Positions 1-64,000 are shown, counted from the first letter of the stretch. The stretch: DNA of 64,000 nt from Patescibacteria group bacterium (GCA_041650715.1 JBAZKQ010000001.1:326945-390944), one strand, 5' to 3'. Notes: a model not told the origin generated them from the sequence alone. Translations and numbers: made by a program.

Positions 1-2
1 CG

Positions 3-1997
3 GCCATTAGCAAGACTAATAAAAATTTGAGTGAGTTTTTAAATGACGCTAAAATTAAGTTAAATCCCCTGGCTACCAATTTGACCATCGGTGTCCTTTT
101 TGAAAATAAATTATATTTTTCCAGTTTCGGCAAGAATCGGGCGCTTTTGATTTATCGCCACGGTGAGCAGTATGAAATCATTAATGTTGAGGCTAATGCC
201 GCGGAGGCTAACCCGGAACCGGAGCTGACGGATAATAAGGCGGTTTTTAAAATTCCCTCCTTGTTTTCATCTGTTATTAGCGGCGAAATTCCGACTGCGT
301 CCTATTTCGTCTTTGCGAGTGAAGCCTTGCCGGAGTATGTCTCGAATCGTGATTTAATTAATATTATTACCAAGTTGCCGCCGATTGTAGCCGCTGAACA
401 AATTAAAAATATCTTGGCCCATATCAATTCCTTTATTCCCTTCCTGGGCATTATTATAAAGAACACGATCGGACTTGATAATCAGGAGCTCCGAGAAGAA
501 CCCGAAGAAAACCTAACGGCACACAGCTCGATTTCAAGTTTAAATTATACCGAACAAAAGACGGAGCGCATGTTGGCGCCGGCGGGTTTGATTAGTTTTT
601 CTAAGCTGGCAAGGGGACTCGGCGATTTATTTGCTAAATTACGCCCGAAACCGAAGGCGGCCTCTAAAAAAATATATCGCGGCGAAGAGGAGGAAAAAAG
701 CAGCCCCTTGCCGCTTGATCTCGGCAAGGTTAAAAGTTTGAATCTCGCGCGCGCTGATTCCTTTCTGATTAAAGAAAAAATATTTTTCAAAAAGAAACCG
801 AGCAATATCGGCGTTAGTTTAAAAAATATAAGCTTAGGCATTCCCGCTTTGCTTAGTCCTCGCTTTTGGGGCGGCCTCGGTGCCGGTATACGCAATTGGA
901 CCGGCAGTTTAAACAAAAAAAATCGTTTGCTTTTTGTTGCCTTGGGAGCGGTCGTAATTATATTTTTTGTGAGCGTGGGAATAACTAATTATCGCCATAA
1001 ACAGCAAGCGGCCACCAATAATTATAATAATTTAGTGGCAACCATTGAGGAAAAACAGAATTCAATTGACGCCTATCTATTATATAACAATGAAGACGGC
1101 GCCAAGACAGCGCTGGTCGATGTTCGCGCCTTGCTTGCATATTTGCCGCGCCTTAAAGATGCTCAAATTAATACCTATAATCGGCTTGAAGTGAAATTTA
1201 ATGAGCAAATGGACAAGATTCAGAAAATTGTCCGGATCGATAGCCCGGAAAAGGTGAATGATTTAAGCGGACTGCAAATTGCCAATTTGGCCTGGGCCGG
1301 CGGCAAAATGTATGCGGCGAGTGCTAATTTAGTTTTGGAGCTTACTCCGCTTTCATCGTCTTCGACGCGAATCGATGTCCCCGGCGCGACTAATTTAAGC
1401 AATCCTCAGTACGATACTAAGAGTTCCCTTTATTATTGGGATAGCAATAAAATTGTTAAACTTGATTTAAAAACTAAACAGACGACTTCTTATAATGTTA
1501 GTTCGGCATATAGCGCCGATGGTATTACGAGCTATAAAATTTTTGGGACAAGCCTGTATGTACTCGCTAAAAATAAGAATCAAATTTATCGTTTTGCCCT
1601 CAGTCAAGGAGCTTATAATACTAAAACTGATTGGTTAAAGGCGCCGACCGATTTGAGCCAAGCGACTGATTTAGCGATTGATGGCAGCATCTATGTCTTA
1701 AAAGCGGACGGTGCGGTTAATAAATTTTATCTGAATAATCCGATTGACTACGGCGCCACGGCACCGGAACCGGTTATGACCAGCGCCAATAAAATTATTG
1801 TCAGTGCAAAATATGTTTATGTTTTTGAGGCGAGCTCCAAGCGCCTGCTTGTTCTCGCAATCAAAGATGGGCATTTAATGAATCAATATGAAGTAAGCTC
1901 TTTAAATACTCTTAAAGATTTTACAGTTGACGAGGCTAATAAAATGGCTTATTTCCTTGACGGCGAATCGGTTTATCGCATAACTCTTAATCAGTAA
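3..1997 (+). CDS. membrane protein, probably 5'-truncated by the window edge; PPM/SpoIIE-like N-terminal region, one TM helix, beta-propeller-like C-terminal domain
   Basis: The ORF track gives 27..1997 starting at TTG, but the frame stays open back to nt 3. TM segment LLFVALGAVVIIFFVSVGITNY. The C-terminal ~250 aa carry repeated strand-like motifs (SLYVLAKN, SIYVLKADG, YVYVFEAS, MAYFLDGE). No named family recognised. Confidence 0.5.
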   Translation, partial: AISKTNKNLSEFLNDAKIKLNPLATNLTIGVLFENKLYFSSFGKNRALLIYRHGEQYEIINVEANAAEANPEPELTDNKAVFKIPSLFSSVISGEIPTASYFVFASEALPEYVSNRDLINIITKLPPIVAAEQIKNILAHINSFIPFLGIIIKNTIGLDNQELREEPEENLTAHSSISSLNYTEQKTERMLAPAGLISFSKLARGLGDLFAKLRPKPKAASKKIYRGEEEEKSSPLPLDLGKVKSLNLARADSFLIKEKIFFKKKPSNIGVSLKNISLGIPALLSPRFWGGLGAGIRNWTGSLNKKNRLLFVALGAVVIIFFVSVGITNYRHKQQAATNNYNNLVATIEEKQNSIDAYLLYNNEDGAKTALVDVRALLAYLPRLKDAQINTYNRLEVKFNEQMDKIQKIVRIDSPEKVNDLSGLQIANLAWAGGKMYAASANLVLELTPLSSSSTRIDVPGATNLSNPQYDTKSSLYYWDSNKIVKLDLKTKQTTSYNVSSAYSADGITSYKIFGTSLYVLAKNKNQIYRFALSQGAYNTKTDWLKAPTDLSQATDLAIDGSIYVLKADGAVNKFYLNNPIDYGATAPEPVMTSANKIIVSAKYVYVFEASSKRLLVLAIKDGHLMNQYEVSSLNTLKDFTVDEANKMAYFLDGESVYRITLNQ

Positions 1998-2035
1998 AAA
2001 ATCATAATTCCCGATAAAATTAATGACTATAACAA

Positions 2036-2064
2036 AAGACCGCCGATAAAGGCGGTCTTTTATT
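2036..2064. terminator. bidirectional intrinsic terminator between convergent genes
   Basis: Stem aagaccgcc / ggcggtctt with a 6-nt loop, flanked by an A-run and a T-run. Confidence 0.7.
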
Positions 2065-2081
2065 TATGTATTTTGTGAAGC

Positions 2082-2477
2082 TTATTTTAAGGTTACTTTT
2101 GCACCGGCTTCTTCCAATTTTTTCTTCATGGCTTCAGCTTCGGCTTTCTTAACACCTTCCTTAAGAACTTTCGGGGCGCCATCGACTAAGTCTTTAGCTT
2201 CCTTTAAGCCCATTTCTGTCAATTCACGGACAGCTTTGATAACGTTGATCTTGCTGGCACCCGCTTCAGTGATTTCAACATCAAAGGCATCTTTCTCTTC
2301 GACAGCGGCCGCTGCACCGGCAGCCGGAGCCATCATCATGGCTGGAGCAGAAGCGCTCACGCCGAATTTATCTTCCAAGATTTTAACGAGTTCCGCTAAA
2401 TCAAGGACGCTCATCTTTTCGATTTCGCCAACCAGCTTTTCAAATTTTGCCGGGACGACAACTTTGTTTTCTTCCAT
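2082..2477 (-). CDS. rplL: 50S ribosomal protein bL12 (L7/L12)
   Basis: 131 aa. Ala-rich hinge ([16 protein letters not shown]) and canonical C-terminal domain [48 protein letters not shown]. Confidence 0.97.
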
Positions 2478-2516
2478 AGATTTAAAATTAAATTTATTAT
2501 TAATTATTTATTGTTA

Positions 2517-3047
2517 TTAAGCTTTCTTTTCTTCGAGCGCTTTTAAAACATAAAGCAAATTTTTGATGTTTCCGGCTAAAGCGTTAACAAATCCGGAAAT
2601 CGGCGCATTCATCGTGCCGACTAAACGGCCATAAAGCTCTTGTTTGCTCGGTAGTTTGGACAAGGCTTCCATTTCTTCTTTGTTCAGTAATTTATTTTCT
2701 AAAATACCGCCCAAGAAGAAGATACGTGCTTCCTTGTCTTTGTCTTTACGGAAATTACCGACAATCTTAGCGGCGGCGACTTCATCTTCGTAGGAAAAGA
2801 TGGCAGCTAATTTTCCGTCCATCGTTCTGACGTTCAGGTCACTCATCTGATCCTTGAAAGCGATGTTCATCAAGGTTTTCTTAGCGACATAGTACTCGCT
2901 GTTTTCGCTACGTAATTGGTCGCGCAATTTTTCGTTGTCCTTAACCGTTAAGGCATTGAAACCGGCAAAAACCACCGATTTGGACTTCTTAAATTTTTCG
3001 CTCAAATTACGCAAAATTTCTTGTTTTTGAATTTTGTTCTTTGGCAT
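2517..3047 (-). CDS. rplJ: 50S ribosomal protein uL10
   Basis: 176 aa, immediately upstream of rplL. The N-terminal half (KSKSVVFAGFNALTVKDNEKLRDQLR..) is uL10-like. Confidence 0.92.
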   Translation of the reverse strand: MPKNKIQKQEILRNLSEKFKKSKSVVFAGFNALTVKDNEKLRDQLRSENSEYYVAKKTLMNIAFKDQMSDLNVRTMDGKLAAIFSYEDEVAAAKIVGNFRKDKDKEARIFFLGGILENKLLNKEEMEALSKLPSKQELYGRLVGTMNAPISGFVNALAGNIKNLLYVLKALEEKKA

Positions 3048-3190
3048 ATATATTTAATTTGATTATAAAAAAATCTGTGTGACCACAGACCATAAAAATA
3101 CTTGGATAAAGTATTAATGATACCTCGGCAAGACTTATAGGTGCGTGGCACCAGGCTGGCTGTCTGTGGTTATCGCTAAATTGTTATGTA
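3048..3190 (-). promoter_or_regulatory. rplJ leader with terminator/antiterminator alternative (L10-leader-like attenuator)
   Basis: On the minus strand, accacagac pairs with gtctgtggt about 85 nt downstream. The same gtctgtgg segment can instead form tctgtg-gtca-cacaga followed by a T7 run (plus coordinates 3067-3089), just before the rplJ start. Confidence 0.55.
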
Positions 3191-3193
3191 AGA

Positions 3194-3221
3194 ATATTAG
3201 CAGATTATAAGTATTTGTCAA
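3194..3221 (-). promoter_or_regulatory. sigma70-type promoter for rplJ-rplL
   Basis: Minus strand TTGACA (3221-3216), 16-nt spacer, TAATAT (3199-3194). Confidence 0.6.
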
Positions 3222-3233
3222 GGATTATCTCTT

Positions 3234-4412
3234 CTATTTGAGTTTTTTGCTCTTATCGCGCTTGCGGCCATAATTAGCAAAACGATGGGCTTCTTCGCGC
3301 AACTTAAGAAGAGTCGGTTTTATGTTGTTGGCCAGATCGCGAATTTCATTTTTGGTCTTCGGAGTGAAAACTAATTTATCGCCGCCGAATTTAGAAATGC
3401 CGACGAGCGGGATGTTAATATTATTCTCGGTGAAGACGCGCGATAAAAAACTAATCTGCGGCGAGCCGCCGTCAATCATGATAATGTCAGGCATGGTCCA
3501 TTCCGTATGTTTAAAACGGCGCAAGAGCACCTCGCTGAGCGCGCGTTCATCGTCTCCGCCCGGCGCGTCTTTGATTTTAAAAAGGCGATACTCGCGTTTA
3601 GCCGCTTCCCCGTTTTCGAAAACCACCATCGAGCCGTAGCTTTCTTTACCTTGGTGATGAGAAATATCATAGCCTTCCAGGCGGTTAACTTTTAATTCAT
3701 TGAGATCTTCGTCGCGAGTCAGCAAGGAAACGTCCTGAATATGTTTAAGAGCGTTTATTTTATCCGGATTGTCTCGCATCAGTTTGGCGGTAAGTCGTTT
3801 CTTTTCACCGGCCAAAAGCAAGGAAATATTATTAATATTTTTTTTATAGTCACGCGCCGAAATAGCGTCAATACAGCCGCCCGGGCAAAGTCCGATTTGA
3901 TAATCGAAACAAGCCCGCCCGCTATGGGGCGTGCAGTTGCCGTAAGGGAAAATGCGTCGAATCAAACGGAGAGCTCCCTGGAGAAGATAGAAAGACTGGT
4001 AAGGCCCAAAGACTTTTGCCTTTGAGGCTGGAAATTTCTTTAAATCAGTCGCGCGCACGATTAGCGGCTTGGCAAAATCAATTTTCGGAATAACGACATA
4101 GATAAAGGAACGGTCATCACGGTCAACGATATTATACTTGGGCCAGAATTTTTTAATATTTTTCGCCTCAAGAATAATCGCTTCAAGTAGGGTGTCGCAG
4201 ACTTCATATTTTATATCAGAAGCGGCGTCCACCATCTCGGCAATGCGCGGCGAAATGTTTTTTTGGAAGTATTGGCTCAGGCGATTTTTTAAACTTGTGG
4301 CCCGGCCGACATAAAGAACCTTGCCTTTTTTATCCAACCAAAAATAAACTCCCGGCTTTTTCGGAATTGTTTTTAGTTTATTTTTTAATTGATTTTTTAG
4401 AGTTAAACTCAT
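3234..4412 (-). CDS. uvrC: excinuclease ABC subunit C, compact form (GIY-YIG + Cys-rich region + RNase H-like endonuclease domain only)
   Basis: GIY-YIG N-terminus (PGVYFWLDKKGKVLYVGRATSLKNRLSQYF). Four-Cys region (CTPHSGRACFDYQIGLCPGGC). C-terminal nuclease motifs (LEGYDISHHQG, IIMIDGG). 392 aa versus about 600 aa for the typical protein. Confidence 0.9.
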   Translation of the reverse strand: MSLTLKNQLKNKLKTIPKKPGVYFWLDKKGKVLYVGRATSLKNRLSQYFQKNISPRIAEMVDAASDIKYEVCDTLLEAIILEAKNIKKFWPKYNIVDRDDRSFIYVVIPKIDFAKPLIVRATDLKKFPASKAKVFGPYQSFYLLQGALRLIRRIFPYGNCTPHSGRACFDYQIGLCPGGCIDAISARDYKKNINNISLLLAGEKKRLTAKLMRDNPDKINALKHIQDVSLLTRDEDLNELKVNRLEGYDISHHQGKESYGSMVVFENGEAAKREYRLFKIKDAPGGDDERALSEVLLRRFKHTEWTMPDIIMIDGGSPQISFLSRVFTENNINIPLVGISKFGGDKLVFTPKTKNEIRDLANNIKPTLLKLREEAHRFANYGRKRDKSKKLK

Positions 4413-4707
4413 AAAGATATTTGCTTAGGTCAATTTTGTTGTCCTTAATAATAATACCTTCTTGGCGGAGAATGGCAATCTTGCGCTTGGGGCCGCTTGC
4501 AAAACCGCCGACTTCCCCGTTGGCGCGGATAACTCGGTGGCATGGGACAAGAGGCGCAAACGGATTTTTATTTAAGGTGTTACCGACGGCACGCGCTGCA
4601 CCAGGATTATTTAGAGCTCGGGCAATTTCTTTATACGTTGAAATTTTACCCTTGGGAATAAGGGCGCAATATTTATAGACGAGCTGTGGAAAACTTAAGT
4701 TATTCAT
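4378..4707 (-). CDS. ogt: methylated-DNA--protein-cysteine methyltransferase (MGMT/Ogt DNA-binding/catalytic domain only)
   Basis: 109 aa with the active-site motif PCHRVI and a helix-turn-helix region (ISTYKEIARALNNPGAARAVGNTL). Overlaps the uvrC start by 35 nt. Confidence 0.9.
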   Translation of the reverse strand: MNNLSFPQLVYKYCALIPKGKISTYKEIARALNNPGAARAVGNTLNKNPFAPLVPCHRVIRANGEVGGFASGPKRKIAILRQEGIIIKDNKIDLSKYLYEFNSKKSIKK

Positions 4708-4708
4708 A

Positions 4709-4736
4709 TTGACAATTTTTTAGCGTCTGATAATAT
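4709..4736 (+). promoter_or_regulatory. consensus sigma70-type promoter driving the plus-strand RNA below
   Basis: TTGACA 4709-4714, 16-nt spacer, TAATAT 4731-4736. Confidence 0.6.
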
Positions 4737-4740
4737 CAGG

Positions 4741-5024
4741 GTAGTTAGTCGTGGTTTGTCTAAGTTGCCCGCCTAACGCGCAGAGTTCATTTTACATTGC
4801 AATCCCGACACAAGGGATTTCCGGCCCGAAATAAGAAATGAAATTTCTTTTTCTCGAGAAAGGTGGCGAAGCAGATTGAATAATATCAACAGCATCATCA
4901 CATTCTTTCATCCAGAAAGAAATTTACCCCGAGCAGGCAAAAAGCTTATTAGGTCCTAAAGAACCGTGAAATTGAGTAAGGAAAACGTTATAACGTATTC
5001 CAACTTAAGACCCACGGTTTTTTT
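4741..5024 (+). ncRNA. candidate structured non-coding RNA of unknown class (~280 nt)
   Basis: ORF-free 315-bp gap. A promoter lies just upstream. Nt 4750-4767 pair with 5001-5017, followed by a T7 run. Internal long rod hairpin at 4840-4926 and local hairpins at 4801-4819 and 4985-4996. Confidence 0.5.
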
Positions 5025-5880
5025 ATTTGCTTAAAAGTCCAATCAGTAGGCTGGCGCCGACCGCCAGGCCTGCGCCGAGGTATTGAATTTTCGTTATCTT
5101 TTCTTTATTAATAATTATGCCAAGCGCAAGCGCAATAACGACATAACTTTCGGTTATCGCGATCGTAATTGAGAGTTCTTCTTTGGCAACAGCGAAGACA
5201 TAGGCTGTCCAAGCCAAGAGATCGACGACTACCATCACTAAAACGAGAAGCCAATTTTTCGCGCTCTCCCGGAAAAAATTATTTAAACTATTCTGGCGGA
5301 TCCAGACAAAACAGATTAATCCGCAAACAAACCATGGCAGCCAGAGGGCCATCAAGGGTGATATTTCCTTGGCCTGCGAAGCACTGCCGAAGTTTACGAT
5401 AGCGATTAAGACGCCGGAGAGAATTGCGAGCAGCGAGCCTTTTTCTAAAAAATCCTTTTTATTTATTTTAGTAGTATCAATCGAAATTAGAATGATGCCG
5501 ATAAATAAAATGATAATTAAGAATATTTGTCGCAGACCGAGACTCTCTCCGAAAACAAGAATGCCGAGCAGGATTGTTAAGGGTAGCTCAATCGACATGA
5601 TTATTTCGACGACCGATAGTTTTCCGATTTCCAAGGCTTTAAAATGAACATAACCGCTGGCAAAATTTGCCAGCCCTAAAATAATTAGGGTGATGAATTG
5701 CGCAGAGTTAATAGTTTTTAAGTCGTTAACTACAAACGGAATTAAAATTATTGAACTGAATAAACTAATCCAACAAAGGGTTTCAATTGGTCCGATTTTA
5801 TTAATTGTTTTTTGAATTAAAAAATCGCCCAAGCCCCAGCCGAACATCGCGCCAAATGCCAGTAGTATCGCTAAATTCAT
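5023..5880 (-). CDS. EamA/DMT-superfamily transporter
   Basis: 285 aa with about 10 predicted TM helices and a two-fold EamA-like architecture. Confidence 0.75.
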   Translation of the reverse strand: MNLAILLAFGAMFGWGLGDFLIQKTINKIGPIETLCWISLFSSIILIPFVVNDLKTINSAQFITLIILGLANFASGYVHFKALEIGKLSVVEIIMSIELPLTILLGILVFGESLGLRQIFLIIILFIGIILISIDTTKINKKDFLEKGSLLAILSGVLIAIVNFGSASQAKEISPLMALWLPWFVCGLICFVWIRQNSLNNFFRESAKNWLLVLVMVVVDLLAWTAYVFAVAKEELSITIAITESYVVIALALGIIINKEKITKIQYLGAGLAVGASLLIGLLSK

Positions 5881-5882
5881 AG

Positions 5883-8396
5883 TTACTTTAAATACTCTTT
5901 TAAATATTTTCCCGTAATGCTTTTCGGTTCGCGGACAATATCTTCCGGCGCGCCATGAGCGACCAAACGTCCCCCGTCTTCCCCGCCGTCCGGACCAAGA
6001 TCAATAATATAGTCCATTGATTTTAGCATATGCATATTATGCTCGATCACTAAAACAGAGTTTCCCTTCTCGACCAGTTTATTTAAAACGGCGAGCAACA
6101 TATCGATATCATAATAATGCAAACCAGTGGTCGGTTCATCGAGTAAATATAAAGTCCGTTTGCCGAGAGTATGAGTCAGCTCTTTGGCAATCTTAATGCG
6201 TTGGGCTTCCCCGCCTGATAAAGTCGTGGCGCTTTGGCCAATCTTAATATAACCGAGTCCGACTGATTGTAGAACTTTTAATTTATCAGTGATAAAATAA
6301 TTTCCTTCGAAATGATCAATTGCTTCATCAATGGTTAGGTCCAGGATCTCGGCGATGTTTTTATTTTTATATTTGACTTGTAAGGTTTCCCGGTTAAAAC
6401 GTTTACCGCGGCAAACTTCGCATTCAACCAGCACGGGAGGCAGAAAATGCATCTCTATTAGGTTCGCTCCGGCCCCCTGACAGGCCTCACAACGCCCACC
6501 AGGGCGGTTAAAGGAGAAACGGCCAATTCCGTATCCTCTCTCCCGGGAATCGGGCAAGGAGGCGAAAAAATCACGAATCGGGGTAAATATTCCGGTATAG
6601 GTAGCCGGGTTAGAGCGTGGCGTGCGGCCGATAGGCGATTGGTCGATAACTACTACCTTGTTTATGTATTCCGCGCCCCTGACATCTTTGGCAAATTCCA
6701 GTTTCGCTTTACCCGGGCGGTTTTTAATATGCGTGATATTTTTATAAACGACATCATATAAGAGCGATGATTTGCCGCTTCCGGAGACACCACTCACGCC
6801 GACAAGACGGCCGAGCGGGATTTCCACATTTAAGTTTTTTAGGTTATTAGCATAAGCGCCGACAATTTTTAGGGAGCCATGATTTTGTTCGCGCCGTTTG
6901 GCCGGTAAGCCGATTTCGCGTTGGCCGGCCAGGTATTGGAGAGTTAAAGATTTTTTTAGTTCTGTTTGATTCTTTTTTTCATTTAATAAATCCTTAGTAT
7001 TGCCACTCGCCACAACCTCCCCGCCGTGTACCCCGGCGAGCGGTCCCATATCAACTAAATAATCGGAGGCAAGTATCGTTTTTTCGTCGTGCTCAACAAT
7101 AATAACGGTATTATTTTTATCCCGTAATTTTTTCAGAGTGTCGATTAAGCGTTCGGTATCGCGTTCGTGCAAACCGATAGTCGGTTCATCCAGAACGTAG
7201 AGGGTGCGCGAAAGATGGGAGCCGATTTGGGAAGACAGGCGGATGCGCTGCGCTTCGCCCCCGGATAAAGTATGAGCTTCCCGTTCTAACGAAATATAAT
7301 TCAAACCGACTTTAAGTAAAAACTCAAGACGACTGATAATTTGGATAACAACATTCTCCGCGATTATTCTTTGGCGCTTCGTCATCTTCTCATAATATTT
7401 ATTAAAGAAGTCTAAACTTTTATTCATCGGTAGGCGGCAGACTTCGGCAATATTTTTACCGGCGATGCGGACTGATAAGGCTTCGGGGCGTAAACGGTCG
7501 CCTTTGCAGACCTTGCATTTATCATCCTTAAAGAAATTAGTTTTGCCGAGTCCGGAACATTCCGGGCAGGCGCCATGCGGTGAGTTGAAAGAGAAAAGAC
7601 GCGGTTCAACTTCCGGAAAAGAAAAATTATCATTCGGGCAGGTCCAATTTGATGATAATAAAAATTCTTGTTTTTTATATTGGGCAATAACCAGACCTTT
7701 ACTGTATTCGAGCGAATTTTCGACAGCCTCAAAAAGGCGCGATTGGTCGCTCAGTAGAATTTTATCGATAATGATTTCAATATCATGTTTTTGTTTTGGT
7801 GCGAGTTTAACTTGATCACGCAAGGAATGAATTTTTCCGTCGATGCGCGACTCGCTATAGCCGAGCGATAAATAATTATAAAGTATTTGGTAATATTCAC
7901 CTTTGCGGTCGCGGACAATCGGTGACATGATAGTAACATATTCTTCTTTTAATTCCTGACCGCGGTTGATAATAATATCCACCATTTCCTCAACAGTTAG
8001 TTTTTCAATTTTAGTGCCGCAGATTGGGCAAAAAACTTCGCCCACGCGCGCATAAAGAACACGCAAGTAATCATAAATATCCGTGAGTGTCCCCACAGTT
8101 GAACGCGGATTATGAGAGAGGGCTTTTTGATCGATAGAGATGGATGGAGCGAGACCAATCATCTCATCGACATCGGCCGCTTTCTTTTGACCCAAGAATT
8201 GGCGCATATAGGGCGACAAGGATTCGACGTATTGTCTCTGCCCTTCCGCAAAGATTGTATCAAAAGCCAGCGACGATTTGCCGCTCCCTGAAACGCCGGT
8301 AATAACGGTTAATTTATTATGCGGTATTTCTAAGTTGATATTTTTTAAGTTGTGCGTCCGCGCGCCGCGGATGATTAATTTTTCTTCACTTGCCAT
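5883..8396 (-). CDS. uvrA: excinuclease ABC subunit A lacking the insertion domain
   Basis: Two ABC modules ([10 protein letters not shown] twice, LSGGEAQRI twice) plus zinc modules. [11 protein letters not shown] is followed after 10 aa by CKVCKGDRL, where E. coli UvrA has about 110 aa. 837 aa in total. Confidence 0.95.
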
Positions 8397-8982
8397 ATTG
8401 GTTGTTTATAAACGGATTAGGTATATCAAAAGTAATTTTTTTGGTTTCTTTATTTATTACGTCAATTGGCGTGCCATATTTTTTATTATAGAGAGTATCC
8501 ACAGAACAGAATAGCGCCTGGCTATAATCAAAACCCAATTTTTCGCTAACTGTTTTTACTTCCTCTTCGGATTTTCCCTCGACTTCGACGTAGGGTTCAA
8601 GATAAGGCCATTCATCAATCATTACTTCGACACCATCCAAAGACCATAACTCGCGATAGCTTTCCTGGTAAGCTTTTTGTTTAGCCCCGATAGTTTCTAA
8701 AAAGTTAATACCTTCATTATAATTATCAATTTTAAGACAAATCTCTTTTTGGTCATCAATATTTGAGCCATTAACCAATTTAAAACTCATAGTAATCTTG
8801 TCCTGTTCATCCCTGACTCTTAACCATCCGCCCTTAATTTGATGTCCGCTTGGTAAATCAAGGCAGACTCTTTTTTGTAAAAATTCAGGTTTGATTAAAG
8901 TTGCGCCAGTTTCTTTTAATCTATTTCTGATTTCTTCTTTGTTAATATTAGTAAATGTTGCCTCGTATTCAATATTGATCAT
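8386..8982 (-). CDS. CYTH-domain protein (CyaB/triphosphatase-like)
   Basis: 198 aa. The N-terminal strand INIEYEATF resembles the CYTH ExExK signature with K replaced by T. Overall length and charge pattern fit the CYTH barrel. Overlaps the uvrA start by 11 nt. Confidence 0.5.
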
Positions 8983-9066
8983 AGTATTGACAATTATATT
9001 ATAATGTGTTATGATTATATTTCGCAGTTCTGTTATTCCGAAACTAACCCCCTAATCCCTATATTT

Positions 9067-9654
9067 ATGCGTTCTGTTCTTTTCATCGCCATTTTCGTGC
9101 TTTTGGCCAGCGCAATGTCTAATGCTCAGTCCATCGAGGCTTTTGCCAAGTTTGACCAGAATGGCAAACTCGTTAATAAAGATGCCAATATGGCGTTCTC
9201 AATTGCTCTGTCGAAGGATACGACCAGTTTCTGGAGCCATATGAAGTTTACTTCATTTATCCTTGTTGAGCCAGGTTGGGGCGAGTCAATGTTCGGTCTG
9301 TCCTACGCTCCGGCCAGCTGGGTCGAAATCGGTCTATCTGGAGGATTTGAGCAAAACCCGAATGTCTATCGCGGCTGTGCCACTCTCTGGCTTGGCAAAG
9401 GCAGGTTTTCCTCCTTCACTGCCTTCGAAAGGGGTGTCGGACACGATAATTGGTGGTATAGGAATATTACCAAGTATAAGGTGTCAGATGACATTTCGCT
9501 TGGTTTCCAGGGTTGGCGATATAATGGACTCGGCCCGATAATCGAGTTCGGCATTGTCAAACATGTCACGATCTGGATTAACCCGGTCTTAGACCCGGAA
9601 AAAGATAGTAACGGCAACAAAGCCGTAATAGTAGGTCTGGGGATTAACTTGTAA
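9067..9654 (+). CDS. secreted beta-strand-rich protein, unknown family
   Basis: Signal peptide MRSVLFIAIFVLLASAMSNAQS. Alternating aromatic/Gly-rich strands. The ATG at 9067 is preferred over the track start at 9004. Upstream TTGACA (8990) with TATGAT 17 nt later. Confidence 0.6.
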   Translation: MRSVLFIAIFVLLASAMSNAQSIEAFAKFDQNGKLVNKDANMAFSIALSKDTTSFWSHMKFTSFILVEPGWGESMFGLSYAPASWVEIGLSGGFEQNPNVYRGCATLWLGKGRFSSFTAFERGVGHDNWWYRNITKYKVSDDISLGFQGWRYNGLGPIIEFGIVKHVTIWINPVLDPEKDSNGNKAVIVGLGINL

Positions 9655-9675
9655 TCACCCGCCGAACAGCGTACC

Positions 9676-9705
9676 GAGCTTCTACTTTAGGAGCTCTTTT
9701 TTTTT
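9676..9705 (+). terminator. intrinsic terminator
   Basis: Stem gagctt / gagctc followed by a T9 run, directly after the 9067..9654 gene. Confidence 0.65.
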
Positions 9706-9724
9706 ATTTCAATTTACAGGTATT

Positions 9725-11560
9725 TTAATCTTCCGCCACGTCCAAAAATTCTTCAATTTTTTTGGTAATCGTGGTTGGGGTTATATTATATTTTTTGTTA
9801 TAAGCTAATTGTTTCGTGCGGCGGCGTTCAGCTTCATTAATCGCCCGTTTCATCGAATCGGTTTTTTTATCGGCGTATAGAATAATTTTACCTTTAACAT
9901 TTCTCGCGGCGCGGCCCATGGTTTGCATGAGTGAGGTTTGACTGCGTAAGAATCCTTCACGGTCGGCGTCCAGAATCGCCACCAGCGTTACTTCCGGCAA
10001 ATCAAGGCCTTCGCGCAACAGATTAACGCCGATTAAAACATCAAACTTCCCTTCCCGAAAATTCATCAATATTTCAGTGCGCTCGAAAGTTTTAATATCA
10101 GAATGTAGATAATTAGATCTGATGTTTTTATTATTTAAGTAGGTATTCAAATCTTCGGCTTGTTTTTTGGTTAAGGTATTAATAATGGCTCTTTCGCCAA
10201 GCGCAGCAATTTTAATTACTTCGGCCGTGATATCATTAATTTGGCTATAATTTTCTTTCTTGTTAAAGACCGGGCGGATTTCAATCTCGGGATCAACAAG
10301 ACCGGTCGGACGAATTACTTGTTCGGCAGTTTGCTTTGAGTTTTTTGCTTCAAAATCACCGGGAGTGGCAGTCGTAAAAATCATTTGGCCGATACGTTTT
10401 TCAAATTCCGGAAAACGTAGAGGGCGATTATCAAGGGCTGAGGGTAGGCGCCAGCCATATTGCACTAAAGTTTTTTTACGTGCTTGATCGCCGTTATACA
10501 TGCCGCGAATTTGCGGGATAGCGATATGAGATTCATCGACGATAGTTAAAAAATCCGGCTTACCATCTTTCCAGGGGAAATAGGAAATTAAAGAGTCCGG
10601 TGCTTCCCCGGCAAGTTTCCCTGTGATATGGCGCGAGTAATTTTCTATGCCGTGGCAGTAGCCAAGCGTGCGCAGCATTTCCATATCATATTTTGTGCGC
10701 CGCTCTAATCGTTCCGCTTCGAGTAGAAAACCCTCCTTTTTAAAATAGGCTAAGCGTTCTTTTAATTCCTCATTAATATTTTTTATCGCCTGCTCAATCT
10801 GTGGTTTTGTGGAAACAAAATGCTTCGGCGGAAAAATAACAATTTCTTCGAGGTTACCGATAATATTTTTTGTGACATTATCAACGATAGTTAAATCTGA
10901 TATCACTTGTCCGGCGAGGTCGAGACGATAAATAACATTCTCCGACATGGAGCGAATTTCAAAAGCATCACCGCGCACGCGAAATTGGCCGCGCTTAATT
11001 TCGCCGTTGACGCGTTCAAATTGGATTTTAATTAATTGCTTAATTAAATCGGCGCGGACAATCGTCTTCCCTTTTTCTAAAACGAGACGCGCCTCTAAAT
11101 AAGTTAGCGGCACGCCCAAATTATATATACAGGAAACGGAAGCAACGATGATGACATCACGGCGTGAAACTAAAGCCGAAGTCGCCCCATGACGTAAACG
11201 ATCAATCTCTTGGTTAATCATCGCCTCCTTATCAATATAAGTATCGGTAATCGGCAGATAGGCTTCTGGTTGATAGTAGTCGTAATAGGAAACAAAATAA
11301 TGAACCGCATTTTCCGGAAAGAAGTTTTTGTATTCGCGGTAGAGTTGCGCCGCCAGTGATTTATTGGGGGCAATTACTAAAACTGGTCGGTCCAGTTCAC
11401 TTATGACATTGGCGACGGTAAAAGTCTTTCCCGACCCGGTAACGCCCAGTAAAGTTTGGTAATCATAACCCGCCTCTATTCCTTGTAAGAGTTTTTTAAT
11501 AGCTGCCGGTTGGTCACCGGCTGGCGCGAAATCAGATTTTAACTTAAATAATCCGGACAT
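9725..11560 (-). CDS. uvrB: excinuclease ABC subunit B lacking the C-terminal UVR domain
   Basis: N-terminus FKLKSDFAPAGDQPAAI, helicase motifs (GVTGSGKT, DESH), and an end ..ERRRTKQLAYNKKYNITPTTITKKIEEFLDVAED without the coiled-coil UVR tail. The ATG at 11560 is preferred over the TTG at 11572. Confidence 0.95.
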   Translation of the reverse strand: MSGLFKLKSDFAPAGDQPAAIKKLLQGIEAGYDYQTLLGVTGSGKTFTVANVISELDRPVLVIAPNKSLAAQLYREYKNFFPENAVHYFVSYYDYYQPEAYLPITDTYIDKEAMINQEIDRLRHGATSALVSRRDVIIVASVSCIYNLGVPLTYLEARLVLEKGKTIVRADLIKQLIKIQFERVNGEIKRGQFRVRGDAFEIRSMSENVIYRLDLAGQVISDLTIVDNVTKNIIGNLEEIVIFPPKHFVSTKPQIEQAIKNINEELKERLAYFKKEGFLLEAERLERRTKYDMEMLRTLGYCHGIENYSRHITGKLAGEAPDSLISYFPWKDGKPDFLTIVDESHIAIPQIRGMYNGDQARKKTLVQYGWRLPSALDNRPLRFPEFEKRIGQMIFTTATPGDFEAKNSKQTAEQVIRPTGLVDPEIEIRPVFNKKENYSQINDITAEVIKIAALGERAIINTLTKKQAEDLNTYLNNKNIRSNYLHSDIKTFERTEILMNFREGKFDVLIGVNLLREGLDLPEVTLVAILDADREGFLRSQTSLMQTMGRAARNVKGKIILYADKKTDSMKRAINEAERRRTKQLAYNKKYNITPTTITKKIEEFLDVAED

Positions 11561-11583
11561 ATTAATAATCAATATTAACGGGT

Positions 11584-12804
11584 TTAAACGATTAAATCAA
11601 CCTGCTGTTCTTCAATTTTCATTTTAGCTTCAGGTAAATCCGGGCCTTGGCAATTGTTTCTCTCGCAATCAACATATAGAATCACGAAGGCAATTAGCCC
11701 AAAAAGACCGGCGGCCCAAAATGGCAGGCTGGCCCTAAGCCCAAAAAGTACACCGGCAATTATCGGGCCGAGAATCATACTCAGTGACATCACGGAATTA
11801 AGGACGCCCAGAATTTGTCCTTGTTCACCCGCCTCGCCTTTTTTAGCTATTTGGCTAGTCATGACGGCACGCAATACGGATTGAGCGAGGCTGATGAGGG
11901 CGATACCAATAATAAAGATGATAAGATAACTGATTCCCGTTAGGAAGAAGCCAAGGGCGAGCAGCAGCATTAACCAAATAATTAAAGTTTCTTCTTTGAA
12001 GTATTTTAACCAAATCTTTTTAAGAGCGAAGGCTTGATTGATGATTAGGATAACGCCCATGCCGGTCATAACAAATCCGACTTTAATGGCTGTAAAATTA
12101 AATTCTTGGTTTAGATATAAAGAAAAAATAGATTGCTGGCTGGCCAGGGCGAGCCCGAATAGAAACCAAGCAATAAAGCCGAAACGGAGTTTATGATTAC
12201 GCAAAGATACTCCGAGCGGCTTAAAGGGATTAAGTTCGATTTTTTTAGCCGCGTCTTGATGTTTATTAGTTTCCGGCAAATTTTTCAAAGCCAGAAAGAA
12301 ATTTAAAAGAGCCAGACCGCCGACAAACCAAAATGGAAAATTAAGTGAAATAGAGCTTAGTAAGCCGCCGATGAGCGGTCCAACAATAAACCCTACCCCA
12401 AAGATGGCGCCGATTAGCCCCAGATTAACCGTTTTTTCCTTATCGTCGCGAGCAATATCTATTAAGTAGCTTTGGGCAATCGGAAAATTACCGGCAGCCA
12501 GGCCGTCGATAATTCTTCCCAGGAATAAAAAGAAAATATTGCCGGCTGCCGCGAAGACCAACCAGCCAATCGCGGTGCTTAAAATACTGATAATAAGAAC
12601 CGGCCGGCGCCCTATTTTATCCGACCAAGCACCGAGTAAGGGCGCGCTGAAAAATGAGAAAAAAGAAAAGACGGCAAATAATAAAGTTACCGTAAAAGCC
12701 GTGGCGCCGAAGGACTCCACATAAAAAGGCAAAATCGGAATGATGATGCCGATGCCAAGAACATCGATGAAAACAGTAAGTAAAATTATTATTTTTTTAT
12801 TCAT
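11584..12804 (-). CDS. MFS transporter (DHA1/TetA-like)
   Basis: 406 aa, 12 TM helices, with the motif GAWSDKIGRRPVL between TM2 and TM3. Confidence 0.85.
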   Translation of the reverse strand: MNKKIIILLTVFIDVLGIGIIIPILPFYVESFGATAFTVTLLFAVFSFFSFFSAPLLGAWSDKIGRRPVLIISILSTAIGWLVFAAAGNIFFLFLGRIIDGLAAGNFPIAQSYLIDIARDDKEKTVNLGLIGAIFGVGFIVGPLIGGLLSSISLNFPFWFVGGLALLNFFLALKNLPETNKHQDAAKKIELNPFKPLGVSLRNHKLRFGFIAWFLFGLALASQQSIFSLYLNQEFNFTAIKVGFVMTGMGVILIINQAFALKKIWLKYFKEETLIIWLMLLLALGFFLTGISYLIIFIIGIALISLAQSVLRAVMTSQIAKKGEAGEQGQILGVLNSVMSLSMILGPIIAGVLFGLRASLPFWAAGLFGLIAFVILYVDCERNNCQGPDLPEAKMKIEEQQVDLIV

Positions 12805-12815
12805 TAAATTGTATT

Positions 12816-13196
12816 TTATTGGATGGGTCCTAATAAGTAATTAGGGAGCATGGCCGTGGCTTGTCCTTGATGTTTCCCGACGGAGGCAAATAAAGCACTC
12901 GCGTCTTGCCCGCAACCCTGCAATATTTTATCGCCGCCCGGATGGGCGCCAGACGCAGTATAAGCACTTAGGTCGTATACTTGGCCGTTAATTAATTGCC
13001 AGCAATCAGTTTTAGAATTATGAAGAGCAAGTTCACTCATGGTCAGCGGTCCAGTCGCTTTGGGAGCGGCGCTGCCGGTCTGTATAGTGTTCACTGTATT
13101 GTTAAAATTTTGTGAGTTGGCTTGACCGGTTAGGCTGCAAGCACTTAAAGTCAGCGCGAGTAAGGGTAAAAGCAAAAAAAGTCTGGTTTTCTTCAT
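12816..13196 (-). CDS. lipoprotein with cytochrome b5-like heme/steroid-binding domain
   Basis: Lipobox LLALTLSAC after MKKTRLF (internal ATG preferred). Domain signature CWQLINGQVYDLSAYTASGAHPGGDKILQGCGQDAS. Confidence 0.75.
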   Translation of the reverse strand: MKKTRLFLLLPLLALTLSACSLTGQANSQNFNNTVNTIQTGSAAPKATGPLTMSELALHNSKTDCWQLINGQVYDLSAYTASGAHPGGDKILQGCGQDASALFASVGKHQGQATAMLPNYLLGPIQ

Positions 13197-13328
13197 ATTT
13201 TTGTTATTTTTTCTTAAATTATTAATAATATAATACCATAATACGCCTAAAATTAAAAAGAAAATCACAAATAAAAAGAGCGGCCTTTGGGGTCGCTCAG
13301 AATGCTACATGTCAATTGATTGGGCGAA

Positions 13329-14873
13329 TTATTCCTGTAAACGTCGGAGTTCCCCGTTAAGGAAAATCGTTTCTTCATTTTCGCGGCCGACTGATAGAAT
13401 CATAATTTTAGCGCCGGTAAATTTTTCAATAAATACAAGAATATCAACGAGCTCTTTCGGTAATTCCGAAAATGATCGCATTTTTGAAATATCCTCAGTC
13501 CATCCGGGAAATTCAGTATAAACTGGCTGAAAGCGATAGAGAATCTCTGAATCGCGAATGAACTCGTTAATCTCATCGCCATCTTTAATCATTTTGCCGG
13601 CATAATTGACAGGTGGACCCGAATATTTATAGCCAGTACAAAGTCTGATTATTTCTAAACCAGTTGAAGTATCAAACTTCATTGCTGAAATATAGGGACT
13701 TTTATTAACCTCGATTGAATACTTTAATTCAACTAAATTGTCCCAACCCATACGACGGGGGCGCGTGGTTGTACCGCCATATTCCCCACCGCGGATGCGG
13801 AGGACTATGCCTTGGATCATTTCATCTTTGCTGTTTACATCAATATCAAGGTCTAGACCCATGGCCTGTTCGCTAATCGCGTTATTGGTTGCGGCATCCC
13901 GACAATATTCTTCGCTCTTTTTCCCACCAAGTTCTGAAACAAAAGGGCCACCTCCGACTCGACTCGTGACTGGTCCTTTGACAATCCCCAGGACGCGATC
14001 AACATCTTCAACTTTAAAGCCACAACCTTGGGCGAGACCATCTACTGTGGTATCGCTCATTGTTTGGTAAAAAGTTGTTCCATAGCGGCTGCTAATCAAA
14101 GTACCCTGCGAACCCTCTAAAATAATTTTTCGCTGGTTAGCCAGGACGTCGGCATTAAAAGCCTTGAGGTCAATAATCATGGGCACAAACCGGGGTGCTA
14201 ATTCACCCAGGTAGTGGTCGATGATGGCTTGACGATTAAAAACATGCAGGTCGTCAAAATATTTTCCATTCCCGAACTTGGCTCCATATTTTTTGCCGGT
14301 CATTATGTATTCAATTTCCCGATGTTGCAGATGATTGAACTTTTCCTGTTTAGCATCCATGTAACGATTCAATTTAGTGATGAAAATATCCTCATTGGAT
14401 AAATCATTCATTGAGATCAAGAGTCTGGGGTCAGCGTAGAAGGGGCCAACGCCGCAGGCTGTAGTCCCTATTAATTTTGATTCAGGCGAAGTTATATCTT
14501 CTAAAATGTGCCAAGGCATAATCAAGCCGGTCTCGTGACTAATGTGCAGATTTTCTAAGTTCAAAAATGAACACAAATCAATTTCATTATTTAAAACCAG
14601 TAAATCAAGGGCCACGTGGCTGCCAATGATATTTTTTACTCCGGGTTCAGTAATGCCTGAGGGTAAAAGATGGGTAGTAAAGGGTTTCCCTTTGTAAATA
14701 AAGGTATGAGCGGCATTTGGGCCGCCCACTCCGCGATAGATTGCGTACGCCCACGGACAGAGGAGATTTACTATTTTGCCTTTGCCAGTATCACCATACT
14801 GATAGCAAATTATCGCAATAATATTGACACCATCCGTGAGGTAAAGGATTTGCTCTTGAAAAGTCTTTTTCAT
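13329..14873 (-). CDS. purA: adenylosuccinate synthetase-like protein, unusually long
   Basis: P-loop GDTGKGK, GPNAAHT, THLLPSG, IGTTACGVGPFY, TSRVGGGPF and GGTTTRPRRMGW motifs are all present. 514 aa versus about 430 aa for the typical protein. Confidence 0.8.
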   Translation of the reverse strand: MKKTFQEQILYLTDGVNIIAIICYQYGDTGKGKIVNLLCPWAYAIYRGVGGPNAAHTFIYKGKPFTTHLLPSGITEPGVKNIIGSHVALDLLVLNNEIDLCSFLNLENLHISHETGLIMPWHILEDITSPESKLIGTTACGVGPFYADPRLLISMNDLSNEDIFITKLNRYMDAKQEKFNHLQHREIEYIMTGKKYGAKFGNGKYFDDLHVFNRQAIIDHYLGELAPRFVPMIIDLKAFNADVLANQRKIILEGSQGTLISSRYGTTFYQTMSDTTVDGLAQGCGFKVEDVDRVLGIVKGPVTSRVGGGPFVSELGGKKSEEYCRDAATNNAISEQAMGLDLDIDVNSKDEMIQGIVLRIRGGEYGGTTTRPRRMGWDNLVELKYSIEVNKSPYISAMKFDTSTGLEIIRLCTGYKYSGPPVNYAGKMIKDGDEINEFIRDSEILYRFQPVYTEFPGWTEDISKMRSFSELPKELVDILVFIEKFTGAKIMILSVGRENEETIFLNGELRRLQE

Positions 14874-14954
14874 GGCTTTTTTGGTTTTTGTTTTACGTTA
14901 GTTTGGGGGTTATATGTAGGTTTCGTCGATTATTTTTAAAGTACAAAATTAATT

Positions 14955-14970
14955 GGATATTTAAATATCC
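14955..14970. promoter_or_regulatory. perfect 16-bp palindrome upstream of purA-like gene (candidate operator)
   Basis: ggatatttaaatatcc, about 80-95 nt upstream of the purA-like start codon. The flanking attg/caat extend the symmetry. Confidence 0.3.
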
Positions 14971-15005
14971 TCAATAAACTTACTGCCGTTTCGGCTCTTT
15001 GTCAA

Positions 15006-15032
15006 TAAAAAAACTCCGGGGTTATCCGGAGT
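15006..15032 (-). terminator. intrinsic terminator after the permease gene
   Basis: Stem actccgg / ccggagt. On the minus strand it is followed by a T7 run. Confidence 0.65.
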
Positions 15033-15038
15033 CATATT

Positions 15039-15953
15039 TTAAAATAAATACTGAATTATCAAGCCGGCGAGAACACTGATGCCGAAGAGCAAGCCGATTA
15101 CCGTAAAGACGTCGCGCCTATTCTTGTCCTCTTTCAAGAGAACCAGGAGTCCAAGGCCGCCGCTGGCCGATAAACCGGCGATAACCGCCCCATAGGTAAT
15201 TACGCCCTTTAAATATAGTTCGGTAATCGCGACCGAAGATGCACAATTCGGGATTAAGCCAAAAAGGGCGGCGAGGAATGGTTGCAAGATTTGATGCTGT
15301 GAAAAAATTAATTGCAAATTGTTTTCCCCAATGTAGAAAATTAAAAGGTTGATTAAAAACGAAGCGGCAAAAACAAAACCAAAAATTTTGAAGGTATGAA
15401 TAAGCGGATGGATAATAATTTCTTTGGTGCTGAACTTTTTTGCTTTTGAACTTAGACAGTGGCCGCAGCAGGCGGTCTCTTCAACCAAGCGGTCATGATG
15501 ATGCTCTGGGATATCAACGCCACTCGCGTAGGCAGCCGCATGCTGTAAGGTTTGGCGGTTTTTTTTACGAAAAATTAAATCTAAAAGATAACCGGCAATC
15601 AGCGCGATGATAATTTTTGTCAGAATTAAGGGGATAATAATTCCGGCTTTATCTGGTTGTGAGAGAATGACCGGAATAGCTTCGTCTGAGGTCGAAAGAT
15701 AAACAGCGACCAAAGATCCGATTGTGAGGAGACGCTGGGTATAAAGGGCGGTCGAAATAACCGAAAAGCCGCATTGTGGGAAACTGCCCACTAATGCGCC
15801 AATTGCCGGTCCGGCGTGGCCCGCTTTTTGAATTTTTTGTCTGATTTGATTGCCGTACTTATATTCGATTAACTCAATAAGGATATATACTACCAATAAA
15901 AACGGAATCATTTTGAGTGAATCAAGTAAGGCGTCAATAAATATTTGTATCAT
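15039..15953 (-). CDS. putative 10-TM metal permease (ArsP_2/DUF2899-like)
   Basis: The N-terminus MIQIFIDALLDSLKMIPFLLVVYILIELIEYKYG resembles this family. The central His/Cys-rich loop (PEHHHDRLVEETACCGHC) suggests metal handling. Confidence 0.55.
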   Translation of the reverse strand: MIQIFIDALLDSLKMIPFLLVVYILIELIEYKYGNQIRQKIQKAGHAGPAIGALVGSFPQCGFSVISTALYTQRLLTIGSLVAVYLSTSDEAIPVILSQPDKAGIIIPLILTKIIIALIAGYLLDLIFRKKNRQTLQHAAAYASGVDIPEHHHDRLVEETACCGHCLSSKAKKFSTKEIIIHPLIHTFKIFGFVFAASFLINLLIFYIGENNLQLIFSQHQILQPFLAALFGLIPNCASSVAITELYLKGVITYGAVIAGLSASGGLGLLVLLKEDKNRRDVFTVIGLLFGISVLAGLIIQYLF

Positions 15954-15996
15954 ATATATCTATTATCAGCAGAAAATCATGTTTCGTCAAGATTTC

Positions 15997-16716
15997 TCAG
16001 TAGCCAATAAATTCTTCAATTTTAATATCATCATCACTGATACCGGCTTCGTTCAATAATTGATGAAGCGATTGAACCATTTCGGCCGGCCCGGCAATAT
16101 AGTATATCGGAGATTTTAAATCCGGCAAATATTTTTTTAAAAGCGCAACACTGATATAACCAGTTTCCCCCGTCCATTTTTTGGATGCATTTTTCGGGCG
16201 AGTCATGGTCGGAATCAATTTATAATTTTTATTATGCTCTTCTAAGGCAGTAAGCTCATCGAGAAAGGGTGCGTCGGCGGGAGTTCGGTTACTATAAAAG
16301 AGAAATATTTTGTGGGGCATTTTTTTTTCGCTGGCTTCAACGATGAGGCTGCGGAATGGGGTAACACCGATGCCGCCGGCTAAAAATACCAAGGGGCGAC
16401 TACTATCCTTGCGGAGGGTAAAAACACCTAAGGGGGCATCTACTATTAAGTCGCTTTCCGGCTTTAAACCTCTAAGCACTCGCTTAAAGGCCGTGTCGCG
16501 CAAGCGAGTCGTGATGGCCAGATACTCTTCGTCCGGAGCACTCGAAAAGGTAAAACTGCGTGAATTCCCTTCCGCGTCCGTTTCCGGAGCGTTAATCAGG
16601 GTAAAGTCGCCGAACTGGCCGGCACGATAAGTAAAACCGGGCGGTTTTTCAAAATAAAAAATAGCTGTGTCCTTAGCGCTGGGCTCAGTTTTCAAATATT
16701 TAATGACGTGTATCAT
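15997..16716 (-). CDS. FAD/NAD(P)-binding oxidoreductase (ferredoxin-NADP reductase family)
   Basis: FAD-binding RAGQFGDF..SFTFSS and NAD-binding LAGGIGVTPF motifs. 239 aa. Confidence 0.75.
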   Translation of the reverse strand: MIHVIKYLKTEPSAKDTAIFYFEKPPGFTYRAGQFGDFTLINAPETDAEGNSRSFTFSSAPDEEYLAITTRLRDTAFKRVLRGLKPESDLIVDAPLGVFTLRKDSSRPLVFLAGGIGVTPFRSLIVEASEKKMPHKIFLFYSNRTPADAPFLDELTALEEHNKNYKLIPTMTRPKNASKKWTGETGYISVALLKKYLPDLKSPIYYIAGPAEMVQSLHQLLNEAGISDDDIKIEEFIGY

Positions 16717-16875
16717 ATAATTAACTCTAAATGTCTAATATTACAATTATTACTACGCATCATTATAGCATTTATATACATTTGACGAAAATATATATTT
16801 ATGATTAAATTTGAAGTCAAAGAGAATAGTATGGATCATTAAAAATTTACGGAATGTATAACCAATACTTTTAAA

Positions 16876-17922
16876 ATGGAAACGAAAAAGGTTGTTTATT
16901 ACTGCGGACGCGGTAATCACAGATTGAGTTCAAGAATACTCAAGAATTATGGCGAGTATCTTGGTAAAGAATGTTTTTTTAGTCACATTGATTTCGAAGA
17001 ATTCCCCGACGAAGAGCCAGACGTAAAACTCCCCAAGTGGTCCGAAATTAAGGGCAGTACGGTGGTTTTTTTCCAGAGTATTTATAAAAAAGAATATTTG
17101 GAAGAACTTATGGAACTTGTTTGGGCCATGAAGAAACAATACGGCGCCAAACATGTTATTGTTGTTTTGCTGTTCATGCGCTTTCGTCGCCAAGACCATG
17201 AAGAAAAGATGGAGGAGATTTGTCGCCTTAAAATGGTGATAGATCGCCTTAAGCATGATGGGGTTGATGAAATTATTACCGTTTCACCGCACTCACCGAA
17301 GATGCGGGAATTTTGTACTGAAGTTGGCATTAAGATGCATGAAGTTGACCCCTCGCCTTTGTTTGCTTCAACCGTGAAAACTTATTTAGCCGATAAGCCG
17401 ACAATTTATGCGCCGGATGCGGGGTCAGTACCAAGAGCCGTTAAATTGGCCAAACTACTTGATTGTCAGGTTGTTATGAGTCTCAAAGAAAGGGGGCTTG
17501 ATAACGAAGCGATGATTAAAGCGGAAGACCGGGACGAAATTGAAATAATTTTGCGGAAACTTCGGCTTCAGTATGAGTACCGCGATATTTATTACGCCGA
17601 TTCTGATCATGTCAAAGGACAATCGATCGTTATGACTGAGGATGAAGTTACGACCGGATCGACCGCTAATAAAACTGGTCAACGAATTAAAAAAATTGGC
17701 GCTAAGTATCTAATTCTATTGGCGATGCATGCTGTTTTAGTCAGAAGTTGGCGGCGTAAATTATTTGATAAGCGTCCGTTTGATAAAGTAATTATGGGTG
17801 ACACAATTCCCCGAGATTATGAAAAAATGACCGGTGGTTTAATCCATGATATTTCCGTAGCAGAACTCATGGCACAGGCTTTATACAAAGTCGTGCATCA
17901 AATTCCGGAAAAGACAAAATAA
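16876..17922 (+). CDS. ribose-phosphate pyrophosphokinase-like phosphoribosyltransferase
   Basis: N-terminal Prs-like domain (FPDEEPDVKL, FRRQDHEE) and PRTase loop (VMTEDEVTTGSTA). Divergent from canonical Prs. Confidence 0.65.
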   Translation: METKKVVYYCGRGNHRLSSRILKNYGEYLGKECFFSHIDFEEFPDEEPDVKLPKWSEIKGSTVVFFQSIYKKEYLEELMELVWAMKKQYGAKHVIVVLLFMRFRRQDHEEKMEEICRLKMVIDRLKHDGVDEIITVSPHSPKMREFCTEVGIKMHEVDPSPLFASTVKTYLADKPTIYAPDAGSVPRAVKLAKLLDCQVVMSLKERGLDNEAMIKAEDRDEIEIILRKLRLQYEYRDIYYADSDHVKGQSIVMTEDEVTTGSTANKTGQRIKKIGAKYLILLAMHAVLVRSWRRKLFDKRPFDKVIMGDTIPRDYEKMTGGLIHDISVAELMAQALYKVVHQIPEKTK

Positions 17923-17936
17923 TCACAAAAAATACA

Positions 17937-17965
17937 AAGGGAGCTTATTCAGCTCCCTTTTTTAT
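17937..17965. terminator. bidirectional intrinsic terminator
   Basis: Stem aagggagct / agctccctt with T/A runs on both sides, between convergent genes. Confidence 0.7.
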
Positions 17966-17981
17966 TTCTCCGTATAATTGT

Positions 17982-19352
17982 TTAGTGGCTTTGATTTCGA
18001 TTAAAGTAGTTTTGCGCCGGTCGTCCGGTTGAGCGGCCACCGCCGGCACGGCTGCCGTTTGACGGTCTGCTTTGTCCGAAAGATTTTCTGGCTTGTCCCT
18101 GAGAACGTTCTTGCGGACGGCCTTGAGAGCGGCCTTGAGAGCGGCCTTGAGGGTGGCCTTGAGAACGCTTCGGCGGACGGCCTGAGCTATTTTCAAATTT
18201 AGCAAATTCCCTGATCGGCAAACTTTTATTAATTAGGCGTTCAATATCGCGCACATCCTTTAATTGATTAGGGGTTGCCAAGGAAATGGCTTTACCGATT
18301 TTTCCAGCGCGTCCCGTGCGGCCGATACGATGAACATAATCAGAAGTCGCATCCGGTAGATTATAATTGACGACAAGTTCAATTCCGTTAACATCTAAAC
18401 CGCGAGCGGCCACGTCAGTTGCCACCAGAATTCGCGAGCGTAAACTCTTAAAAGAATCCAGGGCGGCTTTACGCCGACTTAAAGATAAATTCGAATGTAT
18501 CTCCGTTGCTTTATGTCCGAGGGCTACTAATTTTTGCGTAACTTCTTTTACACCGTGTTTGGTGCGGACGAAAACAAGAATGGAACCGGCATGTTCTTTA
18601 ATAATTTTTTCCAAATGAGAAAAGCGTTCGGTCGGCTTGATAACAAAAATTTCCTGTTCGACTCTTTCGGCTGTTGTTCCTTGCGGGGCCACTTCAATGC
18701 TAATCGGCAGTTTCAAATGATTAGCCGCTAGTTTGGCAATTGTGACCGGCATCGTGGCCGAAAATAACATTGTTTGTTTGTCTTTCGGTGTCTGCTTCAA
18801 AATTTCTTCAACTTGAGGCGCAAAACCAAGATCAAGCATCATATCAGCTTCGTCGAGAACTAAAATTTTAATTTGGTCGAGCTTTACGGTCCGTCTTTTT
18901 AGGTGGTCGATTAAACGTCCGGGAGTCGCGACAATGATATGTGGTCTCTTGCGCAACATAAATAATTGGCGATCAACCGCTTCGCCGCCGATTAGGGTAG
19001 CGAGACGAAGACCCAGCGATAGGCCAAGTTTTTTTAAGCTTTCGGTAACTTGGATAGCGAGCTCACGCGTCGGCACAACGACTAAAGCCTGACCTTTCTC
19101 GAGGCCAAGTCTTTGCAGAATCGGGATACCGAAGGCCAGAGTTTTACCGGTTCCGGTTTGGGCAATCCCAATAATATCCTGCCCCTTAAGAGCAATCGGA
19201 ATAGCTTGGTGCTGAATTGGTGTCGGCGTATCGAGGCGAAGGACTTCCAAAACCTTAAGAATTGAAGGGCTGATTCCTAAATCGGAAAATTTCGGGCCGG
19301 CTTTTGGCTCAACTAAAGAGACTTTTTGCTTCGTTTTTGTAATAGTTTCCAT
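17982..19352 (-). CDS. DEAD-box ATP-dependent RNA helicase with R/G/Q-rich C-terminal tail
   Basis: Q motif, AQTGTGKT, DEAD (LVLDEADMML), SAT, HRIGRTGRAG. The tail is GRSQGRSQGRPQ... The ATG at 19352 is preferred. Confidence 0.93.
   Translation of the reverse strand: METITKTKQKVSLVEPKAGPKFSDLGISPSILKVLEVLRLDTPTPIQHQAIPIALKGQDIIGIAQTGTGKTLAFGIPILQRLGLEKGQALVVVPTRELAIQVTESLKKLGLSLGLRLATLIGGEAVDRQLFMLRKRPHIIVATPGRLIDHLKRRTVKLDQIKILVLDEADMMLDLGFAPQVEEILKQTPKDKQTMLFSATMPVTIAKLAANHLKLPISIEVAPQGTTAERVEQEIFVIKPTERFSHLEKIIKEHAGSILVFVRTKHGVKEVTQKLVALGHKATEIHSNLSLSRRKAALDSFKSLRSRILVATDVAARGLDVNGIELVVNYNLPDATSDYVHRIGRTGRAGKIGKAISLATPNQLKDVRDIERLINKSLPIREFAKFENSSGRPPKRSQGHPQGRSQGRSQGRPQERSQGQARKSFGQSRPSNGSRAGGGRSTGRPAQNYFNRNQSH
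18119..18166. repeat. 4 x 12-nt tandem repeat inside the helicase tail
   Basis: ggccttgagagc ggccttgagagc ggccttgagggt ggccttgagaac, encoding the (S/P)QGR repeats. Confidence 0.85.
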
Positions 19353-19454
19353 AAAAAAAATAAGTGACCCGATTTCTCTCAAAGGCCACTTAATTTCTAT
19401 ATGACATTTAAATAGTTGGAGGAGATTCGAATCTTTTGTTAGATTAAGATAATA

Positions 19455-20705
19455 TCACAAGTGAATATTTTTGTCAACTGATGATTCACCGGCTATATAA
19501 CCCGTACTCCAGCATAATTGTAAATTAAAACCGCCGGTCGGTCCGCTAAGATCGAGAAGCTCGCCGGCAATATAGAGATTGGATATTAACTTAGAGCGCA
19601 TTGTTTTCGGATCAATTTCTTTAAGATCAGCGCCGCCGGCCGTAATCATGGCTTGGGAGAAATCACCGCTGCCGGAAATGCTAAGTGGAAATTTTTTGAG
19701 CAGTTTAATTATGACTTGCTTCTCGGATTTAGTCACCATGTTTCCCTGTTTGTCAGCCGCAATACCCAGTAAAGAAAAAAGCACGGGTGCGAGTTTCGGA
19801 GGGACGAGCGAATCTAAAATATTTTTGAATAGTTTATGACCGCTGTGAAATAATGTTTGTAATCTGATGTCGAGTTCTGGTTCTTTCATATCGGGAAACA
19901 AATCTAATTCGAGACGATATTTTTTGGGTGATGCTGATTCAAGGTAGCGACTTGCGTCTAAGGCAATGGGGCCGCTAATCCCCTGTCCGGTAAAGATTAA
20001 ATCACCTCTTAGAGTTGAAACAAGTTTATTTTCAGAAAATAAGCTTAAAGAAAGGTCACTTAAGCTTAGCCCTTGTAAATCTTTAATGAAGTTTTCTCTA
20101 AGGAAAAGCGGAACAAGGGCAGGACGCGCTTTGATAATATTATGTCCTAATTTATGTAGCCAGGCATAAGCATCTCCCGTTGAACCTGTTATCGGATATG
20201 ATTTTCCGCCGGTTGCCAGTAAATAATTATCAGCGCTTAGTTCGGTACCGTTAAATAAAATTATTTTTTCAATCCTATTTCCTTTTTTTACGATTGTCTT
20301 GACACTGCTTTCAAATCTAATTTCGCCGCGTAAGGCGGCAATTTTTTTGAGCAAAACATTTAAAACATCAAACGCACGATTAGTTTTCGGAAAAACACGG
20401 CCGTTATTTTCTATTTTAGATTCAAGGCCGGCTGCATTAAAATAGCTAATGGTTTCTTGGGGGCCAAAGTGGGCCAGAGCCGAAATTAAAAAACGGCCGT
20501 TAGGCAAATAACGCGCCGCCATGATTCGGGGATCAGAAATGTTGTTGGTGAAATTACAACGACCGCCGCCGGTCGTTAAAAGTTTTATGCCGGGACGTTT
20601 ATTTTTTTCCAAAATAATAACTTTGGCGCCTAATTCCCCCGCTCGGCACGCTGCCATGAGGCCGGCGGGTCCGGCGCCGATAATTATTAAATTATACTGA
20701 TTCAT
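19455..20705 (-). CDS. HI0933-family FAD-dependent flavoprotein (BaiN-like)
   Basis: IIIGAGPAGLMAA Rossmann motif followed by KLLTTGGGRCNFTN, typical of the family. 416 aa. Confidence 0.85.
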   Translation of the reverse strand: MNQYNLIIIGAGPAGLMAACRAGELGAKVIILEKNKRPGIKLLTTGGGRCNFTNNISDPRIMAARYLPNGRFLISALAHFGPQETISYFNAAGLESKIENNGRVFPKTNRAFDVLNVLLKKIAALRGEIRFESSVKTIVKKGNRIEKIILFNGTELSADNYLLATGGKSYPITGSTGDAYAWLHKLGHNIIKARPALVPLFLRENFIKDLQGLSLSDLSLSLFSENKLVSTLRGDLIFTGQGISGPIALDASRYLESASPKKYRLELDLFPDMKEPELDIRLQTLFHSGHKLFKNILDSLVPPKLAPVLFSLLGIAADKQGNMVTKSEKQVIIKLLKKFPLSISGSGDFSQAMITAGGADLKEIDPKTMRSKLISNLYIAGELLDLSGPTGGFNLQLCWSTGYIAGESSVDKNIHL

Positions 20706-20724
20706 AATAGCTTATTTTCGAAAA

Positions 20725-21327
20725 TTATTTATCCATCCGTTTTGCAATCAGTGCACTGATTTTTTGGAATAAAAAGTAAATGGCGATAGCGACGCCAATA
20801 ATAATCATTAAGGCGTTTTCTCCACGAGCAATTGTTTTATCAAGATAAACATAGGCCGCGGCCGAATAAAAACCTAATAAGGCATACATTACCGATTTGG
20901 GGATGGCGATCGTAAGAGCGATTTTAATTAGTTTTTTAAAAGAAGCGCGGACTGAACCCAGAATCATTAGGCCGGCTGGTCCGATTAGCGGTGTTAATTT
21001 AACAAAGATAATAGCTTGACTCGTGCGATGGTGGAGTAATTTTTCAATTTTTTCGACGCGTTCAATCGTGATGCCCAAAAAACGAAGTCTGCCCGATTTG
21101 ATTAATTTATTAAGCGTATAGCCGATGCCGTAATAGAAAAAATCGCCGCCCGCATCACCGGCAATCGAAAGCAGCATAATAATATAAATATCGTAGTAAC
21201 CAAGGGCGGCCGCCACACCACCGGCGGCGGTGACGAGCGGGCCTTCGATAAAGGCGGCCATAAAGAAAAGCAAATAGCCGTGTGAGATTACCCAGGGTAC
21301 TAATGTAACTAAACCGGATGAATGCAT
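20725..21327 (-). CDS. DedA/VTT-domain membrane protein
   Basis: 200 aa. GYLLFFMAAFIEGPLVTAAGG motif and 4-5 TM helices. Confidence 0.7.
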   Translation of the reverse strand: MHSSGLVTLVPWVISHGYLLFFMAAFIEGPLVTAAGGVAAALGYYDIYIIMLLSIAGDAGGDFFYYGIGYTLNKLIKSGRLRFLGITIERVEKIEKLLHHRTSQAIIFVKLTPLIGPAGLMILGSVRASFKKLIKIALTIAIPKSVMYALLGFYSAAAYVYLDKTIARGENALMIIIGVAIAIYFLFQKISALIAKRMDK

Positions 21328-21333
21328 AATTAA

Positions 21334-22041
21334 TTACTGATAAGCTGGAATTCCCAGCAGAGCTTCAACGCTGACAATTTCATAGCCCCGTCTTTTTAAT
21401 TCGGGAATAAATAAATCAATGGCTTTGACGGTTTCGCTGCGATTGCCGTTCTTATTAATACCATCATGAAAAACCATTATCTGACCTGGCTTAAGATTGC
21501 TGCAAGCATCATTAAAAATTTTTTTCGCGGGAACAAGGTAAACTTCTTTTTGAGTGCCGAAGATTCCGGAAATGGGCGTCATTTTATTAGCGGCAAGTAC
21601 GCGGAACATTCCGGGATTGCGAATGAGCCACGGCGAGCGGAAGTAGGCCGGCTTTTTTCCCGTTACTTTAAATATAATTTCTTGGGTAAGCTCAATCTCG
21701 TCTTTCAAGCTTGGACTGCTTAAGTATTTGCCTAATTGGTGGCTGTAAGCGTGATTACCAATTGTTTGGCCGGTTGCGATAATGCGACGGGCTAATTCCG
21801 GGTTTTTCTCGACATTTTTTCCAACCAGAAAAAAGGTTCCCGGCACGCCGTGTTTAGCGAGAACCGCCAACATATCGGCCGTATAAGGTTCACTTGGACC
21901 GTCATCAAAACTTAGCGCTATAATTTTCTTGTCAGTTTTTAGGCCGTACGGATAATAGCCGAAAGCGCTTGATTTCGGCCACATAAAAATATAATAAGCA
22001 GTAATGATTATTATTGCTAATATAATTAGCGAATATAGCAT
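21334..22041 (-). CDS. polysaccharide deacetylase (NodB homology domain), membrane-anchored
   Basis: IALSFDDGP and GNHAYSH motifs, with an N-terminal TM helix. Confidence 0.88.
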   Translation of the reverse strand: MLYSLIILAIIIITAYYIFMWPKSSAFGYYPYGLKTDKKIIALSFDDGPSEPYTADMLAVLAKHGVPGTFFLVGKNVEKNPELARRIIATGQTIGNHAYSHQLGKYLSSPSLKDEIELTQEIIFKVTGKKPAYFRSPWLIRNPGMFRVLAANKMTPISGIFGTQKEVYLVPAKKIFNDACSNLKPGQIMVFHDGINKNGNRSETVKAIDLFIPELKRRGYEIVSVEALLGIPAYQ

Positions 22042-22055
22042 ACGAATTTACTTTA

Positions 22056-22826
22056 TTAGGATTGTGTCTGCTCGGTGACTTTTTTTTCTTCTTCACGATG
22101 GGGTTGGCGGATGGCCGGAAACGAAGATAAACCGCGACCAAAAAAGCGGCGGAAATTATAGTCAATAATATTATAGAATATTAATATGACAAATATATTA
22201 TAGAGGAGTCCTTTGCTTAAGCGCCGCGCCGAAGTCTCTACTGTATTATGACGCAAGAAAACAATTTTTCCTTCCTTACGCAACTCTTTAAGGAGAGCGA
22301 TCTCATCGCCGCCTTGATCAAATTTAGAGTTATAGCCGTGCCAGATTTCCTTTTTAAAGGCAGTATTGCTACCGGGCATGTAAATGAGGCGATCGGTTAA
22401 TTTATAGATGATATTAGTTACGCCAAAAAGTAAGCCGGTAAAAGGCGTCCCCCACCAGGGCCCGTCAAAAAAATGGAATGAGCCGATGACGGCCACGACA
22501 TCGTCGTGATCGCCGAAACCCTTCATTATTTTTGATAGCCAGTCTGTCGGGAAGGTTGTATCTGCGTCGGTTTGGATTATAATGTCTCCAGTTGCGGCCA
22601 AGGTTCCCTTTTCTCGGGCGGGAATTACGCCGCGGGTCTCTTCGAATAAGACGAGGGCGCCTTCCTCTCGGGCGACCGCCCCGGTTCGATCAGTACTGTT
22701 ATTATCAACCACGATAATTTCTTTTTCGCCCTGATAATCCTGTTGTTTTAGAGAGCGCAAGCAGGCGGCAATATTCCGCTCTTCATTAAGCGCCGGAATA
22801 ATAATAGAGATTTTTTTTTCGTTCAT
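22056..22826 (-). CDS. family 2 glycosyltransferase
   Basis: ISIIIPALNEE.., VVDNNSTD and TDADT motifs. Confidence 0.88.
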   Translation of the reverse strand: MNEKKISIIIPALNEERNIAACLRSLKQQDYQGEKEIIVVDNNSTDRTGAVAREEGALVLFEETRGVIPAREKGTLAATGDIIIQTDADTTFPTDWLSKIMKGFGDHDDVVAVIGSFHFFDGPWWGTPFTGLLFGVTNIIYKLTDRLIYMPGSNTAFKKEIWHGYNSKFDQGGDEIALLKELRKEGKIVFLRHNTVETSARRLSKGLLYNIFVILIFYNIIDYNFRRFFGRGLSSFPAIRQPHREEEKKVTEQTQS

Positions 22827-22854
22827 AAATAATTAACAATTTATAAATTCCCGC

Positions 22855-23607
22855 TTATTGTATATTTTCTACTGTATTCTCACCGTCGTCAATAGTGATA
22901 TCAAGATTGAGCTCGCCGCTCATTAGCGTCGAGGTGGCGTTAGTTGTTTTCTGTAATGCGGAGCAAGCCTGAAGATCGCTTTTATAAATCTGCCAGCCTT
23001 CATTTTTCGCCTTTTGCATACTTTCATTATTAGCTTTCATGCTTGTTTGATAGGCTTCAACGCAGCCTTTATTGGCTGTGGCCTGAGCTTCTCTCGTTGC
23101 CAAATCAATCGCGGCTAATTGGCATGAAGTGCGGACATCGACTGCGCTTAGAATGCTTTGAGTATAAGTGTTGACGGAGGCTTTAAGAGAGCTGTCTTTT
23201 TTATTAATAGCGTCCTTGACGCATTGGGCAGCCACTGGCTGAACAAAGGCTTGGTTGGTGTTCGATTTTGGAGCCATGTTTTTACGAATACCCCAAAGAG
23301 CGGTACCGATTTGTTTAATTTTTTCAAATAAGCTAATTTGGGCCGGGTTGGGGATTTTTTCATAGTTGCTAGCCGTGCCTGAGGCGTTCGCCTTGGCGAC
23401 ATCGGCTGCTTGTTTTAGCTGGATAGCGGTACTTGTGGCTCGGTTCATGATGCGAACGCCGAATAGGGCGCCACCCTCCTTTTTGATTACTCGGAAATTT
23501 TTAATCTGATCAGGTGAAGGAATCCTTTCCAGCTCTTGGGCTAAAGCGATTCCGGCAAAAGCGAAGACAAGAGAAAAAATAATGGTGCTTAGTAGAAATT
23601 TTTTCAT
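22855..23607 (-). CDS. secreted hypothetical protein with internal duplication
   Basis: Signal peptide ending AGIALAQE. Two copies of E(R/K)IPxPxQIxxFxxIKxxGxALxGxR. Four-Cys C-terminal domain. Confidence 0.6.
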   Translation of the reverse strand: MKKFLLSTIIFSLVFAFAGIALAQELERIPSPDQIKNFRVIKKEGGALFGVRIMNRATSTAIQLKQAADVAKANASGTASNYEKIPNPAQISLFEKIKQIGTALWGIRKNMAPKSNTNQAFVQPVAAQCVKDAINKKDSSLKASVNTYTQSILSAVDVRTSCQLAAIDLATREAQATANKGCVEAYQTSMKANNESMQKAKNEGWQIYKSDLQACSALQKTTNATSTLMSGELNLDITIDDGENTVENIQ

Positions 23608-23656
23608 AGATTTTTTATTAATTTTAATATGGCTATATTATAGCATATTTTCAATT

Positions 23657-23688
23657 AAAAAACCCGCCGGTTGCCCGGCGGGTTTTTT
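23657..23688. terminator. bidirectional intrinsic terminator after cspA
   Basis: Stem aacccgccgg / ccggcgggtt, loop ttgc, A6/T6 flanks. Confidence 0.8.
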
Positions 23689-23700
23689 AAAAAGAAGTGA

Positions 23701-23898
23701 TTAGGCAAGCTTTACGTTTACCGCGTTCATTCCTTTAGCTGATTGTTCCTGTTCAAAGGAAACAGCTTGACCTTCGTGAAGTTCGTTGTAGGCAACTCCA
23801 ACTAAAGCATTGCTGTGAAAGAATAAATCTTTCTCTTGGCCCTCAACAGTGATGAAGCCAAATCCTTTGTCAGTTAACGTTTTAATAACACCAGTCAT
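23701..23898 (-). CDS. cspA: cold-shock protein
   Basis: 65 aa with RNP1 KGFGFI and RNP2-like FFHSN motifs. Confidence 0.95.
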   Translation of the reverse strand: MTGVIKTLTDKGFGFITVEGQEKDLFFHSNALVGVAYNELHEGQAVSFEQEQSAKGMNAVNVKLA

Positions 23899-24041
23899 TG
23901 ATTTGTTAACTTAATAAATAAATTGCAATTTTTTTGATATTTTTTTGAAACTCGACGACTTTTCGAACCAATAAAATTACGTTTGATTATAGTATCACGT
24001 ATCTTTAAAAAAGTAAAGGTTTCACGGATAGATACTTTGGG

Positions 24042-24611
24042 CTATTTCTTTATCGCTTTTTTGATTGCCTTTTTAACGACTTTTTTCGTCTCTTTGCTCA
24101 CTTTTTTAACGATTTTGGCTATTTTAACCGGTTCAATAATTAGTTCTGGTTGGGATACTTTCGGGACAATCGGAGCGGCTGTTTTTCCCAATAAATTTAA
24201 AATCTGATCCAATTTGGCATTAATAGATTCTAATTTATCTCTCATTTGGTTATTTTCCGGACGAACTTCGCTGCGTTCCGGGCGCATATTTGATGGTCGG
24301 CTATCCATTCTTGGGCTGGAAGCATGATCATGATCGTTTTTAAAACATTGGCTGCAATAAACCGGTCTCAAACCGCTCGGTTTAAACGGTACTTCGCAGG
24401 GTTGGCCACAGTCGGCACAGATTGTTTTAAACATTTCCGGTCGATCACCTCGATCGCGACGTTCGCCACCGAAACCACCGCGTTCGCTACGGCCTCCGCC
24501 GCCACCAAAACCACCGCGATCGCTACGGCCTCCGCCAAAACCGCCCCGTCCTCCGGAAAAGCTCTTTTTCTTAAAATCACCCCTGTCACCCTCTCGATTG
24601 AAATTCTTCAT
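24042..24611 (-). CDS. CxxC-x17-CxxC zinc-ribbon protein with RGG-rich N-terminus and Lys-rich C-terminus
   Basis: CADCGQPCEVPFKPSGLRPVYCSQCF core, flanked by (R/S)(D/E)RGGFGGG repeats. Confidence 0.8.
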   Translation of the reverse strand: MKNFNREGDRGDFKKKSFSGGRGGFGGGRSDRGGFGGGGGRSERGGFGGERRDRGDRPEMFKTICADCGQPCEVPFKPSGLRPVYCSQCFKNDHDHASSPRMDSRPSNMRPERSEVRPENNQMRDKLESINAKLDQILNLLGKTAAPIVPKVSQPELIIEPVKIAKIVKKVSKETKKVVKKAIKKAIKK

Positions 24612-24668
24612 AATATAAAATTATTTTTATTAATTATTTTGATTAGTATAAACAGTTTAGTCTATTAA

Positions 24669-25916
24669 TTAGAAAACTACAATATTCTGCGCTGCCTGAC
24701 CTAATTCCTTGATAAAGTTAAAATCTACCAAGAGTAAGGATAAAACCAGGATGATCAGTAATATTGTTTGAAAAATAACGGATTTATGTTGGACGGTGGC
24801 GCGGACTACAATATTTATAATCAAAGCGAGCATTAAAAACAGTAAAAAAGAAAAGTAAATTACTTTCGAAACATTTATCACTTTAGCTGCGTTTTCGACT
24901 TGCGGGTTAACATTCAGATCAACATAGGACGGATTAAGTGGTAAATTATTAAGAACTTCTGGCTCGGCAGGAGATATTTTTTGGGGCGCAGAAGTAGCAA
25001 GTGCCGTCTTAATGGTGGGCGGAGTGTAACTCTTTTCTTCAGCTTTAACGACAACGGAGTGCGCGACTTGAGCTCCCGTCTTCATGTCCGGGTTGATAAT
25101 TGGCTCTTTTGTCTCCCCACTTGAAATCGCGGCAACGGTCTTAATCGGCGTGGCCGCCAATAGCGGAGTTTCGTTTTTGGCTCCAAAAATTTCCACCAAT
25201 ATATTAGTTTCTTCGCCGTTTATTTTGCCATTCACGACGGCCAGGCCAAGGTCGGTATATTTGGGGTTTAAAATATTTTTTTTATGTCCCGGCGAAGCCA
25301 TTAAAGCGGCGTGGGCATCGTCCGCCCCTAAGAAGTTAAGAGCTAAATTTTCGCCGACTAAAGTATAGGCATATGAATTTCGATTAACAAAATTCCAAGG
25401 CATGCGTCCGTCCGGACTGGTGTGAGAAAAATAATCGTTAATTAACATATCTTCGGCCTTGCTTTGTGCCGCCTGGTTCAAAATAGCATTTGAGTTTAAA
25501 GGTGAAACATCGTTTGCTATCCGCGATTCATTCGTTAAGCTTAAAATTTGGGCAGCTGTTGTTTCCGACATCTTAGCCTCATCTTGATAGACTAAAAACA
25601 GGTAGCCGACTGAAAAAATTTTCAAAGTTAAAAGTAAAATTGTAATTATTACTAATTGGCGCGGACGCAAAATTTTCGGCTTATTGTCGTTATTATCATT
25701 AGGTATGAAATAGTCGCGAAAAATAGAAAGTGAATCATGAAAATAACGTTTCATATTTTCCTGGCCATTCTTTAATTCAGTGACTTCCCTTTTTTCTTCT
25801 TTTACAAAATCGCCAAAATTATCTTTGGCGTCAGATGTATTTTTTTTAATTATTTTTAGCAATTTTTTTAGCATATTTTCTATAACCACAATATCATTTT
25901 TCCATTGTTTCGTCAA
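24669..25916 (-). CDS. membrane-anchored CAP/SCP (PR-1-like) domain protein
   Basis: CAP-domain motifs (YFSHTSPDG, GENLA, SPGHKKNIL), with an N-proximal TM helix and C-terminal TM helices. Confidence 0.8.
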   Translation of the reverse strand: MTKQWKNDIVVIENMLKKLLKIIKKNTSDAKDNFGDFVKEEKREVTELKNGQENMKRYFHDSLSIFRDYFIPNDNNDNKPKILRPRQLVIITILLLTLKIFSVGYLFLVYQDEAKMSETTAAQILSLTNESRIANDVSPLNSNAILNQAAQSKAEDMLINDYFSHTSPDGRMPWNFVNRNSYAYTLVGENLALNFLGADDAHAALMASPGHKKNILNPKYTDLGLAVVNGKINGEETNILVEIFGAKNETPLLAATPIKTVAAISSGETKEPIINPDMKTGAQVAHSVVVKAEEKSYTPPTIKTALATSAPQKISPAEPEVLNNLPLNPSYVDLNVNPQVENAAKVINVSKVIYFSFLLFLMLALIINIVVRATVQHKSVIFQTILLIILVLSLLLVDFNFIKELGQAAQNIVVF

Positions 25917-26550
25917 TGTTAATTAAATCAGAAACTATCACTAATCGATTTTTTGTAGAATAAATCGGGTCGCACGTATACAGGGTGACAATCGCTTTAG
26001 GGCTTATATTATATGGTGAAGAATTACTCGGATCGATAATCATTGTTTGCCGCACACGGTAATTATATTGCCTTCCCTGCCAGAGTATAGAAAAGATATC
26101 TCCTGTTTTGAGCTTATCAAATAAATAAAAAGTCGTATTATTGGGTGGCAAATATTTAAAGCGGTGCCCGGTAATAATTGTGTTTCCTCCCTTGTCTGGA
26201 GTGGAACCAAACGGTACAAGCCAGGCGCCTTTGGATAATCCGGTCTTTTCATTGTCGCTCAAGATAATTGGGGCATTAACGCCGATTTTCGGAATTATAA
26301 GGCGATCGGGAGAAATGGAAAATTCGCTAGCCGGTAATTTATTAATTATTGTTTTAACCGCGGCGTTAACTTGTGAAATATCCTGGCTTTCTTTGTCTTT
26401 AGCTCCGAAAAATCGGTATTTAATTTGCGGATAAAACGGATAAACTATGAGATAAAGCAATAGCGCGATGTTTAAAATTTTTAACCCAAAAACGAGGGTT
26501 TGAAAAATTTCTCTCTTCTTCTCTATTTTTCCGGGAAATATTTTATTCAT
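25894..26550 (-). CDS. sortase (transpeptidase)
   Basis: Catalytic triad context ITGHR ... TLYTCDP ... NRL, with an N-terminal membrane anchor. Overlaps both neighbours. Confidence 0.88.
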   Translation of the reverse strand: MNKIFPGKIEKKREIFQTLVFGLKILNIALLLYLIVYPFYPQIKYRFFGAKDKESQDISQVNAAVKTIINKLPASEFSISPDRLIIPKIGVNAPIILSDNEKTGLSKGAWLVPFGSTPDKGGNTIITGHRFKYLPPNNTTFYLFDKLKTGDIFSILWQGRQYNYRVRQTMIIDPSNSSPYNISPKAIVTLYTCDPIYSTKNRLVIVSDLINIDETMEK

Positions 26551-29500
26551 TTATTCTTTTTTCAAGATAAAAACTAAAACCGGTTGACAAAAAGAGGAGT
26601 AGGACAAGCCCGGCAAGTTCGAAAGGATTAAAGCCGGTTTCCGCTAAGACCGCTATTTTTCTGATTTCTAAACTTGAACTGGCAGTAACAACATCATTGT
26701 TATCGGAGCTGGCGTAAGCTTGGGTCGCTAAATTTTTAGCAGCGGCGTCTCGCGCGACATCGATTTTAACTTTGATTACTTTTGTTTCTCCCGAAGCCAT
26801 ATCGCCTAAGCTCCAACTTTGTTCCTGTTTACCGGTATCGCTAAAGCTTAGTTCGGGCGGAAGCACGTGTTTTAAAATTGTATTATATGAACTCAAATTA
26901 CCATTATTAGTAACGGTAAGTTCGAATTCGACTCCTTTTGTTCCCGGGTTAGCATAAGGGACAAGAACTTTATTAGTGATACTAAGCTGCGGTGCTCCTT
27001 CTTCACCGAGCACAAGAACTTGTCCCGGAGCAGCCCCTGAATTGCAAGTTAAAGTCTGAGTCAGCGGCTTTTCTTCTCCGACCAGCTCAGATAAATTGTA
27101 GGTGGAAATCGGGCGGAGATAATAGGCCGTATTTGGGTTTAAACCATCGATATTTATACTATGGCCGCTTACTTGGTTCGAGTTTAACGGCGTTGAGCTG
27201 GCATATCCGTAATTAGGCGATACGGCGAGAGTCGGATGTGATTCGGTATCGAAGATTACGCGCGAGTCGGCCGCGTAGCTTGTTAACCAGGTAAAAGTTA
27301 AATTAACTTTGTCGCCCGAACATAACATAGTTATTTGCGGATTTGAAATGCCAAAACTAATTATTCCACCTCCACCGCCGCCTCCGCCACCACCACCTCC
27401 ACCGCCGTTTGATTCGTTTTCACAATTAGCGCTGCAGCCATCACCGCTTACAACGTTGCCGTCGTCGCATTGTTCTCCGCTTTCAAGAATATTGTTTCCG
27501 CAAATCGGAATTATGGCGACACAGGCGGAACCATTCCAATTAAAGCCGGCGGCGCAGGAAAAATAACAAGCTTCGGTTGTTGATGCCAAACTGTAAATAG
27601 TGGAGCTGGCTATTTTTGACCAGCTGGTGCAAGTTGTCCCGTTTGAAGCTATACATGTCTGCTCATAACCGCTTACCGTGTTCCAGACGCTATTTTCCGG
27701 TTTTGCACTGCAGGAAAAATTATTAGTTTCCCACTGGCAAGTACTACTGCAGCCGTCACCAGCACCTATATTATTGTCATCACATTGCTCGCCCTGGCCG
27801 CTATCTACAATACCGTCTCCGCAGGAGGCGCCGTTTATCGTCGCTGTTTTGCATTGATTTGTACAGTAATTGCAAGTTTCGCCATATGCGGCTGAACAGA
27901 TTGTCCCGTTTTGCGTACCGTCGTCGCATTGTTCATCTGCTTGATTTATCGAAGTATCGCCACAGTAAGGATCGGGAGTATCGGGCGTACAGATATTGCC
28001 GCTTCCTAAATGATAGCCGGCAGCGCAGGCAATTTGGCAAGCAGCGTTGCATAGACCATGGCTAATAACATCGCCATCACATTGCTCGCTGCTTTGATTA
28101 ATAGTTAAATCACCACAATAAGGCAAATTAATTAATGTACAGGTTGCAGAACAAGATTGATTTGCTCCAACGCCACTCGAGCCATCGCATTCTTCGCTGC
28201 CGTTTTTAATTTTATCGCCGCAGTTAGGTCCTGTGACCGAAGCTGTTTGGCAAAGCGACGAACAGTAATCACATGTCATGTTGTAATCAGCTTTACAGGT
28301 TTGACCGTTTAAGGCGCCGTCATCGCACTGCTCGCCGGGGTCTTGGATCGTGTTTCCACACACGCCAATATAGTTTCCGAAATCTTGGCCGCTGATATTT
28401 TGGCCTTCATTTAGGGTTATGGTGTAGGGACTTCCCGCCAGTGGGTAGCTTTGCGTATATGAGCTGACGCCAGTTTTTCCACCCTCGGAAATCGTGTAAG
28501 TTCCCGGCAGCAATCCGCTAAAAGAATATTTACCCAGGGAGTCTGTTTTTTGAGTTGAGCTGGCTGAACCGCTAAGATTAATGACCCAGTCGGAATCAGC
28601 GGTTTCACCGGTCAATAATCCGTCATTATTAGCATCAATATATTTTGTGCCCGATATGGAACCGTACTGGCAAATTCTTTGGGATATGGTGTTGTATATT
28701 TCTTGCAAATCACTTGGGCTCGGAGCAAAGTAGTATTCGGCATTTGTGCTACTGGCGATATCCTGCAGCATTGTTGCGTTTACGTCTGTGCCCAGGCCGA
28801 TTGTAAAAATTTTATACCCGGCAGCAGCGGCGGCCAGCGCCTTGGTTTTAGCATAATCCACATCATCGGCATTTTCACCCGATCCATTACCATTCGGTAA
28901 ATTAGCCATACCGTCAGTCAATAAAATTTCGATTTTAACGGCTTGCGGGTTTGCGCGGCTTGACCCAAGCTCGGTATTCGCTAATTTTATCGCGTCTCCA
29001 ATATTAGTCGAGCCTCCGGATATTAAGTTGTTGATGCTTGTTTTGGTGGCCGCATGGCCGTTTGATAGTCCCTTGTCTAAAGTAGAGTAGCTCGCAAACG
29101 AGACAAGGGCTGATTGGTCGTTGCTCATTAGTAAGTCAACAAAGTTATTTGCCGCTGCTTTAGCTGAACTAAATTTACTATAAGTTAGTGTCCAGGACCC
29201 AGTTTTCTGCATACACCAGTCTTTGTCTATATCGGTTTTCGTTTTTTTAATTCCATCTTTATAATATACGCAAGTGCCCAATTCTCCCTGGGCCATACTT
29301 CCAGAACGGTCGAGAATCAAAACGACGTCGACCGGCGCAGTACACATTTGAGGGGCGCTCGCGTTGGCCGCCGGGGCAACAAAAAACACGCCCAGGAGAG
29401 ACATGTTAATAACCGAAAGAAACATTGTGAAAATAGACAGAGTTTTTTTAAGCTCGCTATTTTTTTTATTTGCACTTAAAGATGCTTGTCTTTTAGACAT
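26543..29500 (-). CDS. large sortase-anchored surface protein: vWA domain, Cna-B/SdrD-like domain, multiple Cys-rich repeats, poly-Gly linker, LAETG sorting signal
   Basis: Signal peptide. MIDAS motif DRSGSM. GTKYIDANNDG...GTYTISEG. At least 6 repeats of CG(D/N)xxxxxxEQCDDG. A run of 13 Gly. C-terminal LAETG plus a hydrophobic stretch plus KRINE. Confidence 0.9.
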   Translation of the reverse strand: MSKRQASLSANKKNSELKKTLSIFTMFLSVINMSLLGVFFVAPAANASAPQMCTAPVDVVLILDRSGSMAQGELGTCVYYKDGIKKTKTDIDKDWCMQKTGSWTLTYSKFSSAKAAANNFVDLLMSNDQSALVSFASYSTLDKGLSNGHAATKTSINNLISGGSTNIGDAIKLANTELGSSRANPQAVKIEILLTDGMANLPNGNGSGENADDVDYAKTKALAAAAAGYKIFTIGLGTDVNATMLQDIASSTNAEYYFAPSPSDLQEIYNTISQRICQYGSISGTKYIDANNDGLLTGETADSDWVINLSGSASSTQKTDSLGKYSFSGLLPGTYTISEGGKTGVSSYTQSYPLAGSPYTITLNEGQNISGQDFGNYIGVCGNTIQDPGEQCDDGALNGQTCKADYNMTCDYCSSLCQTASVTGPNCGDKIKNGSEECDGSSGVGANQSCSATCTLINLPYCGDLTINQSSEQCDGDVISHGLCNAACQIACAAGYHLGSGNICTPDTPDPYCGDTSINQADEQCDDGTQNGTICSAAYGETCNYCTNQCKTATINGASCGDGIVDSGQGEQCDDNNIGAGDGCSSTCQWETNNFSCSAKPENSVWNTVSGYEQTCIASNGTTCTSWSKIASSTIYSLASTTEACYFSCAAGFNWNGSACVAIIPICGNNILESGEQCDDGNVVSGDGCSANCENESNGGGGGGGGGGGGGGIISFGISNPQITMLCSGDKVNLTFTWLTSYAADSRVIFDTESHPTLAVSPNYGYASSTPLNSNQVSGHSINIDGLNPNTAYYLRPISTYNLSELVGEEKPLTQTLTCNSGAAPGQVLVLGEEGAPQLSITNKVLVPYANPGTKGVEFELTVTNNGNLSSYNTILKHVLPPELSFSDTGKQEQSWSLGDMASGETKVIKVKIDVARDAAAKNLATQAYASSDNNDVVTASSSLEIRKIAVLAETGFNPFELAGLVLLLFLSTGFSFYLEKRINE
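27366..27407. repeat. (GGN)n tract encoding the poly-glycine linker
   Basis: ccacctccaccgccgcctccgccaccaccacctccaccgccg on the plus strand, in frame within the 985-aa ORF. Confidence 0.9.
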
Positions 29501-29737
29501 ATTTTTATAATTAGTTTGAAGACATTACATAACCCGTAACTTCAGTCTTGAAAACAAACAGTTTCAGGCTATAAACAGCCTCGAACTAATTATTTTAAAT
29601 ATCTCTAAAATGTATATATATTATAATTCCGCTTTTTTAAAAAATCAACTGTATTGAAACAAAATGAACGATTTGTCAAATTATTAACAACTTATTTTAA
29701 ATGTGTTAAAATTAATAAACAGATAGATTAAAATCAT

Positions 29738-30409
29738 ATGAAAATTTTAATCGTCGAAGATCAAGAAAATTTAGCTCGTTTAATTTCTGATGGTTTAGAG
29801 GCGGAAGGCTTCTCGACAGAATATGTTCTTGACGGCGAATTTGCAGCCGCGCGGATAAATTGTAATCAGGATTTGTATGACCTTATCATCCTGGATATAA
29901 TGCTGCCCGGAAAGAACGGCCTGGATGTTTGTCGTTTTTGTCGAGAGAAGAATATTACGACGCCGATTTTAATGCTTACCGCCAAAGACAGTCCCGAGGA
30001 TATAGTCGCCGGATTAAGTTTGGGCGCCGATGATTACTTGGTTAAGCCCTTCTCTTTTGAGGTTTTAATTGCGCGTATTCGCGCCTTATTGCGGCGGCCC
30101 GCGAGTAGCTTACCGGCTATATTAAAAATTAAGAATATTACGCTCGATCCGAATCAAAAAATAGTTTTCAAAAATAGGATTGAGATAAAGTTAACCAAAA
30201 AAGAATTGTGCATTTTAGAATATTTGATGCGGCACCCTAATCAAGTTATAAATCGAGATCAAATTATTGCCAATATCTGGGACCTGTCAAATGAATCCTT
30301 CAGCAATTTCGTTGATGTGCATATCAATAATTTAAGAAAAAAAATCGGCAGCAAGAAAGATAAGGTCATCGAAACAATCAGCGGGCTCGGCTATCGTATA
30401 AAAAATTAA
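29738..30409 (+). CDS. OmpR-family response regulator
   Basis: Receiver domain (DLIILDIMLPG, LMLTAKD, DDYLVKPF) plus winged-helix C-terminus (GLGYRI). Confidence 0.93.
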   Translation: MKILIVEDQENLARLISDGLEAEGFSTEYVLDGEFAAARINCNQDLYDLIILDIMLPGKNGLDVCRFCREKNITTPILMLTAKDSPEDIVAGLSLGADDYLVKPFSFEVLIARIRALLRRPASSLPAILKIKNITLDPNQKIVFKNRIEIKLTKKELCILEYLMRHPNQVINRDQIIANIWDLSNESFSNFVDVHINNLRKKIGSKKDKVIETISGLGYRIKN

Positions 30410-30440
30410 AATAAAAATTAAAATCGCGATTCATATTAAA

Positions 30441-32363
30441 TTATAGCTCCGACAACGGGGTATTTTTTGTATCCGGCCAAAGCGGCTCCTGTTTATTCGG
30501 AAAATGTTTTTTCAAAAGGGGGAAAGAAATATAAAACGTAGTTCCCTCACCAAGTTGAGATTCGAAGTGAATCTCGCCCCCCGCTTGTTCGGCCAAGGCT
30601 TTGACGATATATAGACCCAAGCCGTTACCGGAAGGACAGATTTCTCTGGCATTTTTGGCACGGAATAGTTTCGTAAAAATTTTATTTTTGTCCTCCTCGG
30701 GAATTCCGCAACCGGTGTCGCTAATCGCCAGTAAAATTGAGTTGTCGCGAATTTTCGCTTGAATTCTGATAGTCCCCTCCGGAGGCGTATAGCTGATGGC
30801 GTTAGCTAATAAATTTTCCAGAATAATTTTTATTACTTGCGCGTCAAATAAAATTTTAGGCAGGGGGATATCGTCATAGCAAACTTGCAATTTTTTTGCC
30901 CGTAGCTGCCGGGTTAAGTCATTGAGTATTTGCTGGATATTTGCTTCTAAACTAACCGCTTCCAATCTGACTATATATGTCCCCAGTTCGACTCGAGATA
31001 CATTCAATAAATTTTTTATTACATCCGTCATGCGCTTGGTTGAGTCATGGATCTCCCCGAGATAGCGCGCCTGCTTGTTGTCAATCGGTCCCGCGACGCT
31101 ACGCAATAATAGCTCTGTGCCTAAGCGGACGCTCGTTAAATGCGTTCTTAATTGGTGCGAGACTAAAGAAATAAATTCCGTTTTCGCATACTCGATATCT
31201 TTTGTTTCAGTCACGTCGTGGATAATCCATAAAATATAAGGGGCAATATTATTTTCTTCTTTAACCAGGGAAACGCTGGTGTCACCCCATAAAACAGTCC
31301 CGTCTTTTTTATGATATTTATTTTCGAAATTATAGTAGTCGAGGCGGCCGGCTCTTAGTTCCTGCAGTTCAGATATTTCCGGCAAATTAGCGGTCAAAAG
31401 GTTTGGCGCAAATAAAACTATTTTAGACAAATCCTGTGGGCTGTATTGGCTTATTTTCGTAAAGCGTTGATTACATTCAATGATTCGCCCGTCTAAATCT
31501 GTCATCAAGATACCGACGGTGGCGTTATTAAAAATGGCATGAAATTTTTGTTCGCTGCGCCGGAAATTCATTTCGCTGTCTTTAATTTCTTTAAATAAAA
31601 GGGCGAAGGGTTTGCGTAATCCGATCTCAATAAAAACAATATAGATGAGATTAAATCCGGCCAGTTTAAATAAATGAGCTAATATGCTGGCATGGTTCTG
31701 GCTGCCGTCATAAAAAATTAAAATAATTTCCGAGATCAAACTTAAAACCAGCGCCCACATTAATAAGCGATAAACACGCTTATTAAAGTTGGCGGATTCT
31801 TGAGTGAGCTTTATCATGGCCGCTATTTGAAGTAGGCAGATAATGAGCTCGCTTATCTTAGCAAGAGTGCTTGGCCAGGAACTTATCGCCTGACTTGGGG
31901 TCAAGGACGGCCACCAGATAATTAAAGCGATAATAATAATTGAAATTAAGGTGGAGAAATAAAAAATGCGCAGTGTTTTTATGCTTTTACCGATAAAAAA
32001 ACAAGCCATCAAAAAAGAAAAAGCTTGCACATAGCGAGCGGCTAACCAAAATTGCTCTGATAAATTTGTAAAATTATTGCCAAACAAAGCACCGGATTTT
32101 TGGAACGAAAAAACATGCAGCAGGTCGAAGGTCGCGACAAAGAAAAAAGCGACTCCTAAAAAAACAAAATATTTATTCGCAATTAAGCGGCGCGAGTTCC
32201 AGGTAACCATGTAAACTCCGTAGCCGATTGTTATCGCAATTATTTCCGCCAAAGAATGGAAAAGTGTATAGCTATAAAGACTGACGAGGACAACTATTAA
32301 AATAATTACTTCTCGCTGCCATAAATCAAAATAAATATTTTGTCTCGATAATTTTTTAAACAT
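30441..32363 (-). CDS. sensor histidine kinase (multi-TM N-terminal sensor, PAS, HisKA, HATPase_c)
   Basis: About 7 TM helices. PAS-like segment. H-box SHQLRTHL, N-box LLANAISYT, G-boxes DTGCGI and GNGLGL. The ATG at 32363 is preferred. Confidence 0.92.
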   Translation of the reverse strand: MFKKLSRQNIYFDLWQREVIILIVVLVSLYSYTLFHSLAEIIAITIGYGVYMVTWNSRRLIANKYFVFLGVAFFFVATFDLLHVFSFQKSGALFGNNFTNLSEQFWLAARYVQAFSFLMACFFIGKSIKTLRIFYFSTLISIIIIALIIWWPSLTPSQAISSWPSTLAKISELIICLLQIAAMIKLTQESANFNKRVYRLLMWALVLSLISEIILIFYDGSQNHASILAHLFKLAGFNLIYIVFIEIGLRKPFALLFKEIKDSEMNFRRSEQKFHAIFNNATVGILMTDLDGRIIECNQRFTKISQYSPQDLSKIVLFAPNLLTANLPEISELQELRAGRLDYYNFENKYHKKDGTVLWGDTSVSLVKEENNIAPYILWIIHDVTETKDIEYAKTEFISLVSHQLRTHLTSVRLGTELLLRSVAGPIDNKQARYLGEIHDSTKRMTDVIKNLLNVSRVELGTYIVRLEAVSLEANIQQILNDLTRQLRAKKLQVCYDDIPLPKILFDAQVIKIILENLLANAISYTPPEGTIRIQAKIRDNSILLAISDTGCGIPEEDKNKIFTKLFRAKNAREICPSGNGLGLYIVKALAEQAGGEIHFESQLGEGTTFYISFPLLKKHFPNKQEPLWPDTKNTPLSEL

Positions 32364-32526
32364 ATTAAGCAAAGTTAAAATTTTTGTTTTTGCTTGTGGA
32401 TAATTAGCGTTTTCGCCTTGAGATTGATTAAAGATTAGCCATTTTCTAAATAGTTAATAAGTATAGTGCAATTTAATGGTTTCTTAATTTTAAATTATTA
32501 TACTTTTACTTGTTAAAAGGTCGAAG

Positions 32527-32563
32527 CGTTCCCTGCTTTAACGGGACGAAAGCGCAAGCTTTC
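32527..32563 (+). promoter_or_regulatory. two adjacent GC-rich hairpins in the 5' region of the secreted-protein operon
   Basis: cgttccc-tgctttaac-gggacg, then gaaagc-GCAA-gctttc (GNRA-type loop), inside an otherwise AT-rich 258-bp gap. Confidence 0.3.
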
Positions 32564-32630
32564 AAATTATAATCATTAATAATATTTAGACTTATCTTTT
32601 CTTGCGATTGATCAGTTTAAATTCAAATGT

Positions 32631-33731
32631 ATGAAAAAAAAATATTTTAACATTTTTGCAATTGTGACGGTGATTTCATTTTCCCTGTCGCCGTTATTAG
32701 CTTTAGCACAAACAACTTCTTCTGTGGACACCATGCTGACGCGTGATTCTTCAGGCGGAGCAAATCCCATAGTTAAGGCGAAATGGGAAATGAATTCCAC
32801 TAAAGGAACAGATCAGAAATATTTAGGGACGGATGCCGCGACAACGGCCGGTGCCCAATTTATGCCCTCTGGCCAATATCAAGTCGGTAAGACAATCACG
32901 GTTTGTGGCATTGTGACAGACCCTGACGGCGTTGCTGATATAGACAATGTCTACTCGGATGTTTTTTATCCGGTCGATATTTCAACCGGACCAAATCATG
33001 AGCCTAACCGCTTGGGCTGCGGTCAACAATTGCCCGAGTTCACTTTAACCAAACTTTCTAAGGCGGACGGTATTGAATTGTTCTGCAATAAGATCAAGAA
33101 CAATAACAATAATCTGCCAACCTTTAATGAGGGTTATGGTTATAGCGAAATCTGTGCCCTTGATGGCGAACTCTGGAAAGAAACCGCCTACGCTTTTTGC
33201 GGCGAAATAACTCTTTCCTATGAAGATCCTTCGGGCAGTTATAACACTCAAGTTTTAGCTCAAGATAAAAGTGGTAAGGACGGGATGCTAACCAATACAT
33301 TTACGTATTTACCGCTCACAGCCTTTGAAGCCGACTTCAATAGCGTTGCTTATGGTAATGTTCGTTTGAACACCCATAAAATTATCAGCGGTGATTTGAA
33401 TTATTCGCCAAATGATGGTCGGGCCACGGTACGAAACATCGGTAATACGCGCCTAAGCATGAAGGTTTGGCAGAATGATATGGGGCTCAGCCAAACGGAC
33501 GGGCAATGGAACGTAAAGTACGATGGTCGAGTCGGCAGTTCGGCTGAATTTGCCAATTACTGGCCGGAAACGACTAAAACCTTAACAGAGTCGCTAAATC
33601 TATCACAGACGAACGAAATGGATTTCTCTGTGACTATTACTAAGTTTCCGCCTAATCATGACGGCGACAACTACGTCGGTAATATGGTGTTAAGCGCAAC
33701 GCCAGTTGCTCATCTGACTTGTGCCATTTAA
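32631..33731 (+). CDS. secreted hypothetical protein (Ig-like/CARDB-like folds suspected)
   Basis: Signal peptide ..LLALAQT. 366 aa. The segment ATVRNIGNTRLSMKV resembles CARDB/DUF11-type strands. Confidence 0.6.
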   Translation: MKKKYFNIFAIVTVISFSLSPLLALAQTTSSVDTMLTRDSSGGANPIVKAKWEMNSTKGTDQKYLGTDAATTAGAQFMPSGQYQVGKTITVCGIVTDPDGVADIDNVYSDVFYPVDISTGPNHEPNRLGCGQQLPEFTLTKLSKADGIELFCNKIKNNNNNLPTFNEGYGYSEICALDGELWKETAYAFCGEITLSYEDPSGSYNTQVLAQDKSGKDGMLTNTFTYLPLTAFEADFNSVAYGNVRLNTHKIISGDLNYSPNDGRATVRNIGNTRLSMKVWQNDMGLSQTDGQWNVKYDGRVGSSAEFANYWPETTKTLTESLNLSQTNEMDFSVTITKFPPNHDGDNYVGNMVLSATPVAHLTCAI

Positions 33732-33776
33732 GATGCTTATTTACTAACACGTTTCTTCGATAACGTGGAAGTCATG

Positions 33777-33802
33777 CCGGGGAGGTGCTTGCCCCTCCCC
33801 GG
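33777..33802 (+). promoter_or_regulatory. GC-rich intercistronic hairpin without U-tract
   Basis: ccggggagg-tgcttgc-ccctccccgg. The flanking catg/catg extend the stem over the ATG at 33805. Confidence 0.5.
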
Positions 33803-33816
33803 TCATGCCCAATTAT

Positions 33817-34767
33817 ATGAAAAATTTTAAAAAGTCATTTATATATTTATTGCTAATTTTTGGCTTCTACCCTTTTACAAGTTCAGCGATTGGACAAATA
33901 ACAAGTCCGATTAATATTTCTGATGCTTTGCCCAGCGAAAGCTACGAAGAGGAACTTATGATAATTGGCGAGCGCACGGCGAGCTCAAGCATCGCTTTGA
34001 GCGCTTCGGGCGAAGTTAGCGATTGGATTACTTTCTACAAACCCGAAAATTTAAATTTGGCTATTAACTCAATTCAACTGGCCGCGGGAGAAAGTGCTAA
34101 GGTGATAGCGAAAATAATGATTCCAGCCAACGCCAGCTTGGGAAAACACTCCGGCATCGTCAGTGTCGCCCTGGGGACGGGCAAAAATGAAATCAATAAC
34201 CAATCAGGTGCCTACGTGACCCAAAAAATTGATCGTGATGTAAATATAAACGTGAGCTCAGAGGAAAAAATCAATTTTAATGTTTCAATTATCCCCGAGA
34301 CTTATGATTTGGCGCTGGGTGAGCCCCTAAATATCCGCATTATCTACGATAATCAAGGAAACACGAATATCGCCCCCGACATTCATTTAAAAATGCAAAA
34401 TGGCGATCAAGTGGTTTATAGCGTTATATTTCCTTATCCCGATAATACGCCGGAAACTAAACCGGGCTCACAGTTCGAAATTAAAAGTTTGCAAATTCCA
34501 AGCACGGGATTAGAACGAGGAAAGTATACAGTTAATTTAGATTTTTATAATAATAGCACTCTTTCTCTGCAAAAGGACTTCTCTTTCAGTTTACGGACGC
34601 CGGCCGAAAAACAATCCCTGCTGGCCGGTTTTTTCAGCCAGCTGAATAAGCAAATTCCTTTGTTTTTTCTTCTCGGAATAGCTCTTTTGTTCGCCCTTCT
34701 GGTTATGGTTAGGGGCGCAAATTTTTTTAAAGAAAAAAAGAAAAGCGTGAAACTATTTGAGAAATAA
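33817..34767 (+). CDS. cell-surface protein with signal peptide and C-terminal TM anchor (COG1470/NEW3-like repeats suspected)
   Basis: MKNFKKSFIYLLLIFGF.. signal. Beta-rich repeats. C-terminal IPLFFLLGIALLFALLVMV followed by a basic tail. The track start at 33805 is also possible. Confidence 0.6.
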   Translation: MKNFKKSFIYLLLIFGFYPFTSSAIGQITSPINISDALPSESYEEELMIIGERTASSSIALSASGEVSDWITFYKPENLNLAINSIQLAAGESAKVIAKIMIPANASLGKHSGIVSVALGTGKNEINNQSGAYVTQKIDRDVNINVSSEEKINFNVSIIPETYDLALGEPLNIRIIYDNQGNTNIAPDIHLKMQNGDQVVYSVIFPYPDNTPETKPGSQFEIKSLQIPSTGLERGKYTVNLDFYNNSTLSLQKDFSFSLRTPAEKQSLLAGFFSQLNKQIPLFFLLGIALLFALLVMVRGANFFKEKKKSVKLFEK

Positions 34768-34843
34768 ATGAGATTTATTTAATTTTAGCAGGCGTATTAT
34801 TTAGATCGGAAAATTTTAATATTCCGAATTAAGCTAAAATTAT

Positions 34844-35347
34844 ATGAAGAAATTATTTTTATTGTTACCCTTGGTCATAATCATAGCGGCCGGATGTACG
34901 CTGGGTAACTCGCCAAGCGCCAGTAATACGCCGTCTTCCGCGCTTAAGGTTGTGGCAACCGGTAGCGAGGCCCTGAACGCGGGACTAAACAGTGAACTCG
35001 GGACGACGACTACGATAGCTGGCAGTATGAAATTAGTGGACTCTCCATATGCTGACAATGCCTATTTAATTTCCGGCGATATATTATCGGCTGAGGCACA
35101 AAAAGCGCTTACCGGCTTTACTTTAAATAAACAGCTTCAGTCTGACGGTTCAACGCTTATAAGCTTAACCGCCACGAACCCGGAATATAGCGATCAGAAG
35201 TATGTGATTCAAACCGGACAATCATTGTATTTTGTTGATCGCATGCTCAGCGACGACTCCGGAATCGAAGGTAATCAGGCTGATGACTTTGGACTTATTA
35301 CTGACGGAAACGGTTATATCGTGCCCTCCAGTCTGCCTTTGCCTTAA
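34844..35347 (+). CDS. lipoprotein, unknown function
   Basis: Lipobox LVIIIAAGC. 167 aa. Confidence 0.6.
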   Translation: MKKLFLLLPLVIIIAAGCTLGNSPSASNTPSSALKVVATGSEALNAGLNSELGTTTTIAGSMKLVDSPYADNAYLISGDILSAEAQKALTGFTLNKQLQSDGSTLISLTATNPEYSDQKYVIQTGQSLYFVDRMLSDDSGIEGNQADDFGLITDGNGYIVPSSLPLP

Positions 35348-35359
35348 TAATATTAAAAG

Positions 35360-36037
35360 CTATAAAGGCAGTATTTTTTGGGCATCTATCCAGGCGGATA
35401 GTTCAGCGGCGGTAGGGACGTAACCCCGCAATTCAACGGCGCTTCCGCGGTGGATGCTTAAGTGCAGGTGCTTGCGTTCCCCGTCGGTTTCCTGGCTATA
35501 GGCCTTGCCTAATACGGCTATTTTTTGGGAAACCGGTAATTCATCCCCTACTCGGTTTGTAATCGAGGCTAATTTAAGATGGCCATAAAGCACGGTAACC
35601 ACCTCCTGGTTAATTGTGCATTTTTGGATTGCCACACCGCCGTAGCCATTAACATAATTTTTATAGATTAAAGTTCCGGCACAAATTGTCGATATCGGCA
35701 CGTCGCTATTTTCTTCCCCGGGCAATATTTCAAAATCTACACCCGTATGGTAGCCGGAAAATTTTTCCGGTTGGACGGGAGAATTTTGCGGAGAAACCTT
35801 TATGCCAAAGGGTTTTCTTGTTATTCTTTCGGCGGCCGAACTAATCGGTAGAGCCAAGGACGACTTAGTAGTTGTCGCCACGGCCACTTTTTGGTCGACA
35901 GTAGTCGCGCTGGTACTGGCAGCATTCCCGTTTGTATCATCTATTTTTACGACCGTTTTTGGTTTGAAAATAATAAAAGTGAGGCCAAGCGCAACAATAA
36001 TAACAAGAACCACTAAAAAATATGTATTTTTTGACAT
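35360..36037 (-). CDS. M23 family metallopeptidase (LytM domain)
   Basis: HTGVDF ... GHL ... HLHLSIH motifs, with an N-terminal TM anchor. Confidence 0.88.
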   Translation of the reverse strand: MSKNTYFLVVLVIIVALGLTFIIFKPKTVVKIDDTNGNAASTSATTVDQKVAVATTTKSSLALPISSAAERITRKPFGIKVSPQNSPVQPEKFSGYHTGVDFEILPGEENSDVPISTICAGTLIYKNYVNGYGGVAIQKCTINQEVVTVLYGHLKLASITNRVGDELPVSQKIAVLGKAYSQETDGERKHLHLSIHRGSAVELRGYVPTAAELSAWIDAQKILPL

Positions 36038-36061
36038 TTTATGTCTTTACTTGTTAAGCCT

Positions 36062-36829
36062 TTATTTATTGAAATTTTCTTCTTTGCGGATTGTTTTTAT
36101 GGCTTCTTCAACCGTAGTCATAAACTGAGCCGGGAAAATAATGGTTGAATTTTTTTCGACGCTGATTTCGGCCATGGTTTGGAGGGTGCGTAATTGAAGA
36201 GCGACTGGGTGAGCCGAAATTAAATCAGCGGCCTGGCCTAATTTAGCAGCGGCCTGAAATTCGCCTTCTGCGGCCACAATTTTAGCACGTCTTTCTCTTT
36301 CCGCCTCCGCTTCTTTAGCCATCGCGCGCTGCATATTATCGGGTAGAAAAATATCTTTGATTTCTACGGCGGTAACTTGCGCGCCCCAAGGTTCAGTGTG
36401 AGTATCAATCACGTTTTTTATCTGTTCATTAATCTGGGCGGTTTGAGATAGTAATTGATCTAAATAAAATTGGCCGACGACATTGCGCACCGTAGTTTGG
36501 CTGATTTGGTTGACGGCCTGATAGATATTTTCTATGGCGATGACTGCCTTGGAAGCATCGACAATATGAAAATAGGCTACTGCGGCGATATCAATGGACA
36601 CATTGTCTTTGGTAATAATTTTTTGTGAAGGAATATCCATGGTAACCGTTCGCAAGACTACCCGAGACATTTTTTCAAATATCGGGATGAGAAAAATTAA
36701 GCCCGGTCCGCGCATGCCCGTGTATTTTCCGAGAAAGAAAATAACGCCGCGTTCATACTGCTTAATGACTTTTAGTGAAATTGCCAAAATGAATATGACA
36801 ATTAGCGCGATGAGGTAAAATGTGTTCAT
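36062..36829 (-). CDS. SPFH/band 7 (stomatin-like) protein
   Basis: N-terminal TM helix, the SPFH core and an Ala/Glu-rich coiled coil ([22 protein letters not shown]). Confidence 0.9.
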
Positions 36830-36902
36830 ATAGTTATTATTAATTTATCTCAGCATTATAGCATAAATCGCAATATTTTCCAATTTAATGTATAATTCAA
36901 GC

Positions 36903-37964
36903 ATGAAAATCAAATACAATAGATTGACTCCCCTCTTGGTTTGCGCCCTAATTTTGGGCTTTGGGCCGGCGGCCGGGGCGAGTATTACCGATAGCCATTT
37001 AGGCTATATTTTATTACAGGTGGAAGCGAAGGGTGAGGCCTGGTATCTTTATCCGAAAAATGGCCAACGCTATTTTTTGGGTCGACCGGCCGACGCCTTT
37101 TCTATTATGAAAAAATTGGCTCTCGGCGCCAAACACGATTATATCGCCAATACGACAGTCTTTCCTGATAGTCTTAGCGGATTAATTCTTTTAGACGTGG
37201 AACAGAATGGCGAAGCCTATTATATTTATCCAAAAAATAAGCAAAAATATTATCTGGGCCGGCCGGCTGACGCCTTTCGAATTATGAGCGACTTGGGCTT
37301 AGGAATTTCAAGTAATGATTTAAATACTATTTTAAAAGCAGATATAAATAGTACCCCGGTCATATCAACGCCAGGTTCAGTTGGTAAAATACTACAAAGT
37401 GTCCCCTTTACTTCTCAGGCACCCTATGGAAATTGGCAGGATTTACGCCAAGAAGACGGTTGCGAGGAAGCAAGTTCCCTGATGGCGGTCAGATGGGCCT
37501 TGGGCAAAGGTTTAAGCAAAGATGAGGCACTCGCTGCCATTATCGCCTCCTCGGATTATACATTAAAAAAATATGGTGAATATCGTGACATATCGGCGGC
37601 AGACACCCTAAATTGGATAATCAAGGATTATTTTAATTATCAAAAAGCCGCCGTTTTAAATAATGTTAGTCAAGCTGATATCATTGCGGAATTAAATAAA
37701 GGTAATGTGATTATTGCACCTATGAACGGACAAGCGCTTGCTAATCCGTATTTTACGCCTCCCGGACCGATTACTCATATGCTGCTTATTCGCGGCTATG
37801 ATGCCGCGCGGAATGTCTTTATTACCAATGATCCAGGCACGCGTCACGGCGAGCTCTATGAATATGATGCGGATATTTTGTTTAAGGCTATTCGCGCCTA
37901 TCCGACCGGGAATCATGAGCCAATAACGAAAATCGAAAAAAACGTGATTGTTGTTTGGAAATAA
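36903..37964 (+). CDS. secreted protein with two ~50-aa N-terminal repeats and C39-like cysteine peptidase domain
   Basis: The unit LLQVEAKGEAWYLYPKNGQRYFLGRPADAF is duplicated. The C-terminal SVPFTSQAPYGNWQDLRQEDGCEEAS is Peptidase_C39_2-like. TATAAT at 36891-36896 places the transcript start at about the ATG at 36903. Confidence 0.7.
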   Translation: MKIKYNRLTPLLVCALILGFGPAAGASITDSHLGYILLQVEAKGEAWYLYPKNGQRYFLGRPADAFSIMKKLALGAKHDYIANTTVFPDSLSGLILLDVEQNGEAYYIYPKNKQKYYLGRPADAFRIMSDLGLGISSNDLNTILKADINSTPVISTPGSVGKILQSVPFTSQAPYGNWQDLRQEDGCEEASSLMAVRWALGKGLSKDEALAAIIASSDYTLKKYGEYRDISAADTLNWIIKDYFNYQKAAVLNNVSQADIIAELNKGNVIIAPMNGQALANPYFTPPGPITHMLLIRGYDAARNVFITNDPGTRHGELYEYDADILFKAIRAYPTGNHEPITKIEKNVIVVWK

Positions 37965-37983
37965 TTCAGTCTTTATAAAAGCA

Positions 37984-38016
37984 AAAAAAGAAAGCAGCTT
38001 TAGGGCTGCTTTTTCT
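37984..38016. terminator. bidirectional intrinsic terminator
   Basis: Stem aaagcagc / gctgcttt with A/T runs on both sides. Confidence 0.7.
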
Positions 38017-38035
38017 TGAGCTTGAATGAGATAAT

Positions 38036-38266
38036 TTAATTGATATCCATTTCAAGTTGAGGTTCTTCTTCAAGACTGAGTTTTGCCGGGTTAAATCCGG
38101 GGATAAAACTAATTCTTGATCTAATGATACCGAATGTTTTTCTTAAAAAACTGGGCGCTCTTACTTCTAATTCAGTGCCGCTTGCTTGATCGTCGTTATT
38201 TTCGACAATGCTCAGGTTTCTTTTCATAGCTCTCTTTTTAAATGTCTTGTCTTTAAAATATAGCAT
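38036..38266 (-). CDS. small hypothetical protein
   Basis: 76-aa ORF ending next to the bidirectional terminator. No recognisable family. Confidence 0.3.
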   Translation of the reverse strand: MLYFKDKTFKKRAMKRNLSIVENNDDQASGTELEVRAPSFLRKTFGIIRSRISFIPGFNPAKLSLEEEPQLEMDIN

Positions 38267-38393
38267 TAATATTATATTCTTCCTAATATTTATTAAATCG
38301 CAAAATATGTTAACTAAGAACTTGCTTTAATAATTAAACTAACAAAAAAAGCCGCGGGTTAGCAGCTTATTTTACAAGCAATGAAATTGAAAT

Positions 38394-38516
38394 TTAACGA
38401 TGACTACGCTTCTTGGCGAGTGCCTCAAGCATCGCTTTCTTAATCGCTAAACGCTTTTTTGTTTTTGGAGAGTGGGATGGTTTTTTCTTACCAACGCCGG
38501 TTGATCTTTTTGCCAT
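38394..38516 (-). CDS. 40-aa highly basic small protein (not in ORF track)
   Basis: My translation of the minus strand gives MAKRSTGVGKKKPSHSPKTKKRLAIKKAMLEALAKKRSHR. It is followed on the minus strand by the hairpin aagcugc/gcggcuu plus a U-run (plus coordinates 38344-38368). Confidence 0.4.
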   Translation of the reverse strand: MAKRSTGVGKKKPSHSPKTKKRLAIKKAMLEALAKKRSHR

Positions 38517-38582
38517 ATTAATTATTCGCTATTAATAAAGAATTAACAAAGGGATTATAACACAATTCTAATTAATTACAAG

Positions 38583-39014
38583 CTATTTCTTTCCTAAGTC
38601 ATCAAGACGCTTAATAATCTCGGCCAGTTTCTCGTTTTCGATGCGGGCAATTGATTTTTGCAGATCCTCAATTTCCTTTTTTGCTTTAACATTAGTCTGA
38701 AAATCCTCTGCGGCGTGAATACGGTCGCGCTCGTTCTGGCGGTTTTGCGACATCATAATTATCGGAGCGGCATAGGCGGCTTGGGTCGAAAAGAGCAGAT
38801 TTAGGAGAATAAAGGGGTAGACATCCCAATGATGGAACCAACCAATAAGGTTGAGACTTATCCAAAGGAGGACAAAAATCGATTGGACGATGATAAATAG
38901 CCATGAACCCATGCCATTGGCGACAAAGTCGGCTACTTTTTGGCCGATACTTAAATTTTCTTGGTGCCTTTGGTGCCAATTTTTTAAATTTTCTTGATTT
39001 ACGTCGGTTGTCAT
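38583..39014 (-). CDS. DUF1003 membrane protein
   Basis: Two TM helices followed by STQAAYAAPIIMMSQNRQNERDR, the hallmark of DUF1003. Confidence 0.8.
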   Translation of the reverse strand: MTTDVNQENLKNWHQRHQENLSIGQKVADFVANGMGSWLFIIVQSIFVLLWISLNLIGWFHHWDVYPFILLNLLFSTQAAYAAPIIMMSQNRQNERDRIHAAEDFQTNVKAKKEIEDLQKSIARIENEKLAEIIKRLDDLGKK

Positions 39015-39027
39015 ATTTTTTAAATAT

Positions 39028-39678
39028 TTATTTTTTTATACCTTTGACTTCTTTAATAATGAAGTCAACGCCGTCGCATAATACTTTTACGTAGCCGGCG
39101 TTTAAGAGAGCATCTCCCGGCAGTTCGCCATATTTATAATAACCGGTATGCATTAAAAATTGACGAATTGGACCGCCATGGCTCGTTACGAGAACCGTTT
39201 GGCCCGGATAAGCGACTGCAATTTCTCTTAATTTAGTGATGAAGCGGCTGACGAGCTCGTCGTCGCTTTCGATATCGGAGGCGAGTTTATTCTTTTTTTG
39301 TTCTTCGACTGAAAGATCGGCAATTCTTTCATTCATCTTTAAAAAAGCGGTCTTAAATTCCGAGCTTGGCTTGCCTTCAAACTTGCCGAAATTTCTCTCC
39401 CGGAGTTCTCGTGTCGTTTCTATGGCCAGTTCCCTTTCCAGGCGAATTATTTCCGCCGTTTTTTCGGCTCGGCTTGAATCCGAGGAAAATATAGCGGCGA
39501 AAGGGACGTGTTTTAGTTCTTTGGCGGTTGCTTCGACTTGTCTGATTCCTTGCTGAGTTAGGGGCGAATCTTTAATTCCTTGGACGATATGAGCCGCATT
39601 CCATTCCGTTTCGCCGTGACGAACTAAATATAGAGTACAAAAATTTTTATCAATCGATTCTTTGTTTTTTGTTTTCAT
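39028..39678 (-). CDS. histidine phosphatase family protein (phosphoglycerate mutase-like)
   Basis: LYLVRHGETEWN catalytic motif. The ATG at 39678 is preferred over the GTG at 39693. Confidence 0.85.
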   Translation of the reverse strand: MKTKNKESIDKNFCTLYLVRHGETEWNAAHIVQGIKDSPLTQQGIRQVEATAKELKHVPFAAIFSSDSSRAEKTAEIIRLERELAIETTRELRERNFGKFEGKPSSEFKTAFLKMNERIADLSVEEQKKNKLASDIESDDELVSRFITKLREIAVAYPGQTVLVTSHGGPIRQFLMHTGYYKYGELPGDALLNAGYVKVLCDGVDFIIKEVKGIKK

Positions 39679-39717
39679 AATAATCAAATTCACTTGCTAA
39701 TTTAGGGGCGCTTATAG

Positions 39718-40197
39718 TTACCATTTATAATTTTGGTCGTCATGTTGTGATATTTCATCAGTAGTCAGATAGCGGTGGTTAACGCGAGCGTGCTTGGCAT
39801 CATTATCGCAAACTACACGAAGTGCAAATAATTCTTTGCCCAAGCCTTTTTTGATGGTTAATTTATCTACTGCATTTTCTTCGGCAATGACCCCTTTTTT
39901 AGAAAAAATATAGATAAAAGGATAGACGATTAGGTATTTAAACCAACCTTTTTCTTGATAGCGGCTGAGATGGGATAATTCATGGCCGAGCAGTCCGCGC
40001 AAGGCGTCGTCCTCAAGCGTATCGGTGCGCGGGCTTAATAATATAACATGAAATGGAATAAGCCAAATTGCCGAAGCCCAGAAATAACGAAAGTGATAGC
40101 GAAATAAATAAATCTTCATGTTTTTTAATTCCGGATAATGAAGATCAATTAGGTTTTGCATTGTGGCGCGGTAGCGTCTGGCAGCAGCTTCAATCAT
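39718..40197 (-). CDS. putative zinc metallopeptidase (HExxH)
   Basis: LLGHELSHLSRY motif. Otherwise unassigned, and the start is uncertain. Confidence 0.4.
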   Translation of the reverse strand: MIEAAARRYRATMQNLIDLHYPELKNMKIYLFRYHFRYFWASAIWLIPFHVILLSPRTDTLEDDALRGLLGHELSHLSRYQEKGWFKYLIVYPFIYIFSKKGVIAEENAVDKLTIKKGLGKELFALRVVCDNDAKHARVNHRYLTTDEISQHDDQNYKW

Positions 40198-40603
40198 ATT
40201 CTTTTTTTTGCATGTAAATAATTATGCCGAGATTAATGAGCGTAAACGCGACCAAAGAAAGAAAAGGCAGGGAGATAAATCCGAGAGGCAAGGGTCCACT
40301 GCTAACGCAGGGCGTTTCCAAGGAGCAAGTCGTAATTTTTTCCGGGATAACTCCGTTTTGCAGTAAATTGTGGTAAAGGGCGAAAGCAAATCCGGTTAAG
40401 GAAAACGGAAGAATTAAATAGGGTAAATCTTTAATTTTCCGCCAAATGACTACCCCAACAATGATAACGAGCGGATACATTAAGATTCGCTGGTACCAGC
40501 ATAGGACGCAGGGCGTTAAGCCCATAAATAAACTGGCGTATAGGCTGCCCGCGGTAGCTAAAATTGCCTGGAGCCAGATAAGATACAAAATTAACTTATT
40601 CAT
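40190..40603 (-). CDS. disulfide bond formation protein (DsbB/BdbC family)
   Basis: 4 TM helices, with CVLCWYQR in the first periplasmic loop and a second Cys pair (CSLETPC). Confidence 0.85.
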   Translation of the reverse strand: MNKLILYLIWLQAILATAGSLYASLFMGLTPCVLCWYQRILMYPLVIIVGVVIWRKIKDLPYLILPFSLTGFAFALYHNLLQNGVIPEKITTCSLETPCVSSGPLPLGFISLPFLSLVAFTLINLGIIIYMQKKEYD

Positions 40604-41571
40604 AAATTAAAAATTGGCACCTTAGTTCCCTTCATATTATAAATACGCTGCTCTTCCAAATATTTTTTAAAGCTCGGTATGGCCTCACTTAATTTAATAG
40701 TGCCCTGCTTACTAATAAACTCGGGATCAGTATGCCTAAATTTTTTGCTTACACATTCGGTCTTTCCGGATTTCGGTATTTTTTTCTTTTCCAGAATTTT
40801 TAGGGCTGATAAAATGTGTGGATTTTTCGTTTTAAGGAGTTTTTTAATTACATAATCGTCATTCTGCAAAAAATCACGAAGATTAAGAGTGCCTTCGGCG
40901 ATAGCCAGCTTTAATAAATTAGAAAAAATTTTATAGCGCGACACCGCCTCAAAGCCACCCCAATGCTGTTTCTGCAAGGTTAGAAAATTTAGAGCGAAGG
41001 CATGAGCCGATTTTTTATCTTTAAAAACTATTTTATTATTTACCTTCGTTAGAGATTTAATTAATGGTTTTGCTTTTTTTACGGCTAATTCTCGTAAAGA
41101 GTAGTCAATCCGGTCGGCACAAATTTCCGGTATATCGCTTTCCAGTAATTTAAAGCGGTGGTGGTCGGCGATGGCTTGCGGCAAATAACCATATTTTTTT
41201 AATATCCCTCCGATTTCTTTAGAATTTATCGAATTTTCTGTTTGCTTATCTTGGTAATTCTCATCCCCGGCTTCGCCGATTATCCAATCATAAACATGTG
41301 AAAACGCAGTATGGGAAATATCATGCAGGAGGCCAGCCACTTGTTCCTCAACTGAGGCCCCGAGAATTCTTAGGAGCATCATAACCCCGACGGAATGCTC
41401 ATAGCGATTGAAATTCTTTTGGTGGTAGTATTTATCGGGTACGCCGAATTGATTGATTTTTTTCAGGCGTAGAACAGCCTTAGTTTTCAAAAGAGCGATG
41501 AGCACCGGTTCGGTAATCACTTGAGTGCCATACAGTCTATCTTTAATAATAAGCTTTTTTGAAATTGACAT
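40600..41571 (-). CDS. HD-domain phosphohydrolase (COG1078/SAMHD1-like family)
   Basis: LRLKKINQFG ... YEHSVGV ... GLLHDISHTAFSH motifs. Confidence 0.8.
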   Translation of the reverse strand: MSISKKLIIKDRLYGTQVITEPVLIALLKTKAVLRLKKINQFGVPDKYYHQKNFNRYEHSVGVMMLLRILGASVEEQVAGLLHDISHTAFSHVYDWIIGEAGDENYQDKQTENSINSKEIGGILKKYGYLPQAIADHHRFKLLESDIPEICADRIDYSLRELAVKKAKPLIKSLTKVNNKIVFKDKKSAHAFALNFLTLQKQHWGGFEAVSRYKIFSNLLKLAIAEGTLNLRDFLQNDDYVIKKLLKTKNPHILSALKILEKKKIPKSGKTECVSKKFRHTDPEFISKQGTIKLSEAIPSFKKYLEEQRIYNMKGTKVPIFNL

Positions 41572-41576
41572 ATAAG

Positions 41577-42842
41577 TTAAGACAATTTTTCCTTTTTAAA
41601 AGCGGCAATAATTTTTTCTACCTCATTTTTGGAATTATGCTCGGCCGCCATATTTATAATACTGTTTTCTAAATCAATTTTATATGTTTCAACTTTATTT
41701 CTGGCTGATTCAATGCCAAACCTTTGCGGGCCGGTCGGACCAAATAATTGGCTCAACATAACAGTTAGAGAATCCTTGGATTTTATGCCCGGCGTCCAGG
41801 CAAGCCGGTCGTCTAATGACACGCTCGAATCAAAGAATGGGGCCCCCAGAGCCTTGTTAAAGGCAAGAGTACGATTAACTGAATCCGGATGAAACCAGCC
41901 CATTTGGTCGGATGACTGCACCAATTTTCCAATAATTGATTGCGGTGATTTCAAGGCGGGGGTTAGTTCAGCGCTTTGGAAATCGTGGCATAGAATTGCC
42001 TCTTCAACATAGGGGATTAATATATCAAGACTCTGCGTCTCACAAAATTTAGCGGCACGCTGAGCACTGAGAATATGATGGTGATTCTGCTCGGCTGCAA
42101 GTACCTCGCCCGCCTCGTTAAAACGGCCGCAATCGTGGAATACGGCGGCGAGCTCAAAGGCCAGAGTCGCAAATTTTTCGGAATCAATCGGGTAAATATT
42201 TTTGCCTTCTTGGGCTAATTGTTCCCTTTCGGCCGTATTTAGATTGGCAATTAATTTTAAAGCAGCTTCCCTTACCTGATTGCCATGTTTAAAACCGTGG
42301 TGGCTATCAGTTAGGAAAACCTGAAGCCAGACAGCGTCATTAAAACTTTTTTTTAGTAATGCAAAAAATTCATTTTCGTCGTTTTCTATAGCCGTCAGAA
42401 CGAATTCACAGTTTTGAATGTATTTGTCATTATTTTCCGAGGAATCAGGTACAAAATAATCTTTTAAAACATTTTGTGTGATTAGGGTAAAATTTTTATT
42501 TAGGTAATCATTATTAGCGCTCACTAAAATATAACCGCTTCCTTCGTTTACGATAATTTTATCTGTCTTAATATTTTTGGCTAAATATACGTAACATTCA
42601 CAATCCTCGCCATGGGTAGCTAAGATTTTTTTGTATAAACCAAAAAATTGATAGTTATCTATATCAATACTGATTTCTTCTTTAATTTCTCTTTTTAGGG
42701 CGTCTTCGATATTTTCATTATCCTCAACCTGGCCCCCGAATAGAGCAACTCTCTCCGGATTAATAATAGCATTAATATCGCGTTGCTGAAGAATTACTTC
42801 ATTTAAGTTTGTGATAAGAAGCGCCCCGACCCATTTTTTCAT
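41577..42842 (-). CDS. Nudix hydrolase fused to HD-domain protein
   Basis: Nudix box GGQVEDNENIEDALKREIKEEISI in the N-terminal third. The HD motif HG..HG ... FHDCGR follows later. Confidence 0.75.
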   Translation of the reverse strand: MKKWVGALLITNLNEVILQQRDINAIINPERVALFGGQVEDNENIEDALKREIKEEISIDIDNYQFFGLYKKILATHGEDCECYVYLAKNIKTDKIIVNEGSGYILVSANNDYLNKNFTLITQNVLKDYFVPDSSENNDKYIQNCEFVLTAIENDENEFFALLKKSFNDAVWLQVFLTDSHHGFKHGNQVREAALKLIANLNTAEREQLAQEGKNIYPIDSEKFATLAFELAAVFHDCGRFNEAGEVLAAEQNHHHILSAQRAAKFCETQSLDILIPYVEEAILCHDFQSAELTPALKSPQSIIGKLVQSSDQMGWFHPDSVNRTLAFNKALGAPFFDSSVSLDDRLAWTPGIKSKDSLTVMLSQLFGPTGPQRFGIESARNKVETYKIDLENSIINMAAEHNSKNEVEKIIAAFKKEKLS

Positions 42843-42922
42843 ATTTTATTTTTATTGGGTTTATCTTTGATTTTATCTAATGTAATTATAGCATATTTTA
42901 GCCGATTTATGCTTAAACGAGC

Positions 42923-42950
42923 AAAAAGGGGCCCAATGGACCCCTTTTTA
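42923..42950 (-). terminator. intrinsic terminator
   Basis: Stem aaagggg.. / ..ccccttt with a U-run on the minus strand, downstream of the Trx-TrxR gene. Confidence 0.6.
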
Positions 42951-42973
42951 ATTTGATTGGCGAAATTATTGTA

Positions 42974-44254
42974 TTATTTATTTATCTGTAGATACTTAAA
43001 TATGCTCTCGGCCGCAATTGCCCCCTCCGAGCAGGCGGTAATAATTTGCCGGAATGAATTGGAGCCAGTGGTAATGTCTCCGGCCGCCCAGACGCCCTCG
43101 CGATTCGTCGCCTGGCTTTCTTGAGTTACTATATAATGACTTTTATCAGTTTCAAGAGATAGTTGATTAATTATACTCAATTCTGGCTCTGAGCCAATTT
43201 CCACAAACACACCATCAAGCGATAACTGATTACTACCTGCAAATGTTTGATCTAATTTAAGACCGCTGACGCTGTCAGTACCTAAGAGTTCGGTAACATT
43301 AGTATTATAAATAATATTTATTTTGGGGTTGGCTTTAACTTGCTCGATCCAGGCAGTTTCGCCGCGCAAAGCGGAGCCGCGGTAGATTTGGTATACTTTT
43401 TCGGCAAACTGCGCCAGATGCAAGGCGGCCGTATTGGCGCTATCGCTACCGCCGATGACAGCGACTGTTTTATTTTTGAAAAACATAGCATCGCAAGTCG
43501 CACAGTATGAAACGCCTCGGCCGGTCAGGGCCTTTTCGTTTGCTATTCCTAAATGCCGATGTTTTGTACCGGTTGCCAGTAAAATAGTTTTGGCCCGAAT
43601 AATATCCTTATTTGTTAAGCTGATATTATATAGACCATTAGCCTGTTCGATTGACTCGACACGAGCCGCAATTTGAGGCACGGCTTGCGAATTTACTTGG
43701 TCTTGCATTTTTTGGCTCAAAGCCATTCCCGAAATTTCAATTTCCGAGGGATAATTACATATTTTATGAGAAGCTGTCATTAAGCCGCCGGGTAAATCTC
43801 CGACCAAGACCTGTTTAATTTTATAACGAGCGGCATAAACGGCCGCAGTTAGGCCGGCGGGACCATTGCCAATAATACAAAGATCGACAATTTCTGTTTT
43901 TTGCTCTGTGCTTGAAAGCTCGGAACTAATTTCGGCGCCGAGAGATATAAGCATGGCGCTTAATTCCTTTTCACTGATATCGCCCGATAAGCGCTCAGAA
44001 GATAATTCTCCCGACTTAAAAAATAAAACGGTGGGCGAGCCGCTGACGCCAAGCGAACTTGCTAAGTCGCGATGTTCCTGACGAAATATTTTAATAAATT
44101 TTACCGTTGGAAACTTAAGGGCCATTTTTTCATAAATCGGCACCAGTTTTTCGCAAGGCGGGCAATCATCGGAAAAAAAATCAACAACCAAAATGGTCGA
44201 AGCATTTTTTAAAGATTCAAATTCGCTGTCAGATTTAAGATAAGTAATTTCCAT
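42974..44254 (-). CDS. thioredoxin-thioredoxin reductase fusion protein
   Basis: N-terminal Trx fold with CPPC. Then FAD motif IIGNGPAGLTAA, redox-active CATC, and a second dinucleotide motif VIGGSDSA. Confidence 0.88.
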   Translation of the reverse strand: MEITYLKSDSEFESLKNASTILVVDFFSDDCPPCEKLVPIYEKMALKFPTVKFIKIFRQEHRDLASSLGVSGSPTVLFFKSGELSSERLSGDISEKELSAMLISLGAEISSELSSTEQKTEIVDLCIIGNGPAGLTAAVYAARYKIKQVLVGDLPGGLMTASHKICNYPSEIEISGMALSQKMQDQVNSQAVPQIAARVESIEQANGLYNISLTNKDIIRAKTILLATGTKHRHLGIANEKALTGRGVSYCATCDAMFFKNKTVAVIGGSDSANTAALHLAQFAEKVYQIYRGSALRGETAWIEQVKANPKINIIYNTNVTELLGTDSVSGLKLDQTFAGSNQLSLDGVFVEIGSEPELSIINQLSLETDKSHYIVTQESQATNREGVWAAGDITTGSNSFRQIITACSEGAIAAESIFKYLQINK

Positions 44255-44302
44255 ATATTATTTGTCCAGATTTAAGCGAAATATATCCGCCTCGCTGAGT
44301 GA

Positions 44303-44566
44303 TTATTTTAGATAAATATTTAATTGATTTAGATTCTTGACCAAAGTAGGTTCATTTAATCGATAAATAACTTTTAAACCCTTTTTATCGGAGTTAATCA
44401 ACCCGGCTTCACGCAAAACTTTAAGATGGTGTGAAACCAAATTTTGCGGCAATTCCATTTTTTCCCAGAGCTCGCCCACGCAGCATTCTCTTTTTAGATA
44501 ATGCAAAATTTTGAGCCTGGTCGGATCGGAAATCGTTTTCGTGAAAACCAATAAATCCTCTATCAT
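44303..44566 (-). CDS. ArsR/SmtB family transcriptional regulator
   Basis: 87 aa. ISDPTRLKILHYL...CCVGEL...LVSHHLKVLREAGLI. Confidence 0.9.
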   Translation of the reverse strand: MIEDLLVFTKTISDPTRLKILHYLKRECCVGELWEKMELPQNLVSHHLKVLREAGLINSDKKGLKVIYRLNEPTLVKNLNQLNIYLK

Positions 44567-44653
44567 ATAAGGGATATAATTAATAGTATATCAATTTATA
44601 TTGATATACTAATGTATATTTGATAATTAGTCAAGCCTTATCGTTTAGGCCCT

Positions 44654-45055
44654 TTATTTAGCGATTTGCGCCTTATGCTCCGCCATCACGCAGACACCGG
44701 AGACAAAATTAAGATTATTCGCTTGGCAAAGCTTGATGGCCTCATCCGATTCTGAGCCCGGTTGAAACCAAATATTATTTAAGCCTAATTTTACACATTG
44801 TTTAATTATTTCGAGCGCAATTTTTGGCGGGACGACAATATCAACCAAGTCCGGCTTAATCGGCAGTTCCGCTAAGGAGGGATAACATTTTATTCCTGAA
44901 ATATTTTCTTCCCTGGGGTTTATTGGATAAACCGTATAGCCTGACTCGAGCAGATAATTAAAAACCTGATTGCCATACTTGGCCGTGTCGCGGGAAACGC
45001 CGATCACAGCGAAAATATTGTTTTTATTTAAAAATTGATTAATTAATATTTCCAT
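44654..45055 (-). CDS. CoA-binding domain protein (YccU-like)
   Basis: 133 aa. IFAVIGVSRDTAKYGNQV... Rossmann-like CoA_binding_2 pattern. Confidence 0.8.
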   Translation of the reverse strand: MEILINQFLNKNNIFAVIGVSRDTAKYGNQVFNYLLESGYTVYPINPREENISGIKCYPSLAELPIKPDLVDIVVPPKIALEIIKQCVKLGLNNIWFQPGSESDEAIKLCQANNLNFVSGVCVMAEHKAQIAK

Positions 45056-45059
45056 AGTT

Positions 45060-45521
45060 TTAGCGGTGCAGGCCGGGGCAATTAGTTCCCCCGTAAAAGC
45101 GATTCATGCAGCCTTGATGTGAAAAATATGTATTTAATCCGGCCGCATCAACTAAATAGCCGGCGATGACAATAGCGGCTACGAAAACGATTATTAATAT
45201 TTTAAAATTGAATTTATAAGAAAAATCATATTTTCTAATCAGCCAAAGTCCGACCAGTAGGCCGAGGACGCCGAGAATGAGCGCCCACCAAGGAAAGGCA
45301 GCCACTAATTGGTCCCAGCGATATTCCCCCATCGGGCCATGAGAGCGCAAGGAAAATCTGATTAACGCAAAAAGAAAAATTGAAGTCAGGGCTGAAGCCA
45401 CGAGTCCGGCTAAAACTAAAATCGAACCAAGCACAAAATATAGCTTCGGTTTCATTTTTACTTCCCCATGGCGGATTTCACCCATGATGCTGGCGCTAAT
45501 GTCTTTTATATCTTTTGGCAT
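45060..45521 (-). CDS. membrane protein, possible anti-sigma factor
   Basis: 4 TM helices. Overlaps the upstream ECF sigma gene by 16 nt. Confidence 0.4.
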   Translation of the reverse strand: MPKDIKDISASIMGEIRHGEVKMKPKLYFVLGSILVLAGLVASALTSIFLFALIRFSLRSHGPMGEYRWDQLVAAFPWWALILGVLGLLVGLWLIRKYDFSYKFNFKILIIVFVAAIVIAGYLVDAAGLNTYFSHQGCMNRFYGGTNCPGLHR

Positions 45522-46048
45522 ATATTTTTTAAAATTAGTTTGGCCCGATTAATGCGGGTCGCGACTGTCCCCATCGGCAGTCTTAAAATGTCGCTTATTT
45601 CCTCGTATGATTTTTCATCAATATAATATAAACGTAGGGGTTCGGCGTATAGCAAGGTCATTTTAGAAAAACATTTTTCGACCTTCTCAACGATTTCTTG
45701 CCTTTCAAAATTCAATTCGATATTTTCTTCGCTTTTAAAATCCATGTCTTCTAAAATCGGCACTTCTCTTTGCCGCTTTTTAGCGATATTTATCGATTCA
45801 TTATGGACAATTCGATAAATCCAACTCGAAAATTTCTTTTTTGTATTAAAACCCCTTAAATTTATAAAGGCTTTGATGAATGCTTCTTGCACGATGTCGG
45901 CCGCATTATTTTCATCTTGAATCAAGTTCCCGGCGTAACGCAGGAGCTTATTTTGATAGCGATCGATAATAATAGCATAAAGCTCCTGATCTTCCGATCG
46001 GACTTTTTCGATAATGGCTTCATCGGAAAGTTGATTATTGTCTTTCAT
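45506..46048 (-). CDS. ECF-type RNA polymerase sigma factor
   Basis: Region 2 (DIVQEAFIKAF, WIYRIVHN) and region 4 (YEEISDILRLPMGTVATRINRA). Confidence 0.9.
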   Translation of the reverse strand: MKDNNQLSDEAIIEKVRSEDQELYAIIIDRYQNKLLRYAGNLIQDENNAADIVQEAFIKAFINLRGFNTKKKFSSWIYRIVHNESINIAKKRQREVPILEDMDFKSEENIELNFERQEIVEKVEKCFSKMTLLYAEPLRLYYIDEKSYEEISDILRLPMGTVATRINRAKLILKNICQKI

Positions 46049-46132
46049 AGTATCAATTATAACAAATTAAGCCCAATCACACACTAAGCCCCGAAATTCG
46101 CGGGGCTTAGTGAAATAATTCGCTCGCTTGTT

Positions 46133-46540
46133 TTAACGATTTAAACCGCGTCCAGAACCCATTCTGCCGGTTTTGCTGCCACTACCGTCTTGGAGGCCAC
46201 AACCGGCGCCTGTGCCGTTATGAAGGCCTAAACCGAGCTCCTGACGAATAGTCTGGGCTTCGACTGTCTTACCCTCTTCCGCTAAATTGTGCGCTTCCGC
46301 AAACTTGGCAAAGTTGTCCTGATTAACTACTTGCAGGACGCGGCCATTACCGGTCATTAAGCTCTTCCAGGCGTTATAGTCATTATTTTCAAAAGCCTGT
46401 TCCATGGCGGTGTGACGTTCAACGGTATAATTCGGTCCCTGAACACTCGGGTTGCCTTGATAAGCTAAAGCAGCGTTAGCCGATATAGCGGCGATACCGA
46501 TAAGCGCCAAAGCGCCTAAACCTAAAGTTAATTTTTTCAT
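46133..46540 (-). CDS. secreted hypothetical protein
   Basis: Signal peptide ..ISANAALA. 135 aa with a Gly-rich C-terminus. Confidence 0.55.
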   Translation of the reverse strand: MKKLTLGLGALALIGIAAISANAALAYQGNPSVQGPNYTVERHTAMEQAFENNDYNAWKSLMTGNGRVLQVVNQDNFAKFAEAHNLAEEGKTVEAQTIRQELGLGLHNGTGAGCGLQDGSGSKTGRMGSGRGLNR

Positions 46541-46624
46541 ATGTGTTTATTAATTAATTTATAAGCGATTTATTTTTTTATCGACCTTTGCTTCTAATAC
46601 AAAGTTCCTAAGCCTTTTCTTTCA

Positions 46625-46656
46625 AATAAAAAAGTCGCTGATTAACACAGCGACTC
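46625..46656 (-). terminator. intrinsic terminator
   Basis: Stem gtcgctg / cagcgac with a U-run on the minus strand. Confidence 0.65.
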
Positions 46657-46674
46657 AAGCTTAATTTCGGGTGC

Positions 46675-46956
46675 TTATGAATGCGGCTTAAACGGTAAAT
46701 TTTGATTGTCTATGCCAATTAATTGGCTTACCGTGTGCGTTGGCCCGAAGTTGATTACATTTAAAGTTTCCTCAATTGTATGATGTCCGAGCAAAATTAG
46801 ATACTGCGGGAAACTTGGGTGAGTGCTTACTTCGGTTACAAGACCAATGCGTAGTAAAACGAGTTCTATGTCGCCCCACAGTCCGTTTTTACGGTGCAGT
46901 ACAGTCATTTTTAGATCAGATTGATTGTTCTGATCATTTTTTTCACTTAAATACAC
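46675..46956 (-). CDS. hypothetical protein
   Basis: GTG start 6 nt after AAGGAGG, with a terminator downstream. No family recognised. Confidence 0.5.
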   Translation of the reverse strand: MYLSEKNDQNNQSDLKMTVLHRKNGLWGDIELVLLRIGLVTEVSTHPSFPQYLILLGHHTIEETLNVINFGPTHTVSQLIGIDNQNLPFKPHS

Positions 46957-47078
46957 TAATGTCCTCCTTTTTTAATGACTAAATATTTTTTTACAGTGAG
47001 GATAGTTTAGCACCTGAATATTGTCTTGTCAATGAATATGTTTTAATTTTCTCTAATTTTGTGCTAATATAAGTATAT

Positions 47079-47840
47079 ATGAAAAATTATATCAATTGGA
47101 AATCATTTTTTATTCTGTTGGGTTTAAGCCTCGTGAGCGTCATTTGTGTCTTTCCGTATATTATTTCTCTGCAGGGAGACGTCTTGAAGCAAATCGGCCA
47201 ACCGATAGAATTTATATTTTTGGCGCAGTTAATTCAGAGTTTAATCCTTTTTTCAATCGTTATTTTCCTCGGTTTGATTTTTACAAAAAAAATACATTTC
47301 CGGCTTCCACTGATTGAAGCTATACTCGAAAAAGGAGACTCAAAAAAAGTACTGAAGAATATTTTAGGAATATCAGTTACTCTCGGTGCTATAACCGCGA
47401 TAGTTATCTATGCCGTCGATACTTTATTTACAATCCAAGGTGCGGTGCTTAGTACTCATCAAAACTATGCCCCAATTTGGCAAAAACTTTTAGCGGCCAT
47501 ATACGGCGGGGCCACCGAAGAAATATTAATGCGCTTATTTTTAATGAGCTTTTTTATTTGGCTGAGCGTTAAATTATTCAAAAGACAGGAAGCGACACGG
47601 GCTGCGATTATTGTTTCCATTATCCTCGCCGCTGTTATATTCGGGCTCGGGCATTTACCGCTGACCGCTTCTTTAACGAATTTAACACCGCTTATAATCA
47701 TAAGAGCAGTTGTTCTAAATGGTATCGGCGGCATCGTCTTTGGCTGGCTATTCTGGAAAAAAGGACTTGAGTCGGCAATGATCGCCCACTTTACCGCTGA
47801 TATTTTTCTGCTCACGCTTTTACCCTTAGTGTTTAAGTAA
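47079..47840 (+). CDS. CPBP family intramembrane glutamic endopeptidase (CAAX protease/Abi)
   Basis: EExxxR motif (ATEEILMRLF), FGLGH and HFTADI motifs. Multi-TM. Confidence 0.88.
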   Translation: MKNYINWKSFFILLGLSLVSVICVFPYIISLQGDVLKQIGQPIEFIFLAQLIQSLILFSIVIFLGLIFTKKIHFRLPLIEAILEKGDSKKVLKNILGISVTLGAITAIVIYAVDTLFTIQGAVLSTHQNYAPIWQKLLAAIYGGATEEILMRLFLMSFFIWLSVKLFKRQEATRAAIIVSIILAAVIFGLGHLPLTASLTNLTPLIIIRAVVLNGIGGIVFGWLFWKKGLESAMIAHFTADIFLLTLLPLVFK

Positions 47841-47867
47841 TAGAGAGCAAAACAATTATTAAACACA

Positions 47868-47890
47868 AAACACCCGGCGGGGTGTTTTAA
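47868..47890. terminator. bidirectional intrinsic terminator
   Basis: Stem aaacaccc / gggtgttt, loop ggcg. Confidence 0.7.
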
Positions 47891-47931
47891 ATTTGGTTTT
47901 TATTGGCCTCAGATAACTAAGACCTGATTCT

Positions 47932-48429
47932 CTATTTGATAATGCCAATATTATGCTTAATAATCTCTAAGGCAGCTTTATGTAGTCTTGGCGAAGAATG
48001 ACTGGCCGTCAGATTTTTTAGAACAAGCACTGACATTCCGCGATCAAATGCATCTCGGGCAAAAGTCAGCACACAGTTTTCCGTATCAAAACCGGCCAAC
48101 TCGACCTGATCTATTTTATTTTTCTTTAACAAACTGAACAATTTGTTATCAACAAAACTGCTATATGTAAATTTAGGAAATAGATGGTTTCCATTAATAA
48201 GTTCTTTAATTTCATCCGCCAAATCTGTCTGATTTTTATCCATAAAACCACTCCATTTTAAGCTGCGTATAAAATTACTTCCTTTGCGATTAAAGTATTG
48301 AGTAAAGATTAAAAGATCATAGTGATTATTAGTCTTTAAAATATACTTTCGAATTTTTATTACAATAGGCTTTGTTAATTTATTAATAAAGCCTTTTTGA
48401 ACATCAATGATTATAAGTGCTTTTTTCAT
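47932..48429 (-). CDS. isochorismatase-family cysteine hydrolase
   Basis: ALIIIDVQKGF and GFDTENCV catalytic contexts. Confidence 0.82.
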   Translation of the reverse strand: MKKALIIIDVQKGFINKLTKPIVIKIRKYILKTNNHYDLLIFTQYFNRKGSNFIRSLKWSGFMDKNQTDLADEIKELINGNHLFPKFTYSSFVDNKLFSLLKKNKIDQVELAGFDTENCVLTFARDAFDRGMSVLVLKNLTASHSSPRLHKAALEIIKHNIGIIK

Positions 48430-48442
48430 AAAATTACAGTTG

Positions 48443-49024
48443 CTAACTCGGTCTTTTTTTACTTTTTTTAAAATCTGATTTTAACTTCGAAAAAATAAAA
48501 GTATTTCTAAAATCCTTAAAGTATTCACTATAAGTATCTTCTCGATATTTCCCTTCAAGAGTATACCCAGATTTTTTGGCAACACCAGCGGATGGGATAT
48601 TTCTTTCGTCGCATTTTATCTGAATTCTATTCAAATTAAGATTTAAAAAGGATTCTTTTTCCAGAACACCAAGCGCCTCAGTCATATAACCATTTCTCGT
48701 AAATTTTTTGGATAACCAATAACCAATTTCGCCAGATTTATTTTTTTTATTAATATCAAATATACCTATATTGCCAATATATTCGTTATTTAAATAAATT
48801 CCGTAATCAGTTTTTTCACCCAGTTTAAATTTTTCATCAACGGTAAATAGATATTTTAAAGCATCCTCGACATTATTTTCGCTAGTTACCCAAGGAAACC
48901 AGGGTGATAAATGTTGACGATTTTCATCAACAACCCTAAATAGTGCCTTTGCCGTTAACAAAGTTGGCTTGAGTCTTCTGAGAATAATTCTTTTTCCCGG
49001 CAATGTCGATTTAGATTTAGGCAT
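48443..49024 (-). CDS. GNAT family N-acetyltransferase (RimJ/RimL-like)
   Basis: 193 aa. EIGYWLSKKFTRNGYMTEAL acetyl-CoA-binding region. Confidence 0.8.
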   Translation of the reverse strand: MPKSKSTLPGKRIILRRLKPTLLTAKALFRVVDENRQHLSPWFPWVTSENNVEDALKYLFTVDEKFKLGEKTDYGIYLNNEYIGNIGIFDINKKNKSGEIGYWLSKKFTRNGYMTEALGVLEKESFLNLNLNRIQIKCDERNIPSAGVAKKSGYTLEGKYREDTYSEYFKDFRNTFIFSKLKSDFKKSKKRPS

Positions 49025-49102
49025 ATTGAATGAATTTATCTAATTTATTCTAATAATGTTTATAGAACAAAAATAGCACGAAAAGTGCTATTTTGTAAAA
49101 TT

Positions 49103-49129
49103 GCTCCGGGATAGGGACTCAGTTGGAAC
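49103..49129 (-). repeat. tRNA-Gln 3'-end-like 27-nt motif, copy A
   Basis: gctccgggatagggactcagttggaac. 22/27 identical to copy C. The first 16 nt resemble the tRNA-Gln 3' end. Confidence 0.8.
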
Positions 49130-49181
49130 AGTCTTAATGATTATTTAGCTTTTTATCATAACCAACATCATTTTGAATATA

Positions 49182-49421
49182 TTAAGCCTGATATTTTCCT
49201 ACAATTGGATATTTATTAATAATATCCATTAAATGTATGCTATGAAAATCCTCCGATAAATCTTGACCCGCTTGGTGATTGATGTGAGAACCGTTAATAA
49301 AGGCAGTCGTCACATCATAAACCAAACCATCAACGGCGACATAGGCCGGCTGGCCATTTTGTCCGTCGTAAAGACTCAGAGTTTTCGCAGTAAATATTTT
49401 GTCATTTATTTTATTTTTCAT
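49182..49421 (-). CDS. cytochrome b5-like heme/steroid-binding domain protein
   Basis: 79 aa. LSLYDGQNGQPAYVAVDGLVYDVT...HQAGQDLSEDF. Confidence 0.7.
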   Translation of the reverse strand: MKNKINDKIFTAKTLSLYDGQNGQPAYVAVDGLVYDVTTAFINGSHINHQAGQDLSEDFHSIHLMDIINKYPIVGKYQA

Positions 49422-49526
49422 ATTTTTAATTTGTAATTACAAATTTAAAAATACCGCGAAATATGGTATTTTGTCTATTTATCTATATCGTAAATATATA
49501 GCGGTCTTGTCTATGTTTTACTAAAT

Positions 49527-49827
49527 TTACATTCCGAGCATAACATCATACTTCCCATATACTTCTTTTTTTAAATCGGCCACTTTTGGATTGTTCCAAT
49601 CATGCATCCATTCGGATGCGATTGTTTCCCAGGTGATCGGAATAACGCCGGCTTGCAGCATACGTTCAATACCATATTTATGGGCGTCAGGCGTGGCATC
49701 TCCAGCGGCATCCATGAGACCATAAATATCCATTCCCCTCTGGATAAATTGAGGTCAGTATTGTAGGCACCTTCAATATGGCCGCTGCCTTATAAGTCTA
49801 ATTTTGAATTTTTCATATGATTAATAA
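49527..49827 (-). pseudogene. remnant of an isochorismatase/YcaC-family hydrolase gene
   Basis: Only the C-terminal 68 aa are in frame (DAAGDA...ERMLQAGVIPITWETIASEWMHDW). Upstream are an 8-codon start (MKNSKLDL, then a stop) and an out-of-frame AAAILKVPTILTSIYPEGNG segment. Confidence 0.7.
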
Positions 49828-50226
49828 TTATTCCGTCGTTTTTCCGTCAAATTCCTCTTTATTCTTCTCGGCCTCTTCTTTAGTCGCACGAATAATGCCA
49901 TCCTTATGGTTCGCGGGCGAGTAAATGGTATAAAGTTTTAGACTTTCCGAATTTGAAGTATTGATAATATTATGTTGAGCACCAGACGGCACAATTATTG
50001 CCGAGCCATCGGTGACAGGGTATTCATTCCCATCAATAATGCACTTGCCCTGCCCTTTTTCAAAACGGAAAAACTGATCATTATTCTCATGCACTTCCAT
50101 TCCAATGTCCTCGTTTGGCAAAAGACTCATTAGAACAAGCTGGCTATGCTTAGCAGTATACAAAACTTTACGAAAATTAGTATTTTTTAAAGTTTCTTTT
50201 TCTATATTAGCGTTGAATCCTTTCAT
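49828..50226 (-). CDS. cupin domain protein
   Basis: 132 aa. GMEVHENNDQFFRFEKGQG ... VPSGAQHNIIN two-motif cupin signature. Confidence 0.85.
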   Translation of the reverse strand: MKGFNANIEKETLKNTNFRKVLYTAKHSQLVLMSLLPNEDIGMEVHENNDQFFRFEKGQGKCIIDGNEYPVTDGSAIIVPSGAQHNIINTSNSESLKLYTIYSPANHKDGIIRATKEEAEKNKEEFDGKTTE

Positions 50227-50246
50227 AAATTTTTAAATTAATTTAA

Positions 50247-50639
50247 TTATTTCACCAATTTCTTTATTTTGCTTTGTTTCGGGGTCACCTTTGATGTCGT
50301 AATCTTCTTGGCTTTTGCGGCGCGGTCAATAGCGCGCCAGTGGGTTTTCAAATTCTGAGCGAGCGCTTTTATTTCCTGAGGGGTGGATTTCATTTCCTTT
50401 TCATATTTCGCGGCCACAGAATCAATGATGTCATTATAAATAGGTTCACTGACTTCTCTCGCTTGCTCAATTTTTTCAATCACATCCCCCTTCATTTTAA
50501 TAGCCCAAGATTTAGCGTCTTCAAGGTTTTTCTTCTTCTTGGGACCGAGAAAAAAATAGGCTGCGGCTAAACCAGCAACACTGGCGCCCAAGATTAATAG
50601 TTTCATCGCGCCGGAGCCATTTTTTGTTGTTTCCTTCAT
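50247..50639 (-). CDS. YtxH-like membrane-anchored protein
   Basis: N-terminal LILGASVAGLAAAYFFLGPKKKKN, then a helical charged region. Confidence 0.5.
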   Translation of the reverse strand: MKETTKNGSGAMKLLILGASVAGLAAAYFFLGPKKKKNLEDAKSWAIKMKGDVIEKIEQAREVSEPIYNDIIDSVAAKYEKEMKSTPQEIKALAQNLKTHWRAIDRAAKAKKITTSKVTPKQSKIKKLVK

Positions 50640-50695
50640 AAATTTAGGTTTAGTTTATTAAATATCTCTTTAATAATACGCAGGGAGAAGCTTTT

Positions 50696-51058
50696 TTAGT
50701 TTTTGGGAACAAATTTCATCGAAAGTGAATTTACACAATGACGAACATCTTTGTCGGTAAGGTGTTCTCCGGTAAATATATGTCCCAAATGGCCGCCACA
50801 TTTAGCGCAAGTAATTTCTGTGCGCCGGCCATCCGCATCCCAGCCCCTATGAACCGCTCCGATTATTTCCTGGTCAAAACTGGGCCAGCCACAATCTGAC
50901 TTGAGCTTGTCTTGAGACTTATAGAGCGGTTCTCCACATTGTCGACAAACATAAACACCCGACTTCATAGTATTCACGTATTCGCCGCTAAATGGGGCTT
51001 CTGTTCCCTTTTCTATTATTATTCTTTTTTCTTCGTCACTCAGCTTATTGAAATTCAT
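50696..51058 (-). CDS. msrB: peptide-methionine (R)-S-oxide reductase
   Basis: Two CxxC zinc motifs (CRQCGEPL, CAKCGGHLGH) and the catalytic RHCVNS. Confidence 0.95.
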   Translation of the reverse strand: MNFNKLSDEEKRIIIEKGTEAPFSGEYVNTMKSGVYVCRQCGEPLYKSQDKLKSDCGWPSFDQEIIGAVHRGWDADGRRTEITCAKCGGHLGHIFTGEHLTDKDVRHCVNSLSMKFVPKN

Positions 51059-51063
51059 ATAAA

Positions 51064-51330
51064 TTAGTTATTCATGTAATCTTTACGGTGGACACAGCCG
51101 GACCAACAACATGGTCGCCGCATACCCTCTTTTAATTCCGAAACAACTCTCTTAACATGCTCTTGGCGCGTCTTACTTTTCTTAACAGAAATAGTCCAGC
51201 AAATCCACTCATTGCGGGCGAGTTCTGTAATATCTTCCCATGCCAATAAAGCCCGGCGATCAGATAGTAAGGCTATTCGCAAGTCTTTCGGTAAATTATG
51301 CGCTACACCGCCGGAAATTTTATTTGTCAT
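51064..51330 (-). CDS. YdeI/OmpD-associated family protein
   Basis: 88 aa. LLAWEDITELARNEWICWTISVKKSKTRQEHVKR pattern. Confidence 0.7.
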   Translation of the reverse strand: MTNKISGGVAHNLPKDLRIALLSDRRALLAWEDITELARNEWICWTISVKKSKTRQEHVKRVVSELKEGMRRPCCWSGCVHRKDYMNN

Positions 51331-51455
51331 ATCTTATTTATTTTTGAGCCGGCCACATTGTTCAGATTCCGGTACCGCAGAAAGCTTTTCCCGGTAGTAA
51401 CCGATCTCTTTTCGTTCTGTCCATATATAGTACGAAATACATCGAATTTTTATTA

Positions 51456-51482
51456 GCTCAAAGTTTGGGATATGGTTGGAAC
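51456..51482 (-). repeat. tRNA-Gln 3'-end-like 27-nt motif, copy B
   Basis: gctcaaagtttgggatatggttggaac. 25/27 identical to copy D. Confidence 0.8.
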
Positions 51483-51539
51483 CACATTAAAAAATAAGCC
51501 GGTTTATTTATTTCTGAATTTTGATATAATATCCATAAT

Positions 51540-51773
51540 ATGAAATTAACTAATGACAGCTACATAATATCAATCGGCACAAAAAACTTTACCGAAAAAT
51601 ACCTTCGTGATAAGGATGGTTGGGTTAAAATTTCTGCAAAAGGTAATAAATTTAGAATGACCGCAGAACAACTTCTTAACCATCTATTGCCAGCCGTGGC
51701 TAATGTAAAACCGGGTTTGATTTGGGGGATTGAGTATAAGCCCAAGAAAGAATTAGGTAATTCAAAAAAGTAA
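51540..51773 (+). CDS. hypothetical protein
   Basis: 77-aa ORF preceded by the extended -10 TGaTATAAT (51522-51530) and followed by a hairpin terminator (51817-51845). Confidence 0.45.
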   Translation: MKLTNDSYIISIGTKNFTEKYLRDKDGWVKISAKGNKFRMTAEQLLNHLLPAVANVKPGLIWGIEYKPKKELGNSKK

Positions 51774-51850
51774 ATCCGTTTACTTTAAATAAGACTAAAA
51801 CATTTTTTTGTAAACAAAAACACCTGTACTTACAGGTGTTTTTGAGAGAT

Positions 51851-51877
51851 GCTCGGGAATAGGGATATAGTTGGAAC
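51851..51877 (-). repeat. tRNA-Gln 3'-end-like 27-nt motif, copy C
   Basis: gctcgggaatagggatatagttggaac. The first 16 nt match the tRNA-Gln 3' end at 15/16 positions. Confidence 0.8.
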
Positions 51878-51885
51878 GATTTTGT

Positions 51886-52398
51886 CTATAAATTAATAGT
51901 AAATACACTCTCGCCATTGCCAGTTGCAAATTGGTCTTTAAAATATTTGCCTTCATCGTATGTTTTACAGAATTCTTTGTATTTATCAAATAGTTCTGGA
52001 AAAACTGATAAATCATAGCCCTGTTCCTGAAGTTTCTTCCAAGAAGCTAAGGCGCCGCCCTGGACTACCTCATCACTACAAATTCCATTTAATTCTTTTC
52101 GTTTAGCTATATCTATTAGATGTTTATATAAATCTAGTGATAAATCTTTTCTGTTATAATTATCTCCTATACCGGCAAACCTAACTTTTATAAATTTATT
52201 ATCATTTTTTGAAATATAATCAAAAGAGATACTACCAATAAAATCTTGATTTTCCTTATTTAAGAGTCTAATCTTTTTCTCACCAAATTCATTATCATTA
52301 TCTTCTTCATTTGATAGAATAGTTTCAATTTTTTGTTCCGAGTCTTCTTGTTTCCCCCTAAAAACTGGATTAAATTGTTTTTCAATATTAATTTTCAT
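51886..52398 (-). CDS. hypothetical protein (weak GNAT-like C-terminal pattern)
   Basis: 170-aa ORF filling the module between motif copies D and C. Confidence 0.5.
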   Translation of the reverse strand: MKINIEKQFNPVFRGKQEDSEQKIETILSNEEDNDNEFGEKKIRLLNKENQDFIGSISFDYISKNDNKFIKVRFAGIGDNYNRKDLSLDLYKHLIDIAKRKELNGICSDEVVQGGALASWKKLQEQGYDLSVFPELFDKYKEFCKTYDEGKYFKDQFATGNGESVFTINL

Positions 52399-52468
52399 AA
52401 ATTAAATTTTTATTATCTTGTACATACACATAACAAAAATACCACAAAAGTGGTATTCTTGTCTATTT

Positions 52469-52495
52469 GCTCGGAGTTTGGGATATGGTTGGAAC
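52469..52495 (-). repeat. tRNA-Gln 3'-end-like 27-nt motif, copy D
   Basis: gctcggagtttgggatatggttggaac. Confidence 0.8.
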
Positions 52496-52500
52496 AATTA

Positions 52501-52529
52501 TTGACAACTATGGAATATCGTGATAATAT
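52501..52529 (+). promoter_or_regulatory. consensus sigma70-type promoter
   Basis: TTGACA 52501-52506, 17-nt spacer, TAATAT 52524-52529, upstream of the 52573 ORF. Confidence 0.6.
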
Positions 52530-52572
52530 TTTTAATTAATAATGCATTGTTGAACTTTAAAAATTATTAGAC

Positions 52573-52938
52573 ATGAAAGACACAGAAATTCAAGGAACAA
52601 GTATTTGTGTAATTGAAAAATGGATTGCAGTAATAGAGGGATACATAGAATCGAAAAATCTGTATGTAAAAGTGGGATCCCCCGATTTAGGAGTTTTAGC
52701 TTGCAGTAATTTTACAGAAGAAAAAGATAATAAAAAACTTCTTTTTCTTCAGAAAGATGTTGTTTTTCTACTTATAATGCTAAGCAAAGTTTTCCCGGAT
52801 ATTTTTCAGAAATTTAACAACACAGGGAGTTGCCCCTTTTTTGTGATTAAAAGAGAGCTTCGGATGAAAAATGAATGTTCTAAAAGCATTGCCAAGAAAG
52901 TCTCCATAGCGAAAGCGATAATCGCTTTGAGTAAGTAA
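52573..52938 (+). CDS. hypothetical protein
   Basis: 121-aa ORF with a consensus promoter upstream and a hairpin (52942-52968) downstream. Confidence 0.5.
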   Translation: MKDTEIQGTSICVIEKWIAVIEGYIESKNLYVKVGSPDLGVLACSNFTEEKDNKKLLFLQKDVVFLLIMLSKVFPDIFQKFNNTGSCPFFVIKRELRMKNECSKSIAKKVSIAKAIIALSK

Positions 52939-52972
52939 ACAAAGGGCTTGAGAAATCGAGCCCTTTTTATTA

Positions 52973-52989
52973 GCTCGGGGATAGGGATT
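52973..52989 (-). repeat. 17-bp perfect direct repeat of the tRNA-Gln 3' end (copy E)
   Basis: gctcggggatagggatt is identical to 53189-53205. That stretch covers the discriminator, the acceptor 3' strand, the T-stem 3' strand and the start of the T-loop. Confidence 0.9.
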
Positions 52990-53150
52990 TCCGCCTCAGC
53001 GAATTCGCCGTCGCTCATTCGCTTCGTTGTCGCGGTCAGAACTAAAGCTCCCCCGGAGCTTTAGCTACGCTCCCCTTTTCGCCGCTTTTGCTAAAGCGGC
53101 TCAAGACTCGCTTCTGCCCTGTTCGAATCCGCGCCTCTGCGAGGCGTATA
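52990..53150. other. GC-rich structured insert between the 17-bp repeats
   Basis: I counted 58 G+C in 53041-53140. Perfect hairpins at 53042-53064 (10 bp), 53081-53100 (8 bp) and 53132-53146 (6 bp). No ORF. Confidence 0.6.
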
Positions 53151-53185
53151 GCAAAAAAGAGAAGATATTATCTTCTCTTTTTTGC
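53151..53185. terminator. terminator hairpin immediately 3' of tRNA-Gln
   Basis: gcaaaaaagagaagata / tatcttctcttttttgc, a long symmetric stem. Confidence 0.7.
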
Positions 53186-53189
53186 TATG

Positions 53190-53260
53190 CTCGGGGATAG
53201 GGATTCGAACCCCAATAGCCAGGACCAGAACCTGGAGTCCTACCGTTAGACGATCCCCGA
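53190..53260 (-). tRNA. tRNA-Gln (anticodon CUG)
   Basis: Hand-folded cloverleaf. Acceptor TCGGGGA/TCCCCGA, D arm GTCT-AACGGTA-GGAC, anticodon arm CCAGG-TTCTGGT-CCTGG, T arm TGGGG-TTCGAAT-CCCTA. U1-A72 and discriminator G73 as in bacterial tRNA-Gln. CCA is not encoded. Confidence 0.9.
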
Positions 53261-53270
53261 ATAATGTCTT

Positions 53271-53705
53271 CTATTTAGTTATTTCCCACTTTTCTATTGC
53301 ACCAGACACTACCGTAAATAAAAAATGGGCTTCCAACCGTTTAATATCTTTAATCTCTGAATATTTTTTGTTGTCTCTAATCTTTAACTTCTTAAGTAGG
53401 TGAGAAAATTCGTAATCAAGCTGACCGCTATTTACTTTAATCTTTTTACTTAAAATTTTCAAGGTCTTAATCTTATCAGCCGAAAATTTATAGCCACGTG
53501 CTTCTGCTTCTAAATATATACCGTATAAATAAGCATTAATATTTACCAAAGCGTCCCTACTTTCTTTAAAACGGATTAGTTGCGGATGATTTTTATAACC
53601 CTTCGTATTCCCTTCCAGAACTTTTTTGGCAAGCAGGGCTTCTCGCCAGAGGGCCAAGAGACCTTGGCGATCAAGATATCGCGGGGAGAGGCTCCATAAA
53701 CGCAT
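53271..53705 (-). CDS. pyrimidine dimer DNA glycosylase (T4 endonuclease V-like, Pyr_excise family)
   Basis: The N-terminus MRLWSLSPRYLDRQGLLALWREALLAKKVLEGNTKGYKNHPQLIRF is characteristic of the family. Confidence 0.8.
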   Translation of the reverse strand: MRLWSLSPRYLDRQGLLALWREALLAKKVLEGNTKGYKNHPQLIRFKESRDALVNINAYLYGIYLEAEARGYKFSADKIKTLKILSKKIKVNSGQLDYEFSHLLKKLKIRDNKKYSEIKDIKRLEAHFLFTVVSGAIEKWEITK

Positions 53706-53709
53706 AAAT

Positions 53710-55224
53710 TTAAAGTTCCTTTTTCGGCCGCATCAACGGAAAAATTTGGCACTCTCGGGCCGGTCTATCCATTAAAAAGCTAAACAGTCTTTCGCTAAAA
53801 CCAAATCCGCAGGTCGGCGGCATGCCATATTCAAGCGCTTCTACGAAATCATGGTCGTGGCCCTGCGCCTCCTCATCGCCTGCTTCTTTCAATTTTTGCT
53901 GTTCCTTAAAGCGTCCTTCCTGATCGACTGGATTATTAAGCTCGCTATAACCGTTCCCTACTTCCGAACCGGCAATAATTATTTGGAATCTTTGGGCGAC
54001 TTCCTGGTTATCTTCATCGCGTTTAGCAAGAGGTGAAACGGCAATCGGTGTACCGACTAAAAATCCCGGACCGGCGATCTGCTTGCGGCAATATTTCCAA
54101 AGATTATCAATCGCGCGGGTAATATTAAAACCTTTGCTGTCATAATCGACTTTAAGTTCCTTTAATTTGGCGACTATTTCCTTCTCGCTGGCTTTTAAAA
54201 CATCGATTCCCGTCATTTTTTTTACTGTGTCCCGGTAGTCATAAATTTCCCACTCTTTACCTAAGTCAATCTCAAAATTCTTTATTTTAAATTTAAGGGT
54301 CCCGAAGCTTTCTTGAGCAATATATTTATACATCTCTTCGGTTAACGACATACCCATCTTATAGTCGGCATAGGCCCAATAAAATTCCATCTGGGTATAG
54401 TCCTGTAAATGTTCAGCGTCCATTCCCTCATTACGGAATTGACGTCCAATTTCAAAAGTTTTTTCCATTCCGGCAACCATCAATTTTTTCTGCCAAAGTT
54501 CGCCCGTGGATATTCTTAAATAAACATCGATATCCAATGCATTATGATGGGTTACGAAAGGTTTGGCGTCAGCGCCCCCGGCCATCGTTTCCAGAACCGG
54601 AGTTTCCACTTCAATAAAACCCTTGGCCATAAGAAATTCCCGGGTCGCCTGCCAGAATTTAGATCTTTTTAAAACAATATCTAAAGTTTCTTTATTCAAT
54701 AAAATATCGAGATAACGCTTGCGGAATAGCTCATCTTCATCTTTTAGTCCATACCAGGAATCCGGAATCGGACGTAAAGCTTTCGTCAGCAATTTCCACT
54801 CTTTAACCATCACGCTCTTCTCGCCTTTATGGGTTAAAAAAACAGAGCCCTTAACCTGAATAAAATCGGCGATATCGATTAATTTCAAAAATGTTTTATA
54901 TGAATCCGCACCTAAATCTTTCTTAGAGAAAGCTAATTGAATATTGCCGCTCGCATCTTCAAGATTAGCAAAAGCCAGATTGCCGTGTTCCCGCTTGGAG
55001 CGCAAACGGCCGACAATGTAAAATTCTTTTTGGCTTTCAGTAAGTGTCTCAAAATCGGACACGATTTGGGCAACAGAAAAATCGCGCTTTGATCGCGCCG
55101 GATAAGGATTAACACCCGATTCAATAAGTTCATTCAGTTTTTTTAGGCGATCATTGCGCTCACTCACAATTGAAGCGGTTTTTTCTTCGCTATTTTCTTT
55201 ATTTAGCTCTTGGCTCTTAGGCAT
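53710..55224 (-). CDS. lysS: lysine--tRNA ligase (class II)
   Basis: OB-fold N-domain and class II motifs (FRNEGMDAEHLQDYTQMEFY, GFGFSERL). Confidence 0.96.
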   Translation of the reverse strand: MPKSQELNKENSEEKTASIVSERNDRLKKLNELIESGVNPYPARSKRDFSVAQIVSDFETLTESQKEFYIVGRLRSKREHGNLAFANLEDASGNIQLAFSKKDLGADSYKTFLKLIDIADFIQVKGSVFLTHKGEKSVMVKEWKLLTKALRPIPDSWYGLKDEDELFRKRYLDILLNKETLDIVLKRSKFWQATREFLMAKGFIEVETPVLETMAGGADAKPFVTHHNALDIDVYLRISTGELWQKKLMVAGMEKTFEIGRQFRNEGMDAEHLQDYTQMEFYWAYADYKMGMSLTEEMYKYIAQESFGTLKFKIKNFEIDLGKEWEIYDYRDTVKKMTGIDVLKASEKEIVAKLKELKVDYDSKGFNITRAIDNLWKYCRKQIAGPGFLVGTPIAVSPLAKRDEDNQEVAQRFQIIIAGSEVGNGYSELNNPVDQEGRFKEQQKLKEAGDEEAQGHDHDFVEALEYGMPPTCGFGFSERLFSFLMDRPARECQIFPLMRPKKEL

Positions 55225-55233
55225 AAAGAATTT

Positions 55234-55692
55234 TTATTCAATCTTTAAAATTTTGTATTTAAACATTCCCTTTGGTGTCTCAACTTCAACGGAATCATTT
55301 TTTTTCTTGTTCAAAAAAGCGACCCCAAGCGGCGACTCATTCGAAATCAGACCGTTGATCGGGTCGGCTTCATTAAAACTAACGATTGTATACTGTTTCT
55401 CTTTATCGCCGGTCTTAACGGTTACTTTCGAGCCCATTACTACCTGGCCGACTGAATCTTCATGCGGAACAACCGTTACGTTTTTAAGGGTATTGGTGAG
55501 CTCGAGAACGCGTCCTTCGTTTAGTGCCTGGGCGTCTTTAGCTTCGCTATACTCCGCGTTTTCGCTTAAATCACCCAGTTCTTTCGCGCGTTCAATCCGT
55601 TCCGCAATTTCTTTGCGCTTAGTCGTGGTCAAAAAGGTCAATTCATCTTTTAATTTATCATAGCCTTCTTGCGAGATGATTTGCTCGTTCAT
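55234..55692 (-). CDS. greA: transcription elongation factor GreA
   Basis: 152 aa. Coiled-coil N-domain with DLSENAEY and a C-terminal FKBP-like domain. Confidence 0.95.
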   Translation of the reverse strand: MNEQIISQEGYDKLKDELTFLTTTKRKEIAERIERAKELGDLSENAEYSEAKDAQALNEGRVLELTNTLKNVTVVPHEDSVGQVVMGSKVTVKTGDKEKQYTIVSFNEADPINGLISNESPLGVAFLNKKKNDSVEVETPKGMFKYKILKIE

Positions 55693-55726
55693 AATTTTAT
55701 TTTATTTATTGAAGATTAGTTAATTT

Positions 55727-57211
55727 TTAATATACCTTATCTTTCTGAATTAGACAAGCCCCCAAGAGGAGTATTCCGATGCCGAGCGGATGGTTAAGGT
55801 ATGGAGTAAATACGTGTGTGACGGCCAAAAAAATTAGACCCGAACTTAAGCCCAGAAGTAAATAACCAGCATTTTTATGTCCGTATACCAAGGCGTTTTT
55901 AAATATAAAAAAGATTAGCAGTAAATAAGCAAGGGTGCCCAGTAAACCGATCTTCAGCAATAAATCAAGATAACCCCATTCAAAGGCATAGGTCGTATAT
56001 TCACCGCTGGGATTATTCTGCAAAACGCGAGGATCGCTCGAAATATAGGTAATGGTGGCACCAAATCCCTGGCCCAAGAATGGCTCTTTATTTATTTCCT
56101 TAACCAGGACCGGGAGCAAAGACCAGCGAGAACTTAGAGCTGCTTCATTACTATTGGTAACACGGTTTAAAAAATCAGCGTTAAATTTACCGGTCGGCGG
56201 AAATGGAAATACTGCCACCAGATAAATAATTGCTAAGCCCAGTAAAAAACTAAGGGATAGCCAAAGAGCGGATTTAAAAGCTTGGCGTAAATTTTTCTCG
56301 CGCCAAACTAAGAGCAGACTAAAAATTGACGTGACGACGAGCGCAACCCAAAAACTGCGCGAAAAACTAATTAGTAAGGCACTCGCGAAAAGTGCGCCTA
56401 AGATTAAGGGCAACGGTTTATAGAATATTTTGGCGGCTGTATTTTTTACGTTCATCCAGAAAAGCATAAATAGGGCAATTCCGGAAAAAATCTGGCCCTG
56501 GATAAAGACACGCGGCCAACCGGAGGCCGTCGGCGTCATTTCGCCAACCAAAGAACGGCGCAGCCAAAGATATATTTCCGGAGCGGCGCTTAAGTTATGC
56601 GTAAAGACAAAGAGGAGGAATAATGTTTTTAGACTCAGCCAAATAACGGCCGACAAAAATAAATCAATTAAATTCTGCCAGGTGCGCTTGTTGTCCGGAT
56701 GGTAGATAACGGCCAGAGGAAGAATCAGCAGCCAATAGAGCCAGGAATTAACATCGCTAAATATCAGGTTCAAGCTATGTCCGCGGAAATAGGCGTTAGC
56801 TATACCGACGAGGACAAAAATAGCGAGAAGCAAAAAATGCTTGGCGCCATAAAAACTCATTAAGCTTTTTAAATACGGGCTATTCTTCCCTCTTTTAATC
56901 AATTGGGTGATGAACTTAAAAGTAAAAATAAGCAAAACTAATGCCCAAAGCGCCATCCGAATAGAAATAGAAAATGCACCGGAGGAATAAACGAATAAAT
57001 GCCCCATGGAACCGATAAAAAGTTCGGCGAGAATTAAAAGCAGGCCGTATTCAAGGCGATAAATGCTTAAAATAACGGCCCCGGCGATAATTAGGCAGAA
57101 CGCGGACAAATTTAAAACAGGTATTTGCCAGGCAAAATAAGAGATTAATTCAATTAATGCAAAAATACCGAGATATAGATAAATTTTTTTATTTTTTAAA
57201 CTTAAGTTCAT
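55727..57211 (-). CDS. O-antigen ligase-like (Wzy_C) polytopic membrane protein
   Basis: 494 aa, about 12 TM helices, with SFSRSFWVAL motif context. Confidence 0.65.
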   Translation of the reverse strand: MNLSLKNKKIYLYLGIFALIELISYFAWQIPVLNLSAFCLIIAGAVILSIYRLEYGLLLILAELFIGSMGHLFVYSSGAFSISIRMALWALVLLIFTFKFITQLIKRGKNSPYLKSLMSFYGAKHFLLLAIFVLVGIANAYFRGHSLNLIFSDVNSWLYWLLILPLAVIYHPDNKRTWQNLIDLFLSAVIWLSLKTLFLLFVFTHNLSAAPEIYLWLRRSLVGEMTPTASGWPRVFIQGQIFSGIALFMLFWMNVKNTAAKIFYKPLPLILGALFASALLISFSRSFWVALVVTSIFSLLLVWREKNLRQAFKSALWLSLSFLLGLAIIYLVAVFPFPPTGKFNADFLNRVTNSNEAALSSRWSLLPVLVKEINKEPFLGQGFGATITYISSDPRVLQNNPSGEYTTYAFEWGYLDLLLKIGLLGTLAYLLLIFFIFKNALVYGHKNAGYLLLGLSSGLIFLAVTHVFTPYLNHPLGIGILLLGACLIQKDKVY

Positions 57212-57220
57212 AAGAGATTA

Positions 57221-57697
57221 TTAATAAATCACACTGTCACCCGCTTTAATATTGTATTTCTGGCAATAACCGGCATTAAGCTCCAAGACGGCGTCGGCCG
57301 GTTCCGCACTAACATAATAATTCTCTACCGGGTCGCTCTCGGGCATTAAGTTTTCATCAATATTAATTATTTTGCCTTCTGAAATAAAGATAATATCCAA
57401 AGGAAATTCCATATCGCGCATCACGAAATCACGTATCTCTTTATCCGGGAAAAGGAAAAGCATGCCGCAACCAGCGCACATTTCTGGGCGCTTGCTCAAA
57501 CCCAAATACATTTTCGGGCCCGATTTTACTATTTCCGCCTTAATGGTCTGTCCGTTAATTTTAAGATCGATAATCGGATTAGGACTACTCTGCGCACGAT
57601 TTAAGGAAAACAGGACAATAAAAATAAATAAAGCAAAAGCGACCACGATAACCAGGACGAAACTAAGCAAAAATTTTTGGAAGCGATTAAAGGCCAT
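57221..57697 (-). CDS. DUF192 domain protein
   Basis: GLSKRPEM..GMLFLFP...MRDMEFPLDIIFI pattern, with an N-terminal TM helix. Confidence 0.8.
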   Translation of the reverse strand: MAFNRFQKFLLSFVLVIVVAFALFIFIVLFSLNRAQSSPNPIIDLKINGQTIKAEIVKSGPKMYLGLSKRPEMCAGCGMLFLFPDKEIRDFVMRDMEFPLDIIFISEGKIINIDENLMPESDPVENYYVSAEPADAVLELNAGYCQKYNIKAGDSVIY

Positions 57698-58385
57698 GTT
57701 TTTCTTTAATTATTTTTTCCGCGCGTTTATATTTTTTGACCGCTGGTAAAAAAGGCATAAGTTTATAAGCAAAACTCGGCACCCAGGAACTAATCGTGCC
57801 GCCGGGCGTAACCGTAAATAAAATCTCGGGAATATGCATGCCAATTTTTCCCTGTTCGAGCATAGTTAACCATAAATCCCAATCCTGTAATTTTTTTATG
57901 CTTTCATCCCAGCCGAGACTCGGAAAATCAGAGCGCCGAATCAGGGACATGGTATGGATATAGGGCATTTTTTTTAATTTTTCGGGGTCAAATTCGCCAA
58001 GCTTAAATAATTTTTTACCCCAAAGAAAGGAGGAATAGGCATAGCTAATACTGGGATTCGCTTCTAAGTTACGCACCAGGGTTTCTAAAGCGTTCGGCGT
58101 TAGCACAGCATCAGCATCACAGAAAAATAAATAATTACCCTTAGCCTCCTTGGCGCCACGATTTCGGGCCGCCGGCGCACCGGCGTTCGCTTGGTTTAAA
58201 AATAAATATGACTGATTGGTAACTAAAGATTCTAAATACTTACCGCAAATATTAGCGACGCCATCACTCGAACCATCATTTACGATAATAACTTCGTAAT
58301 CTTGATAGCTTTGAGCGGCAATGCTTTTTAAAGTTTTAATAATTTTTTGCGCTTGGTTATAAACGGGAATAATTATTGATATCAT
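57687..58385 (-). CDS. family 2 glycosyltransferase
   Basis: ISIIIPVYNQ.., IVNDGSSD and FCDADA motifs. Confidence 0.9.
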   Translation of the reverse strand: MISIIIPVYNQAQKIIKTLKSIAAQSYQDYEVIIVNDGSSDGVANICGKYLESLVTNQSYLFLNQANAGAPAARNRGAKEAKGNYLFFCDADAVLTPNALETLVRNLEANPSISYAYSSFLWGKKLFKLGEFDPEKLKKMPYIHTMSLIRRSDFPSLGWDESIKKLQDWDLWLTMLEQGKIGMHIPEILFTVTPGGTISSWVPSFAYKLMPFLPAVKKYKRAEKIIKEKHGL

Positions 58386-58396
58386 AATTTCTTAAT

Positions 58397-59482
58397 TTAC
58401 TCTTTAATTAATTGCCAGGTTTGAGCGGCTTGCTTTTCCCAAGAAAAATCACGGATAGCGCGGGCTCGCCCTTGCGCGCCGAGACGTTCTCGCAAAACCG
58501 GGTCGTCCGCTAAACGGACAATGGCCGCTCCAATCGCGTCCACTTTATCGGGATCAACCAAAAGTCCAGTTTCCTCGTTAATAACGGCATCACGCACGCC
58601 ACCGGAATTACCGGCGATAACCGGTTTGCTACAAAGATTAGCTTCTAAGTAAACGATACCGAAACCTTCAAAATCACCGGAAATATCGCGCGAGGGCATT
58701 ATAAAAATATCACAAAGTTTTAGCCAGGCCCACTTCTCTTCCTCGCTTAACTCGCCTAAAAAAGTAATGCGCTCCGCGCAATGCGCCGGTACTAATTGTT
58801 TTAGATATTCTTCGCGCGGGCCGGCGCCGGCAATAAAATAGCGTAGATTCTGCTTGATATTCTCCGGAATGTGCACTAATGCCTCTATCGTCCGATCAAC
58901 TCCTTTCCTTTTTACCAGCCGGCCAAGACTTAAAAGTATCGTCTGGCCGTCAAGATTATATGAATTTTTCAGGTTGCGCAGTTCCGCTTCGTCAATATTC
59001 GGCGCATCACCCTCAATACCGGGATTAATTAATCCCGTTTTGTCTGCCAGCCTTGAATCAAACTCCATGAGTTTTTCCTGAACAAAACTATTAGCGCAGA
59101 TTATTTTATGGGCCCGCCTTAAAATTAAGTGGCTTAAGCCGCGCTTCCATTCGGAGCGCAAAGCAAAGGCCAAGTCCATGCCATGTAAAAAAACAATATA
59201 CTTCGTCGGGCGAAATAATGAGACTATAAAAGCAGCCGTCCCCAGGGGCAGAATCTGTCCAACCAGCAGAAAATCATATTTATCGCGCGCTAATTTACGC
59301 TTCAGCGCAAAAATAGCCGGCCACCACGACATAAAGCCGTTGCCGGTACTTAATTCACCGCGATTATTATCAAGGACATTCAACTTTTCCTTAATCGGCC
59401 AAAATTTAGCCAAGTTACCATAGTAATTGGCAATACCTCCCCGAAAGGGGGGATATTCGAGCGTAAATAAAAGACTTTTCAT
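58397..59482 (-). CDS. family 4 (GT-B) glycosyltransferase
   Basis: C-terminal EGFGIVYLEA...GGVRDAV motif typical of GT4. Confidence 0.88.
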   Translation of the reverse strand: MKSLLFTLEYPPFRGGIANYYGNLAKFWPIKEKLNVLDNNRGELSTGNGFMSWWPAIFALKRKLARDKYDFLLVGQILPLGTAAFIVSLFRPTKYIVFLHGMDLAFALRSEWKRGLSHLILRRAHKIICANSFVQEKLMEFDSRLADKTGLINPGIEGDAPNIDEAELRNLKNSYNLDGQTILLSLGRLVKRKGVDRTIEALVHIPENIKQNLRYFIAGAGPREEYLKQLVPAHCAERITFLGELSEEEKWAWLKLCDIFIMPSRDISGDFEGFGIVYLEANLCSKPVIAGNSGGVRDAVINEETGLLVDPDKVDAIGAAIVRLADDPVLRERLGAQGRARAIRDFSWEKQAAQTWQLIKE

Positions 59483-59485
59483 AAT

Positions 59486-60919
59486 TTAACGCTTAAATGA
59501 GTGTACGACACTCATAATGTCTTCGCGCTTAAAGCCACCCAAGAGAAGCAAAATTCCGAAATACAAAGCCGCACCAATTAGGGTTGCGACGAAAACATTT
59601 AAATAAGTTTTACCTAAATAAATTATCATCCCCATGACGACGGAGGCGAGCAGGACTTTTGCAAATACAATTATATTTTTCCTTGCCCGGTACGGAATAA
59701 TTTTTCTGACCCAATAAATGCCCAGTACAAACATAAGCGCGTTGGTTGCCAGTACCGTTATGCTTGCGCCAACTGCTTGCCAGTGCGGTATCAGGAGTAA
59801 ATTAAGAACGACACTCGCTACCATGACCAGCCCCATGTTAAAAGTATTTTTTTGCTGGCGATCGCAGGCGTTAAGAAGCGAGCCGATTGGAAAATTTACA
59901 AAAATGAAGAATAAGGAAATTATTGAAATCTGCAGTGGCAACAAGGCGCCGCCATAGCCCGCTTTAAACAATAAAACAATCTTATCGGCAAGGACGACTG
60001 CCCCGACAATTATCGGCAAAGAAATAATAATCAGATAACTTAAAGCGCGTTCAAAAGAAATGAGTAGCTGTTCCCGGTTACTATGCCAATAAGTGCTCAT
60101 CGCCGGATAGAGTGAGGCGGTAAAGGCGAGCGGCAAAAATTGCAAGGCAAAAATTATTTTGAATGCTATTTGATACAGACCAACTTGTTCATCCCCCGCC
60201 AAAATAGACAGAAAAACCGAATCTAAATAAGTATAAAGCCGTTGAAAAATCGCGTAGGCAGCGAAAGGCCAGCTGATTATCAAAATTTCCCTGACTAAAA
60301 CTTTATCATAAGCTAATTTAATAAATATTTTTAGTTTATGACGCAAAATTATGAACGCATAGACAAAATTAAAAGAACTGGCGAGAGCAAGGGCGAACAT
60401 CGCCGGGACGAGACCGCCACCGAGCAAGAGCGCACTATAGCCGAAGCCCAGTACAATTAATTGGAAAACTACCGACGAGATGCTCTCATATTTTAAATTA
60501 TGGTAACCGCGCACCACCGAGAAAAAAGTAGAAGTGAAAGAATCAAGTACCATGCAAATCGAACTGATGTAAACAAGATTTCGCGTCTGTTCGTCGTAAC
60601 CTAAGACCTTAATCAAAATAAAAACCGCCAAGAGCGCGACAAGCGCGAGTGGTATTTTTAGAGAAACGATATTAGCTAACCATTTTTGCGTCCGGCTTGA
60701 ATCCTTGGCGACCTCCCGCGTTAAGACATTGGCAAAACCAAGATCAATAAATATCGCAAAAATAGTGGTAAAAGAGATGGCAAAATAATACTTTCCTAAA
60801 CTGGCCGGGCCGACATAGCGAGCCAAAAGCGTAAAGTAGGTAAAAGAAATGATTTTCTGTAAAATCAGGGCTAAAGTCAAATATGAGGTATTTTTCGCAA
60901 TATTACTAATTTTAGGCAT
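59486..60919 (-). CDS. MOP-superfamily polysaccharide flippase (Wzx-like)
   Basis: 477 aa, about 12-14 TM helices. The N-terminus NTSYLTLALILQKIISF is typical of the family. Confidence 0.8.
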   Translation of the reverse strand: MPKISNIAKNTSYLTLALILQKIISFTYFTLLARYVGPASLGKYYFAISFTTIFAIFIDLGFANVLTREVAKDSSRTQKWLANIVSLKIPLALVALLAVFILIKVLGYDEQTRNLVYISSICMVLDSFTSTFFSVVRGYHNLKYESISSVVFQLIVLGFGYSALLLGGGLVPAMFALALASSFNFVYAFIILRHKLKIFIKLAYDKVLVREILIISWPFAAYAIFQRLYTYLDSVFLSILAGDEQVGLYQIAFKIIFALQFLPLAFTASLYPAMSTYWHSNREQLLISFERALSYLIIISLPIIVGAVVLADKIVLLFKAGYGGALLPLQISIISLFFIFVNFPIGSLLNACDRQQKNTFNMGLVMVASVVLNLLLIPHWQAVGASITVLATNALMFVLGIYWVRKIIPYRARKNIIVFAKVLLASVVMGMIIYLGKTYLNVFVATLIGAALYFGILLLLGGFKREDIMSVVHSFKR

Positions 60920-61093
60920 AATCGTCTAAGGTATATTATAGCAAATCGGCAGATTTTGTTAATATGAGCGGCTCAGCTCATTTCCGGGAGCCCTTGATTT
61001 AATTTAAGAGTTATGATACCATAATACTACCATAATTTGAATATATTCAATAGTTCAAATTTTATTAATTTTCAATAAAATTTTTTTATTTGT

Positions 61094-61426
61094 ATGAAAA
61101 ATGACATCCACCCAAAATATTACCCGAACTGCAAGGTAACCTGCGTTTGTGGCAACACTTTTACAACCGGCTCGACTGAACCGGAAATTAAGGTTGAACT
61201 TTGTTCCGCCTGCCACCCTTTCTATACTGGTAAGCAAAAATTGGTTGATACGGCTCGCCGCGTCGAAAAATTTGAAGCCAAGGTTAAAGCTAAAGCTAAT
61301 GTTAGCGATCTTAAAGGTAAAAAAGTTAAGAGAGCAGCCCGTGCTGAAGCTCGCGCCAAGAAAGAAGTGGTTGTCAAAACAAAAGATATCAAAAAAATCG
61401 CTCAAGTAAAATTAAACAAAAAATAG
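61094..61426 (+). CDS. rpmE: 50S ribosomal protein bL31 with Lys-rich C-terminal extension
   Basis: [10 protein letters not shown]...CVCGN...[13 protein letters not shown] core, plus a basic tail of about 40 aa. Confidence 0.93.
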
Positions 61427-61552
61427 CTTCATAAAAAGCAATCGGTTTTAGTTTTGTGGTCCTAATATGCTACAATATTAATAATGATTGCTTTTTTGTA
61501 GGCAAAACACCTTTAACACATAGAATTTAAAAAAAACGATAAGAAAAATATT

Positions 61553-62599
61553 ATGTACGAAGATATTAAACAACGCTTTGGCGCACTTGAGGAAAAACTG
61601 GCAGACCCGGAGTTGTTTAAGGACGCCAAAGAAATGGTAAAAACATCCCAGGACCACGCCAACTTAAAGAAAGCGATGGGTCTTATTTTAGAATTAGAAA
61701 AAGTCGATGACAATATTCGCCAAAATAACGAAATCATAAATAATGAAAGCGACCCCGAATTAAAAACGATGGCGAATGATGAATTATCCGCTCTTAATTC
61801 CCGTTCCCTCGAACTCGCCGAGGAAATCGAAGATGAGGTTCATCCGGCCAGCCCGAATGATAAGAAAAACGCAATTATCGAAATTAGAGCCGGCGCGGGC
61901 GGTGATGAAGCGGCGCTTTTTGCCGGAGATTTATTTCGCATGTATGCCCGTTTTTGCGAACGCCAAGGCTGGAAATTAAGCTTAATAGATTCTTCCGTTA
62001 TCGGCATCGGCGGTTACAAAGAAATTATTTTTTCCGTATCCGGCGAGGGTGCTTACGGTTTACTAAAATTTGAAGCCGGAACGCACCGTGTTCAGCGTGT
62101 ACCGGAAACAGAAAAACAAGGGCGCGTCCATACTTCGACCGCCACGGTCGTTACCTTACCTGAAGCCGAGGAGGTTGATGTGGAAATTAAAGCCAACGAA
62201 ATTAGAATCGATACTTTCTGTTCAAGCGGTCCGGGCGGGCAATGCGTCAATACTACTTACTCAGCTATTCGTATCGTCCATCTTCCAACCGGAATCACAG
62301 TTTCCTGTCAGGATCAAAAATCTCAACATCAAAATAAAGAAAAAGCTTTGCAGGTTTTGCGCTCCCGTCTTTTAGCCAAACAAGAAGAAGAGCGTCTGGC
62401 CGAGCAATCCAGCGCACGCAAGAGCCAAATTGGCGACGGCGATCGCTCAGATAAAATCCGCACTTACAATTTTCCCCAAGATCGCGTCACCGATCATCGG
62501 ATCAACGTTTCTTGGCATAGTATTATCCGCATCATGGACGGCGAGATCGCCGAGATTGTCGGGGCTTTACGTAAAGCGGACAAAGACAACCGTAAATAA
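61553..62599 (+). CDS. prfA: peptide chain release factor 1
   Basis: PxT tripeptide (RVPETE), GGQ motif (SGPGGQCVNTT). 348 aa. Confidence 0.95.
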   Translation: MYEDIKQRFGALEEKLADPELFKDAKEMVKTSQDHANLKKAMGLILELEKVDDNIRQNNEIINNESDPELKTMANDELSALNSRSLELAEEIEDEVHPASPNDKKNAIIEIRAGAGGDEAALFAGDLFRMYARFCERQGWKLSLIDSSVIGIGGYKEIIFSVSGEGAYGLLKFEAGTHRVQRVPETEKQGRVHTSTATVVTLPEAEEVDVEIKANEIRIDTFCSSGPGGQCVNTTYSAIRIVHLPTGITVSCQDQKSQHQNKEKALQVLRSRLLAKQEEERLAEQSSARKSQIGDGDRSDKIRTYNFPQDRVTDHRINVSWHSIIRIMDGEIAEIVGALRKADKDNRK

Positions 62600-62604
62600 A
62601 AATA

Positions 62605-63480
62605 ATGAACGCCTGGCAATTGTTAAAAAATTCCACGCTTGATCCTGGAGAGGCAGAGATGCTGCTCGCTTTTTTGGTTGGTAAGGAACGAATTTATATT
62701 TTAACGCACCCGGAAATTGGCGTGAGCGCCACAACCGTTCGCAACTTTCAGGCTCTTGAGAAAAAGCGCCTCGCCGGCTGGTCAATGGCGGCCATAACCC
62801 GCGAGAAGGAATTTTACGGTCTCAATTTTTCTGTTGATAAAAACGTTCTAATTCCCCGCCCGGAAACAGAGCTGATGGTCGAAACGGCTCTTTCTTTATT
62901 AAATAATTCTGATCAAGCGGCCACGATTATAGACATCGGCACCGGTTCGGGCGCGATTATTGTGACACTCGCCCATAATACGCAAATTTCAGCAGCCGCT
63001 CTATACTCTAAACTTTCTTTTTACGCCCTTGATATTTCAGCGGCCGCTTTAAAAATTGCCCGCCGTAATGCGCAGCAAAATAAGCAATTTTCTAAAATTA
63101 AATTTTATCGGGGCAACTTAATAGAACCTTTAATTAAGTCTAAGAGTTGGCCACAAATTACCCGCGATTCTATAATAATTTGTGCTAACTTACCCTATTT
63201 AAGCCCTCGGCAAGTAGCGCAGTCGCCCAGTATCCACAAAGAGCCGAAACTCGCGCTGATTGGCGGCCCAGACGGTCTGAAGTACTATCGGGCACTCTTT
63301 AAGCAACTGAGCAAACTTAATAATAAAGCAGATGGCCCCGACTCTTATGTCTTATGTGAAATTGACCCGAGTCAAAGTCGAACGATACAAAAGCTTGCTA
63401 AACAGTATTTTCCTTCGTCCAAGATAGTAATGTTAAAAGACTTATCCGGCCAATACCGGCTAGCACAGATTAAAATATAA
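62605..63480 (+). CDS. prmC: release factor glutamine methyltransferase
   Basis: SAM motif IDIGTGSGAI. The catalytic tetrapeptide position reads NLPY instead of NPPY. Sits directly downstream of prfA. Confidence 0.88.
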   Translation: MNAWQLLKNSTLDPGEAEMLLAFLVGKERIYILTHPEIGVSATTVRNFQALEKKRLAGWSMAAITREKEFYGLNFSVDKNVLIPRPETELMVETALSLLNNSDQAATIIDIGTGSGAIIVTLAHNTQISAAALYSKLSFYALDISAAALKIARRNAQQNKQFSKIKFYRGNLIEPLIKSKSWPQITRDSIIICANLPYLSPRQVAQSPSIHKEPKLALIGGPDGLKYYRALFKQLSKLNNKADGPDSYVLCEIDPSQSRTIQKLAKQYFPSSKIVMLKDLSGQYRLAQIKI

Positions 63481-63510
63481 AACCCCCGAAACAATCGGGG
63501 GTTTTATTTT
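63481..63510. terminator. bidirectional intrinsic terminator
   Basis: Stem aacccccg / cgggggtt followed by a T-run. Confidence 0.75.
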
Positions 63511-63527
63511 TGATCAGATAAAATATT

Positions 63528-64000
63528 TTATTTTTTTGCTTCTTCTTTCTTGGCATCCTTGGCTTCAGCTTCAGCCGGCGCGGCTTCAACCGGTTTTTCT
63601 TCTTCAACCTGAACCTTCGGTTCGACAACGACTACAACAACATCGGACGGATGATTGTGAGTTAGTCTGAAAGTTTCCGGTAAAACCAGGTCACCAATTT
63701 TTATAACATCATCATACGTAGCAAGGACCGAAATATCGATATCGATATGATCAACTAAATCGCTCGGCAAACATTCAACTTCAAGCTCGTTGATTTCCTT
63801 CATTAACATGCCACCCAATTCTTTAATCGCCTTCGATTCGCCAATAAAATGAAGCGGGATTTCAGTTGTGATTTTTTCTTTCATATTAACCTGATAGAAA
63901 TCAACATGAGTATAGGTATTCTTTAAGGGATCGCGTTGCAGATCTTTAACCAAAACTTTGACTGCGCCCGCGCCAAAATCAAGACTGATTAAGTTAGATT
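63528..64000 (-). CDS. 50S ribosomal protein bL25/Ctc, 5' end beyond window
   Basis: DPLKNTYTHVDFYQV...LEVECLPSDLVDHIDIDIS pattern and an acidic/Lys-rich tail. The frame is open to the window end. Confidence 0.85.
   Translation of the reverse strand, partial: SNLISLDFGAGAVKVLVKDLQRDPLKNTYTHVDFYQVNMKEKITTEIPLHFIGESKAIKELGGMLMKEINELEVECLPSDLVDHIDIDISVLATYDDVIKIGDLVLPETFRLTHNHPSDVVVVVVEPKVQVEEEKPVEAAPAEAEAKDAKKEEAKK

What the first reader, a model, noticed from the sequence alone, without database searches (positions are those of the whole stretch)
49062..53262. Array of five tRNA-Gln 3'-end-like repeats downstream of tRNA-Gln, partitioning the region into small cassette-like modules with no integrase
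The last ~27 nt of tRNA-Gln (T-loop to discriminator, plus coordinates 53189-53215) recur five more times in the same orientation. Copy E (52973-52989) matches 17/17. Copies D (52469-52495), C (51851-51877), B (51456-51482) and A (49103-49129) form a 27-nt family, gctcNNNNNtNgggaNNNNgttggaac, that is 22-25/27 identical among themselves. The first 16 nt of copy C match the tRNA at 15/16 positions. The A-D family looks like the tRNA 3' part with a 5-nt insertion (gggat[atag]ttggaac versus gggattcgaac). On the tRNA-sense strand most copies are followed within about 10 nt by a hairpin, several of them with a U-run, just as a tRNA 3' end is followed by its terminator. The copies delimit five modules. 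F-E is 199 bp with no ORF. E-D is 477 bp with one 121-aa ORF carrying its own consensus promoter. D-C is 591 bp with one 170-aa ORF. C-B is 368 bp with one 77-aa ORF. B-A is 2.3 kb and holds YdeI, MsrB, YtxH-like, cupin, an isochorismatase pseudogene and cytochrome b5-like genes. Displaced tRNA 3' ends are the classical scar of site-specific integration into tRNA genes. Here there are five in tandem, the modules are tiny, and no recombinase is in the window. That looks more like a trans-mobilised cassette array or a heavily decayed integration hotspot than a normal island.
Basis: partly seen in the sequence, partly recalled or inferred. Interest (0 to 1): 0.75.

Follow-up and report, generated by a model that had tools for sequence, protein, structure and literature searches.

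The report
Serine-integrase scars behind tRNA-Gln
The repeats are footprints left beside a tRNA-Gln gene by small mobile elements that use a large serine integrase, in a tiny-genome (Patescibacteria) bacterium; the elements have lost their own genes and left only cargo genes, and one unit holds a conserved folded RNA-like element of unknown function.

Summary
tRNA-Gln(CTG) lies at 53189-53260 (minus strand). One 17/17 copy of its 3' end (E) and four 27-nt copies (A-D) lie downstream, all in tRNA orientation and each followed by a terminator hairpin. The motif occurs nowhere else in the window or in about 2 Mb of related DNA.

In 35 relatives (Falkowbacteria-like Patescibacteria) the genes upstream of tRNA-Gln are syntenic. 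Downstream gene content is almost entirely unshared, and many contigs break at the tRNA. The only recurrent mobile genes there are a large serine recombinase (LSR) and a rolling-circle Rep. Five intact 4.7-8.1 kb elements start directly after the tRNA and end in a 27-nt repeat.

That repeat copies the cognate tRNA (Gln or Ser) from the T-loop to the 3' end, with 5 extra bp. It follows the element lineage, not the host acceptor sequence. This matches the published serine-integrase rule that the zinc-ribbon motif sits 5 bp further out in attP than in attB.

A-D are therefore element-borne attP arms (attR scars), not displaced tRNA ends. The window holds a decayed, recombinase-free integration hotspot.

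Copy E ends a conserved 160-nt structured element with strong covariation and no Rfam match. Its function is unexplained.

The parts
53189..53260 (-). tRNA-Gln(CTG). Its T-loop to 3' end (GGTTCGAATCCCTATCCCCGAGC) is the inferred attB left arm.
   Evidence: ARAGORN; Rfam tRNA 53.9 bits.
53148..53188 (.). Perfect 20+20 nt hairpin with flanking A and T runs directly after the tRNA. It is a bidirectional terminator and occupies the attL right-arm position.
   Evidence: Inverted repeat I3; sequence.
52973..53132 (-). E-type structured element, about 160 nt. It has a T-stem-like closing helix (GGAUU/AAUCC), then UUCGAAC, a roughly 140-nt five-helix insert, and a tail identical to the tRNA 3' end (copy E, 52973-52989).
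   Evidence: CM hit of 139.5 bits. 28 of 37 pairs are compensatory. 91% of cells are paired against 37-45% when slid, and 0 of 500 shuffles match. G-U 14 against A-C 3 favours the tRNA-sense strand. No Rfam match.
52942..52968 (.). Terminator hairpin following copy E in tRNA sense. It also ends the 121-aa gene.
   Evidence: Sequence; flank listing.
52573..52938 (+). Cargo ORF of 121 aa with its own TTGACA-17-TAATAT promoter (52501-52529). No family hit.
52469..52495 (-). Copy D, GTTCCAACCATATCCCAAACTCCGAGC in tRNA sense. It is an attP P-arm scar of the CCCAAAC type and matches the distal repeat of the intact LSR element in L021 at 24/27.
   Evidence: (E = 7.6e-5).
52435..52468 (.). Linker plus terminator hairpin after copy D. 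It belongs to a 34-nt repeat family with 49069-49102 and 49447-49480.
   Evidence: Family D3.
51886..52398 (-). Cargo ORF of 170 aa. No family hit.
51851..51877 (-). Copy C, GTTCCAACTATATCCCTATTCCCGAGC. It is a P-arm scar of the CCCTAT type, and its tail matches the host tRNA at 14/15.
51816..51843 (.). Terminator hairpin after copy C.
   Evidence: Sequence.
51540..51773 (+). Cargo ORF of 77 aa. No family hit.
51456..51482 (-). Copy B, GTTCCAACCATATCCCAAACTTTGAGC. It is a P-arm scar of the CCCAAAC type and matches copy D at 25/27.
49182..51330 (-). Composite cargo: OmdA/YdeI, MsrB (SelR), a 130-aa protein, a cupin, an isochorismatase fragment and cytochrome b5-like. The cyt-b5 part is a separate cassette in relative L088.
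   Evidence: Pfam; nucleotide homology to L088.
49447..49480 (.). Orphan junction: the linker-plus-hairpin unit without the 27-nt motif, lying between the isochorismatase fragment and cyt-b5. It is a degenerate sixth boundary.
   Evidence: Family D3.
49103..49129 (-). Copy A, GTTCCAACTGAGTCCCTATCCCGGAGC. It is the most distal P-arm scar.
49069..49102 (.). Linker plus terminator after copy A.
47932..49024 (-). Acetyltransferase and isochorismatase. These still lie in the variable segment. The acetyltransferase homologue follows tRNA-Gln directly in L011. The conserved far flank starts at the Rce1-like gene (47079-47840), which is shared with L084.

Best explanation
The region between the Rce1-like gene (ends 47840) and tRNA-Gln (53189) is a tRNA-Gln-anchored integration hotspot. 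It was built by successive site-specific insertions of small (about 5-8 kb) elements that encode a large serine recombinase (LSR) and a rolling-circle Rep.

Shown in relatives: such an element begins directly after the tRNA 3' end. First comes its P' arm, a hairpin that also encodes, antisense, the C-terminus of the LSR. The element ends in a 27-nt repeat followed by a terminator.

Inferred: that repeat is the element's attP left (P) arm. It mimics the target tRNA from the T-loop to the discriminator. The GTTCSAA block, presumably the zinc-ribbon-domain motif, sits 5 bp further from the crossover than in the tRNA (attB), as serine integrases require. Strand exchange falls in the shared GAGC at the very 3' end. 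The tRNA therefore stays intact, and each insertion leaves one attR, made of the P arm plus whatever previously followed the tRNA, which is a terminator. Later insertions at the tRNA push earlier ones outward.

In the window, every element has lost its LSR and Rep by deletion. What remains is cargo genes separated by four attR P arms (A-D), one orphan junction, and an ORF-less unit next to the tRNA (terminator plus E-type structured element). Without a recombinase, and because attR sites are inert without attL, integrase and a directionality factor, the array is most likely a fossil record and not an active cassette system.
For: (1) Locus specificity. A profile of the motif finds 16 hits with E<0.05 in about 2 Mb. 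All are in tRNA sense, 335-5513 nt downstream of a tRNA-Gln, and none lie elsewhere. There are no hits in viral contigs.

(2) Hypervariability. The upstream genes Wzy_C, GreA, LysRS and Pyr_excise are shared. Downstream ORFs are almost all singletons among 36 loci. Six of 35 relatives' contigs end 1-51 nt after the tRNA, and nine end within 232 nt. All contigs carrying two LSR variants stop within about 125 nt past the tRNA 3' end.

(3) Recombinase. Among 99 downstream ORFs of at least 140 aa, the only recurrent mobile-element families are Resolvase/Recombinase/Zn_ribbon_recom (5 ORFs) and REP_ORF2-G2P (4 ORFs). They match PHROG integrase and rolling-circle initiator families. More than 1800 relatives of the LSR exist, and the source names seen are Patescibacteria lineages with one exception.

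(4) Intact elements with both ends are seen in L021, L197 and L205 (tRNA-Gln) and in L206 and L204 (tRNA-Ser). In every one the distal repeat is the cognate tRNA's T-loop to 3' end with 5 extra nt. The same P' hairpin follows four different tRNAs. The Gln-type repeat keeps CTCCGAGC although host acceptors differ (CCCCGAGC, CCTCCGAGC, CCCGGAGC).

(5) Geometry. The repeat spans 27 nt against 22 nt in the tRNA, from the GTTC block to GAGC. This places the 8-mer at half-site bp 16-24 (attP) against 11-19 (attB), as in Rutherford et al. 2013 (PMC3783163).

(6) Breakpoints. Homology between relatives starts or stops at the repeat or at GAGC in L003/L005, L004/L072 and L010/L011, and L005/L086.

(7) Tandem accretion of two intact elements is seen in L204, where an LSR element lies tRNA-proximal to a tyrosine-integrase/Rep/Zot element. 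Decay intermediates are seen in L142, L109, L079 and L006.
Against: No LSR, Rep or fragment of either is present in the window, so the link rests on relatives. The right arms (P', B') show no dyad symmetry with the left arms. The crossover dinucleotide is inferred from geometry and homology ends, not observed. Canonical serine integrases do not use attL as a target. Repeated insertion at an occupied tRNA therefore needs the sequence after the tRNA to act as B'. L204 shows that this happens, but the mechanism is not explained. The proximal ends of the window's modules are simple terminators, unlike the long P' hairpin of the intact type II elements. Copy E has the tRNA's own spacing and sequence, and a 140-nt insert where the 5-bp spacer would be. 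It does not fit the P-arm rule. No free circular attP was recovered.
Confidence: 0.72

Rival explanations
1. These are classical tyrosine-integrase scars. The repeats are displaced tRNA 3' ends or attP identity blocks left by phage-type integrases that cross over inside the tRNA. The 5-nt difference would be decay.
For: Copy E is 17/17 identical to the tRNA and tracks the host tRNA variant in 8 of 9 genomes, as a host-derived displaced end would. A tyrosine-integrase/Rep/Zot element sits in tandem at a tRNA-Ser hotspot in L204. This is the textbook pattern (Islander, PMC4383910; tycheposons).
Against: No tyrosine integrase recurred among 99 ORFs downstream of tRNA-Gln in relatives. The +5 spacing is exact in all Gln-type and Ser-type repeats. 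The tails of A-D-type repeats follow the element lineage and not the host tRNA. The repeats bound LSR elements.
Confidence: 0.12
2. This is an active, trans-mobilised cassette system. Each small module (terminator, ORF, 27-nt site) is a non-autonomous cassette. A recombinase encoded elsewhere in the genome, or on a co-resident element, excises and re-inserts it, in an integron-like or pdif-module-like way.
For: Cassettes are shuffled between relatives with boundaries at the repeats. Modules often consist of one ORF followed directly by the site and a terminator. ORF-less E-type units occur twice per array in L072, L088 and L090. Assemblies break at the locus.
Against: There is no recombinase in 64 kb. 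attR sites alone are not substrates for serine integrases. The same strain in a second sample has the identical module order. ORF orientation is mixed. No IntI or attC-like palindromes are present. Some cargo homology ends inside intergenic DNA and not at the sites.
Confidence: 0.1
3. The repeats act at the RNA level. They would be tRNA-like 3' tags placed before terminators that direct processing or stabilise the 3' ends of upstream transcripts.
For: Each copy lies between a gene end and a terminator, in one orientation. The E-type element is clearly a folded single strand on that strand.
Against: A-D have no partner strand to form a T-arm or acceptor stem. Several neighbouring ORFs are on the opposite strand. 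The same repeat forms the distal end of integrase-bearing elements. The motif is restricted to one locus per genome.
Confidence: 0.04

Closest known systems
Serine-integrase attP/attB architecture (Listeria phage A118 integrase model; Rutherford et al. 2013, PMC3783163)
   Same: In the left arms, a 7-8 bp block (GTTCSAA) lies 5 bp further from the crossover in the element site than in the host site. The half-site lengths are about 25 against 20 bp. The integrase has Resolvase, Recombinase and zinc-ribbon domains.
   Different: The target here is the T-arm and acceptor 3' strand of a tRNA gene, with crossover at the discriminator so that the tRNA survives. The characterised serine integrases I know of target protein-coding genes; that comparison rests on my own knowledge and was not checked here. 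The P arm is an overt mimic of the whole B arm and changes with the target tRNA (Gln or Ser). The integrase ORF runs antisense through P' into the tRNA. No biochemical test has been done.
tRNA-seeded genomic islands built by repeated integration (tycheposons of Prochlorococcus, Hackl et al., 10.1101/2020.12.28.424599; Islander islands, PMC4383910; 'traffic at the tmRNA gene', Williams 2003, from my own knowledge)
   Same: There is a full tRNA at one end and partial tRNA-like repeats in the same orientation scattered through a hypervariable island of a streamlined genome. Newer elements push older ones outward. Degenerate remnants lack an integrase.
   Different: The hallmark genes here are an LSR plus a rolling-circle Rep, not a tyrosine recombinase plus primase/helicase. 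The elements are 5-8 kb. The repeats are attP-derived mimics with a 5-bp spacer and not identity blocks. The host is a Patescibacteria genome of about 0.76 Mb.
Integrated rolling-circle elements: inovirus-like prophages and pSAM2-type integrative plasmids
   Same: The Rep belongs to REP_ORF2-G2P/RepSA and to a PHROG rolling-circle initiator family. Sizes are 5-8 kb with many small ORFs. One neighbouring element in L204 carries Zot.
   Different: No Zot or coat-like proteins were identified in the LSR elements at tRNA-Gln. Their nature, phage or plasmid, is undetermined. None is present in the window.
Integron cassette arrays
   Same: Small, mostly single-ORF modules are each followed by a recombination site, and the content is shuffled between relatives.
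   Different: There is no IntI, no attI and no attC hairpin. ORF orientation is mixed. The sites derive from a tRNA and are linked to serine recombinases.

Membership tests
Serine-integrase (LSR) attachment sites | A large serine recombinase (Resolvase + Recombinase + zinc ribbon) is encoded next to one end of the integrated element. | tested here: met
   Met in relatives L006, L008, L021, L034, L085, L197, L200, L203-L206. Not met in the window itself.
Serine-integrase (LSR) attachment sites | The attP half-site is about 5 bp longer than the attB half-site, and the same 7-8 bp ZD motif is shifted outward by 5 bp. | tested here: met
   The distance from the GTTCSAA block to GAGC or CCGC is 27 nt in the repeats against 22 nt in the cognate tRNA. 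This holds for Gln-CTG, Gln-TTG, Ser-CGA and Ser-GCT targets. The rule is read in PMC3783163. This is sequence geometry only.
Serine-integrase (LSR) attachment sites | A 2-bp non-palindromic central dinucleotile is shared by attP and attB, and crossover occurs there. | tested here: inconclusive
   The shared core is GAGC for Gln and CGCAC for Ser. Homology ends there. AG or GC fits the geometry, but no attP or empty attB pair from one strain was recovered.
Serine-integrase (LSR) attachment sites | The integrase catalyses attP x attB recombination. | not testable with these tools
   This needs a recombination assay.
tRNA-anchored genomic island with tandem accretion | An intact tRNA lies at the proximal end, with same-orientation partial tRNA-like repeats inside or at the distal end. 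| tested here: met
tRNA-anchored genomic island with tandem accretion | Flanks are conserved but content is variable among relatives, and integrase-bearing elements occupy the same site in some genomes. | tested here: met
Tycheposons (specific family) | Hallmark modules: a tyrosine recombinase (rarely an LSR) plus a primase/helicase-type replication module. | tested here: not met
   The elements here carry an LSR plus a rolling-circle Rep. No primase or helicase module was seen.
Integron | An IntI tyrosine recombinase with attI, and attC imperfect palindromes ending each co-oriented cassette. | tested here: not met
   No integrase is present in the window. The motif is not palindromic. ORFs lie on both strands.
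Dispersed REP/MITE-type repeat | Copies are scattered through the genome irrespective of tRNA-Gln and on both strands. | tested here: not met
   There are no hits elsewhere in the 64-kb window or in about 2 Mb of relatives' DNA. The rest of the 758-kb source contig could not be read.
Any Rfam RNA family (for the E-type element) | A covariance-model match at or near the gathering score. | tested here: not met
   Nothing overlaps the element in the window. In four other genomes only two chance-level hits partly overlap it, far below their gathering scores (MIR9408 30 bits against 90; RsaF 25.6 bits against 60).

The most novel reading that the evidence does not exclude
The E-type element may be a new class of functional RNA derived from the top half of tRNA-Gln. 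It consists of a T-stem, UUCGAA, a 140-nt covarying five-helix domain inserted in the T-loop, and a 3' tail kept identical to the resident tRNA-Gln 3' end. It would act at this hotspot. For example, it could occupy or mask a second attB-like site, pair with the integrase mRNA (whose 3' end is antisense to tRNA-Gln), or help to choose the integration site. On this reading the ORF-less unit would be a regulator or guide of serine-integrase traffic and not a scar.
Probability: 0.12. Interest if true: 0.85.

Novelty: new variant of a known kind. Interest (0 to 1): 0.55.

Why it matters
It shows how a bacterium with a genome of about 0.76 Mb keeps one hypervariable accessory-gene locus: a tRNA-Gln landing pad used by small serine-integrase/rolling-circle elements.

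It also gives a large natural family of serine integrases (more than 1800 relatives) with readable attP/attB pairs. The attP arm is a copy of the target tRNA's T-arm and acceptor strand with the 5-bp shift predicted from structural work, and it changes with the target (Gln or Ser). This offers a natural test of the zinc-ribbon shift model and a possible guide for predicting or re-targeting serine integrases.

The conserved, unclassified structured element next to the tRNA is a separate lead for RNA biology.

Tried and rejected
1. Dispersed repeat: rejected.

2. The repeats as degenerate tRNAs or tmRNA pieces: there is no partner strand, and ARAGORN and Rfam are negative.

3. Integron-like attC: there is no palindrome and no IntI.

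4. My first model placed the LSR crossover at the GTTCSAA block about 65-125 nt downstream of the tRNA, because L034 and L011 share sequence up to GGTTCGAAAA. I dropped it when the same 'flank' was found directly after tRNA-Gln(CTG), tRNA-Gln(TTG), tRNA-Ser(GCT) and tRNA-Ser(CGA). That makes it element DNA, so L011, L079 and L010 carry remnants.

5. E-type as a group I tRNA intron: the Patescibacteria introns described are in the anticodon loop (PMC13011429), and there is no upstream tRNA body.

6. E-type as a single-strand origin of the rolling-circle elements: the CM finds it in none of the LSR elements searched (L008, L021, L034, L085), and it folds on the strand opposite to Rep and LSR.

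7. E-type as a TnpB/IS605-type right-end guide RNA: there is no TnpB, and such a guide would target the essential tRNA.

8. Viral-contig searches for the motif found 0 hits. For the E-type pattern they found 28 hits, and none was confirmed by the CM. The phage collection gave no match. An LSR search in viral contigs gave one distant hit.

9. Strain polymorphism: the only other assembly of this strain has the same module order.

Full report
**1. Observation**

tRNA-Gln(CTG) lies at 53189/53190-53260 on the minus strand. The pattern GCTCN5TNGGGAN4GTTGGAAC occurs four times in the 64-kb window, at 49103, 51456, 51851 and 52469. All four are on the + strand, which is tRNA sense. Shuffles give 0.01 expected hits. 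Copy E (52973-52989) equals the last 17 nt of the tRNA.

In tRNA sense, each copy is followed after 5-12 nt by a hairpin with a T run. The linker plus hairpin is itself a repeat family (D3). One more copy of that unit, without the 27-mer, lies at 49447-49480. It marks a sixth, degenerate junction.

No recombinase is encoded anywhere in the window.

**2. Source and relatives**

The window comes from a 758-kb metagenomic contig. Its LysRS relatives are Falkowbacteria-like Patescibacteria. I fetched 80 loci from species genomes and 80 from metagenomes around LysRS. Of these, 35 carry tRNA-Gln downstream of LysRS, as in the window.

Upstream genes (Wzy_C, GreA, LysRS, Pyr_excise) are shared. Downstream, nearly every ORF is a singleton. 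The closest relative with downstream data, L084 (83% LysRS identity), shares nothing with the window between the tRNA/E-type unit and an Rce1-like gene about 5.5 kb away. The variable segment in the window therefore spans about 47.9-53.2 kb.

Six of the 35 relatives' contigs end 1-51 nt after the tRNA, and nine end within 232 nt. This is what an assembler does at a site that differs among co-existing genomes.

**3. The motif is specific to this locus**

A profile built from the copies, run over about 2 Mb (the window plus all loci, both strands), gives 16 hits with E<0.05. All are in tRNA sense and lie 335-5513 nt downstream of a tRNA-Gln. This rules out a REP/MITE-type repeat, as far as the available sequence allows.

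**4. The recombinase**

In L006, L008, L021, L034 and L085, a protein of about 510-540 aa sits directly after tRNA-Gln on the opposite strand. It has Resolvase, Recombinase and zinc-ribbon domains. Fragments of it occur in L083, L089, L093 and L142. It is followed by a Rep of the REP_ORF2-G2P/RepSA type.

Among 99 downstream ORFs of at least 140 aa, these are the only recurrent mobile-element families. PHROGs calls them integrase and rolling-circle initiator. The integrase has more than 1800 relatives, and the source names seen are Patescibacteria lineages with one exception. Contigs that carry it stop within about 125 nt past the tRNA 3' end on the tRNA side.

**5. Where the elements begin and end**

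The same sequence follows the 3' end of four different tRNAs: tRNA-Gln(CTG) in L008, L021, L203 and L205; tRNA-Gln(TTG) in L197; tRNA-Ser(GCT) in L200 and L204; and tRNA-Ser(CGA) in L206. It consists of a long AAAAATCGC...GCGATTTTT hairpin, then GCGTTCCAAAGTA, then the antisense 3' end of the integrase gene. It is therefore element DNA, the P' arm. The left junction lies at the very 3' end of the tRNA.

The distal ends of five intact elements (4.7-8.1 kb) are 27-nt repeats:

| Locus | Target tRNA | tRNA, T-loop to 3' end | Distal repeat |
|---|---|---|---|
| L021 | Gln(CTG) | GTTCGAATCCCTGTCCCCGAGC | GTTCCAACATTGTCCCAAACTCCGAGC |
| L197 | Gln(TTG) | ...CCTCCGAGC | GTTCCAACATTGTCCCAAGCTCCGAGC |
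| L205 | Gln(CTG) | ...CCCGGAGC | GTTCCAACTTCGTCCCAAGCTCCGAGC |
| L206 | Ser(CGA) | GTTCGAATCCCTTCTCCTCCGC | GTTCCAACTACGTCCCACGTCCTCCGC |
| L204 | Ser(GCT) | GTTCGAATCCCTCCCTCTCCGC | GTTCCAACATCATCCCACCCTCCCCGC |

Two things follow. First, the repeat always mimics the cognate tRNA from the T-loop to the 3' end, with exactly 5 extra nt after the GTTCSAA block. Second, within the Gln group the repeat keeps its own tail (CTCCGAGC) although host acceptor strands differ. It is therefore element-borne, and the exchange must lie in or after the shared GAGC.

**6. Fit to serine-integrase mechanism**

Rutherford et al. 2013 (PMC3783163, read) showed that the zinc-ribbon-domain motif lies at half-site bp 16-24 in attP. 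The same motif is shifted 5 bp toward the centre (bp 11-19) in attB.

If the central dinucleotide is AG or GC of GAGC, the 8-mer GTTCCAAC of the repeat falls at about bp 16-24. GTTCGAAT of the tRNA falls at about bp 11-19. This is an inference from geometry. No assay was possible.

A second integrase lineage (L006, L034, L085, L089, L093; about 27-30% identical to the first) goes with a second repeat subtype, GTTCGGAAGTAATCCTTATACACGAGC (L010, L109). It also has the 5 extra nt.

**7. Modules and breakpoints**

On this model a unit runs from GAGC through the linker and terminator (the former right arm), then the cargo, then the P-arm repeat ending in GAGC. Comparisons between relatives agree:

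- The toxin-antitoxin-like pair shared by L003 and L005 is homologous from its promoter through the repeat, and homology stops at GAGCTA.
- L072 equals L004 plus about 2.7 kb inserted between the E-type GAGC and a shared flank.
- L010 equals L011 plus 415 bp inserted in the same way.
- An HNH-like cassette lies just after a repeat plus terminator in both L005 and L086.
- The window's cyt-b5 gene is a separate cassette in L088.
- The window's acetyltransferase, which lies after copy A, follows the tRNA in L011.

L204 shows two intact elements in tandem. An LSR element sits next to the tRNA. Then come its repeat and a terminator, and then a tyrosine-integrase/Rep/Zot element. Insertion at an already occupied tRNA therefore happens.

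Decay stages are also visible. L142 has an LSR stump and still ends in a repeat. L109 has an LSR remnant after a repeat. L006 is truncated. L010, L011 and L079 carry only P' remnants.

**8. Reading of the window**

From the tRNA outward the order is as follows:

1. Terminator plus the E-type unit (53188-52973).
2. Terminator, 121-aa gene, copy D.
3. Terminator, 170-aa gene, copy C.
4. Terminator, 77-aa gene, copy B.
5. A composite stretch (OmdA, MsrB, a 130-aa protein, a cupin, an isochorismatase fragment; then the orphan junction; then cyt-b5), ending in copy A.
6. Terminator, acetyltransferase and isochorismatase.
7. The conserved Rce1-like flank.

B and D belong to the CCCAAAC subtype seen at the ends of intact elements. 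D matches the L021 repeat at 24/27. A and C have tails one mismatch from the host tRNA. At least two element lineages therefore contributed.

All integrase and Rep genes are gone. The small cargo ORFs have no Pfam or PHROG match. A second assembly of the same strain has the same order.

**9. The E-type element**

The 'empty' F-E module holds an element of about 160 nt (52973-53132, minus strand). It is present in 9 of the 36 loci with tRNA-Gln, which include the closest relatives, and always in this region. A second full or partial copy lies in the same array in L072, L088 and L090.

Its structure is as follows:

- A closing helix, GGAUU/AAUCC.
- UUCGAAC directly after the 5' strand of that helix.
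- A five-helix GC-rich body.
- The tRNA tail.

Of the 37 predicted pairs, 28 show compensatory changes. 91% of cells pair, against 37-45% when the partners are slid, and no shuffle reaches the observed values. G-U pairs outnumber A-C by 14 to 3, so it folds on the tRNA-sense strand. The covariance model aligns the tRNA's own T-arm and 3' end as the model with the body deleted. The element is thus a T-arm plus acceptor strand with a 140-nt domain in the T-loop.

The tail tracks the resident tRNA in 8 of 9 genomes, across three T-stem variants. A second, unrelated GC-rich body in L072 precedes the same tail and pairs with it like a tRNA minihelix.

There is no Rfam match and no copy in viral contigs or phage records. 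There is no room for a promoter between the tRNA terminator and the element, so if it is transcribed this would be by read-through. It does not fit the P-arm rule, and I cannot assign a function. It may be a tRNA-derived RNA gene, a disabled second attB, or a non-autonomous unit.

**10. Comparison and novelty**

The overall pattern is known: a tRNA-seeded island with partial tRNA-like repeats and decayed elements. Examples are tycheposons and Islander islands.

What differs is the machinery, a serine integrase plus a rolling-circle Rep. The repeats are also different in nature: attP arms that mimic the target tRNA with the 5-bp shift, and that change with the target. The host lineage differs too.

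I rate it a new variant of a known kind. The E-type element is the part that could turn out to be new.

**11. Caveats**

- The link to the integrase rests on relatives.
- The crossover position and the domain assignment are inferred.
- Only 64 kb of the 758-kb genome could be read.
- Some loci from the two collections are the same organism assembled twice (for example L028/L101 and L042/L109), so the counts are not fully independent.

Noticed in passing
L008 11953-13494, L021 11422-12972, L034 2870-4489, L006 6650-8260, L085 7655-9232 (all minus strand): The integrase reading frame stays open, antisense, through the P' hairpin and about 60 nt of the tRNA gene. It stops at a TAG complementary to tRNA positions 12-14. 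The last ~20 residues (LGDRDSNP..QDQNL.SYR) are therefore encoded by host tRNA DNA. In L204 the frame runs through two tRNA-Ser genes.
   Followed up: partly
L204 (rc coordinates 9214-19680): Two different intact small elements lie in tandem at tRNA-Ser(GCT). One carries an LSR, a Rep and seven small ORFs. The other carries a tyrosine integrase, HTH_17, a Rep and Zot (an inovirus-type morphogenesis protein).
   Followed up: partly
L002, L007, L009, L012, L042, L044, L083, L089, L092; also L197-L202 and L206-L209: Assemblies from many samples break within a few dozen nt of the tRNA next to these elements. This points to mixed occupied and empty sites, or different occupants, within populations.
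   Followed up: partly
L072 4340-4507: A second GC-rich structured body, unrelated in sequence to the E-type body, precedes an exact copy of the tRNA-Gln tail. Its 5' strand (CCGAGGAUAGCGGGG) pairs with the tail like an acceptor/T minihelix (fold z = -5.9).
   Followed up: partly
L003 12422-12887 and L005 12437-12902: A two-gene cassette (71 + 81 aa, toxin-antitoxin-like in size and arrangement, with its own TTGACA promoter) is shared at 81% nucleotide identity. It sits at different positions in the two arrays.
   Followed up: no
L005 16681-17091 and L086 6693-7103: A 136-aa cassette with an HNH-like motif (CPDCG...DHFIPLS...CKRCNSFK) is shared at 84% between two arrays. In both it lies directly after a repeat plus terminator.
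   Followed up: no
window 49527-49733 and 47932-48429: A 68-aa C-terminal isochorismatase fragment lies in the array, about 1.1 kb from an intact 165-aa isochorismatase gene just outside copy A.
   Followed up: no
L003 13040-13080, L011 13120-13160, L079 12130-12170: Another conserved T-loop-like remnant, (A)GTTCGAATCC + ~10 nt + T run, lies downstream of tRNA-Gln in three relatives. It may be a scar from an element that targets a different tRNA-like site.
   Followed up: no
L008 12109 and 12210; L021 11578 and 11679; L197, L200 and L206 equivalents: The 11-mer CGTTCCAAAGT occurs twice, 101 nt apart, inside the 3' coding end of every type II integrase gene. It resembles the GTTCCAA block of the P arm. 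In L010 a deletion appears to have joined such a block to the distal repeat.
   Followed up: no
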